A stretch of 53,655 nt of DNA from Acidobacteriota bacterium (GCA_037440125.1 JBBIUU010000009.1:1-53655); one strand, 5' to 3'; shown: positions 1 through 53,655, counted from the first letter of the stretch. The notes: generated by a model not told the origin, from the sequence alone. Made by a program: numbers and translations.

Positions 1-152
1 GGCATCCAGTGGGCCATCCGGGGCGCCGGGGTGTCGAAGCGGTAGGGCTGGAGCACGTCGGCGACGCTCAGGTCCTTCCTGGGGGTGGCGGCGCCGGCGC
101 AGAGCGCGGCGGCCGCGAGCACGGTGGCGACGAACTTCCCGGCCAGCTTCAT
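1..152 (-). CDS. Partial CDS (N-terminus only) of a secreted or exported hypothetical protein; runs off the window edge
   Basis: The reverse strand from the ATG at 150-152 (GGAGA upstream) reads MKLAGKFVATVLAAAALCAGAATPRKDLSVADVLQPYRFDTPAPRMAHW. The N-terminus looks like a signal peptide. No stop codon occurs before position 1. Confidence 0.4.
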   Translation of the reverse strand, partial: MKLAGKFVATVLAAAALCAGAATPRKDLSVADVLQPYRFDTPAPRMAHWM

Positions 153-197
153 CTCAGGTCTCCTCGGAATCAAGCGAGCATCCTAGCAGAGCGGGGG

Positions 198-329
198 GAA
201 ATTCGGAATTCGGAAAGCGGAAAGCGGAATGGAATCACCCAGAAGTCTGTGTCTTCGTGCAGATTCGGGGCTGGGCACGAGTCCTAGGGGGGCGTAATTT
301 CCGAATTCCGAACTCCGCACTCCGAATTC
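198..329. repeat. Inverted pair of heptamer arrays: (GAAnnCG)n at 198-236 and its complement (CGnnTTC)n at 302-329, flanking a ~65-nt spacer
   Basis: Left array units: gaaattcg gaattcg gaaagcg gaaagcg gaatg gaatc. Right array units: cgaattc cgaactc cgcactc cgaattc. G5-6 and C5 runs cap the outer ends. The element lies in the divergent intergenic region between the partial CDS and pepC. Confidence 0.8.
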
Positions 330-432
330 CCCCTGAGCCATCCCACCCAAGCTCTCCCGACCTTTGGCCCAGAAGTTAGGTGCGCGCCCCCAAGTGGTGT
401 AGCCTCTTTCCTTTGACTGACCGGAGGTAGCC

Positions 433-1851
433 ATGACCCGAAGGTTCCCGATCGTGCCCCTCGTGCTCGCCCTCGTCTGCGCCCTGCCCCTCGCCGCCCA
501 GTACGTCCCCGGGCCGGGAGAGGCCCCCTCGCCTTCGGGTGCGCTCACGCCCGACCTGACGAAGGCGATCCAGCAGTCCCTGACCCTGACGCCGGGCCTC
601 AAGGCCGCTCAGAACGCCCTGGCGGAGAACGAGCTCAACGCGCTCGTCCTCGACCACGCCAGGAGCATCGCGGACGACGCGCTCTTCACCTACACCGTCA
701 AGGGCGGCAAGATCACGAACCAGGAGCAGACGGGCCGCTGCTGGCTCTTCGCGGGGCTCAACAACCTCCGCCCCTCCATCATGAAGAAGTACAACCTCGA
801 GAACTTCGAGCTCTCCCAGGCCTACAACCAGTTCTGGGACAAGATGGAGCGCGCCAACCGGACGCTCGAGCTCGCCATCGCGCTCGCGGGAGAGCCCACC
901 GACAGCCGCAAGAACATGCTCCTCCTCAACAAGCCCATCGAGGACGGCGGCGACTGGAACTTCGTGCTCTTCCTCGTGGACAAGTACGGCTGCGTGCCCA
1001 AGAGCGTCATGCCCGACACGTGGAGCGCCGCCCACACGGACCAGATGAACGGCCTCCTCGCGGCGCTCATGCGCAAGGGCATCCTCGAGCTCCGCACCAA
1101 GGCCGTCGCGGGCGCCACCCCCGAGCAGCTGCGCGCCCAGAAGGCCGAGACCCTCAAGCAGGTCTACAAGGTCCTCGCCCTCTGCCTCGGCGAGCCCCCG
1201 AGCCAGTTTGGGTGGCGCTACGAGGACAAGGACAAGAAGGTCAGCGCGCCCAAGACCTACACGCCCCAGAGCTTCTACAAGGAGTTCATGGGCGTGAGCC
1301 TGCACGACTACCTGCCCTTCGTGAACTACCCCGGCAAGCCCTACGACAAGGTCCTCAAGTTCGCCTGGAACCGCGACACCGCGGACGGCGCGGACATGAC
1401 CGCCCTCAACATCACCACGGACCAGATGAAGGCCATGGGCCTCGCCTCCATCCAGGCCGACGAGGCCGTGTGGTTCTGCTGCAACTCCTCGGTCCAGCGG
1501 AACACCAAGGCGGGTCTGTGGGACCAGGGCGTCCAGGACTACGGCGACCTGTTCGGGCTCGACTTCGGCTTCACGAAGGCGGACGGGCTGGCGTACTACC
1601 AGCAGGCCCCCAACCACTGCATGGTGTTCGTGGGCGTCAACGTCGCGAACGGCAAGCCCGACAAGTGGAAGGTGGAGAACTCCTGGGGCGACAAGCGCGG
1701 GCGCGACGGCTACTGGACCGTCACCGACTCGTGGTTCGACGCCAACGTCTACGAGATGCTCGTGAACAAGAAGTTCGTGCCCGAGGCGCTGCAGAAGCTG
1801 TCTCAGGGCGAGCCCCTCGTCATGGCGCCTTGGGACCCATTCTCCAACTGA
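433..1851 (+). CDS. pepC: Aminopeptidase C / bleomycin hydrolase family cysteine peptidase (C1B) with a signal-like N-terminus
   Basis: 472-aa ORF with GGAGG upstream of the ATG. Catalytic Cys motif QEQTGRCWLFAGLN. C-terminal ENSWGDKRGRDGYW...WF..VYEMLV is typical of PepC. N-terminus MTRRFPIVPLVLALVCALPLAAQ is signal-like. Confidence 0.9.
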   Translation: MTRRFPIVPLVLALVCALPLAAQYVPGPGEAPSPSGALTPDLTKAIQQSLTLTPGLKAAQNALAENELNALVLDHARSIADDALFTYTVKGGKITNQEQTGRCWLFAGLNNLRPSIMKKYNLENFELSQAYNQFWDKMERANRTLELAIALAGEPTDSRKNMLLLNKPIEDGGDWNFVLFLVDKYGCVPKSVMPDTWSAAHTDQMNGLLAALMRKGILELRTKAVAGATPEQLRAQKAETLKQVYKVLALCLGEPPSQFGWRYEDKDKKVSAPKTYTPQSFYKEFMGVSLHDYLPFVNYPGKPYDKVLKFAWNRDTADGADMTALNITTDQMKAMGLASIQADEAVWFCCNSSVQRNTKAGLWDQGVQDYGDLFGLDFGFTKADGLAYYQQAPNHCMVFVGVNVANGKPDKWKVENSWGDKRGRDGYWTVTDSWFDANVYEMLVNKKFVPEALQKLSQGEPLVMAPWDPFSN

Positions 1852-1862
1852 GGCGGGCACGC

Positions 1863-1871
1863 TGGTAGAAT
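1863..1871 (+). promoter_or_regulatory. Possible extended -10 promoter element (TGgTAGAAT) for the M32 carboxypeptidase gene
   Basis: TGGTAGAAT lies ~50 nt upstream of the ATG at 1923. The -35 is poor, which is tolerated with an extended -10. Confidence 0.3.
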
Positions 1872-1922
1872 GAACCACCGGAAACCCACAATTCACGGAG
1901 CCCCGCACTGCGGAGGACGACC

Positions 1923-3416
1923 ATGAGCGACGCCGTACAGAGGTTCTACGAGAAGTGCCGCTTCATCCACGACGTGAGCGAGGTCCAGCAGCTCATGGAG
2001 TGGGACCAGCAGGTCATGATGCCCAGGAAGGGCTCCGACCAGCGCGGCTACCAGCAGGCGGCCCTGGCCGCCGTGGCCCACGCCAAGCTCACCGAACCGG
2101 AGCTCGGCGACATCATCGCCGAGCTCGCGCAGCTGAAGGACGCCCCCGTCGACCTGGCCGCCGACGTGCGCGAGGCCAAGCGCGCCTATGACCGCGCCGT
2201 GAAGGTGCCGGCGCGCCTGGTGACCGAGCGCGCGCGGGTGTGCTCCCTCGCCCAGGTAGCGTGGGAGTCCGCCAAGGGGGCCAACGACTTCGCCTCCTTC
2301 CGTCCCCACCTCGAGGCGGTCCTCAAGGTGACCCGGGAGATCGCCCACGCCGTGGGCCGCGGCGGGAGCGCCTACGACGCGCTCCTGGACGAGTACGAAC
2401 CGGGCATGACCGAAGCCTCGCTCACGGCCACCTTCGGCGACCTGCGCGACCGCCTCGTGAAGCTCCTCGACAGGCTCCAGGGCTCGAGCCGCAAGCCCTG
2501 CCAGGGGCCCGTCAAAAGGCACTTCCCCAAGGATGCCCAGGTGGCCTTCGGCCTGAAGGTCATCGCCGACATGGGCTACGACATGGAGGCCGGGCGCCTC
2601 GACGTATCGGCCCACCCCTTCACCAACGGGACCCTGGGCGACGTCCGCATCACGACGCGCTACAGCGAGAACTTCCTCAACATGGCGCTCTTCGGCACCA
2701 TGCACGAGGCGGGGCACGCGCTCTACGAGCAGGGCCTCGACCCCGAGCGCTACCGCGACCCCGCGGGCGGCTTCTGCTCCATGGGCGTCCACGAGTCGCA
2801 GTCCCGCTTCTGGGAGAACATGATCGGGCGCTCCCGCCCCTTCTGGAAACGCTACTACCCCGACCTCAAGAGGGCCTTCCCCGGCGTCCTCGACGACGTC
2901 GCGGAGGATGCGTTCTACGGCGCCATCAACGTGGTCCAGCCCTCCCTCATCCGCGTGGAGGCCGACGAGGTCACCTACAACCTGCACATCATCCTGCGCT
3001 TCGAGCTCGAGAGCGCGCTCCTCGGCGACCGGCTCCAGGCGGCGGACCTCCCAACGGCCTGGAACGAGAAGGTGAAGTCCTTCCTCGGCATCGTGCCGCC
3101 CACGGACCGCGAGGGCGTCCTCCAGGACGTGCACTGGAGCGCCGGGCTCTTCGGCTACTTCCCCACCTACGCCCTCGGCAACCTCTACGCCGCGCAGTTC
3201 GCGGAGGCCCTCCGCAGGGACCTGCCCGACCTCGACGAGCGCGTGGCGAAGGGCGAGCTTAAGGACATCAAGGCATGGCTCAACCACAATATCCACCGCG
3301 AGGGCCGGCGGTACCTGGCGCAGGACCTCTGCGCGAAGGTCACCGGGAAACCGCTCTCCGCCAACGCCGCGCTCGACTACCTCACGGCCAAGTTCTCGGG
3401 GGTGTACGGAGTCTGA
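1923..3416 (+). CDS. Carboxypeptidase Taq-like metallopeptidase (M32 family)
   Basis: 497-aa ORF with the HEAGHALYEQG zinc motif (HExxH). HPF, HESQSRFWEN, DVHWS and GYFPTYALGN blocks are characteristic of M32. Confidence 0.9.
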   Translation: MSDAVQRFYEKCRFIHDVSEVQQLMEWDQQVMMPRKGSDQRGYQQAALAAVAHAKLTEPELGDIIAELAQLKDAPVDLAADVREAKRAYDRAVKVPARLVTERARVCSLAQVAWESAKGANDFASFRPHLEAVLKVTREIAHAVGRGGSAYDALLDEYEPGMTEASLTATFGDLRDRLVKLLDRLQGSSRKPCQGPVKRHFPKDAQVAFGLKVIADMGYDMEAGRLDVSAHPFTNGTLGDVRITTRYSENFLNMALFGTMHEAGHALYEQGLDPERYRDPAGGFCSMGVHESQSRFWENMIGRSRPFWKRYYPDLKRAFPGVLDDVAEDAFYGAINVVQPSLIRVEADEVTYNLHIILRFELESALLGDRLQAADLPTAWNEKVKSFLGIVPPTDREGVLQDVHWSAGLFGYFPTYALGNLYAAQFAEALRRDLPDLDERVAKGELKDIKAWLNHNIHREGRRYLAQDLCAKVTGKPLSANAALDYLTAKFSGVYGV

Positions 3417-3423
3417 AAAGGCC

Positions 3424-3455
3424 GAGCTGAGGAGCTGGAGAGCTGAAGAGCTGGT
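3424..3455. repeat. Four tandem 8-nt units GAGCTGRR
   Basis: Units read gagctgag gagctgga gagctgaa gagctggt. They lie just after the carboxypeptidase stop codon. Confidence 0.7.
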
Positions 3456-3476
3456 GAAAGCAAGGTCAAGACATGC

Positions 3477-3503
3477 GGGCGGCGCGGTGGCGCCGCCCGT
3501 TTT
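3477..3503 (+). terminator. Intrinsic terminator hairpin between two convergent transcription units
   Basis: Stem gggcggcgc, loop ggtg, stem gcgccgccc (9-bp perfect), followed by gtttt. An A-run lies on the opposite strand, so it may also act on the minus-strand operon ending at 3523. Confidence 0.6.
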
Positions 3504-3522
3504 CCATCTAAAGGGAGCACCC

Positions 3523-4614
3523 CTACGAGATGGCTGCGACGAGCGCGTCGGCGGGATCGGCGCCCTGCGGCAATTCGCGGAGGAAGAGCGCGTCGGGGGC
3601 GGGCTCCACGATAAGCGCGCTCGCTCCCTGGCGCTGGAGCACGACGGTGCGGGCACCGCCCTTCTCGCGCACCGTGAGTCCGGCGGCCTCCTGCACGAAC
3701 CCCAGCTGGCGAAGGCGCAACGCGGCGCCCGCCGCGGCCCAGCCCGAGGGCCCCTTTGCGGCGAGACCCTTCGCGGCGAGGCTGTCCAGCGCACCCGTGA
3801 GCGCATGCTCGTCCTGCCTCATCCGGTCCCACTCGCCCGTCCACACGGGGTGCGCGAGCCACGAGGTGTCGGGTTCAGCGAGCGACTGGCCGAGGGCCGA
3901 GAAGGGCATGGGGCCCCTGGCGCGGAGGAGCGCCGAGAGTGTCACGGCTTCGGAGGGGGAGAGCTTCAGGTCCACCGGCTCGCCCGGCGGGAGTCCCGGC
4001 GCCCCGGTGGCGGCCACCGCGCGGAGCGCGCCGTAGAGGGTCCAGTGCGCCGCGGTGACGATGCAGGCCGAAAGGACGAGGAACCAGATCGTCCAGTAGG
4101 TCACGAACCCCCAGGGCATGAGCCTGAAGAAGCCGCAGAGGGTGAAGGCGAAGAGCCAGAACCCGAGGTAGCGACCCTTGTTGCGGTAGATGAGGCCGCC
4201 GAAGCGGTCGCGCCCCACGGGGATGTTCCGCCCCACCATCACGCCGAGGACGGCGCCGAGGACCACGCCCGCGAAGAGGAATCCCACGCGGAGGAAGAGG
4301 AAGATGATGTCCGCGGCGTTGAGGAGGCCCCGGAGGTCCGTGATCTTTTGGGCGCCGAAGATGACGCGGAAGAAGGACAGCGCGAAGAGGATCGTCGTGA
4401 CGAAGAGGACCACCGTGGGCAGGAGGAGGACGGCCCGCAGGACGGGCCGCTTCCCCTGGCGGAAGACCGCGATGCGGCGGTTGATCTCGGCGAGGGTCGC
4501 GTAGAGCGCCGTGCTGTAGCAGAGCTTCACGAAGAGCATGACGACCCACACGACCGCCTTGTAGACGAAGAGGAGGGCGGCGCCGGCGGTCAGGGGGGGC
4601 ACGCTAAGCGCCAT
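3523..4614 (-). CDS. Polytopic membrane protein (about 6 hydrophobic segments) with a soluble C-terminal domain; unknown function; last gene of the operon
   Basis: 363-aa ORF with GGGAGGG upstream. Its start overlaps the preceding gene end by 11 nt. Amino-acid composition is normal. Hydrophobic helices in the first ~210 aa are followed by LSPSEAVTLSALLRARGPMPFSAL... No recognisable catalytic motif. Confidence 0.75.
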   Translation of the reverse strand: MALSVPPLTAGAALLFVYKAVVWVVMLFVKLCYSTALYATLAEINRRIAVFRQGKRPVLRAVLLLPTVVLFVTTILFALSFFRVIFGAQKITDLRGLLNAADIIFLFLRVGFLFAGVVLGAVLGVMVGRNIPVGRDRFGGLIYRNKGRYLGFWLFAFTLCGFFRLMPWGFVTYWTIWFLVLSACIVTAAHWTLYGALRAVAATGAPGLPPGEPVDLKLSPSEAVTLSALLRARGPMPFSALGQSLAEPDTSWLAHPVWTGEWDRMRQDEHALTGALDSLAAKGLAAKGPSGWAAAGAALRLRQLGFVQEAAGLTVREKGGARTVVLQRQGASALIVEPAPDALFLRELPQGADPADALVAAIS

Positions 4615-5026
4615 GGGACCCTCCCGCCATCCTGCTCGCCACCCAGGCGCGCGCCTCCTCTTCGGCGAGGGGGAAGCGCAGCCTCAGCGCCTCGGGCGAG
4701 CGCCGGCACTCCACCGCGCTGCCCTCCCTGAAGGCGAGGTGGACCACCTCCGCGCCGCCGCGGCCGAAGAGGGAGAGCGTCCAGACGCGCTCGGGCGAGG
4801 CGAGCCAGCGCAGCGCCGCGGCCACGAAGGGGTTCACGCGGCGGTCCGCCAGGAGGACCCCTCTCGCGGCGAGCTCGGAGAGGAGCTGGCCCTCGGCGGA
4901 GCTGCCCGCGGGCACGTCGCCCGCCCCCGCCACCGGGTCGCGCAGGGGCGAATCCGGCGAAGGCTCGAGGCCGAGGGTCTGGAGGAGCCAGCGGGCCTGG
5001 GTGGGGTTGAGGGTCGCCTCGATCAT
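4604..5026 (-). CDS. Hypothetical 140-aa soluble protein
   Basis: Internal ATG of track ORF 4604..5560. It forms an ATGA overlap with the stop of the upstream gene (5023-5026). Reads MIEATLNPTQARWLLQTLGLEP... The upstream part of the track ORF is Arg/Gly-rich junk overlapping a better ORF. Confidence 0.65.
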   Translation of the reverse strand: MIEATLNPTQARWLLQTLGLEPSPDSPLRDPVAGAGDVPAGSSAEGQLLSELAARGVLLADRRVNPFVAAALRWLASPERVWTLSLFGRGGAEVVHLAFREGSAVECRRSPEALRLRFPLAEEEARAWVASRMAGGSHGA

Positions 5027-5586
5027 GCGGACTCCCAGCGGCCCCAGAGGCCGAAACCGATCTTGAACGCGTGGACGGCCTTGCTCAGGACCGAGGCGTT
5101 GCAGGCCTTCAGGTCCTCGCCGAAGGTGGTGAGGTCCGGGTCGTGCGTACCGGGCTCGAGGGGGAAGGAGGGGCGCAGGCCCCCCGCGCGCCCGAGGGCC
5201 GAGAGCGCCTGCGACCACGCCTCGGGGGATCCGGCCTCGCGGGCCGCCTCCCGGTGAAGCGCCCCGAAGGCCCCGCCCGAAGCGGAAGCGAACGCCGTCT
5301 CGCGATCCTTGCCGGCGCCGACGCAACGCTCGTAGACGAAGGGCGCCGCGCCCAGCACGTGCGGCGCCGAGGGCGGCGGTGCAAGACCCGTCCCCGCCGG
5401 TCCCCGCTTCGCTCCCGAGTCCTCGTCCCTGAGGAAGAGCGTCGAGGCGACGGTGAGGAGGTAGGCGTCCTCCACCACGTCGGAAGAGGCCACGCGCTGG
5501 TACCAGGCGGGCGAGGAGCCCACGAAAGCGCGGATGCGCTCGAAGGAGCCCTCCTGCCATCCCCAGTTCCAGAACGAACGCGCCAT
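5023..5586 (-). CDS. Hypothetical 187-aa protein
   Basis: GGAGGGAG lies 6 nt upstream of the ATG, and the gene starts 16 nt after the FHA gene stop. Non-repetitive composition (MARSFWNWGWQEGSFERIRAF...). No motif recognised. Confidence 0.7.
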   Translation of the reverse strand: MARSFWNWGWQEGSFERIRAFVGSSPAWYQRVASSDVVEDAYLLTVASTLFLRDEDSGAKRGPAGTGLAPPPSAPHVLGAAPFVYERCVGAGKDRETAFASASGGAFGALHREAAREAGSPEAWSQALSALGRAGGLRPSFPLEPGTHDPDLTTFGEDLKACNASVLSKAVHAFKIGFGLWGRWESA

Positions 5587-5602
5587 GACGTCTCCCTCCG
5601 CC

Positions 5603-6934
5603 TCAGGCCTCGGGCGGGTTGTAGCACAGGGTCGTGTTGCTCACCCGGACGCGGTCCCCCGGCTGGAGCACGGTGGGGCCGTCGATCTTCTCCTCGTTCA
5701 CGAACGTGCCGTTGCTGCTCCCCATGTCGGCCACGCGCCACACGCCCGTGCTCTCCCGCGTGAACTTCACGTGGTGCCTGGAGACGCCCGGGTCGTTGAC
5801 GACGATGGCGTTGTCCCCCTGGCGGCCCAGCGAGAGGCCGTCCACGAGGGGGAAGGTCTGTCCGGCGAGGGCGCCCGTCTCCACGACGAGGCGCTGGATG
5901 ACCGCCGTGGGGCCGTCGAGCATGACCGTCGCCTCGGTACCCACCTCGGGGCCTGCTGCGGCCTTGGGCAGCTCGGGCGGAGGCCCGAAGACGATCTTGA
6001 GGAGCTCGTCCAGATCTCCCGCGAGCAGGGTCGAGAGGGCCGCGTCGCCGCCGCTCATGGACAGGAGGAAGAGGTCGAACACGGATCGGGCGAGGAGGAG
6101 CACGTCGTGCCCGTAGCCGCCCCGCACGGGTGCCGTGACGGAGAGAGCGGCTCGCGCGCTCGCGTTCCGGAACCCCGCCTCGAGGAAGGTCCCCGCGGGG
6201 GTCAGCTCGCAGACGACGCGGTTCGCGGCCGTGCCCACGCGCTCGAGGAGGCCCGCCTTCTCCAGCGCCAGGAGCGCCGGGCGCGGGTCCTTCGCGACGG
6301 CGAGCTCGCCCACGGCGAGCGGCAGGAGCTTGGCGACGAAAGGCAGCGTCCAGCGGAAGTCCTCGACGGCGGCCTCGCCCAGACGCGCCTGGACGTCCTC
6401 CGGGGCGAAGAGCGCCACGGGCTCCTTGTGGTCGAGCAGAGAGATGAGGCGGGCGCGACGGAGCTGGTCGAGGACCGCGAGGAGGGCGAGGACCTCGGGC
6501 GTCGAGAGCTTGACGGAGATACGGTCGGGCCTGAGGGCGTCGTCCGCGGCGAGGGCGTTGGCCACGAGGAAGCGCAGCTCCGGTTCGGAGCGGAGGCTGA
6601 CGCGCCGAAGGTCCCCCGAGCGCGCCAGCGAGACCCACGCACCGCCCATGTCGGGGTGCCACGCGAGGAGGCAGCGGCTCACGTGCTCGTCCGCCACGAC
6701 GCTGTGGAACTGCACCACCTTGCGGGGGTCGGCCAGCGCCCGCAGGAAGCGTTCCGCGAGGGCCTTGAAGGTCGGATCGAGGGCCTGGAAGGCCTTGACG
6801 GCGGCCTCCGCCTCGGGGCCCGCGGGGAGCTTGTCGGGGAGCGAGCCGAGGCCCTGGGCGTGGACGCCGAAGCCGGCGGCCACCGCGGCCATCTCCTTCT
6901 CGTTCAGGATCCACTCACCTTGTTCGACCTGCAT
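5603..6934 (-). CDS. FHA domain protein with a ~340-aa N-terminal domain of unknown function
   Basis: 443-aa ORF. The C-terminal segment LGRQGDNAIVVNDPGVSRHHVKF...VADMGSSNGTFVNEEKI...GDRVRV matches the FHA signature (GR..., SR.H, S.NGT.vN). GAGGTGAGG lies upstream of the ATG. Confidence 0.85.
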   Translation of the reverse strand: MQVEQGEWILNEKEMAAVAAGFGVHAQGLGSLPDKLPAGPEAEAAVKAFQALDPTFKALAERFLRALADPRKVVQFHSVVADEHVSRCLLAWHPDMGGAWVSLARSGDLRRVSLRSEPELRFLVANALAADDALRPDRISVKLSTPEVLALLAVLDQLRRARLISLLDHKEPVALFAPEDVQARLGEAAVEDFRWTLPFVAKLLPLAVGELAVAKDPRPALLALEKAGLLERVGTAANRVVCELTPAGTFLEAGFRNASARAALSVTAPVRGGYGHDVLLLARSVFDLFLLSMSGGDAALSTLLAGDLDELLKIVFGPPPELPKAAAGPEVGTEATVMLDGPTAVIQRLVVETGALAGQTFPLVDGLSLGRQGDNAIVVNDPGVSRHHVKFTRESTGVWRVADMGSSNGTFVNEEKIDGPTVLQPGDRVRVSNTTLCYNPPEA

Positions 6935-6953
6935 GCCTCACCTCTGGCTTGCG

Positions 6954-9900
6954 CTACTCCGGTTCGGGCGTGACGGGCTCGTGGGTGCTCGCGTAGTTGT
7001 TCACACTACCCCGGCCCTGGGCGCAGAACTTGGAGGGGTCGGGGTTTCCGTGGGCGTCCACGTAGCCGTACTTCTTCAGCACGTCGTTCATCTTGCTCGG
7101 GTCGCTGTAGATCTCGTTGGCGGCCTGGGTCAGCCGCTGATCCCCGAGGGACTCGTTCACCGTGTTGGCGATCTTCTCGCTGCGGGTCACCGCCTTGGAG
7201 ATGTAGAGCGGGTCGTTGGGGTGGCCCTCCACGCCCTTGACCTGCTGCCCCATGACCTCGGCCACCTCCTTGGGAGGTATGGCGGTGGGGTCGCGGCCCG
7301 AGATGTCCGCGCCCTGGTAGTTGGCTTTGTTGAGCTCGTTCTGATCCACCACGCTCTGGCCCGAGACCCTGTTCGACCCCGAGACGTAGCCGTCGCCGTC
7401 GGTGCGATACCTCGTGCCCTCACCCTGGCTCGCCTGGCGGGAGGACGTGAAGCCGGAGGCGTAGGAGTCGCCCTTGCCCGAGCACGCGCCGATGCGGTCG
7501 TAAGAGCCGTAACCCACGTTCTTGGCGGCGTCCGCGGGGTTGGAGCCTCCGCTGTTGCCGAAGCCGCGGTTCTGGAGCTCGGCGGAGACGTTGCCCTCGT
7601 GGGAGGCCCGAAACTTCTGGCAGAGCTCGTCGTAGGCCTGCTCGCGGGTCATGCCCCGGTCCGCCGCGTAGTTCTTGAGGTCGCCCTCGTTGAACGTGGG
7701 GATGAGCGTGCGGTCCGCGTCGGTCCCGGCGCGAGCCGTCGGCCCCCGGGACATGGGGCCCCGAGCCGAGGAGCCGCTGTCGGCGACGATGACCTCGTCC
7801 ACGCGGACGCCCGTCTCCGACGGGAACCGGTTGACGGTGCTCACGGTGCCGTCGTGCACGGCGCCGTTGACCTGGGCCTGCAGGAGGGTGTTCAGCTTCT
7901 TGGCCTCGTCGCCCGAGATGTAGCCCTTCATCTGCATGTCGCTGAGGTTCTTGCCGCCGCCGTCCCGGTAGATCCCCGCGAGGACGTCGGGGTCTCCCGT
8001 GGCGATGGCCCGGCGGGCCTGCTGTTGGGCCGCCCACTCGGGCGTGCCGATGAGGGGGCTCTTCATGGCCGAGCCCGCTCCCTCGGTGGCGCCCTGGGTC
8101 AGGCCCTTCGGCAGCACGAGCCCCTCCTGTCCCGTGAGGATGTCCCCCGTGCGCTGCAGCCCGCTCTTGACGGAGCCCCCGAGCTCGCCGACGGTCTTCT
8201 TCCACGCGGCCGGGTCGAAGGCGTCGGTCACGCCCTTCACGCCGCCCGTGACGGTGGACTTGAGCCCGTTCCAGCCGCCCTTCGCGGCGCCTTTGAGGAT
8301 GTTCTCGCCGGCCATCTCGGCCTGGGCCATGCCCTTGATGGCCGACCCGCCCGTCTTGAGCGCCCCGCCGATGAGGGCCCCGCCGATCTCTTGCTTGATG
8401 GTCTCCTTGACCCCTTCCCACGTGGCCTCGAGGCCGTTGGCGCCCTTGTCGATGGCGTCCTTGGTCTTGTACATGGCGCCCGTGGGCGTGAAGATCCACT
8501 CGGACTGCCCCGCGGTCAGCATGCCGATGCCGACCCGCCCAAGGAGGCCGGGCCAAGACATCTTCCCGTCGCTCGTCTGGCACGTGGAGATGTTGCGCCC
8601 CGTCTCGTTCAGCGCCTGTTTCATGGAGTCGCCGTCGGTGTACCAGGGCTTCTCGGGAGGCGGGAGCTGGTCGGATGTGGTCCCGTCGATCCGGTGGCCG
8701 ATGGCGTCCCGAATCTGCTTGATCATGGCGGGGTCCAGCTTCTCGCCGTTGAGGAACTTGTTGATCTGGTCGCCCACGCGGCCGTACATGTCGCCCTTCG
8801 TGCCGTGGGCGTCCGGGTCCACCATGCCGCGATCCCAGGCCTCCTTCTGGAGCTTCTGGAGGTAATCGAGCTCGGCCTTGCTCTGGCGCATCTTGTCGCC
8901 CGCCTCGAGGAACTCCTTGCCGGGAGAGATGGTGCCCCGGTCGCGGGCGGTGTAGTCGAAGTCGCTCCCCTCCTTCTGGAGCTGGCCGTGGAGCTCGCCG
9001 AGGCGCCCGTTGAGCTGGTTGAGGCGCGTCTGCTGGTCGGTGGTGTCGAGGCCCGCCTGCTGGGCGCCCCGCATGACGGCCTCGAGGTGGGCCTTCTCCT
9101 CGGCTGCCGCCTTGAGGTCCTCCTGGCGGTCTTTGATCCACTGGTCCTTGTAGGCCTTGGCTTCGTTGGCGGCGGCCTCATCGGCCTCCCGCTTCGACTG
9201 CATGGCGTCGGCCTGGGCCTCCGCCGAGGAGGCCTCGTCCTCCTTGGACTTGATGTAGTCGTCGTACTGCTGCTTGAGGTTCTTGTAGCCGGGGTCGGAC
9301 TTGTCCGCCGAGGACTCCGAATCCTCCCACTGCTTCTTGTACTGGTCCGCCTCCGCGCGAGCCTTCTGCGCCGCCTCGCGGGCGGCCCTCTCATCGGGGG
9401 TCTCGCCGGAGGGGCCCGGACCGCCGGGTCCCGGTCCCGGCCCGCCGGGGGTCTGGCCGTTGGAGGGGAGGGGCGGCGGGTCGCCGGGTCCCGCGGGCGG
9501 CGGGGGCGTGGCGGCCGCCACGACGCCGATGGGCCCGACGGCTCCGGCATCGCCGACGCCGCCGAGCATGTTCTGGTCGAGGTACCCGACGTCCATCTTG
9601 AAGCAACCGACGTCCGCCGTATGGCTCGGGTGGAGGGCCACCCGGATGGGGTTGTACTCGGCCCACATGTGGCCGTGCATGACCCCTGCGCCCACGGCGG
9701 AACCCATGATGCCTCCCGCCGCGGCGGCCGCGAGGGCGCCGAAGCCCTGTCCCATGAAGGGGCCCACGTCCGCCGGTCCGAGGCCCGAGGGCAGCAGGCC
9801 CTGGCTGCGCGCCTGCCAGTCGCGGATGAGCTGGTCCCGCCAGCGCTGACGCTCCGCCTGGGCGGCGTACATGGCCCGGTCGTAGTCGAGGATCACGTCG

Positions 9901-11678
9901 CGCATGGGGTCGCGCCTCGGGCGGTGGCGCCCGCCGCCCGTTCCTTCGGACTGCGGTGCGGCCTGAGGCGCTTCGGCCACCGGCCCCGGGGCCTGCTGGG
10001 GGCCGGCGTGCCCGAGGTTCGGATTGGCGGGGCCGACGGGCGGTGAGATAGGAACGCCCAGCGCGGATTGGAGCTGGGAGACCTTACCGTTGGAGGACCC
10101 GAGCGCCGACCGCGCGGCGTTGAGACGGTCCGCCGCCGCGTTGCGCTGCTGGGCCGCGGCCTGGAACTCACGTTGCGCCTGAGCGCGCGCCTGGCGGGCC
10201 TGCTCGAGGCGGGCGGCCTCTTCCCGGGCTTTCTCTTGAGACGCGGCCGCGTTCCGCCGCGCCTCCTCGGCCTCGGCCTCCTTGGCGCGGATCTGCTCCT
10301 GGGCTTGCTCCTGTTTCCTCCGGGCCGCTTCGGCTTTCGCCTCCGCGTCCCGGTAAATTTTGAGGGTCTCTTCGTTCTTCTTGGACTGCTCCTCGGCCTC
10401 GCGCTCGAGCTTCGCGTGCTCCGCCTTAGCCTTCGCCAGGTCTTCGCGGGCGAAGTCACGTTTCGCTTCCTCGAGCCGGCGCGCCGAGTCGTTCTGAGCC
10501 AGGGCCTTCTTCGCGGCTTCGATGCGCTCGGGGGTGAGAGGCTTCCCGTCGGCGTCCACGCCCGTGTCGAGCGCGCGCTGGATCTCCTCGCGGTCCCTCT
10601 CAAGCTTGGCGGAGACCTTCTCCGAGGCCTTGATGTCCGACTGGAGCGTTTCCTCCTGCTTCTGGACGGAGGCTGCCTGATCCTTGAGCTGTTCCTCCCG
10701 ATAGCTGCCCTGCCGGAGGTCCGCATCGGCCCGATCGCGGAACCCGTCGAACTTGGCCGCCTCTTTCCCGGCCCGGTCCGCGTCCTCGGCGGTCCGGGCC
10801 ACTTGCTCGCCGATGGTGGCGGCTTGCCGGTTGTACTTCTCGGTGTCGGCGTTGGCGCTCTGGACGCCGGCCGCCGCGCCCCGCTCGTCGCCTTGCGCCA
10901 TCTGGACGTCCGCCGCCTTCTCGGCCACGGCTTGGTCGGCCTGCTCGAAGCGCCCCGAGGCGTTCCGCTCGTTCTGGGCCGCGCCCTGCTGCTCCGAGAG
11001 CGCCTGGCTCAGCTGGCGCTTCAGTGCCTCCTTGTTGGGCGGGCCGCCGTCGTGCATGACCTTCGCCCGCCCCGCTTGGAAGATCCGGGAGGCGATGCCG
11101 TAGGCGATGCGCGAGCCGAGGCCCGGCAGGAGGGCGTAGAGCGGCAGCGTGATGAAGTCCATGCGGGCGTAGGCGCCCCAGGTGAGGAGCGGGTGCGACT
11201 TGTTGAAGAGGTGGAACAGGTTCAGGTTCGAATCCTGGGGGAAGAGCCAGTAAGTGGCCGTGGTGAGGACGTCCCCCACCGCGAAGGCCAGGGTCATGAG
11301 GAGGGCCAGGATGGGGGAGAAGCACGAGGCCATGGGGAGGATCTGCGCTACGTAATTCGCCTCACCCAGGTGGTTCCATCGCTCGATCTTGGCCCCCGCC
11401 AGGAACATGAGGAGCAGCAGCGAAAGGAAGGAGAACCAGAAGAGGCCTCCCCCCAGCTTCTTCTTCATCCCCATGAGGAACCCGATCCCCGTGAGGTCGA
11501 GGAAGAGGGAGGCGAGGCAGCCCGGTCCCTTGGAGGGTGGCGCCTGCCGTGGCGAGGGGCGTTGCGCCTGCCGCTGGGGCACCTGGGCGCGGGCCTGCGC
11601 GGGGACCGCGGGGCGCTGCTGCGCGGGCTTGGCGGCGGGGCGGCCCGGGGGGCGCCCCTTGGGCGGCTGGGCGCTCAC
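6954..11678 (-). CDS. Giant (1,574 aa from the GTG) membrane-anchored coiled-coil protein; unknown function
   Basis: Track ORF 6954..12017. The start is placed at GTG 11676-11678, which forms a GTGA overlap with the upstream stop. An alternative ATG is at 11474. High GC3 and normal composition. Contains a Pro/Gln/Arg-rich N-terminus, four hydrophobic helices, long Ala/Glu/Lys/Arg/Gln heptad-like regions, Pro/Gly linkers, a Gly/Lys-rich region and a ~360-aa C-terminal region. Confidence 0.85.
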   Translation of the reverse strand: MSAQPPKGRPPGRPAAKPAQQRPAVPAQARAQVPQRQAQRPSPRQAPPSKGPGCLASLFLDLTGIGFLMGMKKKLGGGLFWFSFLSLLLLMFLAGAKIERWNHLGEANYVAQILPMASCFSPILALLMTLAFAVGDVLTTATYWLFPQDSNLNLFHLFNKSHPLLTWGAYARMDFITLPLYALLPGLGSRIAYGIASRIFQAGRAKVMHDGGPPNKEALKRQLSQALSEQQGAAQNERNASGRFEQADQAVAEKAADVQMAQGDERGAAAGVQSANADTEKYNRQAATIGEQVARTAEDADRAGKEAAKFDGFRDRADADLRQGSYREEQLKDQAASVQKQEETLQSDIKASEKVSAKLERDREEIQRALDTGVDADGKPLTPERIEAAKKALAQNDSARRLEEAKRDFAREDLAKAKAEHAKLEREAEEQSKKNEETLKIYRDAEAKAEAARRKQEQAQEQIRAKEAEAEEARRNAAASQEKAREEAARLEQARQARAQAQREFQAAAQQRNAAADRLNAARSALGSSNGKVSQLQSALGVPISPPVGPANPNLGHAGPQQAPGPVAEAPQAAPQSEGTGGGRHRPRRDPMRDVILDYDRAMYAAQAERQRWRDQLIRDWQARSQGLLPSGLGPADVGPFMGQGFGALAAAAAGGIMGSAVGAGVMHGHMWAEYNPIRVALHPSHTADVGCFKMDVGYLDQNMLGGVGDAGAVGPIGVVAAATPPPPAGPGDPPPLPSNGQTPGGPGPGPGGPGPSGETPDERAAREAAQKARAEADQYKKQWEDSESSADKSDPGYKNLKQQYDDYIKSKEDEASSAEAQADAMQSKREADEAAANEAKAYKDQWIKDRQEDLKAAAEEKAHLEAVMRGAQQAGLDTTDQQTRLNQLNGRLGELHGQLQKEGSDFDYTARDRGTISPGKEFLEAGDKMRQSKAELDYLQKLQKEAWDRGMVDPDAHGTKGDMYGRVGDQINKFLNGEKLDPAMIKQIRDAIGHRIDGTTSDQLPPPEKPWYTDGDSMKQALNETGRNISTCQTSDGKMSWPGLLGRVGIGMLTAGQSEWIFTPTGAMYKTKDAIDKGANGLEATWEGVKETIKQEIGGALIGGALKTGGSAIKGMAQAEMAGENILKGAAKGGWNGLKSTVTGGVKGVTDAFDPAAWKKTVGELGGSVKSGLQRTGDILTGQEGLVLPKGLTQGATEGAGSAMKSPLIGTPEWAAQQQARRAIATGDPDVLAGIYRDGGGKNLSDMQMKGYISGDEAKKLNTLLQAQVNGAVHDGTVSTVNRFPSETGVRVDEVIVADSGSSARGPMSRGPTARAGTDADRTLIPTFNEGDLKNYAADRGMTREQAYDELCQKFRASHEGNVSAELQNRGFGNSGGSNPADAAKNVGYGSYDRIGACSGKGDSYASGFTSSRQASQGEGTRYRTDGDGYVSGSNRVSGQSVVDQNELNKANYQGADISGRDPTAIPPKEVAEVMGQQVKGVEGHPNDPLYISKAVTRSEKIANTVNESLGDQRLTQAANEIYSDPSKMNDVLKKYGYVDAHGNPDPSKFCAQGRGSVNNYASTHEPVTPEPE

Positions 11679-13189
11679 GGGGCCTCCCACATCACCCACA
11701 GGCGGGCGTGGTCCCACGGCTGGGTGGAACCGCCGCGTTCGCTCGGCACGGCCTGGACGAACGCGAGGGCGCTGCCCGCGGCGGTGACGGCGAAGATGTC
11801 TTCGGTCGCGGCGGCGGGTGTGGCGGTGCCGCTCCGGAAGAGCCTGCGGGCCGCCTCCCGCGCCGGCTGGCCGCTCGCCCAGGCAGTCCCGGCGGGGCTG
11901 ACGGAGAGCGCCGCGAGGTTGGCGCGCACGGTGACCAGGTCGGAGGTCCATCGGCCCGGGCCCTCGAAGCGCACGAGGCGGGAGAAGCCGCCTGCCTCCG
12001 CCATCCAGGCCCAGCACGCCCCATCCGGGAGCGCCTGGAACCCCGAGACGGCAATCCCCTCAGGGGACCAGCGCGTTTCGGCCGTCCCGTCGAAGGAGAA
12101 GAGGCCCGGCGAGCCGTGGGGCGCCTGCGCCAGGTAGAAGACGCCGCTTTCCGAGGGCTGGGCCTTGAACCTGCGAAGGGGCCGCGGACCGAGCGGTGTC
12201 AGCGCGACCGCGCGGCCGCCGAGGGCGCATTCCACGGGGACCTCGGCGGGGAGGACCCTGACGTTCTCGCTGTCCCGTTCCATCCGGGCATAGTCGAATC
12301 CCCGGGTGAAGAGCGGTGCATCCCATTCCTCCGACCAGCCGCAGAGCCTGGGGAACTGGCCGTCGGCCAACGGCTCGAGCGCCCAGGCCCTGGTCCCACG
12401 GTGCAGCTCCCAGAGGCCGATGCCCGAGCCTTCCACGAACGCGACGCGGCTCCCGTCGCGAGAGAAGCAGGGTGCGAGGATCTCGTTTCCGGACGAAGCC
12501 AGGAATGAGACCTCTCGGCCTCCTGCGTCGAATAGGGCGAGCCCCGCGGGCCGGGCGCCCGATGCGGGGAGGGGAAGGGTAAAGCGTTTACCGTCGGGTG
12601 ACCACGCCGCCATGGACGCCTGGACGTCGAGCGCGTAAGGCGTGAGTCGCCTGGGCGCGGCCCATCCGCGGCGCAGGAGGAAGGCGGCCAGGCCGTCGCG
12701 GAGGTCCGTGACGCCGTCGCCGTCGGTGTCCGGTCCGCGCCGGGCGAAGAGGATCGACGAGCCGTCCGGCGAGAGGCACGGCGAGAGGTCGCAGGCGAAC
12801 CCCTTGGCCACCCTCTCGGCGCCGGGGAGCGCGGTCGGCTCGCCGGGGGACGTGCCCGGGGATGCGGCGAGCAACGCCAGGCCGAGGCATGCAGCCCCGG
12901 GAAGCACCCTCCTGACTCCCACGAGGAGGACGAGCGCCGCCAGGGCGAGCCCGCCGCCCCCCGCAGCGCCGATGAGCCAGAGGCCGGTGTCCGCGCCCTC
13001 GTGCCGCCTCAGGAACTCCATGTTCCCGCTGTGGCAGGCGATGCACGGCTGGGAGGGCAGCGTAGCGACGTCGGCGCCGTGGCAGGAGAGGCAGGCGCCC
13101 GACCCGAGCTCCGGCCGGGGTGTCGCGACGGCGGCCGTGCCCATCAGCAGGACCGCCGACGCGAGGAGGAGCGCGCGGCCGGCCCTCAC
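11675..13189 (-). CDS. Di-haem cytochrome c motif protein fused to a TolB-like (PD40/WD40-like) beta-propeller region
   Basis: GTG start at 13187-13189 forms a GTGA overlap with the upstream stop. Signal-like RAGRALLLASAVLLMGTAAVA. Two CxxCH motifs (CLSCH, CIACH). Two hydrophobic segments. Repeated SPDGSSILFA, SPDGKRFTL and SRDGSRVAFVE motifs are typical of PD40 repeats. Confidence 0.8.
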   Translation of the reverse strand: MRAGRALLLASAVLLMGTAAVATPRPELGSGACLSCHGADVATLPSQPCIACHSGNMEFLRRHEGADTGLWLIGAAGGGGLALAALVLLVGVRRVLPGAACLGLALLAASPGTSPGEPTALPGAERVAKGFACDLSPCLSPDGSSILFARRGPDTDGDGVTDLRDGLAAFLLRRGWAAPRRLTPYALDVQASMAAWSPDGKRFTLPLPASGARPAGLALFDAGGREVSFLASSGNEILAPCFSRDGSRVAFVEGSGIGLWELHRGTRAWALEPLADGQFPRLCGWSEEWDAPLFTRGFDYARMERDSENVRVLPAEVPVECALGGRAVALTPLGPRPLRRFKAQPSESGVFYLAQAPHGSPGLFSFDGTAETRWSPEGIAVSGFQALPDGACWAWMAEAGGFSRLVRFEGPGRWTSDLVTVRANLAALSVSPAGTAWASGQPAREAARRLFRSGTATPAAATEDIFAVTAAGSALAFVQAVPSERGGSTQPWDHARLWVMWEAP

Positions 13190-13734
13190 GGGGAACCCTC
13201 CAACGCGCGCTCCCACAGGGCTTGGCACGAGGGGCAGAGGGAGGCGGGACGGTCTTCCACGCCCATGGGGTGGGGGCGCTCGCTGAGGGCGCAGTCCCAC
13301 CGGTCGCAGTGCTCGAGACCGAACGCGTGGGCGAGCTCGTGGCGAAGGACGCCCTGGGCACCCTCGATGTCGAGCCCGTGGCAGGAAGCGAGTGCAAGAC
13401 CCGTCCCCGCGCGGGAGATTCCGCGGATGGGGATTCCGTGTCCGTCCGTGAGGGGGCGGTGCGTCACGCCCAGGAGCGGGCGCGCCGGTTGCCGGGCCTC
13501 GAGGTAGTCCAGCAGGAGCAGCGCGTCGGAAGAGCCCACGGACCAGGGTTCCACGGAGAGCATGTCGACGGGTAGCGGCTGGAAGGTTCGAGAGAGGGGC
13601 AGGCCCGGAGGCAGGAACCCATCGGCGAGGACGCCGACGTTGATGGCGCTCCGGAAAGCGGATGCCCCCTTCTGTGCCAATGCCCCCTCCCCGAGGTGCA
13701 CCTCAACCTTAGGGGACGCGGATTCAGGTGTCAA
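13186..13734 (-). CDS. Archaemetzincin-like zinc metalloprotease (peptidase M54-like)
   Basis: HELAHAFGLEHCDRWDC...(16)...CPSC closely follows the archaemetzincin signature HExxHxxGx3Cx4C...CxxC. The track start is TTG at 13734, 16 nt after the pilin stop. An in-frame GTG 33 nt downstream is an alternative start. Confidence 0.75.
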   Translation of the reverse strand: MTPESASPKVEVHLGEGALAQKGASAFRSAINVGVLADGFLPPGLPLSRTFQPLPVDMLSVEPWSVGSSDALLLLDYLEARQPARPLLGVTHRPLTDGHGIPIRGISRAGTGLALASCHGLDIEGAQGVLRHELAHAFGLEHCDRWDCALSERPHPMGVEDRPASLCPSCQALWERALEGSP

Positions 13735-13750
13735 GCATCGTGACCGGGAG

Positions 13751-14248
13751 TCAGTTGCAGCGTCTCTGCTTGCCTTCGGGGCGCACCATGAAGAAGTCGT
13801 TCACCCAGACGATGTCGTTCTCCAGGCACACCGTCGAATGGGGCGTGTCGGCCAGGATGCCGGGGAAGTCGAGCGAATCGGCGGCGTTGCCCTTGCCCAG
13901 CGAGCGGACCGCGAAGTCCTGCTGATTGTCGGCCACGGCGTACTGGTACGGCAGGCCCCAGGGATCCGGGTTCGGGACCGCCTTGATGTAGTACGGGGCG
14001 AGGTCCTGCATGCCCGCGATCGCGTCGGTCCCCGTGTAGGTCGTGCTCGACGCCGGGAACTGGTTCAGGTCCGCGAAGCTGGAGTTGCACGCCATGGCCA
14101 TCCCTCGGACCTCGCCCATGGCTCGCTTCTGTTTGGCGCGCTGGATGGCGGTCAGGAGGTTCGGTATGGCGATGGCCGCGATGATGCCGATGATGGCGAC
14201 GACGATGAGGAGTTCGATGAGGGTAAAGCCCCGCTCCCTGGATCCCAT
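13751..14248 (-). CDS. Prepilin-type N-terminal cleavage/methylation domain protein (type IV pilin or pseudopilin-like)
   Basis: MGSRERG/FTLIELLIVVAIIGIIAAIAIPNLL is a canonical class III signal peptide plus hydrophobic helix. GGAGGG lies upstream of the ATG. Two C-terminal Cys residues are present. Confidence 0.9.
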   Translation of the reverse strand: MGSRERGFTLIELLIVVAIIGIIAAIAIPNLLTAIQRAKQKRAMGEVRGMAMACNSSFADLNQFPASSTTYTGTDAIAGMQDLAPYYIKAVPNPDPWGLPYQYAVADNQQDFAVRSLGKGNAADSLDFPGILADTPHSTVCLENDIVWVNDFFMVRPEGKQRRCN

Positions 14249-14283
14249 GGACCCTCCGACCGACAGGCTTTAAGGGATGGCTG

Positions 14284-14300
14284 TAGCAAGAGCGATACCA
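14284..14300 (-). promoter_or_regulatory. Candidate sigma54 (-24/-12) promoter upstream of the pilin-led operon
   Basis: The minus strand reads TGGTATCGCTCTTGCTA. The GG and GC dinucleotides have exactly the consensus spacing of TGGCACG-N4-TTGC. The element lies ~36 nt upstream of the ATG at 14248. Confidence 0.45.
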
Positions 14301-14396
14301 GCCCCTCAAGGCCTAATAGTGGGCATTTCATAGGGAATTTGGCCCTAAAGTGGCAATCGTTGGACAAACGAGCTGACGAAGATTGTCACTTGGTGG

Positions 14397-15515
14397 TCAG
14401 GGGCTGCGGAGGGTGAACTTCCGGATTTCGGAGGGTCTGAAGAGCCTCATGGGTGGCCCCCAGGTGCCCGTACCCCGGCAGACCCAGAGCGTCATGGCCC
14501 CGAGGGTGTAGGGCCCCTCGAGCCTGGGGTAGGCGAAGGCGACGAGGTAGCCGAAGGGCCAGATCTGGCCTCCGTGCGTGTGCCCCGAGAGCATGAGGCC
14601 GGTCCCGAGCGCGGCGGCCTTCTCCCCCTGGAGGGGCGAGTGGCACAGGAACACGGTGGCACCCGCCGGCCTTCCGTTCAGGGCTCGCGCCACGGGGTCC
14701 CCGTCGAGGTTGAACTGGCGTCGCGCCGAGAGGTCGTCCACGCCCGCCATCACGAGCCCCGGCGCCACCTCCTGGGCGCGGTCGCGGAGGACCGTGAACC
14801 CGGCTCTCTCCATGAGGGCCACACACCGCTCCACGCCGGCGTAGAACTCGTGGTTGCCCGTCACGGCCCAGACGCCGCGGGGCGCCTTCAGGGTCTGGAG
14901 CGTGGGTAGGAGGCGCTCCACTTCAGCCGCGTCGCCGTCCACCAGGTCCCCCGTCACCGCCACGAGGTCGGGCTTCAGCGCCTCGACCTGGGCGATGCGC
15001 GCCTCGAGCCAGCGGCGTCCGAGGAGGCTTCCGAGGTGGAGGTCGGAGATCTGGACGAGGACCGTGCCGTCGAGCTCTTTGGGCAGGCCGACCAGCTTCA
15101 CGTCCGCCTCGCGCACCACGGGAGCGCGGAGCCCTTGGACGAGCGCGACGACGGCGAAGAGGGCCGCCGCGCCGAGCGCCGCGAGCCGCACGGTGGGCGC
15201 CGCCTTCTGGAGGAGCCAGCCGAAGCCGGTGACCACGTCGGCGATGAAGAGGCACGCGAGGGCGAGGAAGAGGACGCCCATCCACGACGCGCCGACGGCC
15301 TCGAGGAGCTTTCCCATGCGGGGGAGCCCCTGGTGCGCCACGATCCGGCCCAGCGGGTAGAGGACCCACAGGAGCACGAAGGCGCCCACGAGGACGCGCC
15401 GCCATAGCGCGGGCGGCGCGAGCGGCCAGAGGCGCCAGAGCACGTAGGCGTGCATGCCCGTCCAGACGGTGAGGACGACGGTGAGGAAGAGGACGAATCG
15501 CCAGGCGGACGCCAT
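14397..15515 (-). CDS. Membrane-anchored metallophosphoesterase (calcineurin-like, YkuE-type)
   Basis: Internal ATG (MASAWRFVLFL...) with GAGGAG upstream. Several N-terminal TM helices are followed by the motifs VQISDLHLG, VTGDLVDG, GNHEFY and SGHTHGGQ. Confidence 0.85.
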   Translation of the reverse strand: MASAWRFVLFLTVVLTVWTGMHAYVLWRLWPLAPPALWRRVLVGAFVLLWVLYPLGRIVAHQGLPRMGKLLEAVGASWMGVLFLALACLFIADVVTGFGWLLQKAAPTVRLAALGAAALFAVVALVQGLRAPVVREADVKLVGLPKELDGTVLVQISDLHLGSLLGRRWLEARIAQVEALKPDLVAVTGDLVDGDAAEVERLLPTLQTLKAPRGVWAVTGNHEFYAGVERCVALMERAGFTVLRDRAQEVAPGLVMAGVDDLSARRQFNLDGDPVARALNGRPAGATVFLCHSPLQGEKAAALGTGLMLSGHTHGGQIWPFGYLVAFAYPRLEGPYTLGAMTLWVCRGTGTWGPPMRLFRPSEIRKFTLRSP

Positions 15516-15615
15516 GGGGCTCCTCGGAGGCGCGGTCTTGGGACCGCGCAAGGTGGCATAGTATATCGAGATTGCGGTCGCACCTCCCGGGGTGGGGCGC
15601 AGGAGGAGGTATCTC

Positions 15616-16083
15616 ATGGAAGACTGGACCGGTGCCCCGTTGAGCCAGCCCCCCGACCGCATCCTTCCCAGCGTCTGCGCCGTGGCGCTCGACGACGGGG
15701 GACGGATCCTCCTCCACCGGCGCGCCGATAACGGCTTCTGGGGTCTGCCCGGAGGCAAAGTGGATCCGGGGGAGTCGGTGTCTGCGGCCGTGGTGAGGGA
15801 GGTCTCCGAGGAGACCGGCCTGCGGGTCTCCGTCGTCCGGCTCACGGGCGTCTACTCGGACCCGGCGGTGCGCGTCGTGGCCGCCTACCCGGACGGGCGC
15901 GTGATCCACTACGTGAACCTCACGTTCCTGTGCCGCGTCGAGGGGGGCGAGCCGGCCGTGTCCGGCGAGGGCCTGGAGGTGGGGTTCTTCGAGCCCGACC
16001 GCCTGCCCGAGCCCTTCCTCCTCGGACACCGGATCCGCCTCGGGGACGCCCGGTCCCTCGGGGTCGAGCCCTTCGTGAGGTAA
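15616..16083 (+). CDS. NUDIX hydrolase
   Basis: AGGAGGAGG lies 6 nt upstream of the ATG at 15616. Nudix box GLPGGKVDPGESVSAAVVREVSEETGL. Confidence 0.85.
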   Translation: MEDWTGAPLSQPPDRILPSVCAVALDDGGRILLHRRADNGFWGLPGGKVDPGESVSAAVVREVSEETGLRVSVVRLTGVYSDPAVRVVAAYPDGRVIHYVNLTFLCRVEGGEPAVSGEGLEVGFFEPDRLPEPFLLGHRIRLGDARSLGVEPFVR

Positions 16084-16134
16084 GATGAAGAAACGGCAAG
16101 CATCTCACAGGCCCGGGCCACGAGGGTTCCCGCG

Positions 16135-17457
16135 ATGTCGGCGAAGATGGAAGTGCTCCTCATCATGCTCCTCATCCTGTTCAACGGCGCGTTCGTCCTC
16201 GGCGAGATCGCCCTGGTCTCGGCCCGTCGCGCGCGCCTGAGGCAGCGTGCGAACGAGGGGGACCGGCGCGCCCAGGCGGCCCTCGACCTCATGGCCGAGC
16301 CCAAGCGCTTCCTCTCCACGATCCAGATCGGCATCACGCTCATCGGGGTGCTCACGGGCGCCTTCGGAGGCGCGACCGTGGCCGAGACGCTCGCCGAGAT
16401 CTTCGGAAGGGTCCCCGCCCTCGCGCCCTACGCCCACGCCCTCGGCTTCGGCGCCGTGGTCCTCGCCATCACCTTCATGAGCCTCCTCCTGGGCGAGCTC
16501 GTACCCAAGCGCATCGGCCTGGCGCACCCCGAGCGCATCGCCGCGGCCATGGCCTTCCCCATCGGCCTCTTCTCCAAGCTGGCCACACCCGCGTCTTGGG
16601 TGCTGAACGCCTCCTCCGACCTGGCCCTCAAGCTGCTCCGGGTGAGGCCCTCGGAGGAGCCGCCGGTGACCGAGGAGGAGCTCAAGATCCTCATCGAGGA
16701 GGGCACCGAGGCGGGCACCTTCGAGGCCGCCGAGCGGGACATGCTCCACCGCGTCATCCGCCTCGGCAACCGCCAGGTCTCGGCGCTCATGACGCCGCGC
16801 AGCGAGGTCGTCTGGCTCGACGTGGAGGACCCTCCCGCCGTGATCCGCCAGAAGATCAGCGGCCGCTTCCACGCGCGGTTCCCCGTGGCGAGGGGGAGCC
16901 TGGACGACATCGTGGGCGTGGTGCAGTCCAAGGAGCTCCTCGTGCCGAGCCTCTCGGGGGAGCCGCTGGACCTGAGGAAGGCGCTCCACGCGCCCCTCTA
17001 CATGCCCGAGGGGACCCCCGCGCTCAAGGCCCTCGAGCGCTTCCGCCACTCCGACACGCACCTCGCGCTCGTGGTCGACGAGTACGGCGGGTTCAAGGGC
17101 CTGGTCACCATGAACGACCTCCTGGCCTCCATCGTGGGCGAGCTGGAGGAGGCCCGCGAGGCGCAGGAGCCCAGCGCCGTTCGGAGGGAGGATGGCACCT
17201 GGCTCGTGGACGGGATGATGCCCGTGGACGAGTTCCGCGAAACCTTCCGGCTGGCCCGCCTCCCCGGGGAGGAGAAGGGCTACTTCCGCACCGTGGGCGG
17301 CTTCGTCATGATGCAGCTCGGCCGCGTCCCCAAGACGGCGGACCACTTCGAGTGGCTCGGCCACCGCTTCGAGGTGGTGGACATGGACGGCCGCCGCGTG
17401 GACAAGGTGCTCGTCACGCCGCCCCCGGAGCCCGAGCCGCCGGAGGACGGGGCGTGA
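16135..17457 (+). CDS. HlyC/CorC (CNNM) family transporter: DUF21 membrane domain, CBS pair and CorC_HlyC domain
   Basis: 440-aa ORF. N-terminal TM region, EEELKILIEEG...ERDMLHRV..L linker, CBS-like region, and C-terminal GGFVMMQLGRVP...G..FEVVDMDGRRVDKVLV. Confidence 0.9.
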   Translation: MSAKMEVLLIMLLILFNGAFVLGEIALVSARRARLRQRANEGDRRAQAALDLMAEPKRFLSTIQIGITLIGVLTGAFGGATVAETLAEIFGRVPALAPYAHALGFGAVVLAITFMSLLLGELVPKRIGLAHPERIAAAMAFPIGLFSKLATPASWVLNASSDLALKLLRVRPSEEPPVTEEELKILIEEGTEAGTFEAAERDMLHRVIRLGNRQVSALMTPRSEVVWLDVEDPPAVIRQKISGRFHARFPVARGSLDDIVGVVQSKELLVPSLSGEPLDLRKALHAPLYMPEGTPALKALERFRHSDTHLALVVDEYGGFKGLVTMNDLLASIVGELEEAREAQEPSAVRREDGTWLVDGMMPVDEFRETFRLARLPGEEKGYFRTVGGFVMMQLGRVPKTADHFEWLGHRFEVVDMDGRRVDKVLVTPPPEPEPPEDGA

Positions 17458-17954
17458 TGCGGCCGAGCGCGGAGGAGGTCATCGCGCTCCTCGGCCTGAA
17501 ACCCCTGCCCGCGGAGGGGGGCTTTTACGCCGAGACCCACCGTTCCTCGGACCTGACGATCGCGCCGGATGGCTCGGCGCGCTCCCTGGCCACCTCCATC
17601 CTCTACCTGCTGACGGCCGAAAGCATCTCGGCCCTCCACCGCCTCCGCGGCGACGAGGTCTACCACTTCTACCTCGGCGATCCCGTGGAGCTCCTGACCC
17701 TCCCGCCCGGCGGCCCCGGCGAGGTCACGGTTCTGGGGCACGGCCTGCTGGCGGGCCAGCGTGTCCAGCACACGGTGCCCGCGGGAACTTGGCAGGGAAG
17801 CCGTCTCGTGCCGGGCGGGGCCTGGGCCCTGCTGGGCACGACCATGGCGCCGGGTTACGACCCCGCCGATTTCGAGCTCGCCGACGCGCGGGCCCTCGCG
17901 GCCGCCTACCCGGCCCACTCGGGCCTCATCGCCGCGCTTGCGCCGGGGACCTGA
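17457..17954 (+). CDS. Cupin superfamily protein (DUF985-like)
   Basis: The ATG overlaps the preceding TGA by 1 nt (GTGATG). Blocks GGFYAETHRS, ILYLL, HRLRGDEVYHFYLGDP and APGYDPADFEL resemble DUF985 cupins. Confidence 0.75.
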   Translation: MRPSAEEVIALLGLKPLPAEGGFYAETHRSSDLTIAPDGSARSLATSILYLLTAESISALHRLRGDEVYHFYLGDPVELLTLPPGGPGEVTVLGHGLLAGQRVQHTVPAGTWQGSRLVPGGAWALLGTTMAPGYDPADFELADARALAAAYPAHSGLIAALAPGT

Positions 17955-18049
17955 TCCCTCTCCCAAAGGCAATGAAGACGGTGCATCCAGCGTCGCCAGG
18001 GTGTATACTACGCATCGGAGCGGCCCGCGTTCCTGTGAGGAGAGACCGC

Positions 18050-18703
18050 GTGGATGTGAAGCGGCACCCGTACTGGCACCTGGAGGAGATCCTCAACAGC
18101 GTCACCCACGGTGTGGGCCTCGCCCTGAGCGCCGCGGGGCTCGTGGTCCTCGTGGTCCTGGCCTCGCTCCGAGGCAACGCCTGGCACATCGTGGCGTGCG
18201 CCATCTACGGCACCTCCCTCATCCTGCTCTACACCGCCTCCACCCTTTACCACGCCTTCCGCGGGCCCAAGGTTCGAAAGGTCTTCCAGAAACTCGATCA
18301 CGCCTCCATCTACGTCCTCATCGCAGGGACATACACCCCGCTGGTCCTGGTGAACCTGCGGGGCGGTTGGGGCTGGACCCTCTTCGGCCTCGTGTGGGGG
18401 CTCGCCGTGGCGGGCATCGTCTTCAAGGCCCTCTCCGCGGGACGCTTCGAGATCCTCTCCACGCTCCTCTACCTCGGCATGGGCTGGCTGGCGATCATCG
18501 CCGTGAACCCCATCCTGAAGGCCCTGCCCGACCTGGGGCTCCTCTTCCTCCTCCTGGGCGGCCTTGCCTACAGCCTCGGATGCGTCTTCTACCTCAGGGA
18601 CGCCAAGCCCTTCCGCCACCTCGCCTGGCACTTCTTCGTCCTGGCCGGAAGCGTGTTCCACTACTTCGCCATCCTCGTCTCCGTGGTGCCCGACCGGGCG
18701 TGA
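18050..18703 (+). CDS. Hemolysin III / PAQR family membrane protein
   Basis: EEILNSVTHGVGL, ASTLYHA, LDHASIYVLIAGTYTP and HLAWHFFVLAGS.FHY are typical blocks. The GTG at 18050 has GAGGAG 7 nt upstream and gives a family-typical ~217 aa. An upstream ATG at 17972 is an alternative start. Confidence 0.8.
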   Translation: MDVKRHPYWHLEEILNSVTHGVGLALSAAGLVVLVVLASLRGNAWHIVACAIYGTSLILLYTASTLYHAFRGPKVRKVFQKLDHASIYVLIAGTYTPLVLVNLRGGWGWTLFGLVWGLAVAGIVFKALSAGRFEILSTLLYLGMGWLAIIAVNPILKALPDLGLLFLLLGGLAYSLGCVFYLRDAKPFRHLAWHFFVLAGSVFHYFAILVSVVPDRA

Positions 18704-18710
18704 GGAACAG

Positions 18711-19310
18711 GTGAGCCCGGCCCGCGGCGCCTCCTCCACTCCCTACACCTTCCGACCCCTGACGCCCGACCTCTGGGGCGACCTCGTGGACCTCTTCGGC
18801 GCGCGGGGTGCGTGCGGCGGGTGCTGGTGCATGGCCTGGCGCCTCCGCCCTTCGGAGTTCCGTGCGCAGAAGGGCGAGGGCAACCGCCGCGCGTTCAAGG
18901 CCGTGGTGAAGAAAGGGCCGCCTCCGGGCGTGCTCGCGTACGAGGGCGGGACCGCCGTGGGCTGGTGCGCCGTGGCCCCCCGGGACGCCTACCCCCGGCT
19001 CGCGAACTCCAAGGTCCTGGCGCCCGTGGACGGCCACGCCGTCTGGTCCGTGAGCTGCCTCTTCGTCCGCAAGGAGCACCGGCGGAAGGGCCTTTCGGGC
19101 GACCTCCTGGCGGCCGCGGCGGACCTGGCCCGCTCCCACGGCGCGGAGGTGGTGGAAGGCTACCCGACCGACACGAAGGGGGAGAGCCAGCCCGCGCCCT
19201 TCGTCTGGACGGGCCTCCCCTCGGCGTTTCGAAAGGCGGGGTTCGAGGAGGTGGCGCGCCGCTCGCCGACACGCCCCATCATGCGCCTGGTCTTGAAAGA
19301 GAGGAGGTGA
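18711..19310 (+). CDS. GNAT family N-acetyltransferase
   Basis: GTG start with GAGGA upstream, 8 nt after the preceding stop. V.KEHRRKGLSGDLLAAAADLARSHGAEVVEGYP is an acetyl-CoA binding-type motif. Confidence 0.75.
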   Translation: MSPARGASSTPYTFRPLTPDLWGDLVDLFGARGACGGCWCMAWRLRPSEFRAQKGEGNRRAFKAVVKKGPPPGVLAYEGGTAVGWCAVAPRDAYPRLANSKVLAPVDGHAVWSVSCLFVRKEHRRKGLSGDLLAAAADLARSHGAEVVEGYPTDTKGESQPAPFVWTGLPSAFRKAGFEEVARRSPTRPIMRLVLKERR

Positions 19311-19357
19311 GGCCTCGCGGCCCCACCTCCGTTCCCCCCTGAAACACCTCGTTCGGT

Positions 19358-20644
19358 TCAGTTGACGGCTACCCCGACGCGGTCCCAGAAGTCGCGGTAG
19401 CGGTCCCGGGCCTCGGCCTGCCCGCGGGCGCGGGCGCCGTCGAGCACCTCGAACTTCGACCGCAGGAGGTCCACGAGGTCCTCATCGAGGGCGCGAGAGG
19501 AGGTCATCCGCTCGAGGATGGCCATGCTCCCCTCGCGGGACATTCCCTTCCGGTACGGCCGGTCCTCCGTGAGCGCCGTGAACACGTCCGACACGGCGAC
19601 GATGCGGCTGCCCAGGGAGAGCTCTTCGCCCACGCGGTGGAAGGGGTAGCCTCTGCCGTCGAGACGCTCGTGGTGGAAGGCCGCCCACTGCGTGAGGTCC
19701 TCCCCCATCCCCGAGGCGCGCAGCAGGCGGTAGGTATGGTAGCTGTGGCTCTTGATGAGGTTGAACTGCCTCGGGGTCAAGGTAGAGGGCTTCTCGAGGA
19801 CCTCCACCGGCACCGCGAGCTTGCCGAGGTCGTGGAGGTGCCCCGCCACCTTGAGCCCGCCGCAGTCCTCCGCGGAGAGCCCCACGAGCTTCCCCATGGC
19901 GGGCGCCACCGATCCGACGCCGCTCGTGTGGGTCGCGGTGAAGCGGCTCCTGAAGTCCACGATCTGGCAGAAGAGGGCGGCGAAGGCGTCGATGCCCTCG
20001 GCGTCCAGCGGCACCGGCTCCAGGAAGTCCCCGAATCCACCCTCCTCGGCGAGGGACCCGATCCTCAGCCAGAAGCTCTCCTTCGAGGCCGCCTCCAGGA
20101 ACCCCTCCACGAGCATGGGGACGAACATCTTGCCGCGCTGCTCGGAGATCCGGCGCCGGATCTCCGGGGCCTGCCCCAGGACCTCGCGGCCGTCCTTGAC
20201 GAGCACCGCCACGCGGTCCGCGAGGTGGAGGAGGTGGCTCGCGAGGGGGACCTCGTGCCCCCGGTGGCTGTGGCCCCGGCCGTCCCACCACTCCACGTGG
20301 TGGAAACGGATGAGGTCCGCTGCGTCCGAAAGCGGCGCGAACCCCCTCAGCAGCTGGTAGCCCACCTCGCCGTGCCAGTCTCTTCCCGGCTCGGCGGTCT
20401 CGGACTCCTCGAATTGGAGCGTCTCGATCCGCTCCGCGAGGGAGAGGGCCCCCACGTCGTGCATCATGGCCGCCAGGATGACCGTCCTGCGCTCGGCGGG
20501 CTTGAGCGCCAGCGCCGCCGCAATCTGCGCGGCGATGAAGGCGGTCCGGCGGTGGTGTCCGTGGAGCGCCGGATAGACGAGGTCCACCGCGGTGGAGAGC
20601 CCGCTGATCATGTCCAGGTGCGTCACCTTCGCCATCGGAGCCAT
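19358..20644 (-). CDS. Tandem HD / HD-GYP domain phosphohydrolase
   Basis: First module: HDVG ... HHVEWWDGRGHSH. Second module: HLHDLGKLAVP ... HHERLDGRGYPF (canonical HD-GYP). Confidence 0.85.
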   Translation of the reverse strand: MAPMAKVTHLDMISGLSTAVDLVYPALHGHHRRTAFIAAQIAAALALKPAERRTVILAAMMHDVGALSLAERIETLQFEESETAEPGRDWHGEVGYQLLRGFAPLSDAADLIRFHHVEWWDGRGHSHRGHEVPLASHLLHLADRVAVLVKDGREVLGQAPEIRRRISEQRGKMFVPMLVEGFLEAASKESFWLRIGSLAEEGGFGDFLEPVPLDAEGIDAFAALFCQIVDFRSRFTATHTSGVGSVAPAMGKLVGLSAEDCGGLKVAGHLHDLGKLAVPVEVLEKPSTLTPRQFNLIKSHSYHTYRLLRASGMGEDLTQWAAFHHERLDGRGYPFHRVGEELSLGSRIVAVSDVFTALTEDRPYRKGMSREGSMAILERMTSSRALDEDLVDLLRSKFEVLDGARARGQAEARDRYRDFWDRVGVAVN

Positions 20645-20845
20645 CTGGTCCCTCGCGGGTCTGTCGAAAACTTAAGGACCGGCACCCTCAAAGTCAACGA
20701 ACCCCCAGGCGCGTCGGCGGCTCGGGGCAACTGGCGAACGGGGGCTAACTCCTGTACAATCTCGGGCGTCGAGCGCCGCGCCTGGCCTCGGCTCGGCGGG
20801 GACGGGCCCCGTCATTCCCCGCACAGGCGTTCCCAGGAGACCCCC

Positions 20846-21466
20846 ATGAAATCGTTCGCCGCCGCCCTCTGCCTCGCCCTCGCCGCATGCTCTCTCTGGG
20901 GTCAGGACAGCCGGGTGCCGTCCTCCGCGACACAGTCCGCCTCCAAACCCGCCAAGAAGCAGGTGGTGGTGGTCGTCATCGACATGGCCAAGATCGTGAA
21001 GGACTCCAACCTCTCCAAGAGCGTCCAGGCCGAGTTCCAGGCCTGGGTCGAGCAGGTCAAGGCCGCGCTCCAGCCCAGGGGCGAGACGATCCGCGCGAAG
21101 CAGGAGGCCCTGAAGAACCAGGGCGACAAGCTCACGCCCGACCAGAAGCAGACGCGCGAGAAGGAGATCGGCGTCCTCCAGAGCGAGCTCACCCAGCTCC
21201 AGCAGAAGGTCCAGCAGGACTACCAGACGCGCCAGCAGATGGCCGAGGACCGCCTCCGCAAGGCCTTCGACCCGCTGGTGGACGCCCTCGCCAAGGAGAA
21301 CGGCTGGGACATCATCCTCACGAAGTCGGACCGCATGGTCTGGAACAGCGACGCCGTGGACCAGACCGATTACGTCCTCGCGCGCTTCAACGCCGCGACG
21401 GCCTCTCAGCTCGCGGCCCCCGCGGCCGCGCCCGCCCCCGCGCCGGCTCCCGCGCGCGGCAACTGA
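20846..21466 (+). CDS. OmpH/Skp family periplasmic chaperone
   Basis: AGGAGA upstream of the ATG. Signal peptide MKSFAAALCLALAACSLWG. Gln/Lys/Glu-rich helical body with the D...I.....Y. pattern typical of Skp. Ala/Pro-rich tail. Confidence 0.75.
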   Translation: MKSFAAALCLALAACSLWGQDSRVPSSATQSASKPAKKQVVVVVIDMAKIVKDSNLSKSVQAEFQAWVEQVKAALQPRGETIRAKQEALKNQGDKLTPDQKQTREKEIGVLQSELTQLQQKVQQDYQTRQQMAEDRLRKAFDPLVDALAKENGWDIILTKSDRMVWNSDAVDQTDYVLARFNAATASQLAAPAAAPAPAPAPARGN

Positions 21467-21492
21467 TCCGCGCGGACCTCTCCGGAACGACG

Positions 21493-21519
21493 GCGGCCGC
21501 CCGCGAGGGCGGCCGCTTT
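21493..21519 (+). terminator. Intrinsic terminator hairpin shared by the convergent skp-like and radical SAM genes
   Basis: Stem gcggccgccc, loop gcga, stem gggcggccgc (10-bp perfect), followed by ttt. Confidence 0.55.
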
Positions 21520-21547
21520 CCGTCCGGGGGGAAGAGGGGGTCGCGGC

Positions 21548-22531
21548 CTAGTCGAAGGCCTCCTCGCCCGAGGTGTTGCTGATCGTGCAGTTCTTGCAGA
21601 GGGAGATCTGGTCCATGTGGCCCTCGGAGAAGAGCCTCCGGATGCCCACCGCCTTCGGGGCGTTCCACACCTCCTCGATGGAGGTCTCCGCCACGTTGCC
21701 CAGGACCACGGCGCGCGTGTAGTCCGTGCAGCACAGGACCATGTCGCCGTTCCAGAGGATGTAGGCCTGCTTGAAGAGGCGCGTGCAGTCGGCGAACCGC
21801 TTGAGGGGCTTGCCGTCGGGGGCGAGCTGGTTCGCGATCGCGATGTTCCCGCCGCGGTTCTCCAGGGGCGTCCACTTGCTCTGCACGCCCCTCGCGTGCC
21901 AGAAGGCCACGGCCTTCTCCGTGTCGATGAGGTTCGTGGCCACCATCGTGACCACGATCTTGAAGCGCTCTTCGCCACCGGCCTTCTTCCACTTCTCGAT
22001 GAGGCGCTCCACGTTGGCGAGCGTCTTCTCGAAGACCAGGCTGCCGCGCATGGTGGCCTCGTAGCCCGCTTTCTCCACGCCCTGGAAGGAGATGTAGAGG
22101 GCGTGGAGGGCGTCCTCCTCGAGGAGGCCGTCCACGGTGGCCTCGTCCAGGCGGGATCCGTTGGTCGTCAGGACGATCTTGGCGTCGGGAACGCGCCGGT
22201 GGATGATCCGCAGGCGCTCCACCATCTTGGGGTCGAGGAACGGCTCGTTGTTGGAGTAGGGCGAGACGCGGCGCACCCGATGCCGCGCGATCTCGTCCAC
22301 GATCTTCTCGAAGAGCTCCTCGCTCATGCGCCCCTTGGGCTGGCTCTCGATGGTCAGCGGGTAGGGGCAGAACACGCACGCCGCGTTGCACGCGGAGTGG
22401 GTCTCGAACTGCACGGTCCTGGGGAAGGAGGGCACGTGCCGCCTCGTGGCCGACTTCCACAGTCGGACCGGGGCCGCATCCTCATCGGAAGGGACGTAAT
22501 AGTGCGTCTTGAGACTTCTCAGAAAGCCCAC
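21548..22531 (-). CDS. Radical SAM protein with a Cys-rich SPASM/twitch-like C-terminal domain
   Basis: CNAACVFCPY is a CxxxCxxC cluster. C-terminal CTRLF...VLCCTDY...C.NC. The GTG at 22531 has AGGAG 6 nt upstream. The track start TTG at 22537 directly abuts the SD and is less likely. Confidence 0.8.
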   Translation of the reverse strand: MGFLRSLKTHYYVPSDEDAAPVRLWKSATRRHVPSFPRTVQFETHSACNAACVFCPYPLTIESQPKGRMSEELFEKIVDEIARHRVRRVSPYSNNEPFLDPKMVERLRIIHRRVPDAKIVLTTNGSRLDEATVDGLLEEDALHALYISFQGVEKAGYEATMRGSLVFEKTLANVERLIEKWKKAGGEERFKIVVTMVATNLIDTEKAVAFWHARGVQSKWTPLENRGGNIAIANQLAPDGKPLKRFADCTRLFKQAYILWNGDMVLCCTDYTRAVVLGNVAETSIEEVWNAPKAVGIRRLFSEGHMDQISLCKNCTISNTSGEEAFD

Positions 22532-22611
22532 GGGCAACTCCTAGACAGGCACCGGTTGCGACCTGGGAATTCTAACGCATGTCGTGGTCGATTGTTCCCG
22601 GGTGGCGAGTG

Positions 22612-23316
22612 CTACCCCGCCATCTCGGCGAGGATCGCGGCGCAGGCGGCGGCCGGGTCGGGGGCGCCCGTGACGGGCCGTCCCACGACGAGGTAGTCGG
22701 CCCCCGCCTCGACGGCCCCCCTGGGCGTGGCGATGCGCTTCTGGTCGCCGGCGTCGGCGCCCGCGGGGCGGATGCCCGGGCAGACGGTCAGGAAGGAGAC
22801 GCCGGAGGCTTCCTTGATCCCGGCGGCCTCCTGGGGGGAGCAGACCACCCCGTCGAGCCCCGCGCCCTTGCCCACGGAGGCGAGGCGCAGGGCGGCCTCC
22901 TTGGGGCTCCCAGCGTAGCCCACGGCGGACAAGTCCTCCGGGGCCAGGCTCGTGAGGACGGTCACGCCGATCACCAGGGGACGGGGCAGGCCGAGCTTGG
23001 CGGCCTCGTCGGCGGACGCCTGGGCTGCGGCCGCGCACATGGCCTGCCCGCCCGCGCAGTGCACGTTGAAGAGCTGGGCGCCCGATCGTGCCACCACGCG
23101 GGAGGCGGCGCCCACGGTGTTGGGGATGTCGTGGAGCTTCACGTCCGCGAAGACCTGGAACCCCCTCGCGCGAACGCGCTCCACGAGGGGAAGACCGAAG
23201 GCGTAGAGGGCCTCGAACCCAAGCTTGATCCAGACGGGCTGACCGCCCACCGCGGCGAGGAGCTCGTCCAGCTTGCGCTCGTCACGGACGTCGACGGCGA
23301 TGATCAATTCTGCCAA
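22612..23316 (-). CDS. pyrF: Orotidine 5-prime-phosphate decarboxylase
   Basis: IIAVDV...WIKLG.E...FG...V..........VFADVKLHDIPNTV is the PyrF signature. TTG start with GGAGGA 4 nt upstream. Confidence 0.9.
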   Translation of the reverse strand: MAELIIAVDVRDERKLDELLAAVGGQPVWIKLGFEALYAFGLPLVERVRARGFQVFADVKLHDIPNTVGAASRVVARSGAQLFNVHCAGGQAMCAAAAQASADEAAKLGLPRPLVIGVTVLTSLAPEDLSAVGYAGSPKEAALRLASVGKGAGLDGVVCSPQEAAGIKEASGVSFLTVCPGIRPAGADAGDQKRIATPRGAVEAGADYLVVGRPVTGAPDPAAACAAILAEMAG

Positions 23317-23407
23317 GGGGTCCTCCGAAGGAGTGGTGAGTCGGAAGGCGTGAGGCGCGAGCGAAAGGAGGACGCCCTCCTCACGCCTCGAGCCTCATGC
23401 CTCGCGC

Positions 23408-24349
23408 CTACTCATGACACTTCGGCATGGGCGCGCCGTCCTTGATCTGGCCCACGAGGGCCTCCACGGACGGGAACCCGTGCCGGCGGCAGTAGTCCTC
23501 GATGCCGTCCAGGATGGTGTAGGGGCACTGCGGGTCTACGAAGAGCGCCGTCCCCACCTGCACCGCCTTGGCGCCGGCGAGGAGGAACTCGAGGGCGTCG
23601 GCCGCGGTGAAGATGCCGCCGATGCCCACCACGGGGATGCTCACGGCGCGGGAGACCTGGTAGACGATGCGCACGGCGATGGGCTTGAGCGCGGGGCCGC
23701 TGAGGCCCCCGATCTTGTTGGAGATCCGGAACTCGCGCCGCTCCACGTCGATGGCCATGGCGGGCATGGTGTTGATGCACGTGAGGGCGTCCGCGCCCGC
23801 GTCCTGCGCGGCCTTTGCCGTGGCGGTCACGTCGGAGGCGTTGGGGCTGAGCTTGACCCAGAGGGGCTTCTTCGTGGCGTCGCGGCACGCCTTGGTGACC
23901 TTGTAGACGGAGGCCGGGTCGGTGCCGAACTGGATGCCGCCCTCCTGGATGTTTGGGCACGAGATGTTCATCTCGAGCGCCGCGAGGGCGGGCTCCTCGC
24001 CGAGGGCCGCGGCGGCCTGCACGTACTGGTCCACGGTGTGTCCGTAGAAGTTCGCCACGAAGGCCGTGTCGTAGGTCCTGAGCTTGGGGGCCTTCTCGGC
24101 CAGGAAGCGCGACACGCCCACGTTCTGGAGGCCGATGGCGTTGATCATCCCGCCGCCCGTCTCCCAGATGCGCGGAGGCTTGTTGCCGTCGCTCCCCGCC
24201 ATGGAGAGCCCCTTGAGGCACACGCCGCCGAGGCGGTTCAGGTCGAGGTGCGGCTCCATGTCGGTTCCGTAGCCGCAGCACCCCGAGGCGAGCATGACGG
24301 GATTGTTGAGGCGGATGGCGCCGACGGCGGTGGACAGGTCTACTCCCAC
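23408..24349 (-). CDS. pyrD: Dihydroorotate dehydrogenase catalytic subunit (class 1B)
   Basis: NPVMLASGCCGYG, NAIGLQN.G, LEMNISCPN, KLSPN and GGLSGPALKPIA blocks. GTG start with GGAGG upstream, overlapping the pyrK end. Confidence 0.9.
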   Translation of the reverse strand: MGVDLSTAVGAIRLNNPVMLASGCCGYGTDMEPHLDLNRLGGVCLKGLSMAGSDGNKPPRIWETGGGMINAIGLQNVGVSRFLAEKAPKLRTYDTAFVANFYGHTVDQYVQAAAALGEEPALAALEMNISCPNIQEGGIQFGTDPASVYKVTKACRDATKKPLWVKLSPNASDVTATAKAAQDAGADALTCINTMPAMAIDVERREFRISNKIGGLSGPALKPIAVRIVYQVSRAVSIPVVGIGGIFTAADALEFLLAGAKAVQVGTALFVDPQCPYTILDGIEDYCRRHGFPSVEALVGQIKDGAPMPKCHE

Positions 24350-25116
24350 AGGACCACCTCCCCGTCGAACACCGGCCCCTCCTGGCAGACTCGCTCGTAG
24401 GCGCGGGCGCCGTCTCTCAGCACGGGCACGACGCACCCGAGGCACACGCCGTAGCCGCAGCCCATGCGCGCCTCCAGGCTGAGGTGGGACGGCACGCGGC
24501 CCCAGCACATCTTGGCCACGGCCTTGAGCATGCCCTCGGGCCCGCAGGCGTACGCGGCCGGCGCGCCCGCGTCGAGCGCCCGCTGGAGGGGCGCCGTCAC
24601 GAGGCCCTTCTCGCCGACGCTCCCGTCCTCGGTGGTGATGACCGGTTCCACGCCCAGAGCCCCGAGCTCCTCCATGCAGACGAGATCGGCCTCCGAGCGC
24701 GCACCCTGGAAGAAGGTGAAGGACGTGCCCTCCCGGACGAAGGCCTCCGCGAGGTACACGAGAGGGGGCACCCCCACGCCGCCACCCACGAGGGCTGCAG
24801 GCTTGCCTTCACCCCGAGCCCGGCGCGGGAAGGGCTTCCCCAGCGGGCCGAGCCCCGTGACTTTCTGGCCGGGCTCGAGGTCGTAGAGCCGCCGCGTGCC
24901 CTCGCCCACGACCTTGAGGAGGAAGCGGAGCGTTCCGGCGCCGGTGTCCTCGCCGAGGATGGAGAGGGGTCGTGGCAGCATGGGGTCGGCGCCCCAGTCC
25001 CCGCGGAGCATGTAGAACTGGCCGGGCTCGGAGCGGTCCACCCCGCCCCGGACGGTTAGCGTTGCGTAGGGACCGCGGCGCTTGTTGCTGACGACGACGT
25101 AGGGTTTGACCCCCAT
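24340..25116 (-). CDS. pyrK: Dihydroorotate dehydrogenase electron-transfer subunit
   Basis: Internal ATG (MGVKPYVV...) with GGAGGGAGAGGG upstream. FAD/NAD-binding fold motifs (RPLSI, GGGVGVPP). C-terminal Cys cluster CGYGVCLGC. Confidence 0.9.
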   Translation of the reverse strand: MGVKPYVVVSNKRRGPYATLTVRGGVDRSEPGQFYMLRGDWGADPMLPRPLSILGEDTGAGTLRFLLKVVGEGTRRLYDLEPGQKVTGLGPLGKPFPRRARGEGKPAALVGGGVGVPPLVYLAEAFVREGTSFTFFQGARSEADLVCMEELGALGVEPVITTEDGSVGEKGLVTAPLQRALDAGAPAAYACGPEGMLKAVAKMCWGRVPSHLSLEARMGCGYGVCLGCVVPVLRDGARAYERVCQEGPVFDGEVVLWE

Positions 25117-25154
25117 CCCTCTCCCTCCGGGCGTGAAGTATACACCGCGGGGCG

Positions 25155-25613
25155 CTACTTCGGTTCCCGTTCCTCGTGGTGGGCCCAGGCGCGGAAGAAG
25201 TAGACCCCGGAGCCGACCTTGAAGAGGAGGACGCGGCCCTCGCGGTGGGGTGTCCCCGGGTCGGTCCACACGAGGCAGAGCCACCGCGCGGAGGCGTCCT
25301 TGAGGTCGCGGTCGCGGGGGAGGATGGCGCGGAAGGCGGCGAGGGCCTCCTGGGAATCCGCCGGCCGGTAGCGGGCCTGGTGCCGGAGCGTGATGTCGCC
25401 CGCGTGAGCCACCTTGAGCCACGCATCGTAGCCTCTCACCGTGGTGGCGCCCCCGCCGAGGATGCGCACCTCCTCCACGGGCGTGTCGAAGGAAGATCGG
25501 TAGACACCCACCGGGTCGGTGCGGACGAAGACGTCGAGGGAGCACCCGGCGAGCGCGAGGAGCGTCGCGAGACAGAGCGTGAACATCACGCCGAAGCCGC
25601 GCGCGCTAGGCAT
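25155..25613 (-). CDS. Hypothetical lipoprotein
   Basis: The lipobox LLALAGC follows a hydrophobic leader. The start overlaps the comF-like stop by 8 nt. No other motif recognised. Confidence 0.6.
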   Translation of the reverse strand: MPSARGFGVMFTLCLATLLALAGCSLDVFVRTDPVGVYRSSFDTPVEEVRILGGGATTVRGYDAWLKVAHAGDITLRHQARYRPADSQEALAAFRAILPRDRDLKDASARWLCLVWTDPGTPHREGRVLLFKVGSGVYFFRAWAHHEEREPK

Positions 25614-26382
25614 CGGCGGCCTCCGCTTCCGGTGAGGCGGCCAGGTCCAGGTCGCGCGTGAGGACCACCGCGAAGGTCGCTGCGTGGACCGTCGCCCCGG
25701 CCCGGCTCAGGACCCTGGCGCACTCGCGCAAGGTCGCGCCCGTGGTCCGGACGTCGTCCACGAGGAGGAGGCGCTTACCCTCGACCTCGCCGCGCGTCGC
25801 GGTGAACGCCGCGCGGACGTTCTCCCGCCGCTGGGCTCTCGTCAGGCCCTTCTGCGCCGCGGGCGCCTTTCGGGGGCGGAGGCTGCGGCGGCAGGGGAGG
25901 CCCAGGAACGCGGCGGCCTCGCGCGCCACGAGGCCTGCCGATTCGAAGCCCCGCGTCCAGCGCCTGCGCCAAGGGCTGGGCACGTAGACCACGGCGTCCC
26001 ACGTGGTCTCGGGCCAGGCTCTCCTCACGCTTCGGGCGAGGGCCCGCCCCATGAGTCGCGCCAGGGGGTAGCGCTTGCGGTCCTTGTAGAGGAGGACGAG
26101 CGCGCGAACGGGGCCGCGGTAGACGAAGGCCGAGGTGCACGCCTCGAAGTGGGGCGGATTCTGGAGGCACTCCCCGCAAGGGTGGGGCTCCTGTCCCTCG
26201 ACGGGAGGCAGGGGGAGGCCGCACACCGGACACGATGGAGACGCGGGGCGCCGCCTGTGGCGCCAGCACGTCCGGCACAGCCCCGGCGCGGGGCCGCGGG
26301 CGCTCTCCGTGCCGCACACGACGCACGGGCCGGCGGGCAGGAACGCTTCCACGGTGCCCCGGGCCAGCGCGCGAGTGATCAC
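25606..26382 (-). CDS. ComF family protein (phosphoribosyltransferase domain with N-terminal zinc-ribbon Cys pairs)
   Basis: GTG start forms a GTGA overlap with the ftsB-like stop. Cys pairs CVVCG..CRTC and CPVCG..CGEC. PRTase motif LLLVDDVRTTGATL. Confidence 0.8.
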   Translation of the reverse strand: MITRALARGTVEAFLPAGPCVVCGTESARGPAPGLCRTCWRHRRRPASPSCPVCGLPLPPVEGQEPHPCGECLQNPPHFEACTSAFVYRGPVRALVLLYKDRKRYPLARLMGRALARSVRRAWPETTWDAVVYVPSPWRRRWTRGFESAGLVAREAAAFLGLPCRRSLRPRKAPAAQKGLTRAQRRENVRAAFTATRGEVEGKRLLLVDDVRTTGATLRECARVLSRAGATVHAATFAVVLTRDLDLAASPEAEAADA

Positions 26383-26834
26383 GGCGGCGGCTGCGGCGCC
26401 GGGGCGGGCGCGTCCTGGGCCCCCGGGGTCGGTCCGGCAGTCGGCGGGGCGGACGACGGGGTCGGGTTCGAAGGCGCAGCGGGGGCAGGCGTCTGGGGCG
26501 GAGCGGCTTGCGCGCCGCCGGGGATGTAGAGCACGCGCTCGCCGGGCTTCTTGAGGAAGAAGCGCTCGCGGGCGATGCCCTCGTAGACGTTGGGGTCCGT
26601 CTGGAGGCGCTGGATCTCGGACCGGATCCTCGCGTTCTCCTCCTCGAGCTTGCCCACCTGCTCCTGGAGGAGGCGCACCTCCTTGCGCAGGGCCAGGACG
26701 TCGAGGATGCCGCCGCGCCCCCACACGAGGAGGGCCGCCATGGGAAGCCACACGAGGACGATGAGGGTCCAGCCGAGCTGGGAGCGGCTCGCCTTGGGCT
26801 TCTCCCCGGTCCGGGCGGTGCGCGGTGCGGTCAT
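26379..26834 (-). CDS. ftsB: Septum formation initiator (FtsB/DivIC family)
   Basis: A single TM helix is followed by the coiled-coil LRKEVRLLQEQVGKLEEENARIRSEIQRLQTDP.YIE..ARE. The conserved position is directly downstream of eno. Pro/Ala-rich tail. Confidence 0.8.
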   Translation of the reverse strand: MTAPRTARTGEKPKASRSQLGWTLIVLVWLPMAALLVWGRGGILDVLALRKEVRLLQEQVGKLEEENARIRSEIQRLQTDPNVYEGIARERFFLKKPGERVLYIPGGAQAAPPQTPAPAAPSNPTPSSAPPTAGPTPGAQDAPAPAPQPPP

Positions 26835-26873
26835 GGACTCCCCAGGGGCGGCACGGCCCCCACGGCGGTGACG

Positions 26874-28154
26874 CTAGGCTCTGAGGCGCGCCACCACCTC
26901 CTGGCCCGCGAAGCGCGCGGCGTCGCCGAGCTCCTCCTCGATGCGCAGGAGCTGGTTGTACTTGGCGAGGCGGTCCATGCGGCAGGGCGCGCCCGTCTTG
27001 ATGAAGTCCGCGTTGACCGCCACGGCGAGGTCGGCGATGAAGGAGTCCTCGGTCTCGCCCGAGCGGTGGCTGATGACCACGCCGTACTTCGCGCGCTTGG
27101 TGAGCTCGATGGCCTCGAGCGTCTCGGTCACCGTGCCGATCTGGTTGGGCTTGATGAGCACGGCGTTGCCGATGCCGCCCGCCACGGCCTTGCGGATGAA
27201 CTCGGGGTTGGTGACCACGTAGTCGTCCATGACGAGCTGGGTGCCCCTGCCGAGCGCGTCGGTGAGGGCCTTCCAGCCTTCGTGGTCGTGCTCGCCCACG
27301 CCGTCCTCGATGGAGAGGAGAGGGTAGCGCCCGCACCACTCGCCGTAGAGCGTCACGAGGTCCGCGGCGCTGCGCTTCTGTCCGATCTGGTAGGACTTCG
27401 AAGCGGCGTCCCACGCGCTGCTCGCGGCCACATCGAGGGCGAGGTAGACGTCGTGCCCGGGCTTGTACCCGGCCTTCTCGATGGCGCCCACGAGGAACTT
27501 CAGGGCCTCCTCGTCGCCGGGCAGGTCGGGTGCGAAGCCGCCCTCGTCGCCGATGGCCGTGGAGAGCTTCTTCTCCTTCAGGAGCCCCTTGAGCGCGTGG
27601 TAGCACTCGGTGCCCATGCGGAGCGCCTCGCGGAAGGAGGTGGCGCCCACCGGGACGAACATGAACTCCTGGACGTCCACGTTGTTGTCAGCGTGCTGGC
27701 CCCCGTTGACGACGTTCATGAGGGGCACGGGCAGACGGTGCGCGAAGGCGCCGCCGAGGTAGCGGTAGAGCGGCACCTGGAGGTAGTTGGCCGCGGCGCG
27801 GGCCGTGGCTTCGGACACCGCCAGGATGGCGTTCGCGCCGAGCGCGCCCTTGTTGCCCGTCGCGTCCAGGCGGAGCATCTTGAGGTCCACGCCGCGCTGG
27901 TCGAGGGCGTCCTCGCCCTGGAGGGCCTCGGCGATTTCGCCGTTCACGTGCTCGACGGCCTTCAGCGTGCCCTTGCCAGCGTACCGTTTCTTGTCGCCGT
28001 CGCGGAGCTCTACGGCCTCGAACTCGCCCGTGGATGCGCCGGAGGGCACCGAGGCGCGCCCGACCGTGCCGTCGCTCAGGATGACCTCGGCCTCCACCGT
28101 GGGGTTGCCCCGCGAGTCCAGAACCTCCCGACCCAGGATGAACTCGATCAACAT
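26874..28154 (-). CDS. eno: Enolase (phosphopyruvate hydratase)
   Basis: [37 protein letters not shown] and SHRSGETED blocks. The ATG at 28154 is preceded by GGAGGT and gives a family-typical N-terminus. An in-frame ATG at 28166 is an alternative start. Confidence 0.95.
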
Positions 28155-28220
28155 CGTGACCTCCATGAACTCCTAGAATAGCTCACAGGGAGCGCCGAAG
28201 GGAGGGGGAGGAGGAGAAAT

Positions 28221-28430
28221 GGCGAATGGCGAATGTGGAAATTTGCGAATTGCGAATTGCGGGTTGATGATCGCGCCATATCTTCTCGCCTCAGCCGGTC
28301 GCCTTCGCTTCCGAATCCCAAATTTTAAATCCCAGATCCCGCTTTCATCCTCCACCCTTCACCCTCCGTTTCCGAATTCCGCTTTCCGAATTCCGCTTTC
28401 CGAATTCCGCTTTCCGAATTCCGAATTTCC
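28221..28430. repeat. Heptamer-array locus: left array (GAATnGC-type units, 28221-28263) and right array of 14-nt units TTTCCGAATTCCGC x4 (28369-28430)
   Basis: Left array: ggcgaat ggcgaat ... tgcgaat tgcgaat. Right array: three perfect and one near-perfect 14-mers, i.e. alternating cgaattc/cgctttc heptamers. The locus lies in the divergent region between eno and the hot-dog gene. Confidence 0.85.
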
Positions 28431-28456
28431 TTCGCCCCTGCTATCCTTCCCTCCTG

Positions 28457-28834
28457 ATGAGCGAGCCGCAGCGCCTGCCCCACGCCTACCCGTTCCGCTT
28501 CATCGCCCGCGAGGAGGGCGAGGTGGAGCTCTCCTTCGCGGCCTCCGCGAACGACGCCGTGAGCCGCGGGGGCGCCGTGCCTCCCTGGGTCGTCCTCGAG
28601 GCGCTCACCCAGGCCGCGGGGCTCCTGTGCGCTTCGGGCGGGCAGCGGGGAGGCGTGCTCGTCCAGGCTTCGTCGTACCGCTGTCCCCGCAGGATTCGTC
28701 CGGGCGACGTCCTGGCCCTCAGGGCGCAGCTCCTCAAGCGCATGGGACCGGTGATCCGCGTCCTCATGACGGCGCGGCGCGACGGGCGCCTCGTGGCCCG
28801 AGGCGTGCTGACGCTCCGTGAGGGCGGGGGATGA
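28457..28834 (+). CDS. Small hot-dog fold protein, FabZ/ApeP-like dehydratase family
   Basis: The N-terminal LPHAYPFRFI motif resembles LPHRYPFLLVD. VVLEALTQAAGLL resembles the FabZ central helix. The end forms an ATGA overlap with the KS gene. Confidence 0.7.
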   Translation: MSEPQRLPHAYPFRFIAREEGEVELSFAASANDAVSRGGAVPPWVVLEALTQAAGLLCASGGQRGGVLVQASSYRCPRRIRPGDVLALRAQLLKRMGPVIRVLMTARRDGRLVARGVLTLREGGG

Positions 28835-30009
28835 GGCCCACGGTCTGGGTCACGGGCCTCGGCGTCTGGAGCGCGCTGGGCCGCGACGCCCGCTCCTTCT
28901 GGGAGGGTCTCGTCGCGGGTCGGAGCGGCGTGGGCGATCTCGACCGCTTCCCGCCGGGCAACATGCGCAGCCCCCGCGTGGCCGCGTGCCCCGACCCCGA
29001 AGTGCTCTATCCGAATCGCTCCGACAACCTGGCGCTCGCCGCGGCGCGCGAGGCGCTTGCGCAGGCGGGCCTCGCCGCGCTCCCCGAGGGCGCGGGCATC
29101 GCCCTCGGCGCAGGCGTCGGAGGCCTCCCCGAATCGGAGGAGGCCTACCTCGACTTCCTCCAGGAGGGGCACCTCGCCGGCCGGGTGAGGCGCTTCACGG
29201 GCCACCTGCCGGCCACCACCGCCGACGTCCTCGGCCGCGAGCTCGGCGGCGGCGGACCGAGGATCTCCGTGGCCAACGCGTGCACCTCCTCCGCGGCGGC
29301 CATCGGCCTCGGCGGCCTCTGGATCGAGGAGGGGGAGTGCGACGTTGTCCTGGCGGGGGCGAGCGACGCTCTCTCGAGGCTGACGGTGGGCGGCTTCAAC
29401 TGCCTCAGGCTCGTGAGCCCCGACCGCCCCAGGCCCTTCGACGGGGCGCGCAGCGGCATGGTGATCGGCGAGGGCGCGGCGTTCCTCGTGCTCGAGTCGG
29501 AGGCCCGCGCGCGCTCCCGCGGCGCCCGGCCCCTCGCGGTCCTCGAGGGGGCGGGGTACTCGGCGGACGCCTTTCACGCCACGGCCCCTCAGCCCGAGGG
29601 CGAGGGCGCCCTGCGCGCCATGCGCCAGGCGCTCGCCGCGGCCGGTGCGTCGCCCGACTCGGTGGACCACGTGAACGCGCACGGAACGGCCACGCAGGCC
29701 AACGACCTCGCGGAGGGGAAGGCCCTCCTCGCCCTCTTCGGGAACCGGGCCTCCTCCGTTCCGGTAGTCTCCATCAAGGGCGCTGTGGGCCACTGTCTTG
29801 GCGCCGCGGGAGCGGTGGAGGCCGTTGCGGCGGTCCTGACCCTCGTGCACCAGATGGTCCCGCCGTGCGCGGGATTTGCCGAGGCGGACCCCGCCATCCC
29901 CCTGTGGGTGCCGCGCGAGGCCGTGTCCATGGCGCTCCGTCGCGTGCTCTGCGTGAACCTGGCCTTCGGCGGGAACAACGCCGCCCTGTGCTTCGGGGCC
30001 GCGCCGTGA
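28831..30009 (+). CDS. Beta-ketoacyl-ACP synthase (KAS I/II type)
   Basis: Active-site ANACTSSAAAIG (Cys), HATAP and NAHGTATQANDLAE (His/His), and SIKGAVGHCLGAAG. Confidence 0.9.
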   Translation: MRPTVWVTGLGVWSALGRDARSFWEGLVAGRSGVGDLDRFPPGNMRSPRVAACPDPEVLYPNRSDNLALAAAREALAQAGLAALPEGAGIALGAGVGGLPESEEAYLDFLQEGHLAGRVRRFTGHLPATTADVLGRELGGGGPRISVANACTSSAAAIGLGGLWIEEGECDVVLAGASDALSRLTVGGFNCLRLVSPDRPRPFDGARSGMVIGEGAAFLVLESEARARSRGARPLAVLEGAGYSADAFHATAPQPEGEGALRAMRQALAAAGASPDSVDHVNAHGTATQANDLAEGKALLALFGNRASSVPVVSIKGAVGHCLGAAGAVEAVAAVLTLVHQMVPPCAGFAEADPAIPLWVPREAVSMALRRVLCVNLAFGGNNAALCFGAAP

Positions 30010-31013
30010 GTGCCCTCTTCATCACCGGCGCAGGCGCCGTGGGGCCCTGCGGCCTCGGCCTCCCCAATTCTTTCCGAGGTCCGGCCGCCGGAGGTTTCCG
30101 AGACGTGCCCGGAGGCCTGCCGCTGAAGGAGGGCTTCCCTCCCTCGGCCATGCGGTGGCTCGACGCCACCTCGCTCTGGTGGCTGAACGCCGCGCGGCAG
30201 GCGGCGGGCCCGGGAGGGACGGGGCCCGGGGGCGCCCTCGTCGTGGGGCTCGGCTGGGGTTCCAACCCGCCCGTCATCGCCCTCCTCGAGCAATCGCACC
30301 GCGAGGGCTTTGCGAGCATGGCCCCCGCGCACTTCCCCTACTCCGTGGGAAACGCCCCCGCGGCACAGGCGGGAATCCTGCTCGGGATGAAGGGCGCCGC
30401 CTTCACGCTCTGCGCGAAGGAGGCCGCCGGGCTCGCCGCCGTCGTGGAGGCGTGCCGCTACCTCCGCGCGGGGCTCTTCGAAAAGTGCGTGGCGGGCGGC
30501 GTGGACCAGGCCGACCCTTTCCTCCGCCGCGTCGTCGGCGCGCTGAGGCGCGGCGACGGAATGGCCGCCGGCGAGGGCGCCTACGCGCTGCGGATCGACC
30601 GGGCGCAGTGCCCGCCCGAGGGGACACTCGCCCGCGTCGCGGGTTGGGCCGCGTGCTCTGCACCCGCGCTCCCGCACCGGTTCCCCGAGGCCGAACCCCT
30701 GCTCCGGCGTACGCTCGCCAAGCTCCTGAACCGCGCGGGTTGGGAGGCCTCCTCCGTCGACCTCGCCGCGCTGCCCCAGGACTCTCCGGATCTCCGCGAC
30801 GCCTCGGCGGGGCTGATGCGAGCGGAGCTCGGGAACGCTCGCCCCTTCGACTTCCAACCTGCCCTCGGCGCGTGCGGCGCGAGCTGGGCGGGCGCCGCGG
30901 GCCTCGCCGCGACGGCCCTCGCGAGGGGGGTGGCGCGGCGCGCGGCGCTCGTGGCCTTCGCCTCGGGCGGATGCGCCTGGGGTCTCGCGCTGGAGGCCCT
31001 CCGTGCTGAGTGA
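30006..31013 (+). CDS. Beta-ketoacyl synthase-like partner protein (chain-length-factor-like, degenerate)
   Basis: GTG start forms a GTGA overlap with the KS stop. KS-fold-like blocks are present (GLGWGSNP, APAAQAGILLGMKGAAFTL.AKEAAGL) but the His-His motifs are missing. Confidence 0.65.
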   Translation: MSALFITGAGAVGPCGLGLPNSFRGPAAGGFRDVPGGLPLKEGFPPSAMRWLDATSLWWLNAARQAAGPGGTGPGGALVVGLGWGSNPPVIALLEQSHREGFASMAPAHFPYSVGNAPAAQAGILLGMKGAAFTLCAKEAAGLAAVVEACRYLRAGLFEKCVAGGVDQADPFLRRVVGALRRGDGMAAGEGAYALRIDRAQCPPEGTLARVAGWAACSAPALPHRFPEAEPLLRRTLAKLLNRAGWEASSVDLAALPQDSPDLRDASAGLMRAELGNARPFDFQPALGACGASWAGAAGLAATALARGVARRAALVAFASGGCAWGLALEALRAE

Positions 31014-31701
31014 GGTCCAGCGCGGCCCCGACGGCCCCTACCTGGATCTCTCGCACCTCTTCGGCGGCGACCTCTTCGCCTACGTCACGCTGAAGGGGTT
31101 CGCGGGGGTGGACCCGGAGCACCTCACCCGGTTTCTGCGGGGGCGCGGCCGCTCGGTCTGCGAGGTGCACCGCGTGGTGCAGGTCCACTCGGGCCGCGTG
31201 GTGGAGCCCGGCGAGGCGCCTTGCGACGCCGACGCGCTCGTGGGCTCGGCGCCGGGCGAGGCCGTGCGCGTGGTGACGGCGGACTGCGCGCCCATCCTCC
31301 TCGGTTCCGCCGACGCGTCGTGCTATGCGGCCGTGCATGCGGGATGGAAGGGGACCCTCGCCCGGATCGTCCAGAACGCGGTGCGCGCCACGGCCTGCGA
31401 CCCCGCCTCACTCACCGCGTATATCGGCCCCGCCGTGGCGCCCTGCTGCTACGGCGTGGACCGGGAGCGGTACGGCCTCTTCGAGCGGGAGTTCCCAGGC
31501 TGGCTGCCCGCGGCCGGCGAGAGGCCCTCGCTCGACCTCCAGGCGATCAACGCGGCGCAGCTCCGAGAGGCCGGCGTGGCGGGGTCTTCCATCCATTTGG
31601 AGGAGCGTTGTACCTCCTGTGGCCTTGGTCTATGCTGTTCCTACCGCAGGGACGGGGAGCGGGCCGGCCGCATGGCCGCCCTCATTGGGAGGACGACCTG
31701 A
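31003..31701 (+). CDS. pgeF: YfiH/PgeF family (DUF152, polyphenol-oxidase-like) protein
   Basis: VQVHSGRVV, DADALV, TADCAPILL, AVHAGWKGT, GP.....CCY.V and C....CCSYRRDG blocks. Confidence 0.85.
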   Translation: MLSEVQRGPDGPYLDLSHLFGGDLFAYVTLKGFAGVDPEHLTRFLRGRGRSVCEVHRVVQVHSGRVVEPGEAPCDADALVGSAPGEAVRVVTADCAPILLGSADASCYAAVHAGWKGTLARIVQNAVRATACDPASLTAYIGPAVAPCCYGVDRERYGLFEREFPGWLPAAGERPSLDLQAINAAQLREAGVAGSSIHLEERCTSCGLGLCCSYRRDGERAGRMAALIGRTT

Positions 31702-31744
31702 GCCGGGTGATGGGATGATCCGTCCCCGCACGGGGAGGAAGGGC

Positions 31745-33277
31745 ATGTCCACCCTCGCCAGAGAAAAGGGACTCCTCATGGACCGGGACCTCACGCAGAG
31801 GCTCCGGGCCGCCGTCCGGCGCGCGCCCGCGTCGGCGTGGGTGAACGCCGCGGTGGCGCTGAACCACCGCTCCCTGCCGCACCTCGCCGCCGAGGTCACG
31901 GAGGAGGGCCTCAAGCTCCATCCGAAGGAGAGCCGCCTCTGGATGGAGCGCATCAAGGCCGTGGCGTTCTACCCCGACAAGCTCCGCGCGGCGTGGGACG
32001 CGCTATCGAAGTCGAAGAAGCCCCCCGCCGACAGGGAGGTCCTGCTCGCGCTCGCCGAGTACTACCTCGAGCGGGACGCGGACGGGGTCGCGCGCCTCGA
32101 CAAGCTCCCGGAGAAGAAGCGCGGGGCCACGTTCTACGAGGTCCGGGGCCACTACGCCATGGCGCGACACGACTACCGCGGCGCCCTCGCGGCGTACCGC
32201 AAGGCGCGCAAGCTGGCGCCGGAGGACCTGCACCTCCTCTACCACATGGGCGAGGCCTTCCACGCGTCGGGCGACCTCGAGAACGCCATGAAGTCCCTCC
32301 TCGGCGTCGTCGGGCACGAGCGCCACTTCGTGCAGGCGTGGAACGCGCTGTGCCGCCTGCACCTCGAGCTGGATCAGGACGACCGTGCGCGGCAGGCCTT
32401 CGGCATGGCCCTCGCGGTGAACCCGAGGGACTGGGGCGTCTATTTCACCTTCGCCGACCACCATCTGGAGCAGGGCGACTACGAGCGCGCCGCCGCGCTC
32501 CTGGAGGACGTCCTCGAGCTCCAGCCCCAGGCCATCATCGCCGCCGAGGTTTACAACTACATGGGCTACCTGCTCTATCTGGAGGGCAAGTACGCCCAGG
32601 CCCTGCCCAACTTCCGCCAGGCCCTCGCCCTCAATCCCCAGCTCGCGGTGGCCCACGTAAACCTCGGCAACCTGCACTACCACCTCAAGAAGTACGATGA
32701 GGCCCGGGCCTGCTATCTGGGGGCCCTGAAGGTGGACCCGCAGCAGGCTTCCGCCGCCTGCCAGCTGGGGCTCCTCGAGCTGGAGCAGGGCAACCTCGAG
32801 GCCGCCCGGGACCCGCTGGAGAGGGCCCTCGCCATCGACCCGCTGGAGTACTGGGCGCACCTGGGGCTCTCCGAGTACCACCGCAAGACCCGGAACTCGG
32901 TGGACGCCCTCAAGGAGGCGCAGCGCGCCCTCCACATCGCGCCGGACGACGCGGACGTGCACAACTACCTGGGCATCGCGCTCGAGTGCAACCGCCGCTA
33001 CTTCGACGCCGAGAAGGCCTACCGGCACGCGCTCGAGTTCGACCCGCGCCACCGCTGGGCCGCCAACAACCTCGGCTACCTCTACGAGAAGATCATGCGC
33101 GTGGACCCGAGCGTGAAGGAGTCGGCGGTGAAGGCGTGGAAGACGCGCCTCCTCATCTGCCGCGACACGCAGGTCTCCATGCGCGGTGCCCTCCGGCACC
33201 TCGCCAAGCTCGGCGTCCGGCCGGGCACCATCCAGAAGTGGCTCGAGCAGGAGCCCGGTCCGAGACCCGCCAAGTGA
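31745..33277 (+). CDS. Tetratricopeptide repeat (TPR) protein
   Basis: The ATG at 31745 has GGGGAGGAAGGG upstream. An alternative ATG is at 31715. Contains many 34-aa A..Y..AL..dP......NLG..y repeats. Confidence 0.8.
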   Translation: MSTLAREKGLLMDRDLTQRLRAAVRRAPASAWVNAAVALNHRSLPHLAAEVTEEGLKLHPKESRLWMERIKAVAFYPDKLRAAWDALSKSKKPPADREVLLALAEYYLERDADGVARLDKLPEKKRGATFYEVRGHYAMARHDYRGALAAYRKARKLAPEDLHLLYHMGEAFHASGDLENAMKSLLGVVGHERHFVQAWNALCRLHLELDQDDRARQAFGMALAVNPRDWGVYFTFADHHLEQGDYERAAALLEDVLELQPQAIIAAEVYNYMGYLLYLEGKYAQALPNFRQALALNPQLAVAHVNLGNLHYHLKKYDEARACYLGALKVDPQQASAACQLGLLELEQGNLEAARDPLERALAIDPLEYWAHLGLSEYHRKTRNSVDALKEAQRALHIAPDDADVHNYLGIALECNRRYFDAEKAYRHALEFDPRHRWAANNLGYLYEKIMRVDPSVKESAVKAWKTRLLICRDTQVSMRGALRHLAKLGVRPGTIQKWLEQEPGPRPAK

Positions 33278-33284
33278 GCGCCCC

Positions 33285-33659
33285 GTGATCGTCGGGCTGG
33301 GGCTGGACCTCTGCGACGGTGCGCGCATGCGTCGCGCGCTGGCGCGGCACCCGCGCATGACGTGGCGCATCTTCACGGAGGGCGAGTCGGCCCTCTGCTC
33401 CGGGAGGCGAGACCCGGCCCCCTGCTTCGCCGCGCGCTTCGCGGCGAAGGAGGCTGCCATGAAGGCCCTCGGCACGGGCTGGAGCCGCGGCATCGGCTGG
33501 CGCGACATCGAGGTCGTGCGCGCCCCGGGACAGGCGCCGACTCTCGCCTTCCACCGCAAGGCCCTCGAGCGCTTCCGCGTACTCGGCGCCGCGCGCTCCG
33601 TCGTCACCATCACCCACGAGGGCGAGATGGCCGCCGCCGTCGTCATCCTCGAGAGTTGA
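33285..33659 (+). CDS. acpS: Holo-ACP synthase (4-prime-phosphopantetheinyl transferase)
   Basis: VIVGLGLDLCD..R, FAARFAAKEAAMKALGTG and W.DIEV.....G.P...... motifs. ~124 aa. Confidence 0.85.
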   Translation: MIVGLGLDLCDGARMRRALARHPRMTWRIFTEGESALCSGRRDPAPCFAARFAAKEAAMKALGTGWSRGIGWRDIEVVRAPGQAPTLAFHRKALERFRVLGAARSVVTITHEGEMAAAVVILES

Positions 33660-33894
33660 AAACCTGCGGGTAGCAAGAAAGAGGCAATCTCAGGGACGAA
33701 CGACAAGGCCTGGCCGCGGGCGCTTCGCGCCTTGACCAGGGCGCTTCGGACGGGCATCCGAAATCCCTCTGGGCCTTTCTCCCGCCCGTCTCGGCGCGCT
33801 GGCCGGTCTGCGACCGGCGCGGCCATTGGCGATACGGCTCCCCCCCTTGCACACCGCGCCGACGGCGCCGGACCTCCGGCGGCGTTAGCCATCA

Positions 33895-34016
33895 CGGCCT
33901 TGGGCGCTCCAAGTACACCAGTACGTGTCGGCCCAGGCCGCTCGGCTTCCTGGCCATAGGCCCAACGGCGTCGGGACGCCGTCTCCCTCCGCTTTGCTTC
34001 GGGAGCCGAACCGTTC
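33895..34016 (+). repeat. Copy A of a ~125-nt hairpin-containing dispersed repeat
   Basis: Aligns by eye to the reverse complement of 53521-53651. There are about a dozen differences in the first ~87 nt, and the core ggcccaacggcgtcgggacgccg is identical. It lies inside a ~590-nt gap with no credible ORF. Confidence 0.75.
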
Positions 34017-34253
34017 ATGACCATGATGGACTAGCAGAAGGTGGGGATGTCCTCGTTCCAAGAAATCGGGCCCCGGAGCGCAGCGGAGGGGACCGGCATT
34101 CCGCCGCGGTCGGGGCAGATCCGCGAAGACCGAGGCGGCCTCACCGGAGGCGGACTGACGACGTCCGTTGAGGATGAGGCCGCCGAGGGCGACAAAGGAG
34201 ATGCCCCAGGCCCCGGCGGCGCGGCGTGATAAACTGCACACTGGAGCTTGCGA

Positions 34254-34892
34254 ATGAACCGTCAGATAAGGCTCGGCGGCACCTGGACCCCCACCGTCGG
34301 CTGGCTCGTGGGCCTGAACGTGGGCTTCTTCCTCCTGCAGAACTTCAACCCGCTCTTCACAGCGTTCCTGGCGCTCGCACCGGGTGACGTGTGGCCCTAC
34401 CGCGTCTACACGCTCCTGACCTACGCCTTCCTCCACGGGAGCGTGGGGCACATCCTCTTCAACATGCTCACGCTCTACTTTTTCGGCGGCGACCTGGATC
34501 TCTTCCTCGGGCGGCGCCGCTTCCTCACGCTCTACCTCGGTTCGGCCATTTGCGGCGGTCTCGCAGCGCTCCTCCTCCCGCCGGGCACGGTCATCGTGGG
34601 CGCGAGCGGGGCGCTCTACGGCCTCCTCGTGGCGTACGCCGTCTACTTCCCGCAGACGGAGGTCCTCCTCTGGTTCATCCTGCCCATGAAGATGTGGGTC
34701 CTCGTGACCCTGTGGGTGGGGATCAGCGTCTTCTACTCGGTTTTCGGCTCGGGCGGTGGCATCGCGCACCTGGCGCACCTGGGCGGCGCGGTCTTCGGCC
34801 TGGTCTACACGCTCAGGCTGTGGCGCCCCTGGCCCGCCCTGAAGGACCTCCAGTACCGCTGGCGCCGCCGGCGATTCAAGCGGATCCAGTGA
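34254..34892 (+). CDS. Rhomboid family intramembrane serine protease
   Basis: HGSVGHILFNM, the GASGALYGL catalytic Ser motif and AHLAHLGGAVFG (His). The ATG at 34254 has GGAG 7 nt upstream. The track start is TTG at 34248. Confidence 0.85.
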   Translation: MNRQIRLGGTWTPTVGWLVGLNVGFFLLQNFNPLFTAFLALAPGDVWPYRVYTLLTYAFLHGSVGHILFNMLTLYFFGGDLDLFLGRRRFLTLYLGSAICGGLAALLLPPGTVIVGASGALYGLLVAYAVYFPQTEVLLWFILPMKMWVLVTLWVGISVFYSVFGSGGGIAHLAHLGGAVFGLVYTLRLWRPWPALKDLQYRWRRRRFKRIQ

Positions 34893-34896
34893 CCCC

Positions 34897-36246
34897 ATGA
34901 ACGCCACGGAGGTGGGGAAGGCCGCGCAGGCGCTCGACGCACGGCTGGGGCGCGGGTTCATCGGGAAGGTCCTGAGGCCCGACCCCTGGACCCTCGGCTT
35001 CGAGCTAGCGGGGAGCGGCATCCTCGGTTTCTGCTGGGAGCCCGCCGCCCTCGCCGTGGGCCTCTGCGAATGGCGTTGGCCGCGCGGCGCGCCCGAGGAG
35101 ATCCTCGTCCGGCACGTCCAGGGCGCCATCGTGGAGGGCGTGACGGCCGTCCCGGGGGAGCCGATCCTCCGCCTCGCGCTGAGGGGCGAGACGTGCCGCG
35201 CCCTCGTCTGGGAGGGCATCGGCCGATCGGCGAACCTCCTCGTCCTGGGCGAAGAGGACGTGGTCCTCTGGTCGGGGCGTCTCCTCAAGGGACCGGTGCG
35301 GAGCGGTCGGACGGGGGAGCGCTGGGTGCCTCCCCCCGCCAGGCCCTCATCCACGGAGGGAGAGCAGGCCACCTCTGCGGAGGAACTGCTCGCCTCCGGC
35401 GCCGAGCGCCTCCTCGCAGGTCTCGTGGAGCGCGGGCGCCGGGCGGCCCTCTCCAAGATCGACCAGCGGGCGAAAGCGCTTGCGAGAAAGATCGACGCCC
35501 TCGAAGGGGACCGCGGGGAGGGCGCCACCTGGCTCGGGCTCGAGCCCTTGGCCCAGGCGCTCCTCGCCACGGCGGGCCTGACCCGCCGCGGGGAGACCTC
35601 CCGCAAGGTCTGGGACTACACGCGGGACCCGCCTGCGGAAGTGGAGCTGCCGCTCGACCCGGCGCGCACCGTCCGCGAGAACGCCGCCGACCTCTTCCGG
35701 AAGGTCCAGCGGGGCAGAGCCCGCCAGGCGCTCGTGGAGGAGCACCTCGCCGCGGCGCGGAACGAGATGGACGGGCTCCCCGCGAGGCGCGCCGAGCTCG
35801 AGGCCTGCACCGACCTCGCCGTGCTCTTCCCCGGCGGGAAGCGGGCCGCCCGCGTGGCGCCCGCCCAGGCCCGCAGGACCCTCCCGGCGGGGGTCGCCTC
35901 CGTGCCCCTCCCCAAGGGGTTCACGGGTTACGCCGGGAAGAGCGCCGAGGGCAACGACACCGTGAGTTTCAAGCTCGGCCGGGGCGGGGACGTGTGGTTC
36001 CACGCCTCGGACTACGCGGGGTGCCACGTGGTCGTGCGGTGCCCGCCGAAGAGCGAGGACCTGCCCTACGACGTGGAGCAGGCGGCCGCCCTCTACGCCG
36101 CGGCGCACAGCGGGGCGCCCCCCGGGAACCGGGTCGCCGTGGTGGTCAGCCGGTGCAAGTTCCTCAGGCGCGTGAAGGGGGCCCCCGGCCGGGTGATGAT
36201 GTCTTCCCATCGTACTGTTTTCGTTGACCTTCCCCGGAGCCGGTGA
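34897..36246 (+). CDS. NFACT family protein (RqcH/FbpA-like, NFACT-N plus DUF814/NFACT-R)
   Basis: The N-terminal block ...PILRLALRGE....LVWEGIGRSANLLVL is NFACT-N-like. The C-terminal block G.SAEGNDTVSFKLGRGGDVWFHASDYAGCHVVVR is DUF814-like. Confidence 0.8.
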   Translation: MNATEVGKAAQALDARLGRGFIGKVLRPDPWTLGFELAGSGILGFCWEPAALAVGLCEWRWPRGAPEEILVRHVQGAIVEGVTAVPGEPILRLALRGETCRALVWEGIGRSANLLVLGEEDVVLWSGRLLKGPVRSGRTGERWVPPPARPSSTEGEQATSAEELLASGAERLLAGLVERGRRAALSKIDQRAKALARKIDALEGDRGEGATWLGLEPLAQALLATAGLTRRGETSRKVWDYTRDPPAEVELPLDPARTVRENAADLFRKVQRGRARQALVEEHLAAARNEMDGLPARRAELEACTDLAVLFPGGKRAARVAPAQARRTLPAGVASVPLPKGFTGYAGKSAEGNDTVSFKLGRGGDVWFHASDYAGCHVVVRCPPKSEDLPYDVEQAAALYAAAHSGAPPGNRVAVVVSRCKFLRRVKGAPGRVMMSSHRTVFVDLPRSR

Positions 36247-36278
36247 TATCGTTGCAAGAACGGGTCTGGGAGGTGTAA

Positions 36279-37199
36279 ATGCGTAAGCTTGCGGTCGTGA
36301 TGGCAGCGGGGATGGCCATCGCCTTCCTGGGGGCTTCGCCGCTCCAGGCGGCCGGCGTTTTCGTGGTGGCTCCCAAGGGGGTGGAGGCCTTCGAGGGTGC
36401 CAAGGCGGGGTTCATCCAGATGGCCTACGGTGTCCAGATGCCGGGCCTCAACCCCAGGACCGTGGACCTCGACGGCTCCGCGGCCGACGACGCGGCGATC
36501 TCGGCGCTGGCCGCCCAGAACCCCGCGGTGGTCTTCGCCGTGGGATCGCAGGCCGTCAAGAAGGTCCGCAAGGCCCTGCCCGACGTCTGGATCGTCTACG
36601 GCATGGTATACTTCCCGGAGTCCGAGGGGTTCCTCAACGACGCGAAGATGGTGGGCGTGGCCTCCCTCGGCCCCACCAAGGGTCTTGCGGCGGCGATCAA
36701 GACCTTCACCAAGTCCAAATCGGTGGTGGTCCTCCACGCTCAGGCCGAATCGGCCACCGTGTCCGCGCTCACGGAGCGCCTCCGGGCCGAGGGCCTGGAC
36801 GCCCAGTCCAAGGGGGTCTCCTCCTCGGCGGATGTGCCCGCGGCCTTCGACGCGGTGAAGGAGTCCTACAAGACGGTCATCCTCCTCCCGGACGGCATCA
36901 CCGCCAACCCCGACTCCATGCGCTTCCTCATCTCCCAGTGCGTCCAGGGCGGTATCCTCCCCGTGGGACTCGCCGAGCCCCTCGTGGCCTCGGGCGCCTT
37001 CCTCGCGGCGTATTACCCCGCCGAGGCCGTGGGGAACCAGGCGGCGCGGCTCGCGGCGGACCTGGCCAAGACCGGCAATACTCCTGCGGACAGGCTCGTC
37101 ACGCCCGCCGAGTCGGCGACGGCGCTGAACAAGAGCACGGCGCAGGCCCTCAAGATCAACATCCCCAAGACCTTCCGAGTCGAGGTCACCTATGAGTAG
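36279..37199 (+). CDS. Periplasmic substrate-binding-like protein (ABC_sub_bind-type fold, tentative)
   Basis: GGGAGGTG upstream. Signal peptide MRKLAVVMAAGMAIAFLGASPLQAA. An alternating beta-alpha pattern runs throughout. The stop overlaps the MCP start (ATGAGTAG). Confidence 0.6.
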   Translation: MRKLAVVMAAGMAIAFLGASPLQAAGVFVVAPKGVEAFEGAKAGFIQMAYGVQMPGLNPRTVDLDGSAADDAAISALAAQNPAVVFAVGSQAVKKVRKALPDVWIVYGMVYFPESEGFLNDAKMVGVASLGPTKGLAAAIKTFTKSKSVVVLHAQAESATVSALTERLRAEGLDAQSKGVSSSADVPAAFDAVKESYKTVILLPDGITANPDSMRFLISQCVQGGILPVGLAEPLVASGAFLAAYYPAEAVGNQAARLAADLAKTGNTPADRLVTPAESATALNKSTAQALKINIPKTFRVEVTYE

Positions 37200-39351
37200 C
37201 ACTGGGGCGGGGCGCCTCTTGGCCCCGCTGAGGGGCAGCATCCGGAGCCAGATCCTCGCGGTCCTCCTGGGCATGCTGTTCCTGGGGTCCATCATCCAGG
37301 GCCTCGTGTTCTACCTGCAGGCTCGCTCCGTGTCGATCCAGCAGATGAGCGACTCCTACCGCGGCCTGGCCCTCCAGGTGGCGGGCCTCTCGGCCTACAA
37401 CATGCAGTTCAACAAGGCGGGGCTGAAGGAGACGGTCACCGAGATGGTGGCCACGGACCAGAACCTCCTCTGGGTCGAGTACACGGACACCGCGGGGAAG
37501 GTGCTCCAGGCGGGCGGCCCCCTCAAGGAGGCCCCCTTCGCGCGCATCGCCGAGGCCACGACCGCGGCGCGGGTCTCGCAGATCGCCACGCCCTCCGGCC
37601 CGGCCCTGCTCGTCCGGGCGCCCATCAACGCCGCCGTGGCGGCGGCGGGCGGCGGCTTCGGGGACCTCGGCGCCGAGCCGCAGGCCGCGGCGCCCCAGTC
37701 CAAGACCATCGGCGAGCTGCGTATCGTCGTCAGCCTCAAGCCCCTTGCCGTGCTCCTGAGGAGCTACGCCACCTCGGGGACCCTCACGATCCTCTTCACC
37801 ATGATCGTGGGCACCGTCGTCTCCATCGTGATCATGCGCTACCTCACGCGCCCCCTCTACCAGCTCAGCCAGCTCGCGGGCCGCATCGCCTCGGGAGACC
37901 TCTCCACCTCGGGCATGAAGGGCGCCGCCGCGCGCGAGGACGAGCTCGGCAAGCTCGTGACCTCCTTCCAGGGCATGTCGCAGAACCTCGCGGGGATGAT
38001 CCGCGAGATCCGCGAGGCCTTCCAGCGCGTGGAGGAGGGGACGCAGACGGTGCGCAAGAACCTCGCGCTCACGCTCAACAACAGCAAGGAGCACGAGGGC
38101 GTCGCGCAGCGCGTCACGGACCAGGTGAGCGCCATCCAGAAGGCCGTCGGCGAGGTCACGCACCTCATGGAGGGCCTGAGCCGCCTCGCGGAGGAGGTGA
38201 GCTCCTCGGTCCTCGAGATGATCGCGAGCATCGACCAGATCGCGAGCCACACCGACAGCCTCACGGAGTCGGTCAACACGGTGGCCTCCACCCTCACGCA
38301 GAACGTGGCGGCCATTCGCGAGATCGACTCGTCGGCGGAGAACCTCAACCGGTTCGTGGAGGAGACCTCCTCCTCCATGGCCGAGATGGAGGCGAGCATC
38401 CGCCAGATCGAGGAGAACGCCGCGGCCACCCGCAAGGCGACCGAGCAGGTGGCCGAGGAGGCCGAGTCGGGCACGCGCGCCATGGAGCACGCCTCCGACA
38501 GCATCCAGCGCCTCCAGGCCACCTTCGAGTCCACGCACGAGGTCATGCGCCTCCTCGGCCAGCGCAGCGAGGAGGTGGGCAACATCCTCTCGGTCATCGA
38601 CGAGGTCATGGAGCAGACGCACCTCCTCGCCCTCAACGCTGCCATCATCGCCGCGCAGGCGGGGGAGCACGGCAAGTCCTTCTCGGTCGTGGCCGGCGAG
38701 ATCAAGGAGCTCGCGGGGAAGACCTCCGTCTCGACGCGCGAGATCGCGGCCCTCATCGACGCGGTCCAGCGCGACGTGCACCAGGCCGTCGAAGCCGTGG
38801 GCGCGCAGCGCGCCATCGTGGACCAGACGGTCTCCGTGTCCCAGGAGACGCGGCAGGTCTTCGGGCGCATCCAGGGGGCCGTGAAGCCCTCCCTGCGCAT
38901 GGTCCAGGAGATCGCGCGCAACACCACCGAGCAGGCCCGCGGCGCCGCGGGGATCCTCAAGGCCACCCAGCAGCTCAGCGACCTGGCGCACCACCTGCGC
39001 CGGGGCACCAAGGAGCAGAGCCTGGGCAGCGAGCAGATCCTCGAGGCCATGGGGCGCATCCGCCTCCTCGCCGAGGAGATGAAGCGCGCCACCGACGAGC
39101 AGACCGAGGGCTCGAGCCTCATCCGGCAGGCCATGGACCGCCTCACCGCCGCCATCGCCGACGTCATGGCCCAGACCCAGGCCCAGGGCAAGGCGGGGCG
39201 CGAGGTGGAGCGCACCATGGAGGCCTTCCGCACCTCCAACCGCGCGAGCGTGGCGAGCGTCCAGGAGGCCTCCGAGCAGGTGGAGGCCCTCGCCCAGCGC
39301 GCCGAGGAGGTGGGCCGCGGCATGGGCCGCTTCCACACCGAGGGGAGCTGA
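37192..39351 (+). CDS. Methyl-accepting chemotaxis protein
   Basis: Two TM segments flank a ~170-aa sensor region. A HAMP-like segment follows. Highly conserved signalling hairpin EQTHLLALNAAIIAAQAGEHGKSFSVVAGEIKELA. Confidence 0.9.
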   Translation: MSSTGAGRLLAPLRGSIRSQILAVLLGMLFLGSIIQGLVFYLQARSVSIQQMSDSYRGLALQVAGLSAYNMQFNKAGLKETVTEMVATDQNLLWVEYTDTAGKVLQAGGPLKEAPFARIAEATTAARVSQIATPSGPALLVRAPINAAVAAAGGGFGDLGAEPQAAAPQSKTIGELRIVVSLKPLAVLLRSYATSGTLTILFTMIVGTVVSIVIMRYLTRPLYQLSQLAGRIASGDLSTSGMKGAAAREDELGKLVTSFQGMSQNLAGMIREIREAFQRVEEGTQTVRKNLALTLNNSKEHEGVAQRVTDQVSAIQKAVGEVTHLMEGLSRLAEEVSSSVLEMIASIDQIASHTDSLTESVNTVASTLTQNVAAIREIDSSAENLNRFVEETSSSMAEMEASIRQIEENAAATRKATEQVAEEAESGTRAMEHASDSIQRLQATFESTHEVMRLLGQRSEEVGNILSVIDEVMEQTHLLALNAAIIAAQAGEHGKSFSVVAGEIKELAGKTSVSTREIAALIDAVQRDVHQAVEAVGAQRAIVDQTVSVSQETRQVFGRIQGAVKPSLRMVQEIARNTTEQARGAAGILKATQQLSDLAHHLRRGTKEQSLGSEQILEAMGRIRLLAEEMKRATDEQTEGSSLIRQAMDRLTAAIADVMAQTQAQGKAGREVERTMEAFRTSNRASVASVQEASEQVEALAQRAEEVGRGMGRFHTEGS

Positions 39352-39352
39352 C

Positions 39353-39883
39353 GTGGCGCAGTTCGCGAGCCTGTTCCAGTTCAAGCGGGAGCGCGTCCGG
39401 GAAGACCCCGAGCGCCTCTTCCTCGGATTCACCGCGGGGGGCCAGGGCTACGCCCTCGAGGTCTCCGTGGTCCGCGAGATCCTGCGCATCCCCAAGATCA
39501 CCTCCCTGCCGCGCGTCCCCGCCTTCATCAAGGGCGTCATCGACCTGCGGGGGGCCATCCTCCCCATCCTCGACCTGAGGGAGCGTCTCGCCCTCGGCTC
39601 CGTGGACCTCAAGAAGGGCCGCATCGTGGTGATGAACCCCGGGGGCAGCCAGCCCCTGGGCCTCCTCGTGGACGCCGCCACCGAGGTGGTGAAGGCCGCC
39701 CCCGAGGACATCCTGCCGCCGCCCGAGGCGATCCAGGCCCCCCAGATGGAGATCATCGAGGCCGTCCTGCGCGCGCCGGGGCAGCTCTACCTGCTGCTGA
39801 GGCCCCAGTCCATCCTCACCAGGAAGGAGTTCGAGGTCCTGGAGGCCCAGCCCTGGTCCCGGCGGGACCGGGACGGGAAATGA
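39353..39883 (+). CDS. cheW: Chemotaxis coupling protein CheW
   Basis: GTG start 2 nt after the MCP stop. YALEVSVVREILR..KITSLP..P.FIKGVIDLRG.ILPILDLRERL. Confidence 0.9.
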   Translation: MAQFASLFQFKRERVREDPERLFLGFTAGGQGYALEVSVVREILRIPKITSLPRVPAFIKGVIDLRGAILPILDLRERLALGSVDLKKGRIVVMNPGGSQPLGLLVDAATEVVKAAPEDILPPPEAIQAPQMEIIEAVLRAPGQLYLLLRPQSILTRKEFEVLEAQPWSRRDRDGK

Positions 39884-40539
39884 CCGCCATCTCCACGGAC
39901 CCGCTCGATCACGTCGAGGGACTCCTGGTGACCCCCACGCTCACCGCCGCAGATGCTCTCGCCCGCGCCGAGGCGTGGACGGGCCTCGGCGTGCGCCGCA
40001 TCCTTGCGCCGCCCTGGCTCCTGGAGCGCCTCGCCGGGGAGGAGTTCGAGGGCGTCTCCCTCGCCGGGGCCGTGGCCTATCCCCACGGCGGCGCCACGCT
40101 CACGAGCAAGCGCGTGGAGCTTCTGGAATGCGCCAAGCTCGGCGCGAAGGCCGCCACGGTGGTGCTCACGCCCGGGCTCGTCGCGGCGGGGGACGCCACC
40201 GCTCTGGAGCGCGAGATGGCGCCCCTGCTCGCCACCGCCCCCGAGCTGGAGGTCCGCTTCCTCGTGGACGACGGGGCCCACTCGGAGGGCGCGCTCACGG
40301 TGCTCATGCGCGTGATCAAGTCGGTCCGCCCCGCCCTCCTAGTCCTCGCGCGGGGGCTGCACGGCGGCGCGGAGGCGCCCGGGCGCCTGAAATGGATCAG
40401 GGACCGCCTGACCAGCAAGGTCCCCCTCGCGAGCCTGGGGACCGTCGCGGGGCCCGAGGAGGCCCGCGCCCTCGAGAAAGCGGGCGCGCACCTCCTGTGT
40501 ACGGACCGGCCCGAGCTCCTCGCCGAGGCGTCGCCGTGA
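39880..40539 (+). CDS. DeoC-like TIM-barrel protein; catalytic lysine blocks appear substituted
   Basis: ATGA overlap with cheW. By-eye alignment to deoxyribose-phosphate aldolase blocks (V..P.w......L.g..v....V..yP.G......K..E...A...GA). However, KVIIE is replaced by VRFLVD and FVKTSTG by LLVLARG. Confidence 0.5.
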   Translation: MTAISTDPLDHVEGLLVTPTLTAADALARAEAWTGLGVRRILAPPWLLERLAGEEFEGVSLAGAVAYPHGGATLTSKRVELLECAKLGAKAATVVLTPGLVAAGDATALEREMAPLLATAPELEVRFLVDDGAHSEGALTVLMRVIKSVRPALLVLARGLHGGAEAPGRLKWIRDRLTSKVPLASLGTVAGPEEARALEKAGAHLLCTDRPELLAEASP

Positions 40540-41582
40540 GCCCGCGGACGAAGCGCTGGCTGACGTGGGTCGTGAGCCTGGGCCTGACGGCGGCCCTGCT
40601 CTACTACTTCCTGCGGAGCATCGACCTGAAGACGGTCTGGGGGGAGATCCAGACGGCCTCCTCCGACGGGGCCTCGCTCAGCTATCTCCTCCTCGCGGTC
40701 CTCCTCGAGGTCCTGTCCGTGTTCCTCCGGGCCTATCGCTGGCGCTTCATGATCCGGTCCGTCAAGGAGCGCATCCCCTTCGCGCCGGTGCTGAAGGCCA
40801 CCGTCGTGTCCTTCACGCTCAGCCGCGCCGCCGAGGTGGCCAAGCCCTTCTTCCTCTCCCGCTGGCAGAAGATGCCCTTCACGCCCCTCCTCGCCTCGGT
40901 CGTCCTCGAGCGGGGCATGGACCTCCTCGCCCTCGTGGCGCTCTGGTTCGGCTTCCTCTTCTTCGGGACCGCGGGCGTGGCTGCGGACGCGGACGCCGCG
41001 CTGGACACGCTGAGCAAGGTGTCCTACCTCATCCTCGGCGCGGCCATCCCGGTGGGGATTTTCCTCCTCTGGCTCGTGCCGCGCCGGCGCATCCTGGACC
41101 GCATGGCGAGGCGCAGCGCGAGGCTTGCGCGCTACCCCCTCATCCTGTCCGGCTTCCGCCTCGTCCTGCGTTTCGCGGGCGGCCTGGGGACCTTCCAGCG
41201 CAAGCGGGACATCCTCTGGGTCTACCTCATCTCCCTCGTGACGTGGGGCCTCATCACGGGCTCCTGCTGGGCCATCCTCAAGGCCCTCATCCCCGGCATG
41301 CCGCTGGGGGCCTCCGTCCTGCTCCTCGTGTGCGCCTCCGCGGGGGCGGTCCTGCCCACGCCCGGCGGCGTCGGGTCCGTGCACGCCGGCATCCAGTTCG
41401 CCCTCGTGACCTTCTACGACGTGTCCCAGAACGAGGCCGCCACCGCGGCCATCCTCGGCCACGCCATCATGTTCCTGCCCGGCATCCTCTGGGGCCTCCT
41501 GTACCTCGCCTTCGGCCGCGTGCGCTTCACCGAGATCAAGCAGGCGGCGGGGACCAAGGGCGGCGAGGGGCGGGAAGAGTAG
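40536..41582 (+). CDS. Flippase-like / lysylphosphatidylglycerol synthase TM-region family membrane protein (UPF0104)
   Basis: GTG start forms a GTGA overlap. About 8 TM helices. Characteristic RAYRWRF and TPGGVGSVHAG blocks. Confidence 0.8.
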   Translation: MSPRTKRWLTWVVSLGLTAALLYYFLRSIDLKTVWGEIQTASSDGASLSYLLLAVLLEVLSVFLRAYRWRFMIRSVKERIPFAPVLKATVVSFTLSRAAEVAKPFFLSRWQKMPFTPLLASVVLERGMDLLALVALWFGFLFFGTAGVAADADAALDTLSKVSYLILGAAIPVGIFLLWLVPRRRILDRMARRSARLARYPLILSGFRLVLRFAGGLGTFQRKRDILWVYLISLVTWGLITGSCWAILKALIPGMPLGASVLLLVCASAGAVLPTPGGVGSVHAGIQFALVTFYDVSQNEAATAAILGHAIMFLPGILWGLLYLAFGRVRFTEIKQAAGTKGGEGREE

Positions 41583-41622
41583 ATCGTCCTCGACCCCGTT
41601 CCCCATCTCCCAGGCCCCATCC

Positions 41623-41667
41623 CACCCCATCCGGCGTGGGAGAGCCCCGATACCCCAACCGCTTGAT
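41623..41667 (+). repeat. Copy 1 of a perfect 45-bp direct repeat
   Basis: caccccatccggcgtgggagagccccgataccccaaccgcttgat is identical to 41902-41946. Confidence 0.95.
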
Positions 41668-41901
41668 TCCCGGATTTTGCGCTTTAGGGAGGTGGTCATC
41701 CTCCATTGGGCCCCAGCAAAATCCGGGTGCTCCCGAGCCAGAAGGCGAAGGGAGCCCCAAGGGAGGGGTGAGGCTCCATCGGGCTCTGCCCGTGGAGCGG
41801 GGCCCCGGGAGGGCATCCCTCGGACCGTCGGGTTCATCCCGCGGCCCGAGGGGGGAGCGAATGGCCCTCCCCGTTGAGGGACGGCGACCTTCACCTTGCC
41901 A

Positions 41902-41946
41902 CACCCCATCCGGCGTGGGAGAGCCCCGATACCCCAACCGCTTGAT
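41902..41946 (+). repeat. Copy 2 of the perfect 45-bp direct repeat; its 3-prime end supplies a -35-like TTGAT
   Basis: Identical 45-mer located 279 bp downstream of copy 1. Confidence 0.95.
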
Positions 41947-41970
41947 AGGACAGCGCGGTTACCTTAGACT
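41942..41970 (+). promoter_or_regulatory. Candidate sigma70-type promoter of nrdR
   Basis: TTGATA, a 17-nt spacer, then TAGACT. AGGAGG and the ATG at 41989 lie appropriately downstream. Confidence 0.35.
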
Positions 41971-41988
41971 TGACCCCAGGAGGCTCCC

Positions 41989-42456
41989 ATGCGTTGCCCG
42001 TTCTGCGGTTTTGCCGAAGACAAGGTCGTCGATTCCCGCGAGGTGTCCATGGGCGACTGCATCCGGCGCAGGCGCGAGTGCCTGGACTGCCACCGCCGCT
42101 TCACCTCCTACGAGCGCATCGAGACGGTGCCCTTCCGGGTCGAGAAGAAGGACGGCCGGCGCGAGAAGTTCGACCGCGACAAGCTCATGAACGGCCTCCT
42201 CAAGGCCTGCGAGAAGCGCCCCGTGTCCACCTCGGCCCTCCAGGGCATCGTGGAGGAGGTGGAGAGCCTGCTCCAGAATTCCCCGGACCGCGAGATGACC
42301 ACGCGGGACATCGGCAACCTCGTCATGGAGCGGCTGAGCGAGCTGGACCAGGTGGCCTACGTGCGCTTCGCCTCGGTCTACCGCCAGTTCGGCGACATCA
42401 GCGAGTTCCTGGAGGAGGTCCGCCACCTCCTCGAGCCGCGCAAGCGGGGGTCGTGA
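41989..42456 (+). CDS. nrdR: Transcriptional repressor NrdR
   Basis: MRCPFCG....VVDSR.........RRRRECL.C..RFTSYERIE zinc ribbon followed by an ATP-cone. Confidence 0.95.
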   Translation: MRCPFCGFAEDKVVDSREVSMGDCIRRRRECLDCHRRFTSYERIETVPFRVEKKDGRREKFDRDKLMNGLLKACEKRPVSTSALQGIVEEVESLLQNSPDREMTTRDIGNLVMERLSELDQVAYVRFASVYRQFGDISEFLEEVRHLLEPRKRGS

Positions 42457-42908
42457 TGCGCAACCTGCTGTCCTCCTTCGTGGAGCTCGTCCACCTGCAG
42501 TCGGAGATGAACAAGGTCTTCGAGGCCCTGCAGGAGATCCACGAGGGGGAGGCGGGACCTGCCGAGCTCGGGTTCGCGCCCGCCTACGACATCCTGGAGA
42601 CGGCCGACGCGGTCCTCGTCGTCGTGGACCTCCCGGGCGTGTGTCCGGGGAGCCTCAAGGTGGGCGTCCAGGGCGGCGTGGTGACCCTCGAGGGCGACCG
42701 GGAGCGCAGCCGCACGCGTGGCATCGTGGCCTACCACCTCATGGAGCGCGACCGGGGGCCCTTCCTTCGGCGCTTCCGCGTGGAGGGCGCCATCAACACG
42801 CACAAGGGGGAAGCCTCCTACGACCGCGGCGTGCTCACCCTCAGCTTCCCCAGGGTGTCCAACCAGCGCGGCCAGGCGGTCGTCATCCCCGTTTCCGTCA
42901 AAGGATAA
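42456..42908 (+). CDS. Hsp20/alpha-crystallin family small heat-shock protein
   Basis: The ATG overlaps the nrdR TGA by 1 nt. PAYDILETADAVLVVVDLPGV......V.V..GVVTLEG.R...........ER..G.F.R.F.....I........Y..GVLTL.FP. Confidence 0.9.
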   Translation: MRNLLSSFVELVHLQSEMNKVFEALQEIHEGEAGPAELGFAPAYDILETADAVLVVVDLPGVCPGSLKVGVQGGVVTLEGDRERSRTRGIVAYHLMERDRGPFLRRFRVEGAINTHKGEASYDRGVLTLSFPRVSNQRGQAVVIPVSVKG

Positions 42909-42914
42909 CCAGCC

Positions 42915-45320
42915 ATGCCTAAAGAGAGCCCTGCGGCCCCGGCAGTGCCCGGGCGCCTGCCCGTCCTGGAGGTCGAGGAGCGCGCCGTCTTCCCCTTCGC
43001 GCTCACCACGCTCAGCGTGTCGCTGCAGGAGAGCCGGCCCCTCCTCGAGGAGGCCCACGAGGCCTCCGACCTCCTCGCCATCTTCCCCGTGCCCGCGGGC
43101 GCGCGCCGGCCCCAGGCAGGCCCCGGCGTGGTGGCCTCCGTCCTGCGCCTCGGCGCCGGCCCCGGAGGCAGCGGGCAGCTCCTCGTCCAGGGCGTGTGCC
43201 GGGCCCACCTCACCCTCGGGCGCCGGGGCGGCCCCGTGCGCCACGCCAAGGTCCGCGTCCTGGGCGAGGTGGCGGCGCCCGCCGCCAAGCTCGCGCTGGC
43301 CGCCCTGCGCCGAGCCGTCCTCGAGCGCCTCGACCAGCTCTCGGGCACGCCCCGGGGCGTGAGCGCCGAGGTGCGCGAGTTCCTCTCCACGGTGGAGGAC
43401 CCGGGCCGCTTCTCTGACCTCGTGAGCGCCCAGCTCGACCTGCCCTTCGCGCAGGCCGGGACCCTCGTCGCGGAGCCCGACGCGGAGGCGCGGCTCAAGG
43501 GCCTCCTGGGCGTACTGGGCACGGAGCTCGAGATCCATGCCCTCCAGGAGCGCCTCAACCGCCAGACTCGCGACGAGATGGACAAGCGCCAGCGCGAGTA
43601 CTTCCTCCGCCAGCAGCTCGAGGCCATCCAGGCCGAGCTCGCGGGCGGCGAGGGCGGCGCGGGCGACGCCGAGAACGGCTACCGGAAGAAGCTCGAGGCC
43701 CTGCCCGCGCCCGAGGAGGTGAAGGCGGTCCTCGAGAAGGAGCTCACCAAGCTGGGGCGCCTCAGCCCCTTCTCGGAGGAGGTGAGCCAGCTCCGCGCCT
43801 ACCTGGACCTCGTCTTCGACCTGCCCTGGGGCGTCCACACCGCGGACAACCTGGACCTCGCCAGGGCGCAGCGCGACCTGGACCGCGACCACTACGGCCT
43901 GAAGAAGGTGAAGGAGCGCATCCTCGAGTACCTCGCCGTGGCCAAGCTCCGCGGCGCGCACCCGGGCACGCTCTTCTGCCTCGTGGGCCCTCCCGGCGTG
44001 GGCAAGACCTCCCTCGGCCGGGCCGTGGCGCGCACCCTGGGGCGCCGCTTCGTGCGCATGTCCCTGGGCGGCGTGCGGGACGAGGCGGAGATCCGAGGGC
44101 ACCGGCGCACCTACGTGGGCGCCATGCCGGGGCGCATCGTCCAGGGCATCAAGAACGCGGGGAGCGTGAACCCCGTCTTCGTCCTCGACGAGGTGGACAA
44201 GATGGGCTCGGACTGGCGCGGGGACCCGTCGTCCGCGCTCCTCGAGGCCCTAGACCCCGAGCAGAACCGCGAGTTCGTGGACCACCACCTGGGCTTCCCC
44301 TTCGACCTGAGCAAGGTCATGTTCATCGCCACCGCCAACACGCTCGAGGGAATCCACCCCGCGCTCATGGACCGCCTCGAGGTGGTGGAGCTCCCCGGCT
44401 ACACCGAGGAGGAGAAGCTCGCCATCGCGCGCAGCCACCTCCTGCCGCGCATCCTGGAGTCCCACGGGCTCAACGGCGTGAAGGTGGAGCTGCCCGACGC
44501 CACGCTCTCGGCGCTCATCCGGCGCTACACGCGGGAGGCGGGCGTACGCAACCTGGAGCGCGGCATCGAGGCGCTCTTCAGGAAGGTGGCGCGCAAGGTG
44601 GCGCAGGGCGGGAAGGGGCCCTTCCGCATCGAGGCGGGGGACCTGGTGAGGTACCTCGGCCTGCCGAGGTTCATGGAGGAGCCGCACCTCTTGGCGGACC
44701 GCCCCGGCGTGGCCACGGGCCTGGCGTGGACCGAGACGGGCGGCGAGGTCCTCCACGTGGAGGCCACAGCCATCGCCGGCTCGGGCTCCCTGACGCTCAC
44801 GGGCCAGCTCGGTGAGGTCATGCGCGAGTCGGCCCAGGCGGCGCTCACCTACATCAAGGAACACCTGCACGAGTGGGGCCTCGATCCGAAGGCGCTCGCG
44901 AAGATGGACCTGCACATCCACGTGCCCGAGGGCGCCATCCCGAAGGACGGCCCCTCGGCGGGCGTGACCATGGCCGTCTCCATCCTCTCGACGCTCACCG
45001 GCAAGCCGGTGCCGAGGGACATGGCCTTCTCCGGCGAGATCACCCTGCGGGGCGCCGTGCTCCCCGTGGGCGGACTGCGGGACAAGCTCCTCGCGGCGCA
45101 GCGCCACCGCATCCGCACGGTCTTCCTCCCCGCGGCCAACCGCCACGAGCGGCGCGAGCTTCCCACCTCCGTGCGCAAGGACCTCGAGCTCGTGTGGGTG
45201 AAGACGGTCTCCGACGTGTTCAAGCGCGTGATCCCGAAGGCCGGGAGCAGGAAGCGGGGCGCGGGGAGCGGAAAGGGCAAAGCGAATCCGCCGAAGGCGA
45301 AAGGCGGAAGGCGCAAGTAG
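42915..45320 (+). CDS. lon: ATP-dependent Lon protease
   Basis: LON N-domain, Walker A GPPGVGKTSLG, HRRTYVGAMPGRI, and protease domain DGPSAGVTMAVSILS. Confidence 0.95.
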   Translation: MPKESPAAPAVPGRLPVLEVEERAVFPFALTTLSVSLQESRPLLEEAHEASDLLAIFPVPAGARRPQAGPGVVASVLRLGAGPGGSGQLLVQGVCRAHLTLGRRGGPVRHAKVRVLGEVAAPAAKLALAALRRAVLERLDQLSGTPRGVSAEVREFLSTVEDPGRFSDLVSAQLDLPFAQAGTLVAEPDAEARLKGLLGVLGTELEIHALQERLNRQTRDEMDKRQREYFLRQQLEAIQAELAGGEGGAGDAENGYRKKLEALPAPEEVKAVLEKELTKLGRLSPFSEEVSQLRAYLDLVFDLPWGVHTADNLDLARAQRDLDRDHYGLKKVKERILEYLAVAKLRGAHPGTLFCLVGPPGVGKTSLGRAVARTLGRRFVRMSLGGVRDEAEIRGHRRTYVGAMPGRIVQGIKNAGSVNPVFVLDEVDKMGSDWRGDPSSALLEALDPEQNREFVDHHLGFPFDLSKVMFIATANTLEGIHPALMDRLEVVELPGYTEEEKLAIARSHLLPRILESHGLNGVKVELPDATLSALIRRYTREAGVRNLERGIEALFRKVARKVAQGGKGPFRIEAGDLVRYLGLPRFMEEPHLLADRPGVATGLAWTETGGEVLHVEATAIAGSGSLTLTGQLGEVMRESAQAALTYIKEHLHEWGLDPKALAKMDLHIHVPEGAIPKDGPSAGVTMAVSILSTLTGKPVPRDMAFSGEITLRGAVLPVGGLRDKLLAAQRHRIRTVFLPAANRHERRELPTSVRKDLELVWVKTVSDVFKRVIPKAGSRKRGAGSGKGKANPPKAKGGRRK

Positions 45321-45364
45321 AATTCGGAACTCGGAAGGCGGATTTCGGAAACGACGGAAGAGGA
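45319..45364 (+). repeat. Degenerate (GAAnnCG)n heptamer array immediately after the lon stop
   Basis: Units read gaattcg gaactcg gaaggcg gatttcg gaaacgacg gaagagg. Confidence 0.6.
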
Positions 45365-45379
45365 TCGAGCTAGACGAAA

Positions 45380-45400
45380 GGCCGCGGATCGCCCGCGGCC
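45380..45400. terminator. GC hairpin between convergent lon and the DUF4388 gene; possible bidirectional terminator
   Basis: Stem ggccgcgg, loop atcgc, stem ccgcggcc (8-bp perfect). There is no clear U-tract. Confidence 0.35.
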
Positions 45401-45463
45401 CGATTCCTTACCCACGCATCTGCTCTCGCCAAAAGCAGGCGGCTGATCGCTGAGCGCTGCCCC

Positions 45464-46699
45464 TCAGTTCTCCGCCGACGACACCATCATGTCCTCGGGG
45501 ATCTCGCCCCGCTTGTCCCGTGCGGCGAGGGTGTAACCGTTCTCCGTGACCTGGTAGATGAGCTGGTTGCCGTAGGGGTCGAGGGTCAGGGCCCTGGTGA
45601 TAAAACCGGCGCGCACGAGCTCGTCGAGGTTCGCCGGAACCTTCCCGCTCCTGAGCTGGAAAAGGTGGATGGCCTTCGTCACCTCCTGCAGGCGGATGCG
45701 CGACTCGAGCACGAGGCGGTCGCGGCGGTACGGGCTGTTGGCCCACGGCAGGTAATCGAGGGGGTGGAAGGGCAGGAGGACGACGGAGACCAGGAGCCAG
45801 AAGGAGAAGAGGACGCCGATGACGCGGCCCAGGGACTCGGGGGACACGGTCCGCCGGGCCTCCTCGGGCGCCTCCGCCGCTGTGGGAAGGACGGGTCGGA
45901 TGAGCTGGCGGTTGAGGAGCTCGAAGAGCGCCTTGCACGTCTCGAACTCGTTCATCCCCGAGCGGTCGATGATCTCCTGCACCGTGAAGACGCCGTTGAC
46001 GTTCTGGTAGACGGCCATCTCCTCCTGGGAGAGGCGCACCGCCGCACCCTCGGGCTGGGGCGACTTGGGCAGCGAGGACTTCGGGCTCACGGTGCCGAAG
46101 AGCGCCGCGTCGTCGAGCGCGGGCACCTCGGCGCGGGTGTCGAGCATGGGCGGCGTCGGAAGCGGGATCTTCTCGAAGACCTTGTCGAAGGAGGGGATCT
46201 TCTTCTCGATGATGGGCCACTCGTCGAGCATCCGGATGCCTTCCATCAGGATGCTCTCGGCCGCCATGGGCGTCACGTTCTCGCGGTCGTACTCCACCTG
46301 GTCGTGGGGCTCAAAGTTGTAGTCGCCGTTCCGCCAGCGGAAGAGGCGGAAGATGGTCTGCTGCATCTGGATCGTGAGGGCGCCCCGGAGGCTCGAGGCG
46401 TCCACGTAGCCCTCGGCCACGAGGATGTACCCGAGGCGCTGCAGGGTCTGCTTCTGGATCTCGAGCGCCTTGGTGAGCTCCTCGCGCGAGATGCGGCCCG
46501 TCTTGACGAGGACGTGGCCGAGGCGGTCCTCGAGGCGCTTGTTGAGGGACTCGGCCCCCACCACGCTCCCCTCGAGGAAGGTGACGGTGACCACGTCGGC
46601 CTCGTTGCGCAGCGTGAGGTAGCCGGTCTTCTTCTGCAGCGCGATGAGCTGGAAGATGTCGGCGAGGCTGAAGTCCTTGAGGGTTCCCGCGAGAGCCAT
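45464..46699 (-). CDS. DUF4388 (PATAN-like) domain protein with a TM helix and a C-terminal GspG-like pseudopilin globular domain
   Basis: The N-terminal GTLKDFSLADIFQLIALQKKTGYLTL is a DUF4388 hallmark. TM helix VIGVLFSFWLLVSVVLLPF. The C-terminal EVTKAIHLFQLRSGKVPANLDELVRAGFI....LDPYGNQLIYQ...NGYTLAARDKRG follows the T2SS GspG pattern. Confidence 0.8.
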   Translation of the reverse strand: MALAGTLKDFSLADIFQLIALQKKTGYLTLRNEADVVTVTFLEGSVVGAESLNKRLEDRLGHVLVKTGRISREELTKALEIQKQTLQRLGYILVAEGYVDASSLRGALTIQMQQTIFRLFRWRNGDYNFEPHDQVEYDRENVTPMAAESILMEGIRMLDEWPIIEKKIPSFDKVFEKIPLPTPPMLDTRAEVPALDDAALFGTVSPKSSLPKSPQPEGAAVRLSQEEMAVYQNVNGVFTVQEIIDRSGMNEFETCKALFELLNRQLIRPVLPTAAEAPEEARRTVSPESLGRVIGVLFSFWLLVSVVLLPFHPLDYLPWANSPYRRDRLVLESRIRLQEVTKAIHLFQLRSGKVPANLDELVRAGFITRALTLDPYGNQLIYQVTENGYTLAARDKRGEIPEDMMVSSAEN

Positions 46700-46702
46700 G
46701 GC

Positions 46703-48697
46703 CTACCCCCTCGCGACCTGGCCGAACCGAGGGGGCTCGCGCCGGAGAGCCATGGGCAGGCCGAAGCCCACCCAGATCAGGATCATCAGGACGACGGCCA
46801 GGACCGTGGCGGCCGACCGCAGGGCGCCCGTTCCCACGAGAGGCGGGAAGGTGAAGGGCAGGGCGTAGGCCCCGAGGGCCAGGCCGCCGAGGCACCCGCA
46901 CCAGAGGAACAGGATGAAGAGGGCGGCGAAGGGGCGGCCCTCGAAGAGGTGGCCCGCGCCGGGCGCGATGACCGACAGGATGCCGCGCTCGATGCGCTGG
47001 ACCCTGTTGTACTGCTCCACCTCGTAGTTCTTCTTCAGCCGGGCCTCCGGAGAGACGCCGTCCTGCTTGATGAAGAGGTGCACGCACTGGGAGCAGAAGG
47101 ACTCGAACTCCAGGGAGGTCTTGCACCGCTGGCAGAACGGGCGGCCGCACTTGAAGCACGCGTGGGCGGTGAAGCCCGAGCGCTTCCAGAGGGCGAGGCC
47201 CACGAAGATGAGCCAGAAGAGCACGGCCCAGAGGGAGAAGGCGGGGCGCAGGGCGCGGATGGCCGGCGGGCCCGAGAGCTGGAGCGTCCCCGACAGGCTT
47301 CCCGGGCGGCCCGTCTCGAGCTTCAGGGCGATGCTCCGCGTGAGGTCCAGAGGCAGCCAGCTCGGTACGGGCCCCCAGTCCTCCGCCTGCTTGAGCTTGC
47401 CGCCCCTGAAGAGTGACTTGTCGAGGTTGCGGGCCTTGTCCGAGTCGTCCTGGGCCCCCGTGAAGTCGAAGAGCTTGGTCTCGGCGAGGGACCGGTTCAG
47501 GTAGGCGATCGCGAGGTCGGGCTTGAGCTCGATGGCCTTGCTGAACTGCTGGATGGCCTCCTGGTACCGGTTCTCGTAAAAGAGGATGCACCCCAGGTTG
47601 TTGTGCACCGAAGCGTCGTCCGCGCCTTTGGTGAGGAGGGAGCGGAAGAGGCTGTCGGACTTCGCGTAGCTGCCGTGGAGGAGGTACCGGCTCGCCAGGA
47701 GGTAGGTGTAGGTCCTCTGGAGGTCGTCCCCGGGCTGCATGTGAGCCGAGAGCGTCGCGTCCAGGCCCACGCCGATGCGGTTCGCGTAGCACCGGAGGTT
47801 GGAGGCCTGCGGCTGGCTCGTGGCGAGGAAGGCCTCCTGTTGGCAGTGCACGGCGAAGGAGCCCGAGCCCACGAAGAGGGCGATGGCCATCAGGGTGGCG
47901 ATGCGCTCGGGCCAGCGCGCGTAGAGCATGAAGACGCCGGCCCAGTAGACAATCCACCAGTAGCCCGCGAGGAAGATGAGGCTCGGCAGGAAGATCCCCA
48001 CGATGCCCGCCCAGAGGACCAGCTGGTTCTCCTGGCCGCCCAGCCACTCCTGGATGTCGTGCCGGAGCTGCGCCTGGTACTTGGCGAGGAGGACGAGGGC
48101 GAAGATGGCGAGCACGAGGATGGACGTGACGCGCAGCCAGAGCGCGAGGTTCGAGAGGGCGATCCACCGCGAGTCGGGGTCCTTGAAGGCGAGGAAGAAG
48201 GCCGCCACCACCTCGTAGCCGAAGTCCGCGGAGAAGGTGCCCTTCTCGCGGCGGGCGGCGTCGGCGAGGGCCAGGTGGACCAGGGGATGCTCGGGGTCGG
48301 AGGATTCGGCGTACCGGCAGAGCTGGGCGAACTCGGCGGACTGGCCCCGGGCCCGGGCTTCGAGGCCGGCGGCGACGAACATCTCGGCGGCGTCGGGCGA
48401 CGGCCTCAGGCCTCGCTGGATGCAGAAATCGGTGAGCTCGGCCACGATCTGCTGGCGGTCCTCGGGCATCGGCGCCGCCTCGAAGGCCTTGAGGTACCTC
48501 ACCAGCGTGGACTCGTTGTTCACGTCCACGACCTCCTCGTGGGAGGAGGTCATCTGCTTGGCGACCTCGTTGGGGTCGAGGTGGATGGCGGGCCCCACGG
48601 CGGGCTCGGCGCCCCGGCGCTGCTGCGCGAGGGGGGCGATCGAGGCCGCCAGGGCCAGGATACAGAGGAGGACGACGACGGTCGTTCTTCTGCTCAC
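46703..48697 (-). CDS. Polytopic membrane protein with TPR repeats and a Cys4-type zinc-ribbon
   Basis: GTG start. Signal/anchor segment. Central TM bundle. TPR units (NNLGCILFYENRYQEAIQQFSKAIELKPDLAIAYLNR). CFKCGRPFCQRC...CSQC. C-terminal TM helices. Confidence 0.8.
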   Translation of the reverse strand: MSRRTTVVVLLCILALAASIAPLAQQRRGAEPAVGPAIHLDPNEVAKQMTSSHEEVVDVNNESTLVRYLKAFEAAPMPEDRQQIVAELTDFCIQRGLRPSPDAAEMFVAAGLEARARGQSAEFAQLCRYAESSDPEHPLVHLALADAARREKGTFSADFGYEVVAAFFLAFKDPDSRWIALSNLALWLRVTSILVLAIFALVLLAKYQAQLRHDIQEWLGGQENQLVLWAGIVGIFLPSLIFLAGYWWIVYWAGVFMLYARWPERIATLMAIALFVGSGSFAVHCQQEAFLATSQPQASNLRCYANRIGVGLDATLSAHMQPGDDLQRTYTYLLASRYLLHGSYAKSDSLFRSLLTKGADDASVHNNLGCILFYENRYQEAIQQFSKAIELKPDLAIAYLNRSLAETKLFDFTGAQDDSDKARNLDKSLFRGGKLKQAEDWGPVPSWLPLDLTRSIALKLETGRPGSLSGTLQLSGPPAIRALRPAFSLWAVLFWLIFVGLALWKRSGFTAHACFKCGRPFCQRCKTSLEFESFCSQCVHLFIKQDGVSPEARLKKNYEVEQYNRVQRIERGILSVIAPGAGHLFEGRPFAALFILFLWCGCLGGLALGAYALPFTFPPLVGTGALRSAATVLAVVLMILIWVGFGLPMALRREPPRFGQVARG

Positions 48698-48707
48698 GGC
48701 GAGGGCC

Positions 48708-49124
48708 TCACTGCGGCCGCTTGGTGCCGGCCTGGGCGTAGATCATCTTGAGCTGGAAGAGGGCCTCCTCCAGCAGTTGCTTCTCCGGCGGCGCGAGGTT
48801 GCCTCCGGTCTTCTCCTGCAGGGCTTCGAGGAAATCGATGAAGAGGTTGGCCGCCTGGAGGTCCACCGTCCCGCGGACCCCCGAGCGGGGGTCGCCCATG
48901 CCCAGGCTGAGGGCGCAGTTCTGGGCGAGGTACTCCACCAGGTACGCGAATGCCTGGTTGGGCTTGGCGTCCGTCGGGGCCGGGGGCGGGGGCTCGGGCG
49001 CGGCGGGCGGCTCCGGGGCGAGCGGCTCGGGCGGCGGCGCGTCGGCGCCGGTCCGCCTCTCCCCGTCGGAGGTGAACTTTCGCCTGTCGAGGACCTTGAT
49101 GGTCTCTTTCGGCTGATCTTCCAA
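48708..49124 (-). CDS. DUF1844-like small protein
   Basis: Pro-rich N-terminal half followed by F..LV..LA.....LG.GDP........VDLQAA...IDFLEALQEKT.GNL...E..LLE..L..LKM.Y, as I recall for DUF1844. Confidence 0.65.
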   Translation of the reverse strand: MEDQPKETIKVLDRRKFTSDGERRTGADAPPPEPLAPEPPAAPEPPPPAPTDAKPNQAFAYLVEYLAQNCALSLGMGDPRSGVRGTVDLQAANLFIDFLEALQEKTGGNLAPPEKQLLEEALFQLKMIYAQAGTKRPQ

Positions 49125-49150
49125 GGAGCCTCCGTAGTCTCAACATAGCA

Positions 49151-49179
49151 CCGCCGGGTGACGCCTTCAAGCCCGGCGG
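49151..49179 (-). terminator. Hairpin between the ABC exporter and the DUF1844 gene (possible attenuator or weak terminator)
   Basis: On the minus strand: ccgccggg, a 13-nt loop, cccggcgg, then ugcuauguug. Confidence 0.25.
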
Positions 49180-49183
49180 AGGG

Positions 49184-51043
49184 TCACTTCATGCCTCCGG
49201 CCCCGGCGGCCCGGAACTCCAGGGCGGCCAGGGAGGCGTAGAGCCCGCCCGAGGCGATGAGCTCGGCGTGGGTTCCATCCTCCGCCACACGGCCCCCGTC
49301 GAGGACCACGATGCGGTCGGCGTTGAGGATGGTGGAGAGGCGGTGGGCGATGACGAGGGTCGTCCGGCCCTTGAGCAGGTTGAAGAGGGCCTGCTGGACG
49401 AGGTACTCGCTCTCCGAGTCGAGGGCCGAGGTGGCCTCGTCCAGGATGAGGATGGGCGGGTCCTTGAGGAGGGCCCGGGCGATGGCCATGCGCTGTCGCT
49501 GGCCCCCGGAGAGGGAGAACCCGCCCTCGCCGATGCGCGTCTCGTAGCCCTGGGGCAGCGCCGTGATGAAGTCGTGCGCGAGGGCCTGCCTGGCGGCCTC
49601 CTCCACGGCTTCGCGGGGTGCCCCCGGCCGGCCGTAGCCGATGTTGGCCGCCACCGTGTCGTCGAAGAGGACCGTCTCCTGGGAGACCATGCCGATCTGG
49701 GCGCGCAGGCTCGCGAGCGTCACCGTGGAGAGGTCGTGCCCGTCGATGGTGACTCTGCCCTCCTGGACGTCGAAGAGGCGCGGCAGGAGGTTCACGAGGG
49801 TCGTCTTCCCCGAGCCGGAGGAGCCCACGATGGCCACCGTCTGCCCCTTGGCGATGGACAGGTCCAGGTGGTCCAGCACCTGCTTCTCACCGTCGTAGGA
49901 GAAGGTCGCGCCCTCGTAGCGGATCCCCTCCGCGAAGGGCGGCAGGGGCGTCGCGTCGGGGCGGTCCACGACCCCGACTGGGTGGTCGAGGAGCTCCACG
50001 GAGCGCTCCGCCGCGGACACCGCCTGCTGGACGATGCTGTTGGCCTGGCTGAGCTTCTTTACGGGCACGTACATGGCGTAGAGGGTGGCGAGGAAGGCGC
50101 TGAAGGTGCCCATGGTCGCCTCGCCCGAGGTGATCCGGAAGTGCCCGTAGTAGAGGATCCCCGCCACGGCGCACCCGCCGATGAGCTCCATGAGCGGCGT
50201 CGTGAGCGCCATGACGCGCGTGGCCTTCAGGTTGGAGCGCAGGAGCTCTCCGTTGGCCCTGGCGAAGCGCGCCACCTCCTGGCCCTCCATCTGGAACATC
50301 TGGACGATGCGGACGCCCGTGATGCTCTCCTTCATCCGGGAGGAGAGGACGGCCATCTGTTCCTGGCTGCGCCGCGAGGTCTTCCGGAGCTTCCTCGAGA
50401 AGCGCGACACGGGGTAGGCGACCATGGGGATCGTGACCATGGAGATCAGCGTCAGGCGCCAGTCCTGCCAGAAGGCGCTCACGAGGAGCGCGACGAGCGA
50501 GAGCGCCGAGGTGGTGAGCTCGGTGAGCTTCTCGCTGATACTCGTCTTGATCCACTCGATGTCCGAGATGAGGCGCGAGATGAGCATCCCCGTGGGGTGT
50601 TTGGCGAAGAAGTCGTGGCTCTGGCCCATGATCCTGGCGTAGAGCGCGTTCCGGAGGTCGGTGATGGTGCTCAGCCCGACCTTGTCGACGGAGTACTTCC
50701 CCGCGTAGTTGAAGAGGCCCTTGAGGACGAGGATGACCACGAAGGTCAGGGGGATGTAGAGGAAGAGCCGCTCGCGGTCCGTGGGGAAGAGGAGGTCCAG
50801 GCCCAGGCGGTGCATGTAGCGCTGGAAGGTGTCGAGGCTGGCGTTCTTGGAGGGGTTCAGGAGCCCGTCGAAGATGAACCGGACCATGTAGATCTCGACG
50901 GCGTAGAGGCCGCTGCTGACGCCGAGGGCGGCGATGCCCGCCATGAACCGCCCCTTGTGGCGGCCCGCGAACTCCTTCCAGATCCTCGCCAGGGCCGCGA
51001 ACCCTACGGTCCGCCTCCGCGCCCCGCCCGCCGACGACGCCAT
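49184..51043 (-). CDS. ABC transporter, fused permease/ATPase (MsbA-like lipid/multidrug exporter type)
   Basis: Six-TM N-terminal half. Walker A GSSGSGKTTL, signature LSGGQRQRMAIARA, and Walker B ILILDEATSALD. Confidence 0.9.
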   Translation of the reverse strand: MASSAGGARRRTVGFAALARIWKEFAGRHKGRFMAGIAALGVSSGLYAVEIYMVRFIFDGLLNPSKNASLDTFQRYMHRLGLDLLFPTDRERLFLYIPLTFVVILVLKGLFNYAGKYSVDKVGLSTITDLRNALYARIMGQSHDFFAKHPTGMLISRLISDIEWIKTSISEKLTELTTSALSLVALLVSAFWQDWRLTLISMVTIPMVAYPVSRFSRKLRKTSRRSQEQMAVLSSRMKESITGVRIVQMFQMEGQEVARFARANGELLRSNLKATRVMALTTPLMELIGGCAVAGILYYGHFRITSGEATMGTFSAFLATLYAMYVPVKKLSQANSIVQQAVSAAERSVELLDHPVGVVDRPDATPLPPFAEGIRYEGATFSYDGEKQVLDHLDLSIAKGQTVAIVGSSGSGKTTLVNLLPRLFDVQEGRVTIDGHDLSTVTLASLRAQIGMVSQETVLFDDTVAANIGYGRPGAPREAVEEAARQALAHDFITALPQGYETRIGEGGFSLSGGQRQRMAIARALLKDPPILILDEATSALDSESEYLVQQALFNLLKGRTTLVIAHRLSTILNADRIVVLDGGRVAEDGTHAELIASGGLYASLAALEFRAAGAGGMK

Positions 51044-51154
51044 CCCTCGTTCCGCTCCTTGGCGCCCGCAGCGGTCCCCCGCGGCGGGCGAACCTCCAAC
51101 CGCCGGTCAGCCCGGGGGAGGCTCCCCTCGGTTCCGACGCTCGATAACCTGGAA

Positions 51155-51183
51155 ATTATGAGCGATATCAGGCCGTTGCGCAA
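51155..51183 (-). promoter_or_regulatory. Candidate sigma70-type promoter for the ABC exporter gene
   Basis: The minus strand reads TTGCGC, a 17-nt spacer, then CATAAT. It lies ~110 nt upstream of the ATG at 51043. Confidence 0.35.
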
Positions 51184-51205
51184 GCTTCCGGCGGGCCGGA
51201 AGGCC

Positions 51206-53167
51206 TCAGGAGTAGTACCGGATGAGGGCGTCCACGTAGGCCTCGGCCACCGCCTGGCGGAAGGAGGGGTCGGCGATGAGGGCCGCGTCCTTCGTGTTGT
51301 TCAGGTTGCACACCTCCACGAGGATCGAGCAGGGGACGATGGAGTTGCGCAGGACGGCCGGCACCCAGGAGCGGCGGCCCCGCACCACGTGGTCCCTCGT
51401 GGGGTTGTAGGGGTGCAGGGTGAGGCCCGCGTCGCCGAAGGAGGCCTCCATGTCCCGCGCGAGCTGGAGGGAGAGGCCCTCCGCGCGCTTCATCTGTTTC
51501 TCGGTCATCTCGTAGCAGCCCTTGGCCCGGACTTCCTTGTACCGCTCGTAGCTGTCTCCCGAGGAGCACCACCGCTCGTCCCGGTAGTCGGTGCCGGCGA
51601 CGTAGAACATGGTGCCGCGCAGCGACGGATGGAGGGAGTCGGCGTGGATGGAGGTGAACACCACGCGCTGCGGGTCCACGCCCTCCGCCTGGAGGCGCTC
51701 GTAGTACTGGTTCCCGAGGTGCCAGCGCAGGTTGACCTCCACCTTGGTCTCCGAGGAGGAGGTGAGGCGGAACCAGGGGTGGGTGAGGACGACGGCGTCG
51801 TCGTTGGGCGCCAGCTGGGCCTTGTCCACGGGCTTGTAGCCGAGGCTCGGGACGAGGAGGGTCATGAGAACTCGCGCCTTGGTGCGCTTGTCGATGGCCT
51901 CGCGGATCCGGCACGCGATGTCGTAGACGTAGGAGTCCTCCCACACCCCGTGCGCCATGGCGCCGCGGTCGAGGCCGCCGTGGCCCGGGTCCAGGACCAC
52001 CACGACGCCGTCGAGCGCGGCGCTCTTGTAGGTGTTCGTCACCTGGCCGAGCTCGCTCTGGTCCTTGGCCCACGCCTGGTAGCGCGCGCTCGTGGGCGGA
52101 AGGTATTGGGGCAGGAGGTCTTCGAGGGGGATCTTCACCGGGAAGCCCACGGGGATGCCCGTCACGTCGGCGATGCCGCTGCGTCTGGCGACCTCCATGG
52201 CGAGGGCGTTCACGTCGTCGGCGCCCAGGGTGCCCGTGAAACGGACCACCACCGAGCTGTAGAGGGCCTCCCCCTGCTGGAGGCGATAGACGGCGTACTC
52301 GCCCTGGTCGTCCTTGCCGTAGGTCAGCGGGGAGGCAGGCCCCCCGGTCTTCCCCTCGCCGGGGACCGGCGCGGGGGCGACGCCCTCGGCCGGCACTGGT
52401 GATGCGACCGGCGCAGGCTTGGGCGGCAGAGGCGGCCCGACGAAGCCCGGCTCGGGTTGGATCTCCCGCAGCGTGATCGTGGCCGGCTGGGGCGGTGCGG
52501 GCGGTCCCACGGGGCCCGCCGGAGCGGGTTTGGGGGAGGCGGCCTGCTGGGGGGCCGCGGCCGCGGGCGGCGCCGGGGGCTCCATCTCGGCGAGGGCGTC
52601 CGAGAGCAGCCCCTCGGGAACAAGGACCACCGTGCCCTGCTTGGGCAGCTCGCCCGCCCTCCGGTTCTCCTTCGCGATCTCCTTCGCGCGCTTGGGGGAG
52701 CCGCAGAACCACCGCGCCACGTCCTGCCACGTCTCGGCCTTGCCCCGCGGGCTCGAGCCCCAGGTGTGGCTCCACCCCTCGGAGGACCGCTCGTCGTCGG
52801 GGAAGAGCGCGCCCATGACCTCGTCCACGTAGACGGGGGTGAGGAGGTCGAGGGGGATGCGCACCTCCACGGGGCGCTTCCTCCCCGAGAGGCGGCTCGC
52901 GCTCAGGATGTCCTGAGCGTTTTCGGCGCTCCCCGTGAACTTCTTGGCCACGGCGGCCACGCCGCCTTTCTTTGGCACGGGCACGCGCAGGAAGAGCGCC
53001 CCCTCGAGGCACGCGCGGCGCCCCTCCTTCGTGGGGACGCAGTCGGTGTTCTCCTTGGCGGGCAGGGGGAGGGCGAGCACCGCAACCGCCAGGGCGAGCC
53101 CGAGGACGAACCAGCGCGAGGGTCGGGGGGCGCCGTTCGGCGGGCGGGGGGTGGGGGCGTTGGCCAT
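51206..53167 (-). CDS. N-acetylmuramoyl-L-alanine amidase (Amidase_3) with a long N-terminal region
   Basis: Internal ATG (MANAPTPRPP...WFVLGLALAVAVLAL signal-anchor). Catalytic domain VVLDPGHGG.D.GA, SIHADS and LVEV.NL.N..D. The track ORF extension to 53359 only translates the heptamer repeats. Confidence 0.85.
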   Translation of the reverse strand: MANAPTPRPPNGAPRPSRWFVLGLALAVAVLALPLPAKENTDCVPTKEGRRACLEGALFLRVPVPKKGGVAAVAKKFTGSAENAQDILSASRLSGRKRPVEVRIPLDLLTPVYVDEVMGALFPDDERSSEGWSHTWGSSPRGKAETWQDVARWFCGSPKRAKEIAKENRRAGELPKQGTVVLVPEGLLSDALAEMEPPAPPAAAAPQQAASPKPAPAGPVGPPAPPQPATITLREIQPEPGFVGPPLPPKPAPVASPVPAEGVAPAPVPGEGKTGGPASPLTYGKDDQGEYAVYRLQQGEALYSSVVVRFTGTLGADDVNALAMEVARRSGIADVTGIPVGFPVKIPLEDLLPQYLPPTSARYQAWAKDQSELGQVTNTYKSAALDGVVVVLDPGHGGLDRGAMAHGVWEDSYVYDIACRIREAIDKRTKARVLMTLLVPSLGYKPVDKAQLAPNDDAVVLTHPWFRLTSSSETKVEVNLRWHLGNQYYERLQAEGVDPQRVVFTSIHADSLHPSLRGTMFYVAGTDYRDERWCSSGDSYERYKEVRAKGCYEMTEKQMKRAEGLSLQLARDMEASFGDAGLTLHPYNPTRDHVVRGRRSWVPAVLRNSIVPCSILVEVCNLNNTKDAALIADPSFRQAVAEAYVDALIRYYS

Positions 53168-53203
53168 CAAAGAACAGTATAGCAAGGGGACGGGGGACAG
53201 GGA

Positions 53204-53300
<97 letters not shown>

Positions 53301-53520
53301 ATCAGCGGCTGAAGCAAAGTGCAGTCCGGAGTTCGCGAATTGGAGGGCACTCTCGCCAAGAAGAGGGGGGAGGTCGGATCTAGTGTGGCGTCTCAGGAAA
53401 AACCGCCATAATTCACTCTCATGGAGACGCCACACTTCCCAAGGGGCTCCTCGTGTCCTGTTGCGCCGCCCCAACTTATTCGGCGAACCGCTGTTGCAGG
53501 ACACTAGGGCCTGTTCACAC

Positions 53521-53651
53521 AACGGTTGAAGCTGGACTCGCTTTCGGAGCGCAGCGGAGAAAGCGGCGTCCCGACGCCGTTGGGCCTAGTGCGAGGAAGT
53601 CGAGCGGCCCGGGGCCGACTCGTACTTGAGTACTCGGAGCGCCCCGGGCCG
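53521..53651 (-). repeat. Copy B (opposite orientation) of the hairpin-containing dispersed repeat; possibly truncated by the window edge
   Basis: The reverse complement aligns to 33895-34016. The long hairpin gcggcccgggg...ccccgggccgc corresponds to cggcct(t)gggc...gcccaggccg in copy A. Confidence 0.75.
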
Positions 53652-53655
53652 CGAC

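Follow-up and report, generated by a model that had tools for sequence, protein, structure and literature searches.

We analysed a stretch of 53,655 nt from an Acidobacteriota bacterium (the window). The eight minus-strand ORFs that a preliminary description had reported in it, here g1 to g8, were all found in the sequence with the lengths given. Seven of them, g2 to g8, lie in a minus-strand operon running from 13680 to 3523, whose G+C content equals that of its flanks. At several junctions, a start codon overlaps the preceding stop codon: the ORF coordinates verified the 4-nt GTGA or ATGA overlaps at 13186-13189 (g2/g3), 11675-11678 (g3/g4) and 5023-5026 (g6/g7), the 11-nt overlap of g7 and g8 at 4604-4614, and the gaps of 19 nt between g4 and g5 (6935-6953) and of 16 nt between g5 and g6 (5587-5602). 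The 16-nt gap claimed between the pilin gene g1 and the protease gene g2 was wrong, since TTG 13734 belongs to the −35 hexamer of a TTGACA-N17-TAAGGT promoter. The likelier start of g2 is TTG 13680, preceded by GGGGAGGGGG. It gives a protein of 164 aa (orthologues, 154-161 aa) and an intergenic region of 70 nt.

This sigma70-like promoter (13706..13734, minus strand) comprises the −35 box TTGACA at 13734-13729, a 17-nt spacer and the −10 box TAAGGT at 13711-13706; a generic promoter scan missed it because its −10 box is weak. In 13 of 15 loci, some with and some without a pilin gene, the pattern TTGAC[AC]-N17-TAnnnT stands before the g2 orthologue. We conclude that g2 to g8 are a predicted transcription unit with its own conserved sigma70-type promoter. 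The eight genes had been proposed to form one sigma54-type operon. A sigma54-type −24/−12 element, TGGTAT-N5-TTGC, can be read directly 49 nt before the ATG of g1 (14286..14300, minus strand); alone it is not significant, as 19 two-mismatch matches occur in the window versus 39.8 expected. It is supported because the canonical version, TGGCAC-N5-TTGC, is found at this very place ahead of the pilin gene in four orthologous loci (L005, L006, L012 and L013), in sequence that is otherwise unconserved. The element is thus real, but it is predicted to drive the pilin gene and not necessarily the operon, the conserved unit being the seven genes behind the sigma70-type promoter.

At the intrinsic terminator placed at 3477-3503, the hairpin is real. 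Between the operon end and a convergent M32 peptidase gene lies a GC-rich hairpin, GGGCGGCGC-CACC-GCGCCGCCC (3477..3498), with a folding energy of −24.8 kcal/mol on the operon (minus) strand (z = −3.9) and −27.8 kcal/mol on the plus strand. Its UUUU tail is present on the plus strand only, where it serves the peptidase gene. A terminator scan listed six further, weak sites in the interval 6974-12115, about as many as chance would give (5.1 expected), and none was comparable to this hairpin.

The g1 product (13751..14248, minus strand) is a GspG/type IV-pilin-like prepilin of 165 aa with the processing motif G|FTLIELLIV (PF07963, 37.4 bits; PF08334, 30.1 bits); its score against TIGR01710, 68.9, is under the cut-off of 88.85. 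Upstream of it, at 14397..15845 on the minus strand, lies a gene for a protein with four transmembrane (TM) helices and a calcineurin-like phosphoesterase (Metallophos) domain. Orthologues of g1 were found only in L005, L006/L009, L012 and L013, all in the sub-clade of the window, and the Metallophos gene adjoins the cassette only in that sub-clade. Because the cassette flanks are also shared there, operon membership of both genes is unproven, and g1 may be an accessory or merely a neighbouring gene.

The genes g2 to g8, in contrast to g1, keep their order in at least nine further loci of Acidobacteriota/Thermoanaerobaculia (L001, L003, L006/L009, L007/L011, L008, L010, L013, L018 and L019), with flanks of three different contexts. 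The giant protein g4 is 38-65% identical between these loci and the window and the other cassette proteins 33-74%, with a mean column identity of 48-68% for the seven. No mobile-element genes were seen beside the cassette in the window and related loci. Lack of synteny in other genomes had been named beforehand as a result that would refute the proposed system, but the homologues proved strictly syntenic. We conclude that the seven genes are conserved as a unit and make up a genuine operon of an uncultured acidobacterial lineage.

The domains reported earlier were recovered: N_methyl and T2SSG in the prepilin, the archaemetzincin signature in g2, two CxxCH motifs and PD40 in g3, and a C-terminal FHA domain in g5. 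The locus does combine cytoplasmic with periplasmic modules. The first gene, g2 (13186..13680, minus strand), encodes a short archaemetzincin-like (M54-like) Zn-metalloprotease without signal peptide. Its signature HExxHxxGxxHC-x4-C...CxxC is invariant across 10 aligned orthologues; the matches to PF07998 (23.6; cut-off, 24.4) and NF033823 (31.7; cut-off, 145) cover the C-terminal motif only. The g3 product (11675..13189, minus strand) is predicted to be an exported, membrane-anchored di-haem/PD40 protein. It has a signal-peptide-like N-terminus, the two CxxCH motifs, hydrophobic segments (aa 72-113) and a PD40/TolB-like propeller with DTDGDG motifs (PD40, 31.9 bits). C33xxCH37, C49xxCH53 and M57 are invariant in eight aligned orthologues.

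The giant membrane protein g4 (6954..11678, minus strand) has 1,574 aa. A search of 5.8 billion proteins yielded 11 full-length or near-full-length homologues (38-65% identity), and none of the 12 members of the family contains a Pfam family. A basic, Pro-rich N-terminus (aa 1-50) precedes a polytopic membrane domain (aa 50-215; 11034..11531, minus strand) with the motifs HLGE and PLLTWGAYARMDF and a column identity of 0.74-0.85; this domain, recognized by hydropathy and alignment, is restricted to the acidobacterial family. Where four TM helices had been proposed, hydropathy shows three to four N-terminal hydrophobic helices plus another at aa 646-667. Next comes a helical region rich in Ala, Glu, Lys, Arg and Gln (aa 216-560; 9999..11033, minus strand). 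Its conserved motif TGVDxDGRPLTPER (aa 372-385), with T372, G373, G378, R379, P380 and P383 invariant, contains the sole conserved Pro/Gly cluster (373-383) between aa 215 and 540. The region is thus probably an antiparallel hairpin with this motif as its tip and arms of about aa 216-371 and 386-545; its heptad periodicity is weak.

The following segment of g4 (aa 585-725; 9504..9926, minus strand) comprises, by hydropathy and alignment, a basic helix, a Gly/Ala-rich TM segment (aa 646-667) and the His/Cys motif HGHMWAEYNPIR..HPSHTADVGC.KMDVGYLD. The string GHMWAEY from this motif served successfully as a search pattern. After a Pro/Gly linker, column conservation and Pro/Gly analysis delimit a second charged helical region (aa 760-900; 8979..9401, minus strand). 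Judged by its charge distribution, g4 would more readily have its C-terminal half on the extracytoplasmic side, which lacks NTPs. The preliminary description noted the long helical regions of this coiled-coil giant but did not recognize that its C-terminal half is globular and ends in a conserved domain.

This half contains two domains. The first, D3 (aa 900-1205; 8064..8981, minus strand), carries the motif TGxDxDGxxSW.G...R...G..TGG.SE and a Gly-rich linker, and is common to many proteins from outside the Acidobacteria; no PDB relative was found and its AF2 model had low confidence. The second, NT (aa 1206-1574; 6957..8063, minus strand), contains GDSGSS (aa 1299-1304) and TDADRT (aa 1319-1324), which together carry the pattern hG[GS]-x(9-13)-DxD. 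The G, D and D of this pattern are invariant in 26 aligned sequences of 26-57% identity, as are another Asp, a Gln, a Lys and an Arg. The AF2 model of NT (pLDDT, 92; pTM, 0.90) shows a β-strand, the GS loop and a second β-strand with DxD. Its best PDB neighbour in Foldseek was the N-domain of GlnE adenylyltransferase (1v4a; E=0.014, probability 0.85, TM-score 0.28), cGAS chains recurred lower (E 1-3), and no match had E<0.001; apart from these two, both weak, NT had no structural neighbours. Sequence searches of NT against Pfam and PDB and a profile comparison with Escherichia coli GlnE found nothing. A Pol-beta-type nucleotidyltransferase fold is probable, but the link depends on a short motif and weak structural matches.

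Within the Pol-beta superfamily, NT resembles the GlnE/DrrA(SidM)-type and cGAS/OAS-type enzymes in the order strand, G-S loop, strand starting with D-x-D and then a helical domain, and in the invariant G, D and D, with its conserved Lys and Arg located in the helical part. It differs from them by undetectable sequence similarity, a global TM-score of only 0.28 and an Arg-Thr after DxD in place of a hydrophobic residue. Moreover, these enzymes lack D3, whereas NT is fused behind D3 to a giant membrane protein. The giant is more than a coiled-coil scaffold, as it ends in this conserved, probably enzymatic domain.

An exhaustive profile search for D3 and/or NT returned 246 cluster representatives, in which the module is nearly always C-terminal. 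These roughly 246 protein clusters come from several phyla and are all annotated as "hypothetical"; D3 and NT define, by profile similarity, a previously unnamed family. Hydrophobic segments lie ahead of the module in 76 of 84 relatives, and the commonest class (21/84) has an N-terminal signal-like segment and one TM helix just before D3. A few relatives have BACON/Ig N-termini without a TM segment before D3.

The next gene, g5, encodes a predicted cytoplasmic protein of two parts. Its N-terminal domain, g5N (aa 1-330; 5945..6934, minus strand), has the motifs DFRW and LSTP..L..LA; the C-terminal FHA domain (aa 345-443; 5606..5902, minus strand) has the canonical GR...SRxH...NGT residues and matches PF00498 (68.6 bits) and FHA structures of the GarA/OdhI type (E 1e-17). 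The g5 orthologue of L001 lacks the FHA domain. In L021-L024 and L030, the Clostridia-type loci included, the gene immediately after D3-NT encodes a g5N homologue (E 1e-68 to 1e-84), and in the nearest relatives, Clostridia among them, the homologue is fused to zinc ribbons, not FHA. The g5N family has 43 clusters, with a C-terminal FHA, Zn-ribbon, GYF or nothing. These fusions are interchangeable and of cytoplasmic type, which counts for a cytoplasmic partner. The distant D3-NT genes of L015, L016, L017, L026 and L027 have no g5N neighbour. We conclude from the gene neighbourhoods that a D3-NT gene and a g5N gene form a predicted two-gene core extending well beyond the Acidobacteria.

The last three products had been described as unknowns, which holds for g6 and g8. 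The soluble 187-aa protein g6 (5023..5586, minus strand), with the near-invariant C-terminus HAFKIGFGLWGRWE in the alignment, had no match in Pfam, NCBIfam or PDB and occurs only within the cassette in the loci compared. No database family was found for g8 (3523..4614, minus strand), which has 363 aa with about five TM helices and a soluble C-terminal domain by hydropathy and alignment. The 140-aa protein g7 (4604..5026, minus strand) resembles the N-terminal half of the ESX chaperone EspG; the match to PF14011, which spans profile positions 8-111 of 245, is marginal (28.6 bits; cut-off, 27). Orthologues of g7 bear precomputed EspG matches, and the family profile gave E 0.07-1 against EspG1/EspG3 chains, which is not significant. 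A faint likeness links g7 to the C-domain of g8 (hhalign E=0.006 over 79 columns).

Assignment of the giant and its neighbours to an already described system would likewise have refuted the earlier proposal, but searches with profiles, structures and defence-system models and in the literature gave no such assignment. None of nine proteins matched a PADLOC model, and the T7SS, T2SS and Tol cores were also absent. As reported earlier, no secretion ATPase, secretin, PilC/M-Q, Ser/Thr kinase or nuclease was found among the window ORFs scanned, and the cassette encodes no Ser/Thr kinase to feed the FHA domain. Among the described secretion, pilus, defence and toxin systems none fits the operon, and any function is hypothetical. 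It is best explained as vertically inherited and lineage-specific to Thermoanaerobaculia-type Acidobacteriota, where it would elaborate an older two-gene module of several phyla.

The reading that we tentatively prefer is a sensor/effector complex that spans the membrane and acts by nucleotidyl transfer in the cytoplasm. In its favour count the conservation of the operon, the enzyme-like NT domain, the g5N partner with its cytoplasmic-type fusions, the hydrophobic segments ahead of the module in most relatives and the envelope features of g3. The giant would sit in the inner membrane with the helical hairpin and its conserved tip, or the polytopic domain, as its extracytoplasmic part, and together with the membrane-anchored g3 would sense the envelope or redox state. 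The signal would pass the membrane to a cytoplasmic D3-NT module which, using NTP, may nucleotidylylate a protein target or make a nucleotide signal, acting with g5N or under its control. In Acidobacteria, the FHA domain fused to g5N could link the module to Ser/Thr phosphorylation; the archaemetzincin-like protease, the EspG-like protein, g6 and g8 may be lineage-specific parts for assembly, processing or regulation. This layout recalls receptor-type enzymes such as membrane nucleotide cyclases, GGDEF proteins and Ser/Thr kinases, with which the D3-NT relatives share a variable extracytoplasmic or polytopic N-terminus, one TM helix and a conserved cytoplasmic catalytic-type module. The D3-NT output domain, however, belongs to none of their families and depends on a dedicated partner, or at any rate occurs together with one. 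Points against the sensor/effector reading are the short motif and weak structures behind the link of NT to nucleotidyltransferases, the negative Pfam search and GlnE profile comparison, the opposite topology predicted from charge, the BACON/Ig relatives, the lack of g5N in distant loci, the lack of a kinase and the missing FHA domain in L001.

A conflict module is an unlikely alternative: NT would be a toxic nucleotidyltransferase (AbiEii/MenT-like or polymorphic-toxin-like), D3 and the Gly-rich stretch would insert or translocate it, and g5N would be the immunity protein or antitoxin, in abortive infection or interbacterial antagonism. Consistent with this are the order of toxin gene and then partner gene, which the nearest relatives strictly keep, the variable N-termini (including BACON/Ig-type surface domains) before a constant C-terminal module, the Gly-rich amphipathic stretches in D3 and the linker, and a faint match of g5N to the AbiEi_4 wHTH (E=0.21). 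The EspG family, in addition, is sometimes grouped with immunity-type folds. The AbiE/MenAT toxin-antitoxin systems likewise pair a nucleotidyltransferase-like protein with an adjacent partner whose fold may have a winged-helix element, but their gene order is reversed. In addition, DUF1814/AbiEii was not matched, the AbiEi_4 match is negligible, and the nucleotidyltransferase is here membrane-tethered in a protein of 1,000-2,000 aa. Further evidence against a conflict module, besides the PADLOC result, is that the Pfam matches include no known toxin-delivery domain and that the giant is conserved end to end, without C-terminal polymorphism. The cassette is chromosomally stable (flanks shared within clades, host-like G+C) and was not found in viral contigs. 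The majority of relatives are not secreted but are membrane proteins, polytopic or type-I, and g5N is large (about 320 aa) with signalling-type fusions.

Lower still we rate a structural envelope element, in which the giant would be a TolA-like tether or spacer, its hairpin spanning the periplasm and docking on the PD40 protein and possibly the pseudopilin, with the cytoplasmic parts only regulating assembly. As in Tol-Pal, a membrane-anchored, Ala/Lys/Glu-rich long helical protein (compare TolA domain II), here with a conserved distal tip, is encoded next to a PD40 propeller (compare TolB); in L001 the gene after the cassette encodes a TonB_C protein, and an SMC-type coiled-coil match was found (E=0.026). 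TolQ, TolR, Pal, TolA domain III and ExbB/ExbD homologues are absent, however, and the TolB equivalog scores only 24.2 versus a cut-off of 343. The propeller protein g3 differs from TolB by its two haem motifs and own membrane anchor, and the giant from TolA by its large globular enzyme-like half. A tether would leave unexplained the invariant catalytic-type motif of NT and the fact that D3-NT is paired with g5N even in monoderm Clostridia, where there is no need to span a periplasm; the weak heptad periodicity also argues against it.

We doubt even more strongly that the operon is a divergent secretion or pilus machine, either T7SS-like (EspG-like protein, FHA) or T2SS/type IV-pilus-like (pseudopilin), with the giant as channel or substrate. 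In favour, g7 exceeds the EspG Pfam threshold and, like EspG beside PE/PPE, is a small cytoplasmic protein encoded beside a long-helical-hairpin protein. FHA domains are found on EssC and SctD/YscD (g5 scores 48 bits for Yop-YscD_cpl, though this is simply the FHA fold), and the cassette is immediately preceded by a prepilin gene that has a sigma54 promoter. But EspG has about 280 aa, twice the length of g7, and the match spans only half of the family model, without reaching significance against solved EspG structures. No FtsK/EccC/EssC, GspE/PilB or other ATPase, WXG100, secretin or platform protein was found in the cassette or window ORFs scanned; EccB/D/E and MycP are likewise absent, the host is a diderm acidobacterium, and most cassette loci lack the pseudopilin.

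Finally, a chance same-strand run or ORF artefacts in DNA of 70% G+C, where many long spurious ORFs arise, would account for the locus without any functional unit, but this is effectively refuted by the synteny data, gene order being kept at the identities given above, and is opposed by the invariant functional motifs, the conserved promoter, the start/stop overlaps and the GC3 of 0.87-0.94 in g1, g4, g5, g6 and g8, the ORFs that passed the GC3 frame filter (g2, g3 and g7 did not).

All eight minus-strand reading frames of the preliminary description, which had taken the locus for an eight-gene sigma54-type operon around a coiled-coil giant, were present at the lengths given there: g1 (13751-14248, pilin-like), g2 (13186-13734 as then read, archaemetzincin-like), g3 (11675-13189, di-haem/PD40), g4 (6954-11678, the giant), g5 (5603-6934, FHA protein), g6 (5023-5586, 187 aa), g7 (4604-5026, 140 aa) and g8 (3523-4614, 363 aa). 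The overlaps and gaps at the junctions from g2 to g8 also agreed exactly. GC3 was 0.87-0.94 in g1, g4, g5, g6 and g8, which passed the GC3 frame filter; g2, g3 and g7 failed it. The G+C content is ~70% across the window, and the region shows no compositional break.

We collected homologous loci from the contigs of giant homologues, from GTDB species representatives and from JGI metagenomes. A word-indexed search of 5.8 billion proteins returned only eleven homologues of the giant (38-65% identity), of about 1,500 aa with one exception. In the table of tblastn and HMM matches, the order and orientation g2-g3-g4-g5-g6-g7-g8 were kept in every locus long enough to hold these genes (L001/L002, L003, L006/L009, L007/L011, L008, L010, L013, L018 and L019); L005, L012, L014 and L020 are interrupted by contig ends. 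The synteny expected in the preliminary description was thus found, for a unit of seven genes and not eight. In alignments of each of the seven proteins the mean column identity was 48-68%, with invariant functional motifs, and HMMs of g2, g3, g6, g7 and g8 run on the non-acidobacterial loci discussed below found none of these genes outside the acidobacterial cassette. The named hosts are all Acidobacteriota MAGs, one of them labelled Thermoanaerobaculia. At least three distinct flanking contexts were seen: the CNNM and M32 peptidase genes of the window; an HD-domain gene at one end with a 225-aa gene and dihydroorotate-dehydrogenase-type genes at the other; and Fic and TonB_C genes. These results show that the cassette, an operon of seven genes, is conserved and chromosomally stable in one acidobacterial lineage. 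In one copy (L004:10001-18800) the giant's frame changes near 12669-12709 and g5 is split, which reflects either a decaying cassette or a long-read assembly error.

The -24/-12 element at 14286-14300, previously assigned to the whole operon, is a two-mismatch match to the consensus, and such matches are not significant in the window by count alone (19 against 39.8 expected). We found a perfect TGGCAC-N5-TTGC, which has the GG and GC doublets 10 bp apart that characterize sigma54 promoters, 43-54 nt before the pilin start in four orthologous loci where the surrounding sequence is otherwise unconserved. Because the exact consensus recurs at the equivalent place, the element is credible as a predicted promoter of the pilin gene. 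The cassette, however, appears to have a promoter of its own. TTGAC[AC]-N17-TAnnnT lies upstream of g2 in 13 of 15 loci, immediately 5' of g2 where the pilin gene is missing and between the pilin gene and g2 where it is present. The latter is the case in the window, where the minus strand carries TTGACA at 13734-13729 and, after 17 nt, TAAGGT at 13711-13706. This conserved element argues for a seven-gene operon with its own predicted sigma70-type promoter, separate from the sigma54 pilin gene. Read-through from the pilin promoter is possible, since no terminator was seen in the 70-nt spacer between the pilin gene and g2.

The same element corrects the annotation of g2. As it occupies the site of the TTG at 13734 formerly taken as the start codon, that TTG is the -35 hexamer of the conserved promoter (13706-13734). 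The true start is likely TTG 13680, which is preceded by GGGGAGGGGG and gives 164 aa, compared with 154-161 aa in the orthologues. Automated annotation of this family would make the N-terminus 18 codons too long. At the other end of the operon, a GC hairpin at 3477-3498 is common to two convergent genes, g8 and that of the M32 carboxypeptidase (-24.8 kcal/mol on the operon strand, -27.8 kcal/mol on the other). Its U-tract is on the plus strand only, facing the M32 gene, so that termination of the operon may be inefficient or factor-dependent. Within the region, a terminator scan gave six weak terminator-like sites, all between 6974 and 12115, which is close to the chance expectation of 5.1.

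The giant was divided into domains by mapping conservation, hydropathy and Pro/Gly content. A basic, Pro-rich tail (aa 1-50) is followed by a very conserved polytopic membrane domain (aa 50-215) and a helical region rich in Ala, Glu, Lys, Arg and Gln (aa 216-560). The sole conserved helix-breaking cluster within this region is TGVDxDGRPLTPER (aa 372-385), from which we predict a hairpin whose arms, of ~155 residues each, meet at a conserved tip. The next part (aa 585-725) comprises a basic helix, a Gly/Ala-rich transmembrane segment (aa 646-667) and a His/Cys motif. A Pro/Gly linker (aa 726-760), a second helical region (aa 760-900), a domain that we call D3 (aa 900-1100), a Gly-rich stretch (aa 1100-1205) and a C-terminal domain, NT (aa 1206-1574), complete the protein. 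The His/Cys-rich motif, HGHMWAEYNPIR..HPSHTADVGC.KMDVGYLD (window 9576-9675, aa 668-701), directly follows the mid transmembrane segment and is near-invariant; it looks like a juxtamembrane metal site. Neither the giant nor any of all 12 giants scanned individually gave a consistent match in Pfam or NCBIfam. A TolQ/MotA-like channel was considered for the N-terminal membrane domain and rejected, as there was no match and the domain is too small.

The C-terminal half has a much wider distribution. When 1.84 billion cluster representatives were searched exhaustively with an HMM of giant aa 900-1574, 246 matches reached E≤1e-3 and 109 of them E≤1e-30. Domain mapping of these matches placed D3 and NT at the C-terminus of proteins of 900-2,100 aa with unrelated N-termini, and found the membrane domain, the first helical region and the His/Cys motif in the acidobacterial family only. 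Named members belong to Clostridiales/Eubacteriales, Omnitrophota, Acidimicrobiales and Phycisphaerae, and all are annotated 'hypothetical protein'. Among 84 relatives whose N-terminal region is sizeable, 76 have hydrophobic segments ahead of D3-NT; the commonest pattern (21/84) is a signal-like N-terminus and one transmembrane helix just before D3, a helix that often bears the motif IPGPEN..ALAGI..PGLIA. D3 and NT, which are unnamed, lack a Pfam model and are not close to any solved structure, occur in some 250 protein clusters from taxa that span Acidobacteriota, Clostridia, Omnitrophota, Acidimicrobiales and Planctomycetota. A word-index search with the NT profile yielded only eight short proteins, whose gene contexts were uninformative.

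The N-terminal domain of the FHA protein (g5N, aa 1-330 of g5) accompanies D3-NT outside the Acidobacteriota. In L021, L022, L023 and L024 the gene that directly follows D3-NT encodes a g5N homologue (E 1e-68 to 1e-84), and likewise in L030, a contig from a spore-former. In these five loci one or two C-terminal zinc ribbons take the place of the FHA domain; the g5N orthologue in L001 has no extra C-terminal domain, and a g5N profile search gave 43 clusters with FHA, Zn_Ribbon_1, GYF or no extra domain. The more distant D3-NT genes (L015-L017, L026 and L027) have no g5N neighbour, so the pairing marks the sub-family nearest the giant and not the whole family. These findings show D3-NT/g5N to be an old core. 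The clostridial D3-NT operons contain several small Zn-ribbon, DUF7489 or DUF4870 membrane proteins instead of g2, g3 and g6-g8. Two of them (L021:553-17274 and L030:2181-12152) are same-strand operons of ~10 genes, in which small membrane proteins of these kinds (Zn_Ribbon_1, DUF7489 or DUF4870) abound. They represent a second type of undescribed operon around this core.

Across 26 NT sequences (26-57% identity), the Gly of GDSGSS, both Asp of TDADRT and a further Asp, Gln, Lys and Arg are invariant. An AlphaFold2 model from the 26-sequence alignment (pLDDT 92, pTM 0.90) consists of a long helix, a strand, a G-S loop, a strand starting with D-x-D, helices, strands and a helical C-terminal half, and is confident enough to guide mutagenesis. 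It replaced a first model (aa 900-1574, nine sequences, pLDDT 57) that had no meaningful Foldseek matches. VGDSGSS-x11-TDADRT fits the Pol-beta signature hG[GS]-x(9-13)-Dh[DE]h and lies on strand-loop-strand (strands 94-101 and 124-130). The best Foldseek match in the PDB was the N-domain of GlnE adenylyltransferase (1v4a; E=0.014, probability 0.85, TM-score 0.28), and no PDB match reached E<0.001. Human cGAS recurred among the lower matches (E 1-3), also with the earlier low-quality model; Foldseek against the viral structures of BFVD gave no match at all. By sequence, the 26 NT domains had no Pfam match and NT had no PDB match, and hhalign against both halves of Escherichia coli GlnE gave a probability below 1% with the motifs unaligned. 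We conclude that NT is probably a nucleotidyltransferase, a putative activity that we grade no higher than probable because the Foldseek matches are weak and the sequence searches null. Two other readings of GDSGSS were ruled out: a trypsin-like GDSGG serine protease, as the model is mostly helical, and an SGNH/GDSL hydrolase, as there is no invariant His.

The topology of the giant can be read in two ways. Its basic stretches are the N-terminus, KRK (aa 72-74), GRAKIMK (aa 203-209) and RHRKRP before the mid transmembrane segment, beyond which the protein is neutral or acidic. This charge bias suggests an N-in protein of four helices with the first helical region in the cytoplasm and the C-terminal half outside, an arrangement that, if true, would undermine the enzymatic model. 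The opposite arrangement, with D3-NT cytoplasmic and the helical hairpin periplasmic, seems to us the likelier of the two. It agrees with the homology to relatives built of a signal peptide, ecto-domain, transmembrane helix and D3-NT, with the need for NTPs, and with a partner that lacks a signal peptide and bears FHA or Zn-ribbon domains. BACON/Ig-type N-terminal domains occur in some relatives, and four proteins with BACON/Ig-like repeats (P0061, P0041, P0060 and P0070) have no hydrophobic segment before D3. If this sub-family is exported, D3-NT would act outside the cytoplasm there, which would speak against a nucleotidyltransferase.

Among the other proteins, Pfam and NCBIfam confirmed families in g1, g2, g3 and g5, and none was found for g6 or g8. 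In g1 the prepilin motif (G|F...E5, N-terminal methylation) and a T2SSG domain were above cut-offs (PF07963 and PF08334). The signature HExxHxxGxxHC-x4-C...CxxC of g2 is complete and invariant in 10 orthologues; as a full-length archaemetzincin (M54), g2 scored below cut-offs (PF07998, 23.6 vs 24.4; NF033823, 31.7 vs 145), the alignment covering its last ~45 residues only. Two invariant CxxCH motifs and an invariant Met57 follow a signal-peptide-like N-terminus in g3, which also has a PD40 repeat; the CxxCH motifs, as in c-type cytochromes, are putative haem attachment sites. The C-terminal FHA domain of g5 is strong (PF00498, 68.6 bits; GarA/OdhI structures, E 1e-17) and retains the conserved loop residues Arg, Ser, His and Asn (GR...SRHH...NGT). 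The match of g7 to EspG was marginal (PF14011, 28.6 vs 27 bits, half of the model; EspG1/EspG3 chains in the PDB, E 0.07-1). PDB profile searches with g5, g6, g7, g8, NT, g5N and D3 returned only the FHA and marginal EspG matches, and pooled g5N, g6 and g8 orthologues gave nothing consistent in Pfam or NCBIfam. We rejected the idea that g5N, g7 and the g8 C-domain are paralogues: profile-profile tests gave only a faint signal between g7 and the g8 C-domain (E=0.006), on which we do not rely.

The cassette may form a membrane-spanning sensor/effector complex, a mechanism that we offer tentatively as a whole. Its D3-NT output domain looks catalytic. Outside the cytoplasm, the stalk or membrane domain of the giant would act with the anchored g3 (di-haem/PD40) and, in the window's clade, possibly with the pseudopilin to report envelope or redox state to a cytoplasmic D3-NT. 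Under the control of g5N, D3-NT would then nucleotidylylate a target or make a nucleotide signal, and the FHA domain would link the complex to Ser/Thr phosphorylation. Accessory roles specific to the lineage would fall to g6, g8, the metzincin and the EspG-like protein.

A toxin/immunity or abortive-infection module is an unlikely alternative to this sensor/effector complex. A trace of AbiEi_4 was seen in g5N (E=0.21 over 25 residues only), but the AbiEii partner (DUF1814) of AbiE toxin-antitoxin systems had no match, and nine proteins searched against PADLOC-DB 2.0 matched no defence component model. No known delivery domain was among the Pfam matches, the giant shows no C-terminal polymorphism, the chromosomal context is stable, and a scan of viral contigs did not find NT. 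A structural tether like TolA/TolB is less likely again: as TolB, g3 scored 24.2 against a cut-off of 343 (TIGR02800), no TolQRA-Pal partners were found, and a tether would leave the invariant catalytic motif and the clostridial relatives unexplained. We consider a divergent secretion or pilus machine improbable. The T2SS and type IV pilus share only the prepilin g1, which is missing from most cassette loci. In line with the preliminary description, no secretion ATPase (GspE/PilB), platform (GspF/PilC), secretin or assembly protein was present among the window ORFs scanned; the eight proteins and 20 neighbouring ORFs had no AAA/FtsK match of the kind expected for the T7SS ATPase EccC/EssC, and the cassette proteins had no Pfam match to WXG100. 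Chance juxtaposition of the genes is refuted by the synteny data.

The prepilin, M54-like protease, CxxCH, PD40 and FHA are ordinary parts with known relatives. The giant, which profile or structure searches might have placed in a described system, matched nothing in Pfam, NCBIfam, PADLOC, the PDB or the searchable literature; the same holds for g5N, g6, g8 and the combination of parts, and literature on combinations of EspG, FHA, archaemetzincin, nucleotidyltransferase and zinc ribbon held no description of the cassette. On these negative searches we rate the locus as of an undescribed kind that falls under no known system, with a hypothetical mechanism. If NT is an active nucleotidyltransferase, the D3-NT proteins would be a new enzyme family, tethered to the membrane and provided with a dedicated partner protein, perhaps receptor-type AMPylases or second-messenger synthases. 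The haem/propeller protein, metzincin, EspG-like protein and FHA that the acidobacterial operon adds hint at how the core connects with the envelope and with Ser/Thr phosphorylation. More speculatively, D3-NT and g5N could represent a new class of signalling machines, found across phyla, that sit in the membrane and work by nucleotidyl transfer. Its most elaborate form would be the acidobacterial cassette. There a helical stalk with a conserved tip would span the periplasm, the haem/propeller protein would serve as co-sensor, and the enzyme head in the cytoplasm would be gated by the partner with its FHA domain and by a dedicated metalloprotease. Such a class would be a new route by which envelope information crosses the inner membrane. 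No phenotype is attached to the hosts, and as they are uncultured the impact depends on heterologous work; the NT, D3 and g5N families are widespread, unnamed and now directly testable.

Several neighbouring genes were also observed. The window encodes signalling-type proteins at 19358-23394 and 37129-39351 (an HD-GYP-like HD_5 protein, a radical SAM/SPASM enzyme and a HAMP-MCP chemoreceptor), and nothing ties them to the cassette. Directly upstream of g1 (14397-15845, minus strand) lies a gene for a membrane-anchored calcineurin-like phosphoesterase (Metallophos, ~4 transmembrane helices), which the window's sub-clade alone keeps beside the pilin gene. The product may be a phosphodiesterase or phosphatase tied to the system, or the gene may be a mere neighbour; as this gene and g1 are both confined to loci with the window's flanks, their adjacency may be plain common descent. 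The pilin-less clade has an extra conserved gene of 225 aa 3' of g8 and on the same strand (L003:14239-14916, L007:15049-15726 and L008:12925-13602). One member of a pooled scan matched DUF4190 (E 3e-5) and is probably either this 225-aa protein or a 121-aa protein of L001.

What the first reader, a model, noticed from the sequence alone, without database searches (positions are those of the whole stretch)
6954..11678. Modular architecture of the giant protein
Residues are numbered from the GTG start.
- 1-53: Pro/Gln/Arg/Ala-rich and positively charged.
- ~54-200: four hydrophobic helices.
- ~215-540: almost uninterrupted Ala/Glu/Lys/Arg/Gln helical region (e.g. AKAEHAKLEREAEEQSKKNEETLKIYRDAEAKAEAARRKQEQAQEQIRAKEAEAEEARR), reminiscent in composition of TolA domain II.
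- 541-590: Pro-rich linker.
- 640-724: Gly/Ala-rich hydrophobic stretches (GFGALAAAAAGGIMGSAVGAGVM, GAVGPIGVVAAA) that could be additional membrane or glycine-zipper segments.
- 724-760: PPPPAGPGDPPPLPSNGQTPGGPGPGPGGPGPSG linker.
- 761-950: acidic helical region.
- ~1096-1210: Gly/Lys-rich quasi-repeats (GGALIGGALKTGGSAIKG...KGAAKGGWNGLKSTVTGGVKGV).
- ~1211-1574: Ser/Gly/Asn/Asp-rich C-terminal region with no motif I recognise.

The positive N-terminus plus four TM helices predicts a cytoplasmic C-terminal body, unless the Gly/Ala segments also cross the membrane. I could not see any enzymatic signature.
Basis: seen in the sequence. Interest (0 to 1): 0.75.

Follow-up and report, generated by a model that had tools for sequence, protein, structure and literature searches.

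The report
Giant membrane protein, new superfamily
The giant ORF is a real, intact 1574-residue membrane protein of an acidobacterium: a lineage-specific membrane anchor and 23-nm coiled-coil hairpin fused to a roughly 800-residue body that I found in hundreds of uncharacterised bacterial proteins, always next to the same partner gene, with function unknown.

Summary
The ORF (window 6954-11678, minus strand, GTG start) is real and intact, and full-length homologues are conserved end to end.

- The 215-540 helical region is not a TolA-like rod. It is an antiparallel coiled-coil hairpin of 2 x 157 residues with a conserved tip, kept in register by paired 7-residue insertions equidistant from that tip.
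- Only two of the "four TM helices" are robustly hydrophobic.
- The Gly/Lys "quasi-repeats" are compositional bias only.
- The C-terminus does carry a catalytic-looking invariant set: S-G, D-x-D-x-T, D, K, R.

**No curated library places the protein.** Pfam, NCBIfam, PHROGs, PADLOC, PDB sequences and Foldseek all fail.

**An exhaustive profile search widens the family.**
- Residues ~761-1574 form a body shared by at least 238 protein clusters in Firmicutes, Omnitrophota, Acidobacteriota and a gammaproteobacterial MAG.
- These relatives have variable N-terminal sensors or anchors.
- Where the neighbourhood could be read, a conserved partner gene usually lies immediately downstream. It carries FHA, Zn-ribbon, GYF_2 or no extra domain.

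**The narrow clade.** The membrane block, hairpin and mid region occur only in a narrow Acidobacteriota clade, inside a strictly conserved 7-gene operon.

**Best reading.** This is a membrane-anchored scaffold or receptor-enzyme of an undescribed superfamily. Function is inferred, not shown.

The parts
6954..11678 (-). Giant gene, 1574 aa, GTG start, stop at 6954-6956
   Evidence: GC3 0.91. Full-length homologues.
11520..11678 (-). Residues 1-53: Pro/Ala/Gln/Arg-rich basic tail, net +10, poorly conserved, predicted cytoplasmic
11037..11519 (-). Residues 54-214: clade-specific membrane block. Robust TM helices at 78-97 and 110-146; marginal helix at 54-71; weakly hydrophobic helix at 175-200. 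Invariant R100, H103, E106, R172, D174, R190.
   Evidence: 71% identity; hydropathy and charges; found only in this clade plus one distant fragment, P0014.
10563..11033 (-). Residues 216-372: hairpin arm 1, 157 aa, unbroken heptad register
   Evidence: (pLDDT above 90), (7-residue insertion site after residue 304).
10533..10562 (-). Residues 373-382: hairpin tip, within the conserved motif TGVDxDGRPLTPE (372-384)
   Evidence: G373 and G378 invariant; P380 invariant.
10062..10532 (-). Residues 383-539: hairpin arm 2, 157 aa, unbroken heptad register
   Evidence: the compensating 7-residue insertion falls after residue 452, 74 residues from the tip centre, the same distance as the arm-1 site.
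9909..10058 (-). Residues 541-590: variable Pro/Gly-rich linker (21-67 aa in homologues)
9507..9908 (-). Residues 591-724: clade-specific mid region. It comprises a helix, a Gly/Ala hydrophobic segment (about 641-663), and the motif HGHMWAEYNPIR..HPSH.AD.(G/S)C.KMD.GYLD with conserved His/Cys/Asp.
9399..9506 (-). Residues 725-760: Pro/Gly linker, marking the boundary between the clade-specific half and the superfamily body
8829..9398 (-). Residues 761-950: acidic helical domain, 190 aa in nine of eleven homologues (189 and 196 in the other two), partly shared with distant relatives
8394..8828 (-). Residues 951-1095: module A (..IRDxIGxRIDG..PWY..ETGRNLS..DGxxSWxGLxGRIGIGxLTGGxSEWVFTP..)
   Evidence: it matches as a separate module in the relatives, and some relatives match through it alone.
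8064..8393 (-). Residues 1096-1205: Gly/Ala/Lys-rich low-complexity spacer. Modelled as low-confidence helices; not true repeats.
6957..8063 (-). Residues 1206-1574: module B, a C-terminal alpha/beta domain. Invariant G1241, S1301, G1302, D1320, D1322, D1445, K1495, R1499; near-invariant T1324, D1404, Y1406.
   Evidence: (pLDDT 70-90).
5603..6934 (-). Partner gene f: conserved ~330-aa N-domain of unknown fold plus a C-terminal FHA domain
   Evidence: The gene lies immediately downstream of a module-B protein.
11675..13300 (-). Operon gene h: signal peptide, two conserved CxxCH motifs, a hydrophobic stretch, and a PD40/TolB-like propeller
13186..13698 (-). Operon gene i: archaemetzincin-like (HExxHxxGxxH) protein of 170 aa
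5023..5586 (-). Operon gene e: 187-aa soluble protein of unknown family
4604..5026 (-). Operon gene d: 140-aa half-size EspG-like protein
3523..4614 (-). Operon gene c: 363-aa protein with 4-5 TM helices and a C-terminal soluble domain

Best explanation
**What it is (shown)**
- The gene encodes a composite inner-membrane protein.
- Its C-terminal half (about 761-1574) comprises a helical domain, module A, a Gly-rich spacer and module B.
- This half is the constant body of a large, previously uncurated superfamily of membrane-anchored proteins with variable N-terminal sensors or anchors.
- In all 10 acidobacterial loci with DNA downstream of the big gene, and in 6 of 9 loci of distant relatives, the next gene downstream is an f-like partner.
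- In this narrow Acidobacteriota clade the usual ectodomain is replaced by three parts. These are a highly conserved membrane block, a 2 x 157-residue antiparallel coiled-coil hairpin about 23 nm long, and a Gly/Ala-rich, His/Cys-rich mid region.
- The hairpin brings that mid region back next to the membrane block.

**How it probably works (inferred)**
- The membrane block and mid region form one membrane-proximal unit.
- The hairpin acts as a rigid, length-controlled stalk. It presents its conserved tip about 23 nm away, most likely in the cytoplasm, much as a chemoreceptor hairpin does.
- The body is the output. It is either an enzyme using an acidic metal site (D-x-D plus D, with S-G, K and R) or a docking platform.
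- The f-like partner reads or regulates that output. Its swappable FHA, Zn-ribbon or GYF_2 domain links it to phospho-threonine or proline-rich signals.
- The clade-specific operon products would complete the complex: the metzincin-like protein, the di-haem/PD40 periplasmic protein, the EspG-like protein and the polytopic protein c.
For: **Gene and family**
- The gene is real and conserved over its full length.
- Pfam, NCBIfam, PADLOC and PHROGs return no significant match, the PDB sequence profiles return only chance-level matches (best E 0.1-0.2), and Foldseek against PDB and BFVD returns nothing meaningful for the body.

**Hairpin**
- AlphaFold2 models helices 216-372 and 383-539 with pLDDT above 90.
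- Both arms are 157 aa with a single heptad register.
- The only indels in this region among homologues are 7-residue insertions that come in pairs.
  - One is always placed after residue 304.
  - In three homologues the other falls after residue 452. Both sites are then 74 residues from the tip centre at 378.
  - In the other three it is placed after residue 485.
- The tip motif is conserved.

**Superfamily**
- The exhaustive profile search found 238 cluster representatives, 109 of them at E <= 1e-30.
- Where both modules match, module B is C-terminal and the N-termini vary: a signal peptide plus one TM, or five TM plus an ectodomain plus one TM.
- The membrane block and mid region occur only in the acidobacterial clade.

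**Partner gene**
- In the acidobacterial loci the f-like gene follows the giant gene wherever downstream DNA is present.
- In four Firmicutes loci it is directly downstream, at E 1e-67 to 1e-103.
- In the 5 of the 6 metagenome loci retrieved through f that include upstream DNA, a module-B protein lies directly upstream.
- Its C-terminal domain varies between FHA, Zn-ribbon, GYF_2 and none.

**Module B and topology**
- Invariant residues across 31 diverse module-B sequences are listed.
- In three distant relatives I read (P0056, P0064, P0072), K/R residues follow the TM helix that precedes the body, which places the body in the cytoplasm.
- In the giant, the N-tail (+8 on average), the H1-H2 loop (+3) and the stretch after H4 (+2.5) are all basic, while the H2-H3 loop is neutral.

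**Operon**
- The seven genes are conserved in every locus long enough to show them, while the flanking genes differ in distant loci.
Against: - No function is demonstrated for any part.
- The AlphaFold2 models of the membrane block, the mid region and residues 993-1205 have pLDDT below 50. Residues 766-949 were not modelled at all.
- Module B matched no known enzyme fold or profile. The catalytic reading therefore rests on conservation pattern alone.
- Topology is not settled.
  - The Gly/Ala segment 638-667 is the third most hydrophobic segment.
  - It resembles the G/A-rich juxtamembrane TM helix of relatives.
  - This would put the hairpin in the periplasm.
- Three distant loci (L011, L012, L013) showed no f-like gene within 10 kb.
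- The alignment places the second heptad insertion after residue 485 rather than 452 in three homologues.
Confidence: 0.5

Rival explanations
1. **Periplasm-spanning tether (TolA- or membrane-fusion-protein-like).** The N-terminal block crosses the membrane an odd number of times and the 23-nm hairpin stands in the periplasm. Its conserved tip reaches the outer membrane or the TolB-like, di-haem protein h. The Gly/Ala segment 641-663 then returns the chain to the cytoplasm, where the body sits.
For: - Relatives have the layout multi-TM block, ectodomain, G/A-rich TM helix, Pro-rich linker, body.
- The giant's G/A segment is borderline TM-like and conserved.
- The operon encodes a periplasmic PD40/CxxCH protein.
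- A hairpin of about 23 nm is close to the width of a periplasm (own knowledge).
- HlyD-type hairpins appear among the Foldseek analogues.
Against: - The stretch just after H4, at the start of arm 1, is K/R-rich (+2.5 on average, 4-5 K/R), as are the N-tail and the H1-H2 loop. This fits an even number of crossings.
- H1 and H4 are poor TM candidates, and the Hessa-type sum for the G/A segment is positive at +2.6.
- No TolQ/R, ExbB/D or outer-membrane partner is in the operon.
Confidence: 0.2
2. **Structural or cytoskeletal membrane organiser.** The protein would be a TipN-, EzrA- or HubP-like landmark or membrane-shaping scaffold. The hairpin and the Gly-rich amphipathic region provide length and membrane binding, and module B is only a protein-protein interaction domain.
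For: - The architecture is N-terminal membrane anchor, long coiled coil and low-complexity linkers.
- No enzyme family was detected.
- The closest FHA matches include FhaB/FipA-type cell-division adaptors.
Against: - Invariant S-G / D-x-D-x-T / D / K / R over sequences only about 30% identical is unusual for a pure interaction domain.
- There is no homology to any known landmark protein.
- Relatives carry sensor-like ectodomains of BACON/Ig type.
Confidence: 0.15
3. **Core of an unrecognised protein-secretion machine, analogous to the type VII system.** The giant would play an EsaA-like role as a membrane protein with a long antiparallel coiled coil. Gene d would be an EspG-like chaperone and f an FHA adaptor.
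For: - There is an EspG Pfam hit above the gathering threshold, plus weak EspG1/EspG3 PDB matches.
- FHA domains occur in T3SS, T6SS and T7SS components (own knowledge).
- The operon encodes two polytopic membrane proteins.
Against: - No FtsK/EccC-type or any other ATPase, no WXG100-like gene and no secretin lie in the operon or the window.
- The EspG-like gene is absent from the Firmicutes loci that keep the body and f pair.
- The EspG hit covers only half of the profile.
Confidence: 0.07
4. **Mobile-element protein.** The giant would be a phage tape-measure protein, a polymorphic toxin or an anti-phage defence protein.
For: - Length, Gly-rich hydrophobic stretches and a helical character are typical of tape-measure proteins.
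- An RHS toxin lies near one relative.
Against: - PHROGs and PADLOC return no hit at E <= 0.1.
- BFVD matches have TM-scores <= 0.13.
- The surrounding genes are housekeeping and syntenic in close relatives.
- In this family the constant region is C-terminal and the variable region is N-terminal, the reverse of polymorphic toxins.
Confidence: 0.02

Closest known systems
Methyl-accepting chemotaxis proteins (cytoplasmic signalling hairpin)
   Same: - Both are membrane-anchored with a long antiparallel coiled-coil hairpin of about 22 heptads per arm and a conserved tip.
- Length changes occur only as paired heptad insertions placed symmetrically about the tip. This is the hallmark of MCP length classes (Alexander and Zhulin 2007, own knowledge).
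- An MCP is the best Foldseek match to the hairpin model (9a69_B, E 2e-4).
   Different: - There is no MCPsignal or HAMP match, and the tip sequence is unrelated.
- The chain does not end after the hairpin but continues for about 1000 residues.
- No CheA or CheW is in the operon.
SMC / Rad50 / MukB arms
   Same: - In both, an intramolecular antiparallel coiled coil brings the N- and C-terminal flanking regions together at its base.
- This is a useful analogy for how the membrane block and mid region could form a single unit.
   Different: - There are no ABC ATPase head halves. The NCBIfam SMC score is 12 bits against a cut-off of 567.
- There is no hinge or zinc hook.
- The protein is membrane-embedded.
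TolA (domain II) with TolB
   Same: - The helical region has Ala/Glu/Lys/Arg/Gln-rich composition.
- A PD40/TolB-like propeller gene is adjacent.
   Different: - It is a hairpin, not an extended rod.
- The anchor is polytopic and has no TolQ/TolR partners.
- There is no TolA/TonB C-terminal domain.
Type VIIb EsaA / ESX EspG context
   Same: - Both are large membrane proteins with an elongated antiparallel coiled coil.
- An EspG-like gene and an FHA gene are in the operon.
   Different: - There is no EssC/EccC ATPase, no WXG100 protein and no sequence similarity to EsaA.
Pol-beta-type nucleotidyltransferases / HAD phosphatases (motif level only)
   Same: - Module B has a strand followed by G-D-S-G-S-S-A-K-G, then 7-16 residues, then T-D-x-D-R-T-L-I.
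- This fits both G[GS]-x9-13-D-x-D (nucleotidyltransferase) and D-x-D-x-T-L (HAD motif I).
- Further invariant D, K and R residues lie downstream.
   Different: - No profile hit to either superfamily and no fold match.
- The predicted secondary-structure order is not Rossmannoid.

Membership tests
TolA | Single N-terminal TM helix working with TolQ/TolR encoded alongside | tested here: not met
   The anchor is a polytopic block. No TolQ/R or ExbB/D genes are in the conserved operon or the window.
TolA | C-terminal TolA/TonB-type domain III | tested here: not met
   No Pfam or NCBIfam hit even at E <= 10.
FimV/HubP | Periplasmic LysM domain and the FimV C-terminal motif | tested here: not met
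   No Pfam or NCBIfam match.
Phage tape-measure protein | Match to tape-measure families and a tail-gene context | tested here: not met
   PHROGs gives no hit. BFVD TM-scores are <= 0.13. The context is housekeeping and syntenic.
VirB6/TrbL | VirB6/TrbL polytopic domain within a type IV secretion gene cluster | tested here: not met
   No Pfam hit for residues 1-214 at E <= 10. No T4SS genes are present.
Methyl-accepting chemotaxis protein | MCPsignal domain with its conserved tip sequence | tested here: not met
   No MCPsignal or HAMP hit in the giant. The window's genuine MCP at 37192-39351 is detected easily.
Methyl-accepting chemotaxis protein | Antiparallel hairpin with symmetric paired heptad indels | tested here: met
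   This shows it works like an MCP hairpin. It does not show membership.
SMC/Rad50 | Walker A/B ATPase head halves flanking the coiled coil | tested here: not met
   NCBIfam SMC_prok_B scores 12.2 bits against a cut-off of 567, over coiled-coil residues only.
Type VII secretion system | EccC/EssC FtsK-type ATPase and a WXG100 substrate encoded nearby | tested here: not met
   None found in the operon or the window. Only a half-size EspG-like protein is present.
Pol-beta nucleotidyltransferase superfamily | hG[GS]-x9-13-Dh[DE]h motif | tested here: met
   S1301-G1302-S1303 is followed after 11 residues (16 in the window protein) by D1320-A-D1322. S1301, G1302, D1320 and D1322 are invariant in 31 diverse sequences.
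Pol-beta nucleotidyltransferase superfamily | Nucleotidyltransferase alpha/beta fold or a profile match | tested here: inconclusive
   There is no Pfam or PDB profile hit, and no Foldseek hit below E 0.8. However, the model was built from only 11 sequences and the motif loop has pLDDT below 50.
HAD phosphatases | Rossmannoid fold with DxDxT at the end of a hydrophobic first strand | tested here: not met
   The DxDxT motif is present. It is preceded by a polar loop, the predicted topology is not Rossmannoid, and there is no fold or profile hit.
New superfamily (body plus f-like partner), defined here | C-terminal module A, Gly-rich spacer and module B with the invariant S-G / D-x-D / D / K / R set | tested here: met
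New superfamily (body plus f-like partner), defined here | f-like gene immediately downstream | tested here: met
   The window's f gene is at 5603-6934, 19 nt after the giant's stop. The same arrangement holds.

The most novel reading that the evidence does not exclude
Module B is a new metal-dependent nucleotidyl- or phosphoryl-transferase. The superfamily would then be an unrecognised class of membrane receptor-enzymes. Variable ectodomains, or here the membrane block and hairpin, would control a cytoplasmic catalytic body. The f-like partner would be its dedicated regulator or substrate adaptor, plugged into phospho-Thr (FHA), Pro-rich (GYF_2) or Zn-ribbon-mediated signalling. That would amount to a new bacterial transmembrane signalling route found in several phyla.
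Probability: 0.15. Interest if true: 0.85.

Novelty: categorically new. Interest (0 to 1): 0.62.

Why it matters
- **Uncharted sequence space.** About 800 conserved residues recur in at least 238 protein clusters across Firmicutes, Omnitrophota, Acidobacteriota and a gammaproteobacterial MAG. A strongly conserved partner gene usually accompanies them, and neither has any curated family, solved structure or name.
- **Possible function.** Module B has an invariant acidic and basic residue set, and the N-termini of relatives look like sensors. Together these suggest an undescribed transmembrane signalling or enzymatic system.
- **A natural experiment.** The acidobacterial version shows a "molecular ruler" hairpin maintained by compensating heptad insertions, as in chemoreceptors but in an unrelated protein.
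- **Testable organisms.** Cultured carriers exist, for example Natranaerofaba carboxydovora (WP_241080622.1), so the hypothesis can be tested directly.
- **If only structural.** It would then be one more lineage-specific scaffold, and of modest interest.

Tried and rejected
**Libraries and fold searches that gave nothing**
- Pfam, NCBIfam, PADLOC and PHROGs on the whole protein and on four pieces.
- Profile searches of PDB sequences with the narrow C-terminal alignment (A2) and with a 31-sequence diverse module-B alignment (A10). Only chance-level hits appeared.
- Foldseek of the C-terminal model against PDB and BFVD. Nothing below E 0.8 in PDB, and BFVD matches had TM <= 0.13.
- Foldseek of the N-terminal model. 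Only generic antiparallel coiled coils matched.
- Pfam on twelve distant relatives. Only BACON/Ig-like ectodomains in one of them.
- Two literature searches found nothing relevant. A third, on GYF_2/FHA/Zn-ribbon associations, also found nothing relevant.

**Searches limited by method**
- The word-indexed homologue search with the whole protein found only 12 relatives. The exhaustive search later showed this was an underestimate of the body's distribution.
- The word-indexed search with the membrane block found only a fragment and one distant partial protein, P0014.
- Protein c has no relatives outside the clade.
- The eight-sequence f alignment was too diverse for a metagenome scan. A four-sequence version worked.

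**Ideas considered and dropped**
- An SGNH/GDSL hydrolase reading of "GDSGS". The putative block-V His (VDAHGNP) is not conserved: it is Ala or Arg in two homologues and absent in another.
- An S1 protease reading of "GDSG". No conserved His is present, and the predicted fold is alpha/beta rather than a double barrel.
- An ADP-ribosyltransferase R-S-E triad. There is no invariant Glu.
- The Gly/Lys quasi-repeats. They are no better than shuffled sequence.
- Homology of d to the C-domain of c or the N-domain of f. hhalign gave E 0.014 and 0.2, which is a hint only.


Full report
**1. The gene is real**

- The ORF lies on the minus strand at window 6954-11678 and starts with GTG. A longer upstream extension to 12017 is not conserved.
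- GC3 is 0.91 in a window of about 70% GC, the same as the other real genes.
- The GTG overlaps the stop codon of the upstream gene as GTGA. Homologous loci show the same 4-nt overlap.
- A word-indexed search of 5.8 billion proteins returned 11 homologues of 1470-1589 aa. They align end to end at 38-65% identity, and only P0012 is frameshifted.
- A genome scan places the family in MAGs of Acidobacteriota, one of them labelled Thermoanaerobaculia.

**2.

Composition, conservation and length variation were computed per segment.

- The basic Pro-rich N-tail, both Pro-rich linkers, the Gly/Ala region, the acidic helical region and the Gly-rich region are all present as described.
- Correction 1: the hydrophobic helices.
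  - Averaged over the family, only H2 (78-97; KD 2.39; Hessa-type sum -1.4) and H3 (110-146; KD 2.09; +0.9) are clear TM helices.
  - H1 (54-71) is marginal (KD 1.57; +4.2) and H4 (175-200) is not TM-like (KD 1.24; +7.0).
  - The Gly/Ala segment 638-667 is intermediate (KD 1.74; +2.6).
- Correction 2: the Gly/Lys "quasi-repeats" at 1096-1210 are no better than shuffled sequence.
- Correction 3: the C-terminal region is a conserved alpha/beta domain with invariant residues.

**3. The 215-540 region is a length-controlled hairpin**

- AlphaFold2, run with 11 sequences, gives two helices at 216-372 and 383-539 with pLDDT above 90. A short turn joins them.
- Each arm is exactly 157 residues, keeps one heptad register throughout, and shows a sharp 3.5-residue hydrophobic periodicity.
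- Among homologues the region is either 326 or 340 residues long.
- Within the helices the only indels are 7-residue insertions, and they always come in pairs.
  - One is after residue 304 and the other after residue 452. Both sites are 74 residues from the tip centre at 378.
  - In three sequences the alignment places the second insertion after residue 485 instead.
- The turn motif TGVDxDGRPLTPE is conserved.
- Compensating heptad insertions placed symmetrically about a conserved tip are what chemoreceptor hairpins show (own knowledge: Alexander and Zhulin 2007).
- Foldseek's best analogues are MCPs, Rad50, MukB, Smc and HlyD hairpins, which are generic coiled-coil matches.
- At about 0.15 nm per residue, each arm is about 23 nm long.

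**4. No known family fits**

- Pfam, NCBIfam, PADLOC and PHROGs give nothing for the whole protein or for its pieces. The SMC score is 12 bits against a cut-off of 567.
- PDB sequence profiles return only chance-level matches.
- The C-terminal AlphaFold2 model has pLDDT 70-90 over residues 1206-1567 and below 50 over 993-1205.
- That model has no Foldseek match below E 0.8 in PDB, and only TM <= 0.13 matches in BFVD.
- TolA, FimV/HubP, tape-measure, VirB6, MCP, SMC and T7SS membership each fail at least one defining feature (see the membership table).

**5. The C-terminal half is a widespread module**

- An exhaustive HMM search of 1.84 billion cluster representatives, using residues 950-1574, found 238 proteins at E <= 1e-3. 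Of these, 109 scored E <= 1e-30.
- The hits are mostly 900-2100-aa proteins. Each matches through one or both of two separable units.
  - Module A corresponds to giant residues ~951-1120.
  - Module B corresponds to ~1206-1570 and sits at the C-terminus.
  - A Gly-rich spacer lies between them.
- Part of the acidic helical domain (761-950) is also shared.
- The N-termini vary: a signal peptide, ectodomain and one TM helix, or five TM helices, an ectodomain and one TM helix. One relative carries BACON/Ig-like domains.
- In P0056, P0064 and P0072 the TM helix before the body is followed by K/R, so the body is cytoplasmic.
- Named sources include the following, all annotated "hypothetical protein":
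  - Clostridiales and Eubacteriales MAGs;
  - Natranaerofaba carboxydovora (WP_241080622.1);
  - Ca. Syntrophonatronum;
  - Omnitrophota;
  - a gammaproteobacterial MAG.
- The membrane block, hairpin and mid region (588-726) occur only in five 50%-identity clusters of the acidobacterial clade.
- The membrane block otherwise matches only one distant partial protein.

**6. Module B looks catalytic but is unassigned**

- Across 31 sequences averaging 30% column identity, the invariant positions are G1241, S1301, G1302, D1320, D1322, D1445, K1495 and R1499.
- T1324, D1404 and Y1406 are conserved in at least 90% of the sequences.
- The local pattern is a strand, then G-D-S-G-S-S-A-K-G, then about 11 residues, then T-D-x-D-R-T-L-I.
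- This fits both the G[GS]...DxD signature of Pol-beta nucleotidyltransferases and HAD motif I.
- Neither fold nor profile support was obtained. I treat this as a lead only.

**7. A conserved partner gene**

- The gene after the giant, f (window 5603-6934), has a ~330-aa N-domain of unknown fold and a C-terminal FHA domain.
- The same N-domain is encoded immediately downstream of the body-containing gene in two further sets of loci.
  - In four Firmicutes loci it scores E 1e-67 to 1e-103 and is 32-46% identical to the window protein.
  - In the five metagenome loci retrieved through f that had upstream DNA, a module-B protein lies directly upstream.
- Its C-terminal appendage is interchangeable: FHA, Zn-ribbon, GYF_2 or none.
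- Three distant loci lacked a detectable f within 10 kb.

**8. The clade-specific operon**

- Seven genes are conserved in order in every acidobacterial locus long enough to show them, while the flanks differ in distant loci.
- In order, the genes are:
  - i, archaemetzincin-like with HExxHxxGxxH;
  - h, with a signal peptide, two conserved CxxCH motifs and a PD40 propeller;
  - the giant;
  - f;
  - e, of unknown family;
  - d, half-size EspG-like (28.6 bits against a gathering threshold of 27);
  - c, with 4-5 TM helices and a soluble domain.
- Supporting calls for these assignments are 13, 20, 21, 23, 38, 59 and 67.
- Genes overlap or lie at most 19 nt apart.
- The window and operon contain no ATPase of a secretion or Tol type.

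**9. Topology**

- The N-tail (+8 on average), the H1-H2 loop (+3) and the stretch after H4 (+2.5) are all basic. The H2-H3 loop is neutral.
- The simplest model has the N-terminus inside, H2 crossing outwards and H3 crossing inwards. H1 and H4 would be peripheral, and everything from about residue 150 onwards would be cytoplasmic.
- This agrees with the cytoplasmic body of the relatives. I give it about 60%.
- The alternative is a periplasmic hairpin that returns through the G/A segment. This copies the relatives' layout of block, ectodomain, G/A-rich TM helix, Pro linker and body. I give it about 20-35%.

**10. Interpretation**

- Shown:
  - the gene is intact;
  - the domain map holds, with the corrections above;
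  - the hairpin is real and its length is under constraint;
  - the superfamily and its partner gene exist;
  - the 7-gene operon is conserved.
- Inferred: the membrane block and mid region form one membrane-proximal unit joined by the hairpin. The hairpin works as a stalk or ruler with a binding tip. The body is the output, either an enzyme or a platform, and the f-like partner controls it.
- Function remains unknown. The most novel reading still open is a new family of membrane receptor-enzymes.

Noticed in passing
window 13186-13698 (-): A 170-aa archaemetzincin-like protein opens the conserved operon. It has an intact HELAHAFGLEHC zinc motif and Cys pairs, and no signal peptide. Its match to Pfam M54 is only partial (23.8 bits against a gathering threshold of 24.4).
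   Followed up: partly
window 11675-13300 (-): Protein h has a signal peptide, two strictly conserved CxxCH haem-binding motifs (G.CLSCH...PC[IL][AS]CH.GNMDF), a hydrophobic stretch and a PD40/TolB-like propeller. This is an unusual di-haem and propeller combination. The annotated ORF start overlaps gene i by about 115 nt and is probably too long.
   Followed up: partly
window 4604-5026 (-) and 3523-4614 (-): Protein d is a 140-aa half-size EspG-like protein. The C-terminal domain of membrane protein c aligns weakly to it (hhalign E 0.014), and so does the N-terminus of an f-like protein (E 0.012). This hints at a shared small fold across three operon products.
   Followed up: partly
window 5603-6934 (-); L010, L014, L015, L016: The f-like partner swaps its C-terminal domain between FHA, Zn-ribbon, GYF_2 and nothing. 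Its N-domain stays 32-46% identical between Acidobacteriota and Firmicutes. In Natranaerofaba the neighbourhood holds five GYF_2 proteins and an RHS toxin.
   Followed up: partly
giant residues 664-700 (window about 9579-9689, -): A conserved cluster of metal-ligand-type residues, HGHMWAEYNPIR..HPSH.AD.(G/S)C.KMD, lies right after the Gly/Ala hydrophobic segment. It may be a metal site and has no match in any library.
   Followed up: no
P0014 (276-aa partial protein, unclassified bacterial MAG): This is the only distant relative of the membrane block (41% identity). It is followed by a Pro-rich region rather than a coiled coil, so the block may exist with other architectures.
   Followed up: no
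window 13751-14248 (-) and 14397-15845 (-): A type II secretion G-type pseudopilin and a membrane metallophosphoesterase lie just upstream of the operon. They are syntenic only in close relatives, so they are probably not part of the system.
   Followed up: partly
window 36279-40539 (+): A substrate-binding protein, an MCP (HAMP plus MCPsignal), CheW and a 219-aa protein of unknown family lie together. The rest of the window is housekeeping: enolase, pyrD/pyrF, Lon, an ABC exporter and an amidase.
   Followed up: no
L011 (Omnitrophota, GCA_015231405.1): A module-B relative with BACON/Ig ectodomains sits between two enormous genes. One exceeds 5000 aa and has AAA/VWA domains. The other exceeds 6000 aa and has WD40 propellers.
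   Followed up: no
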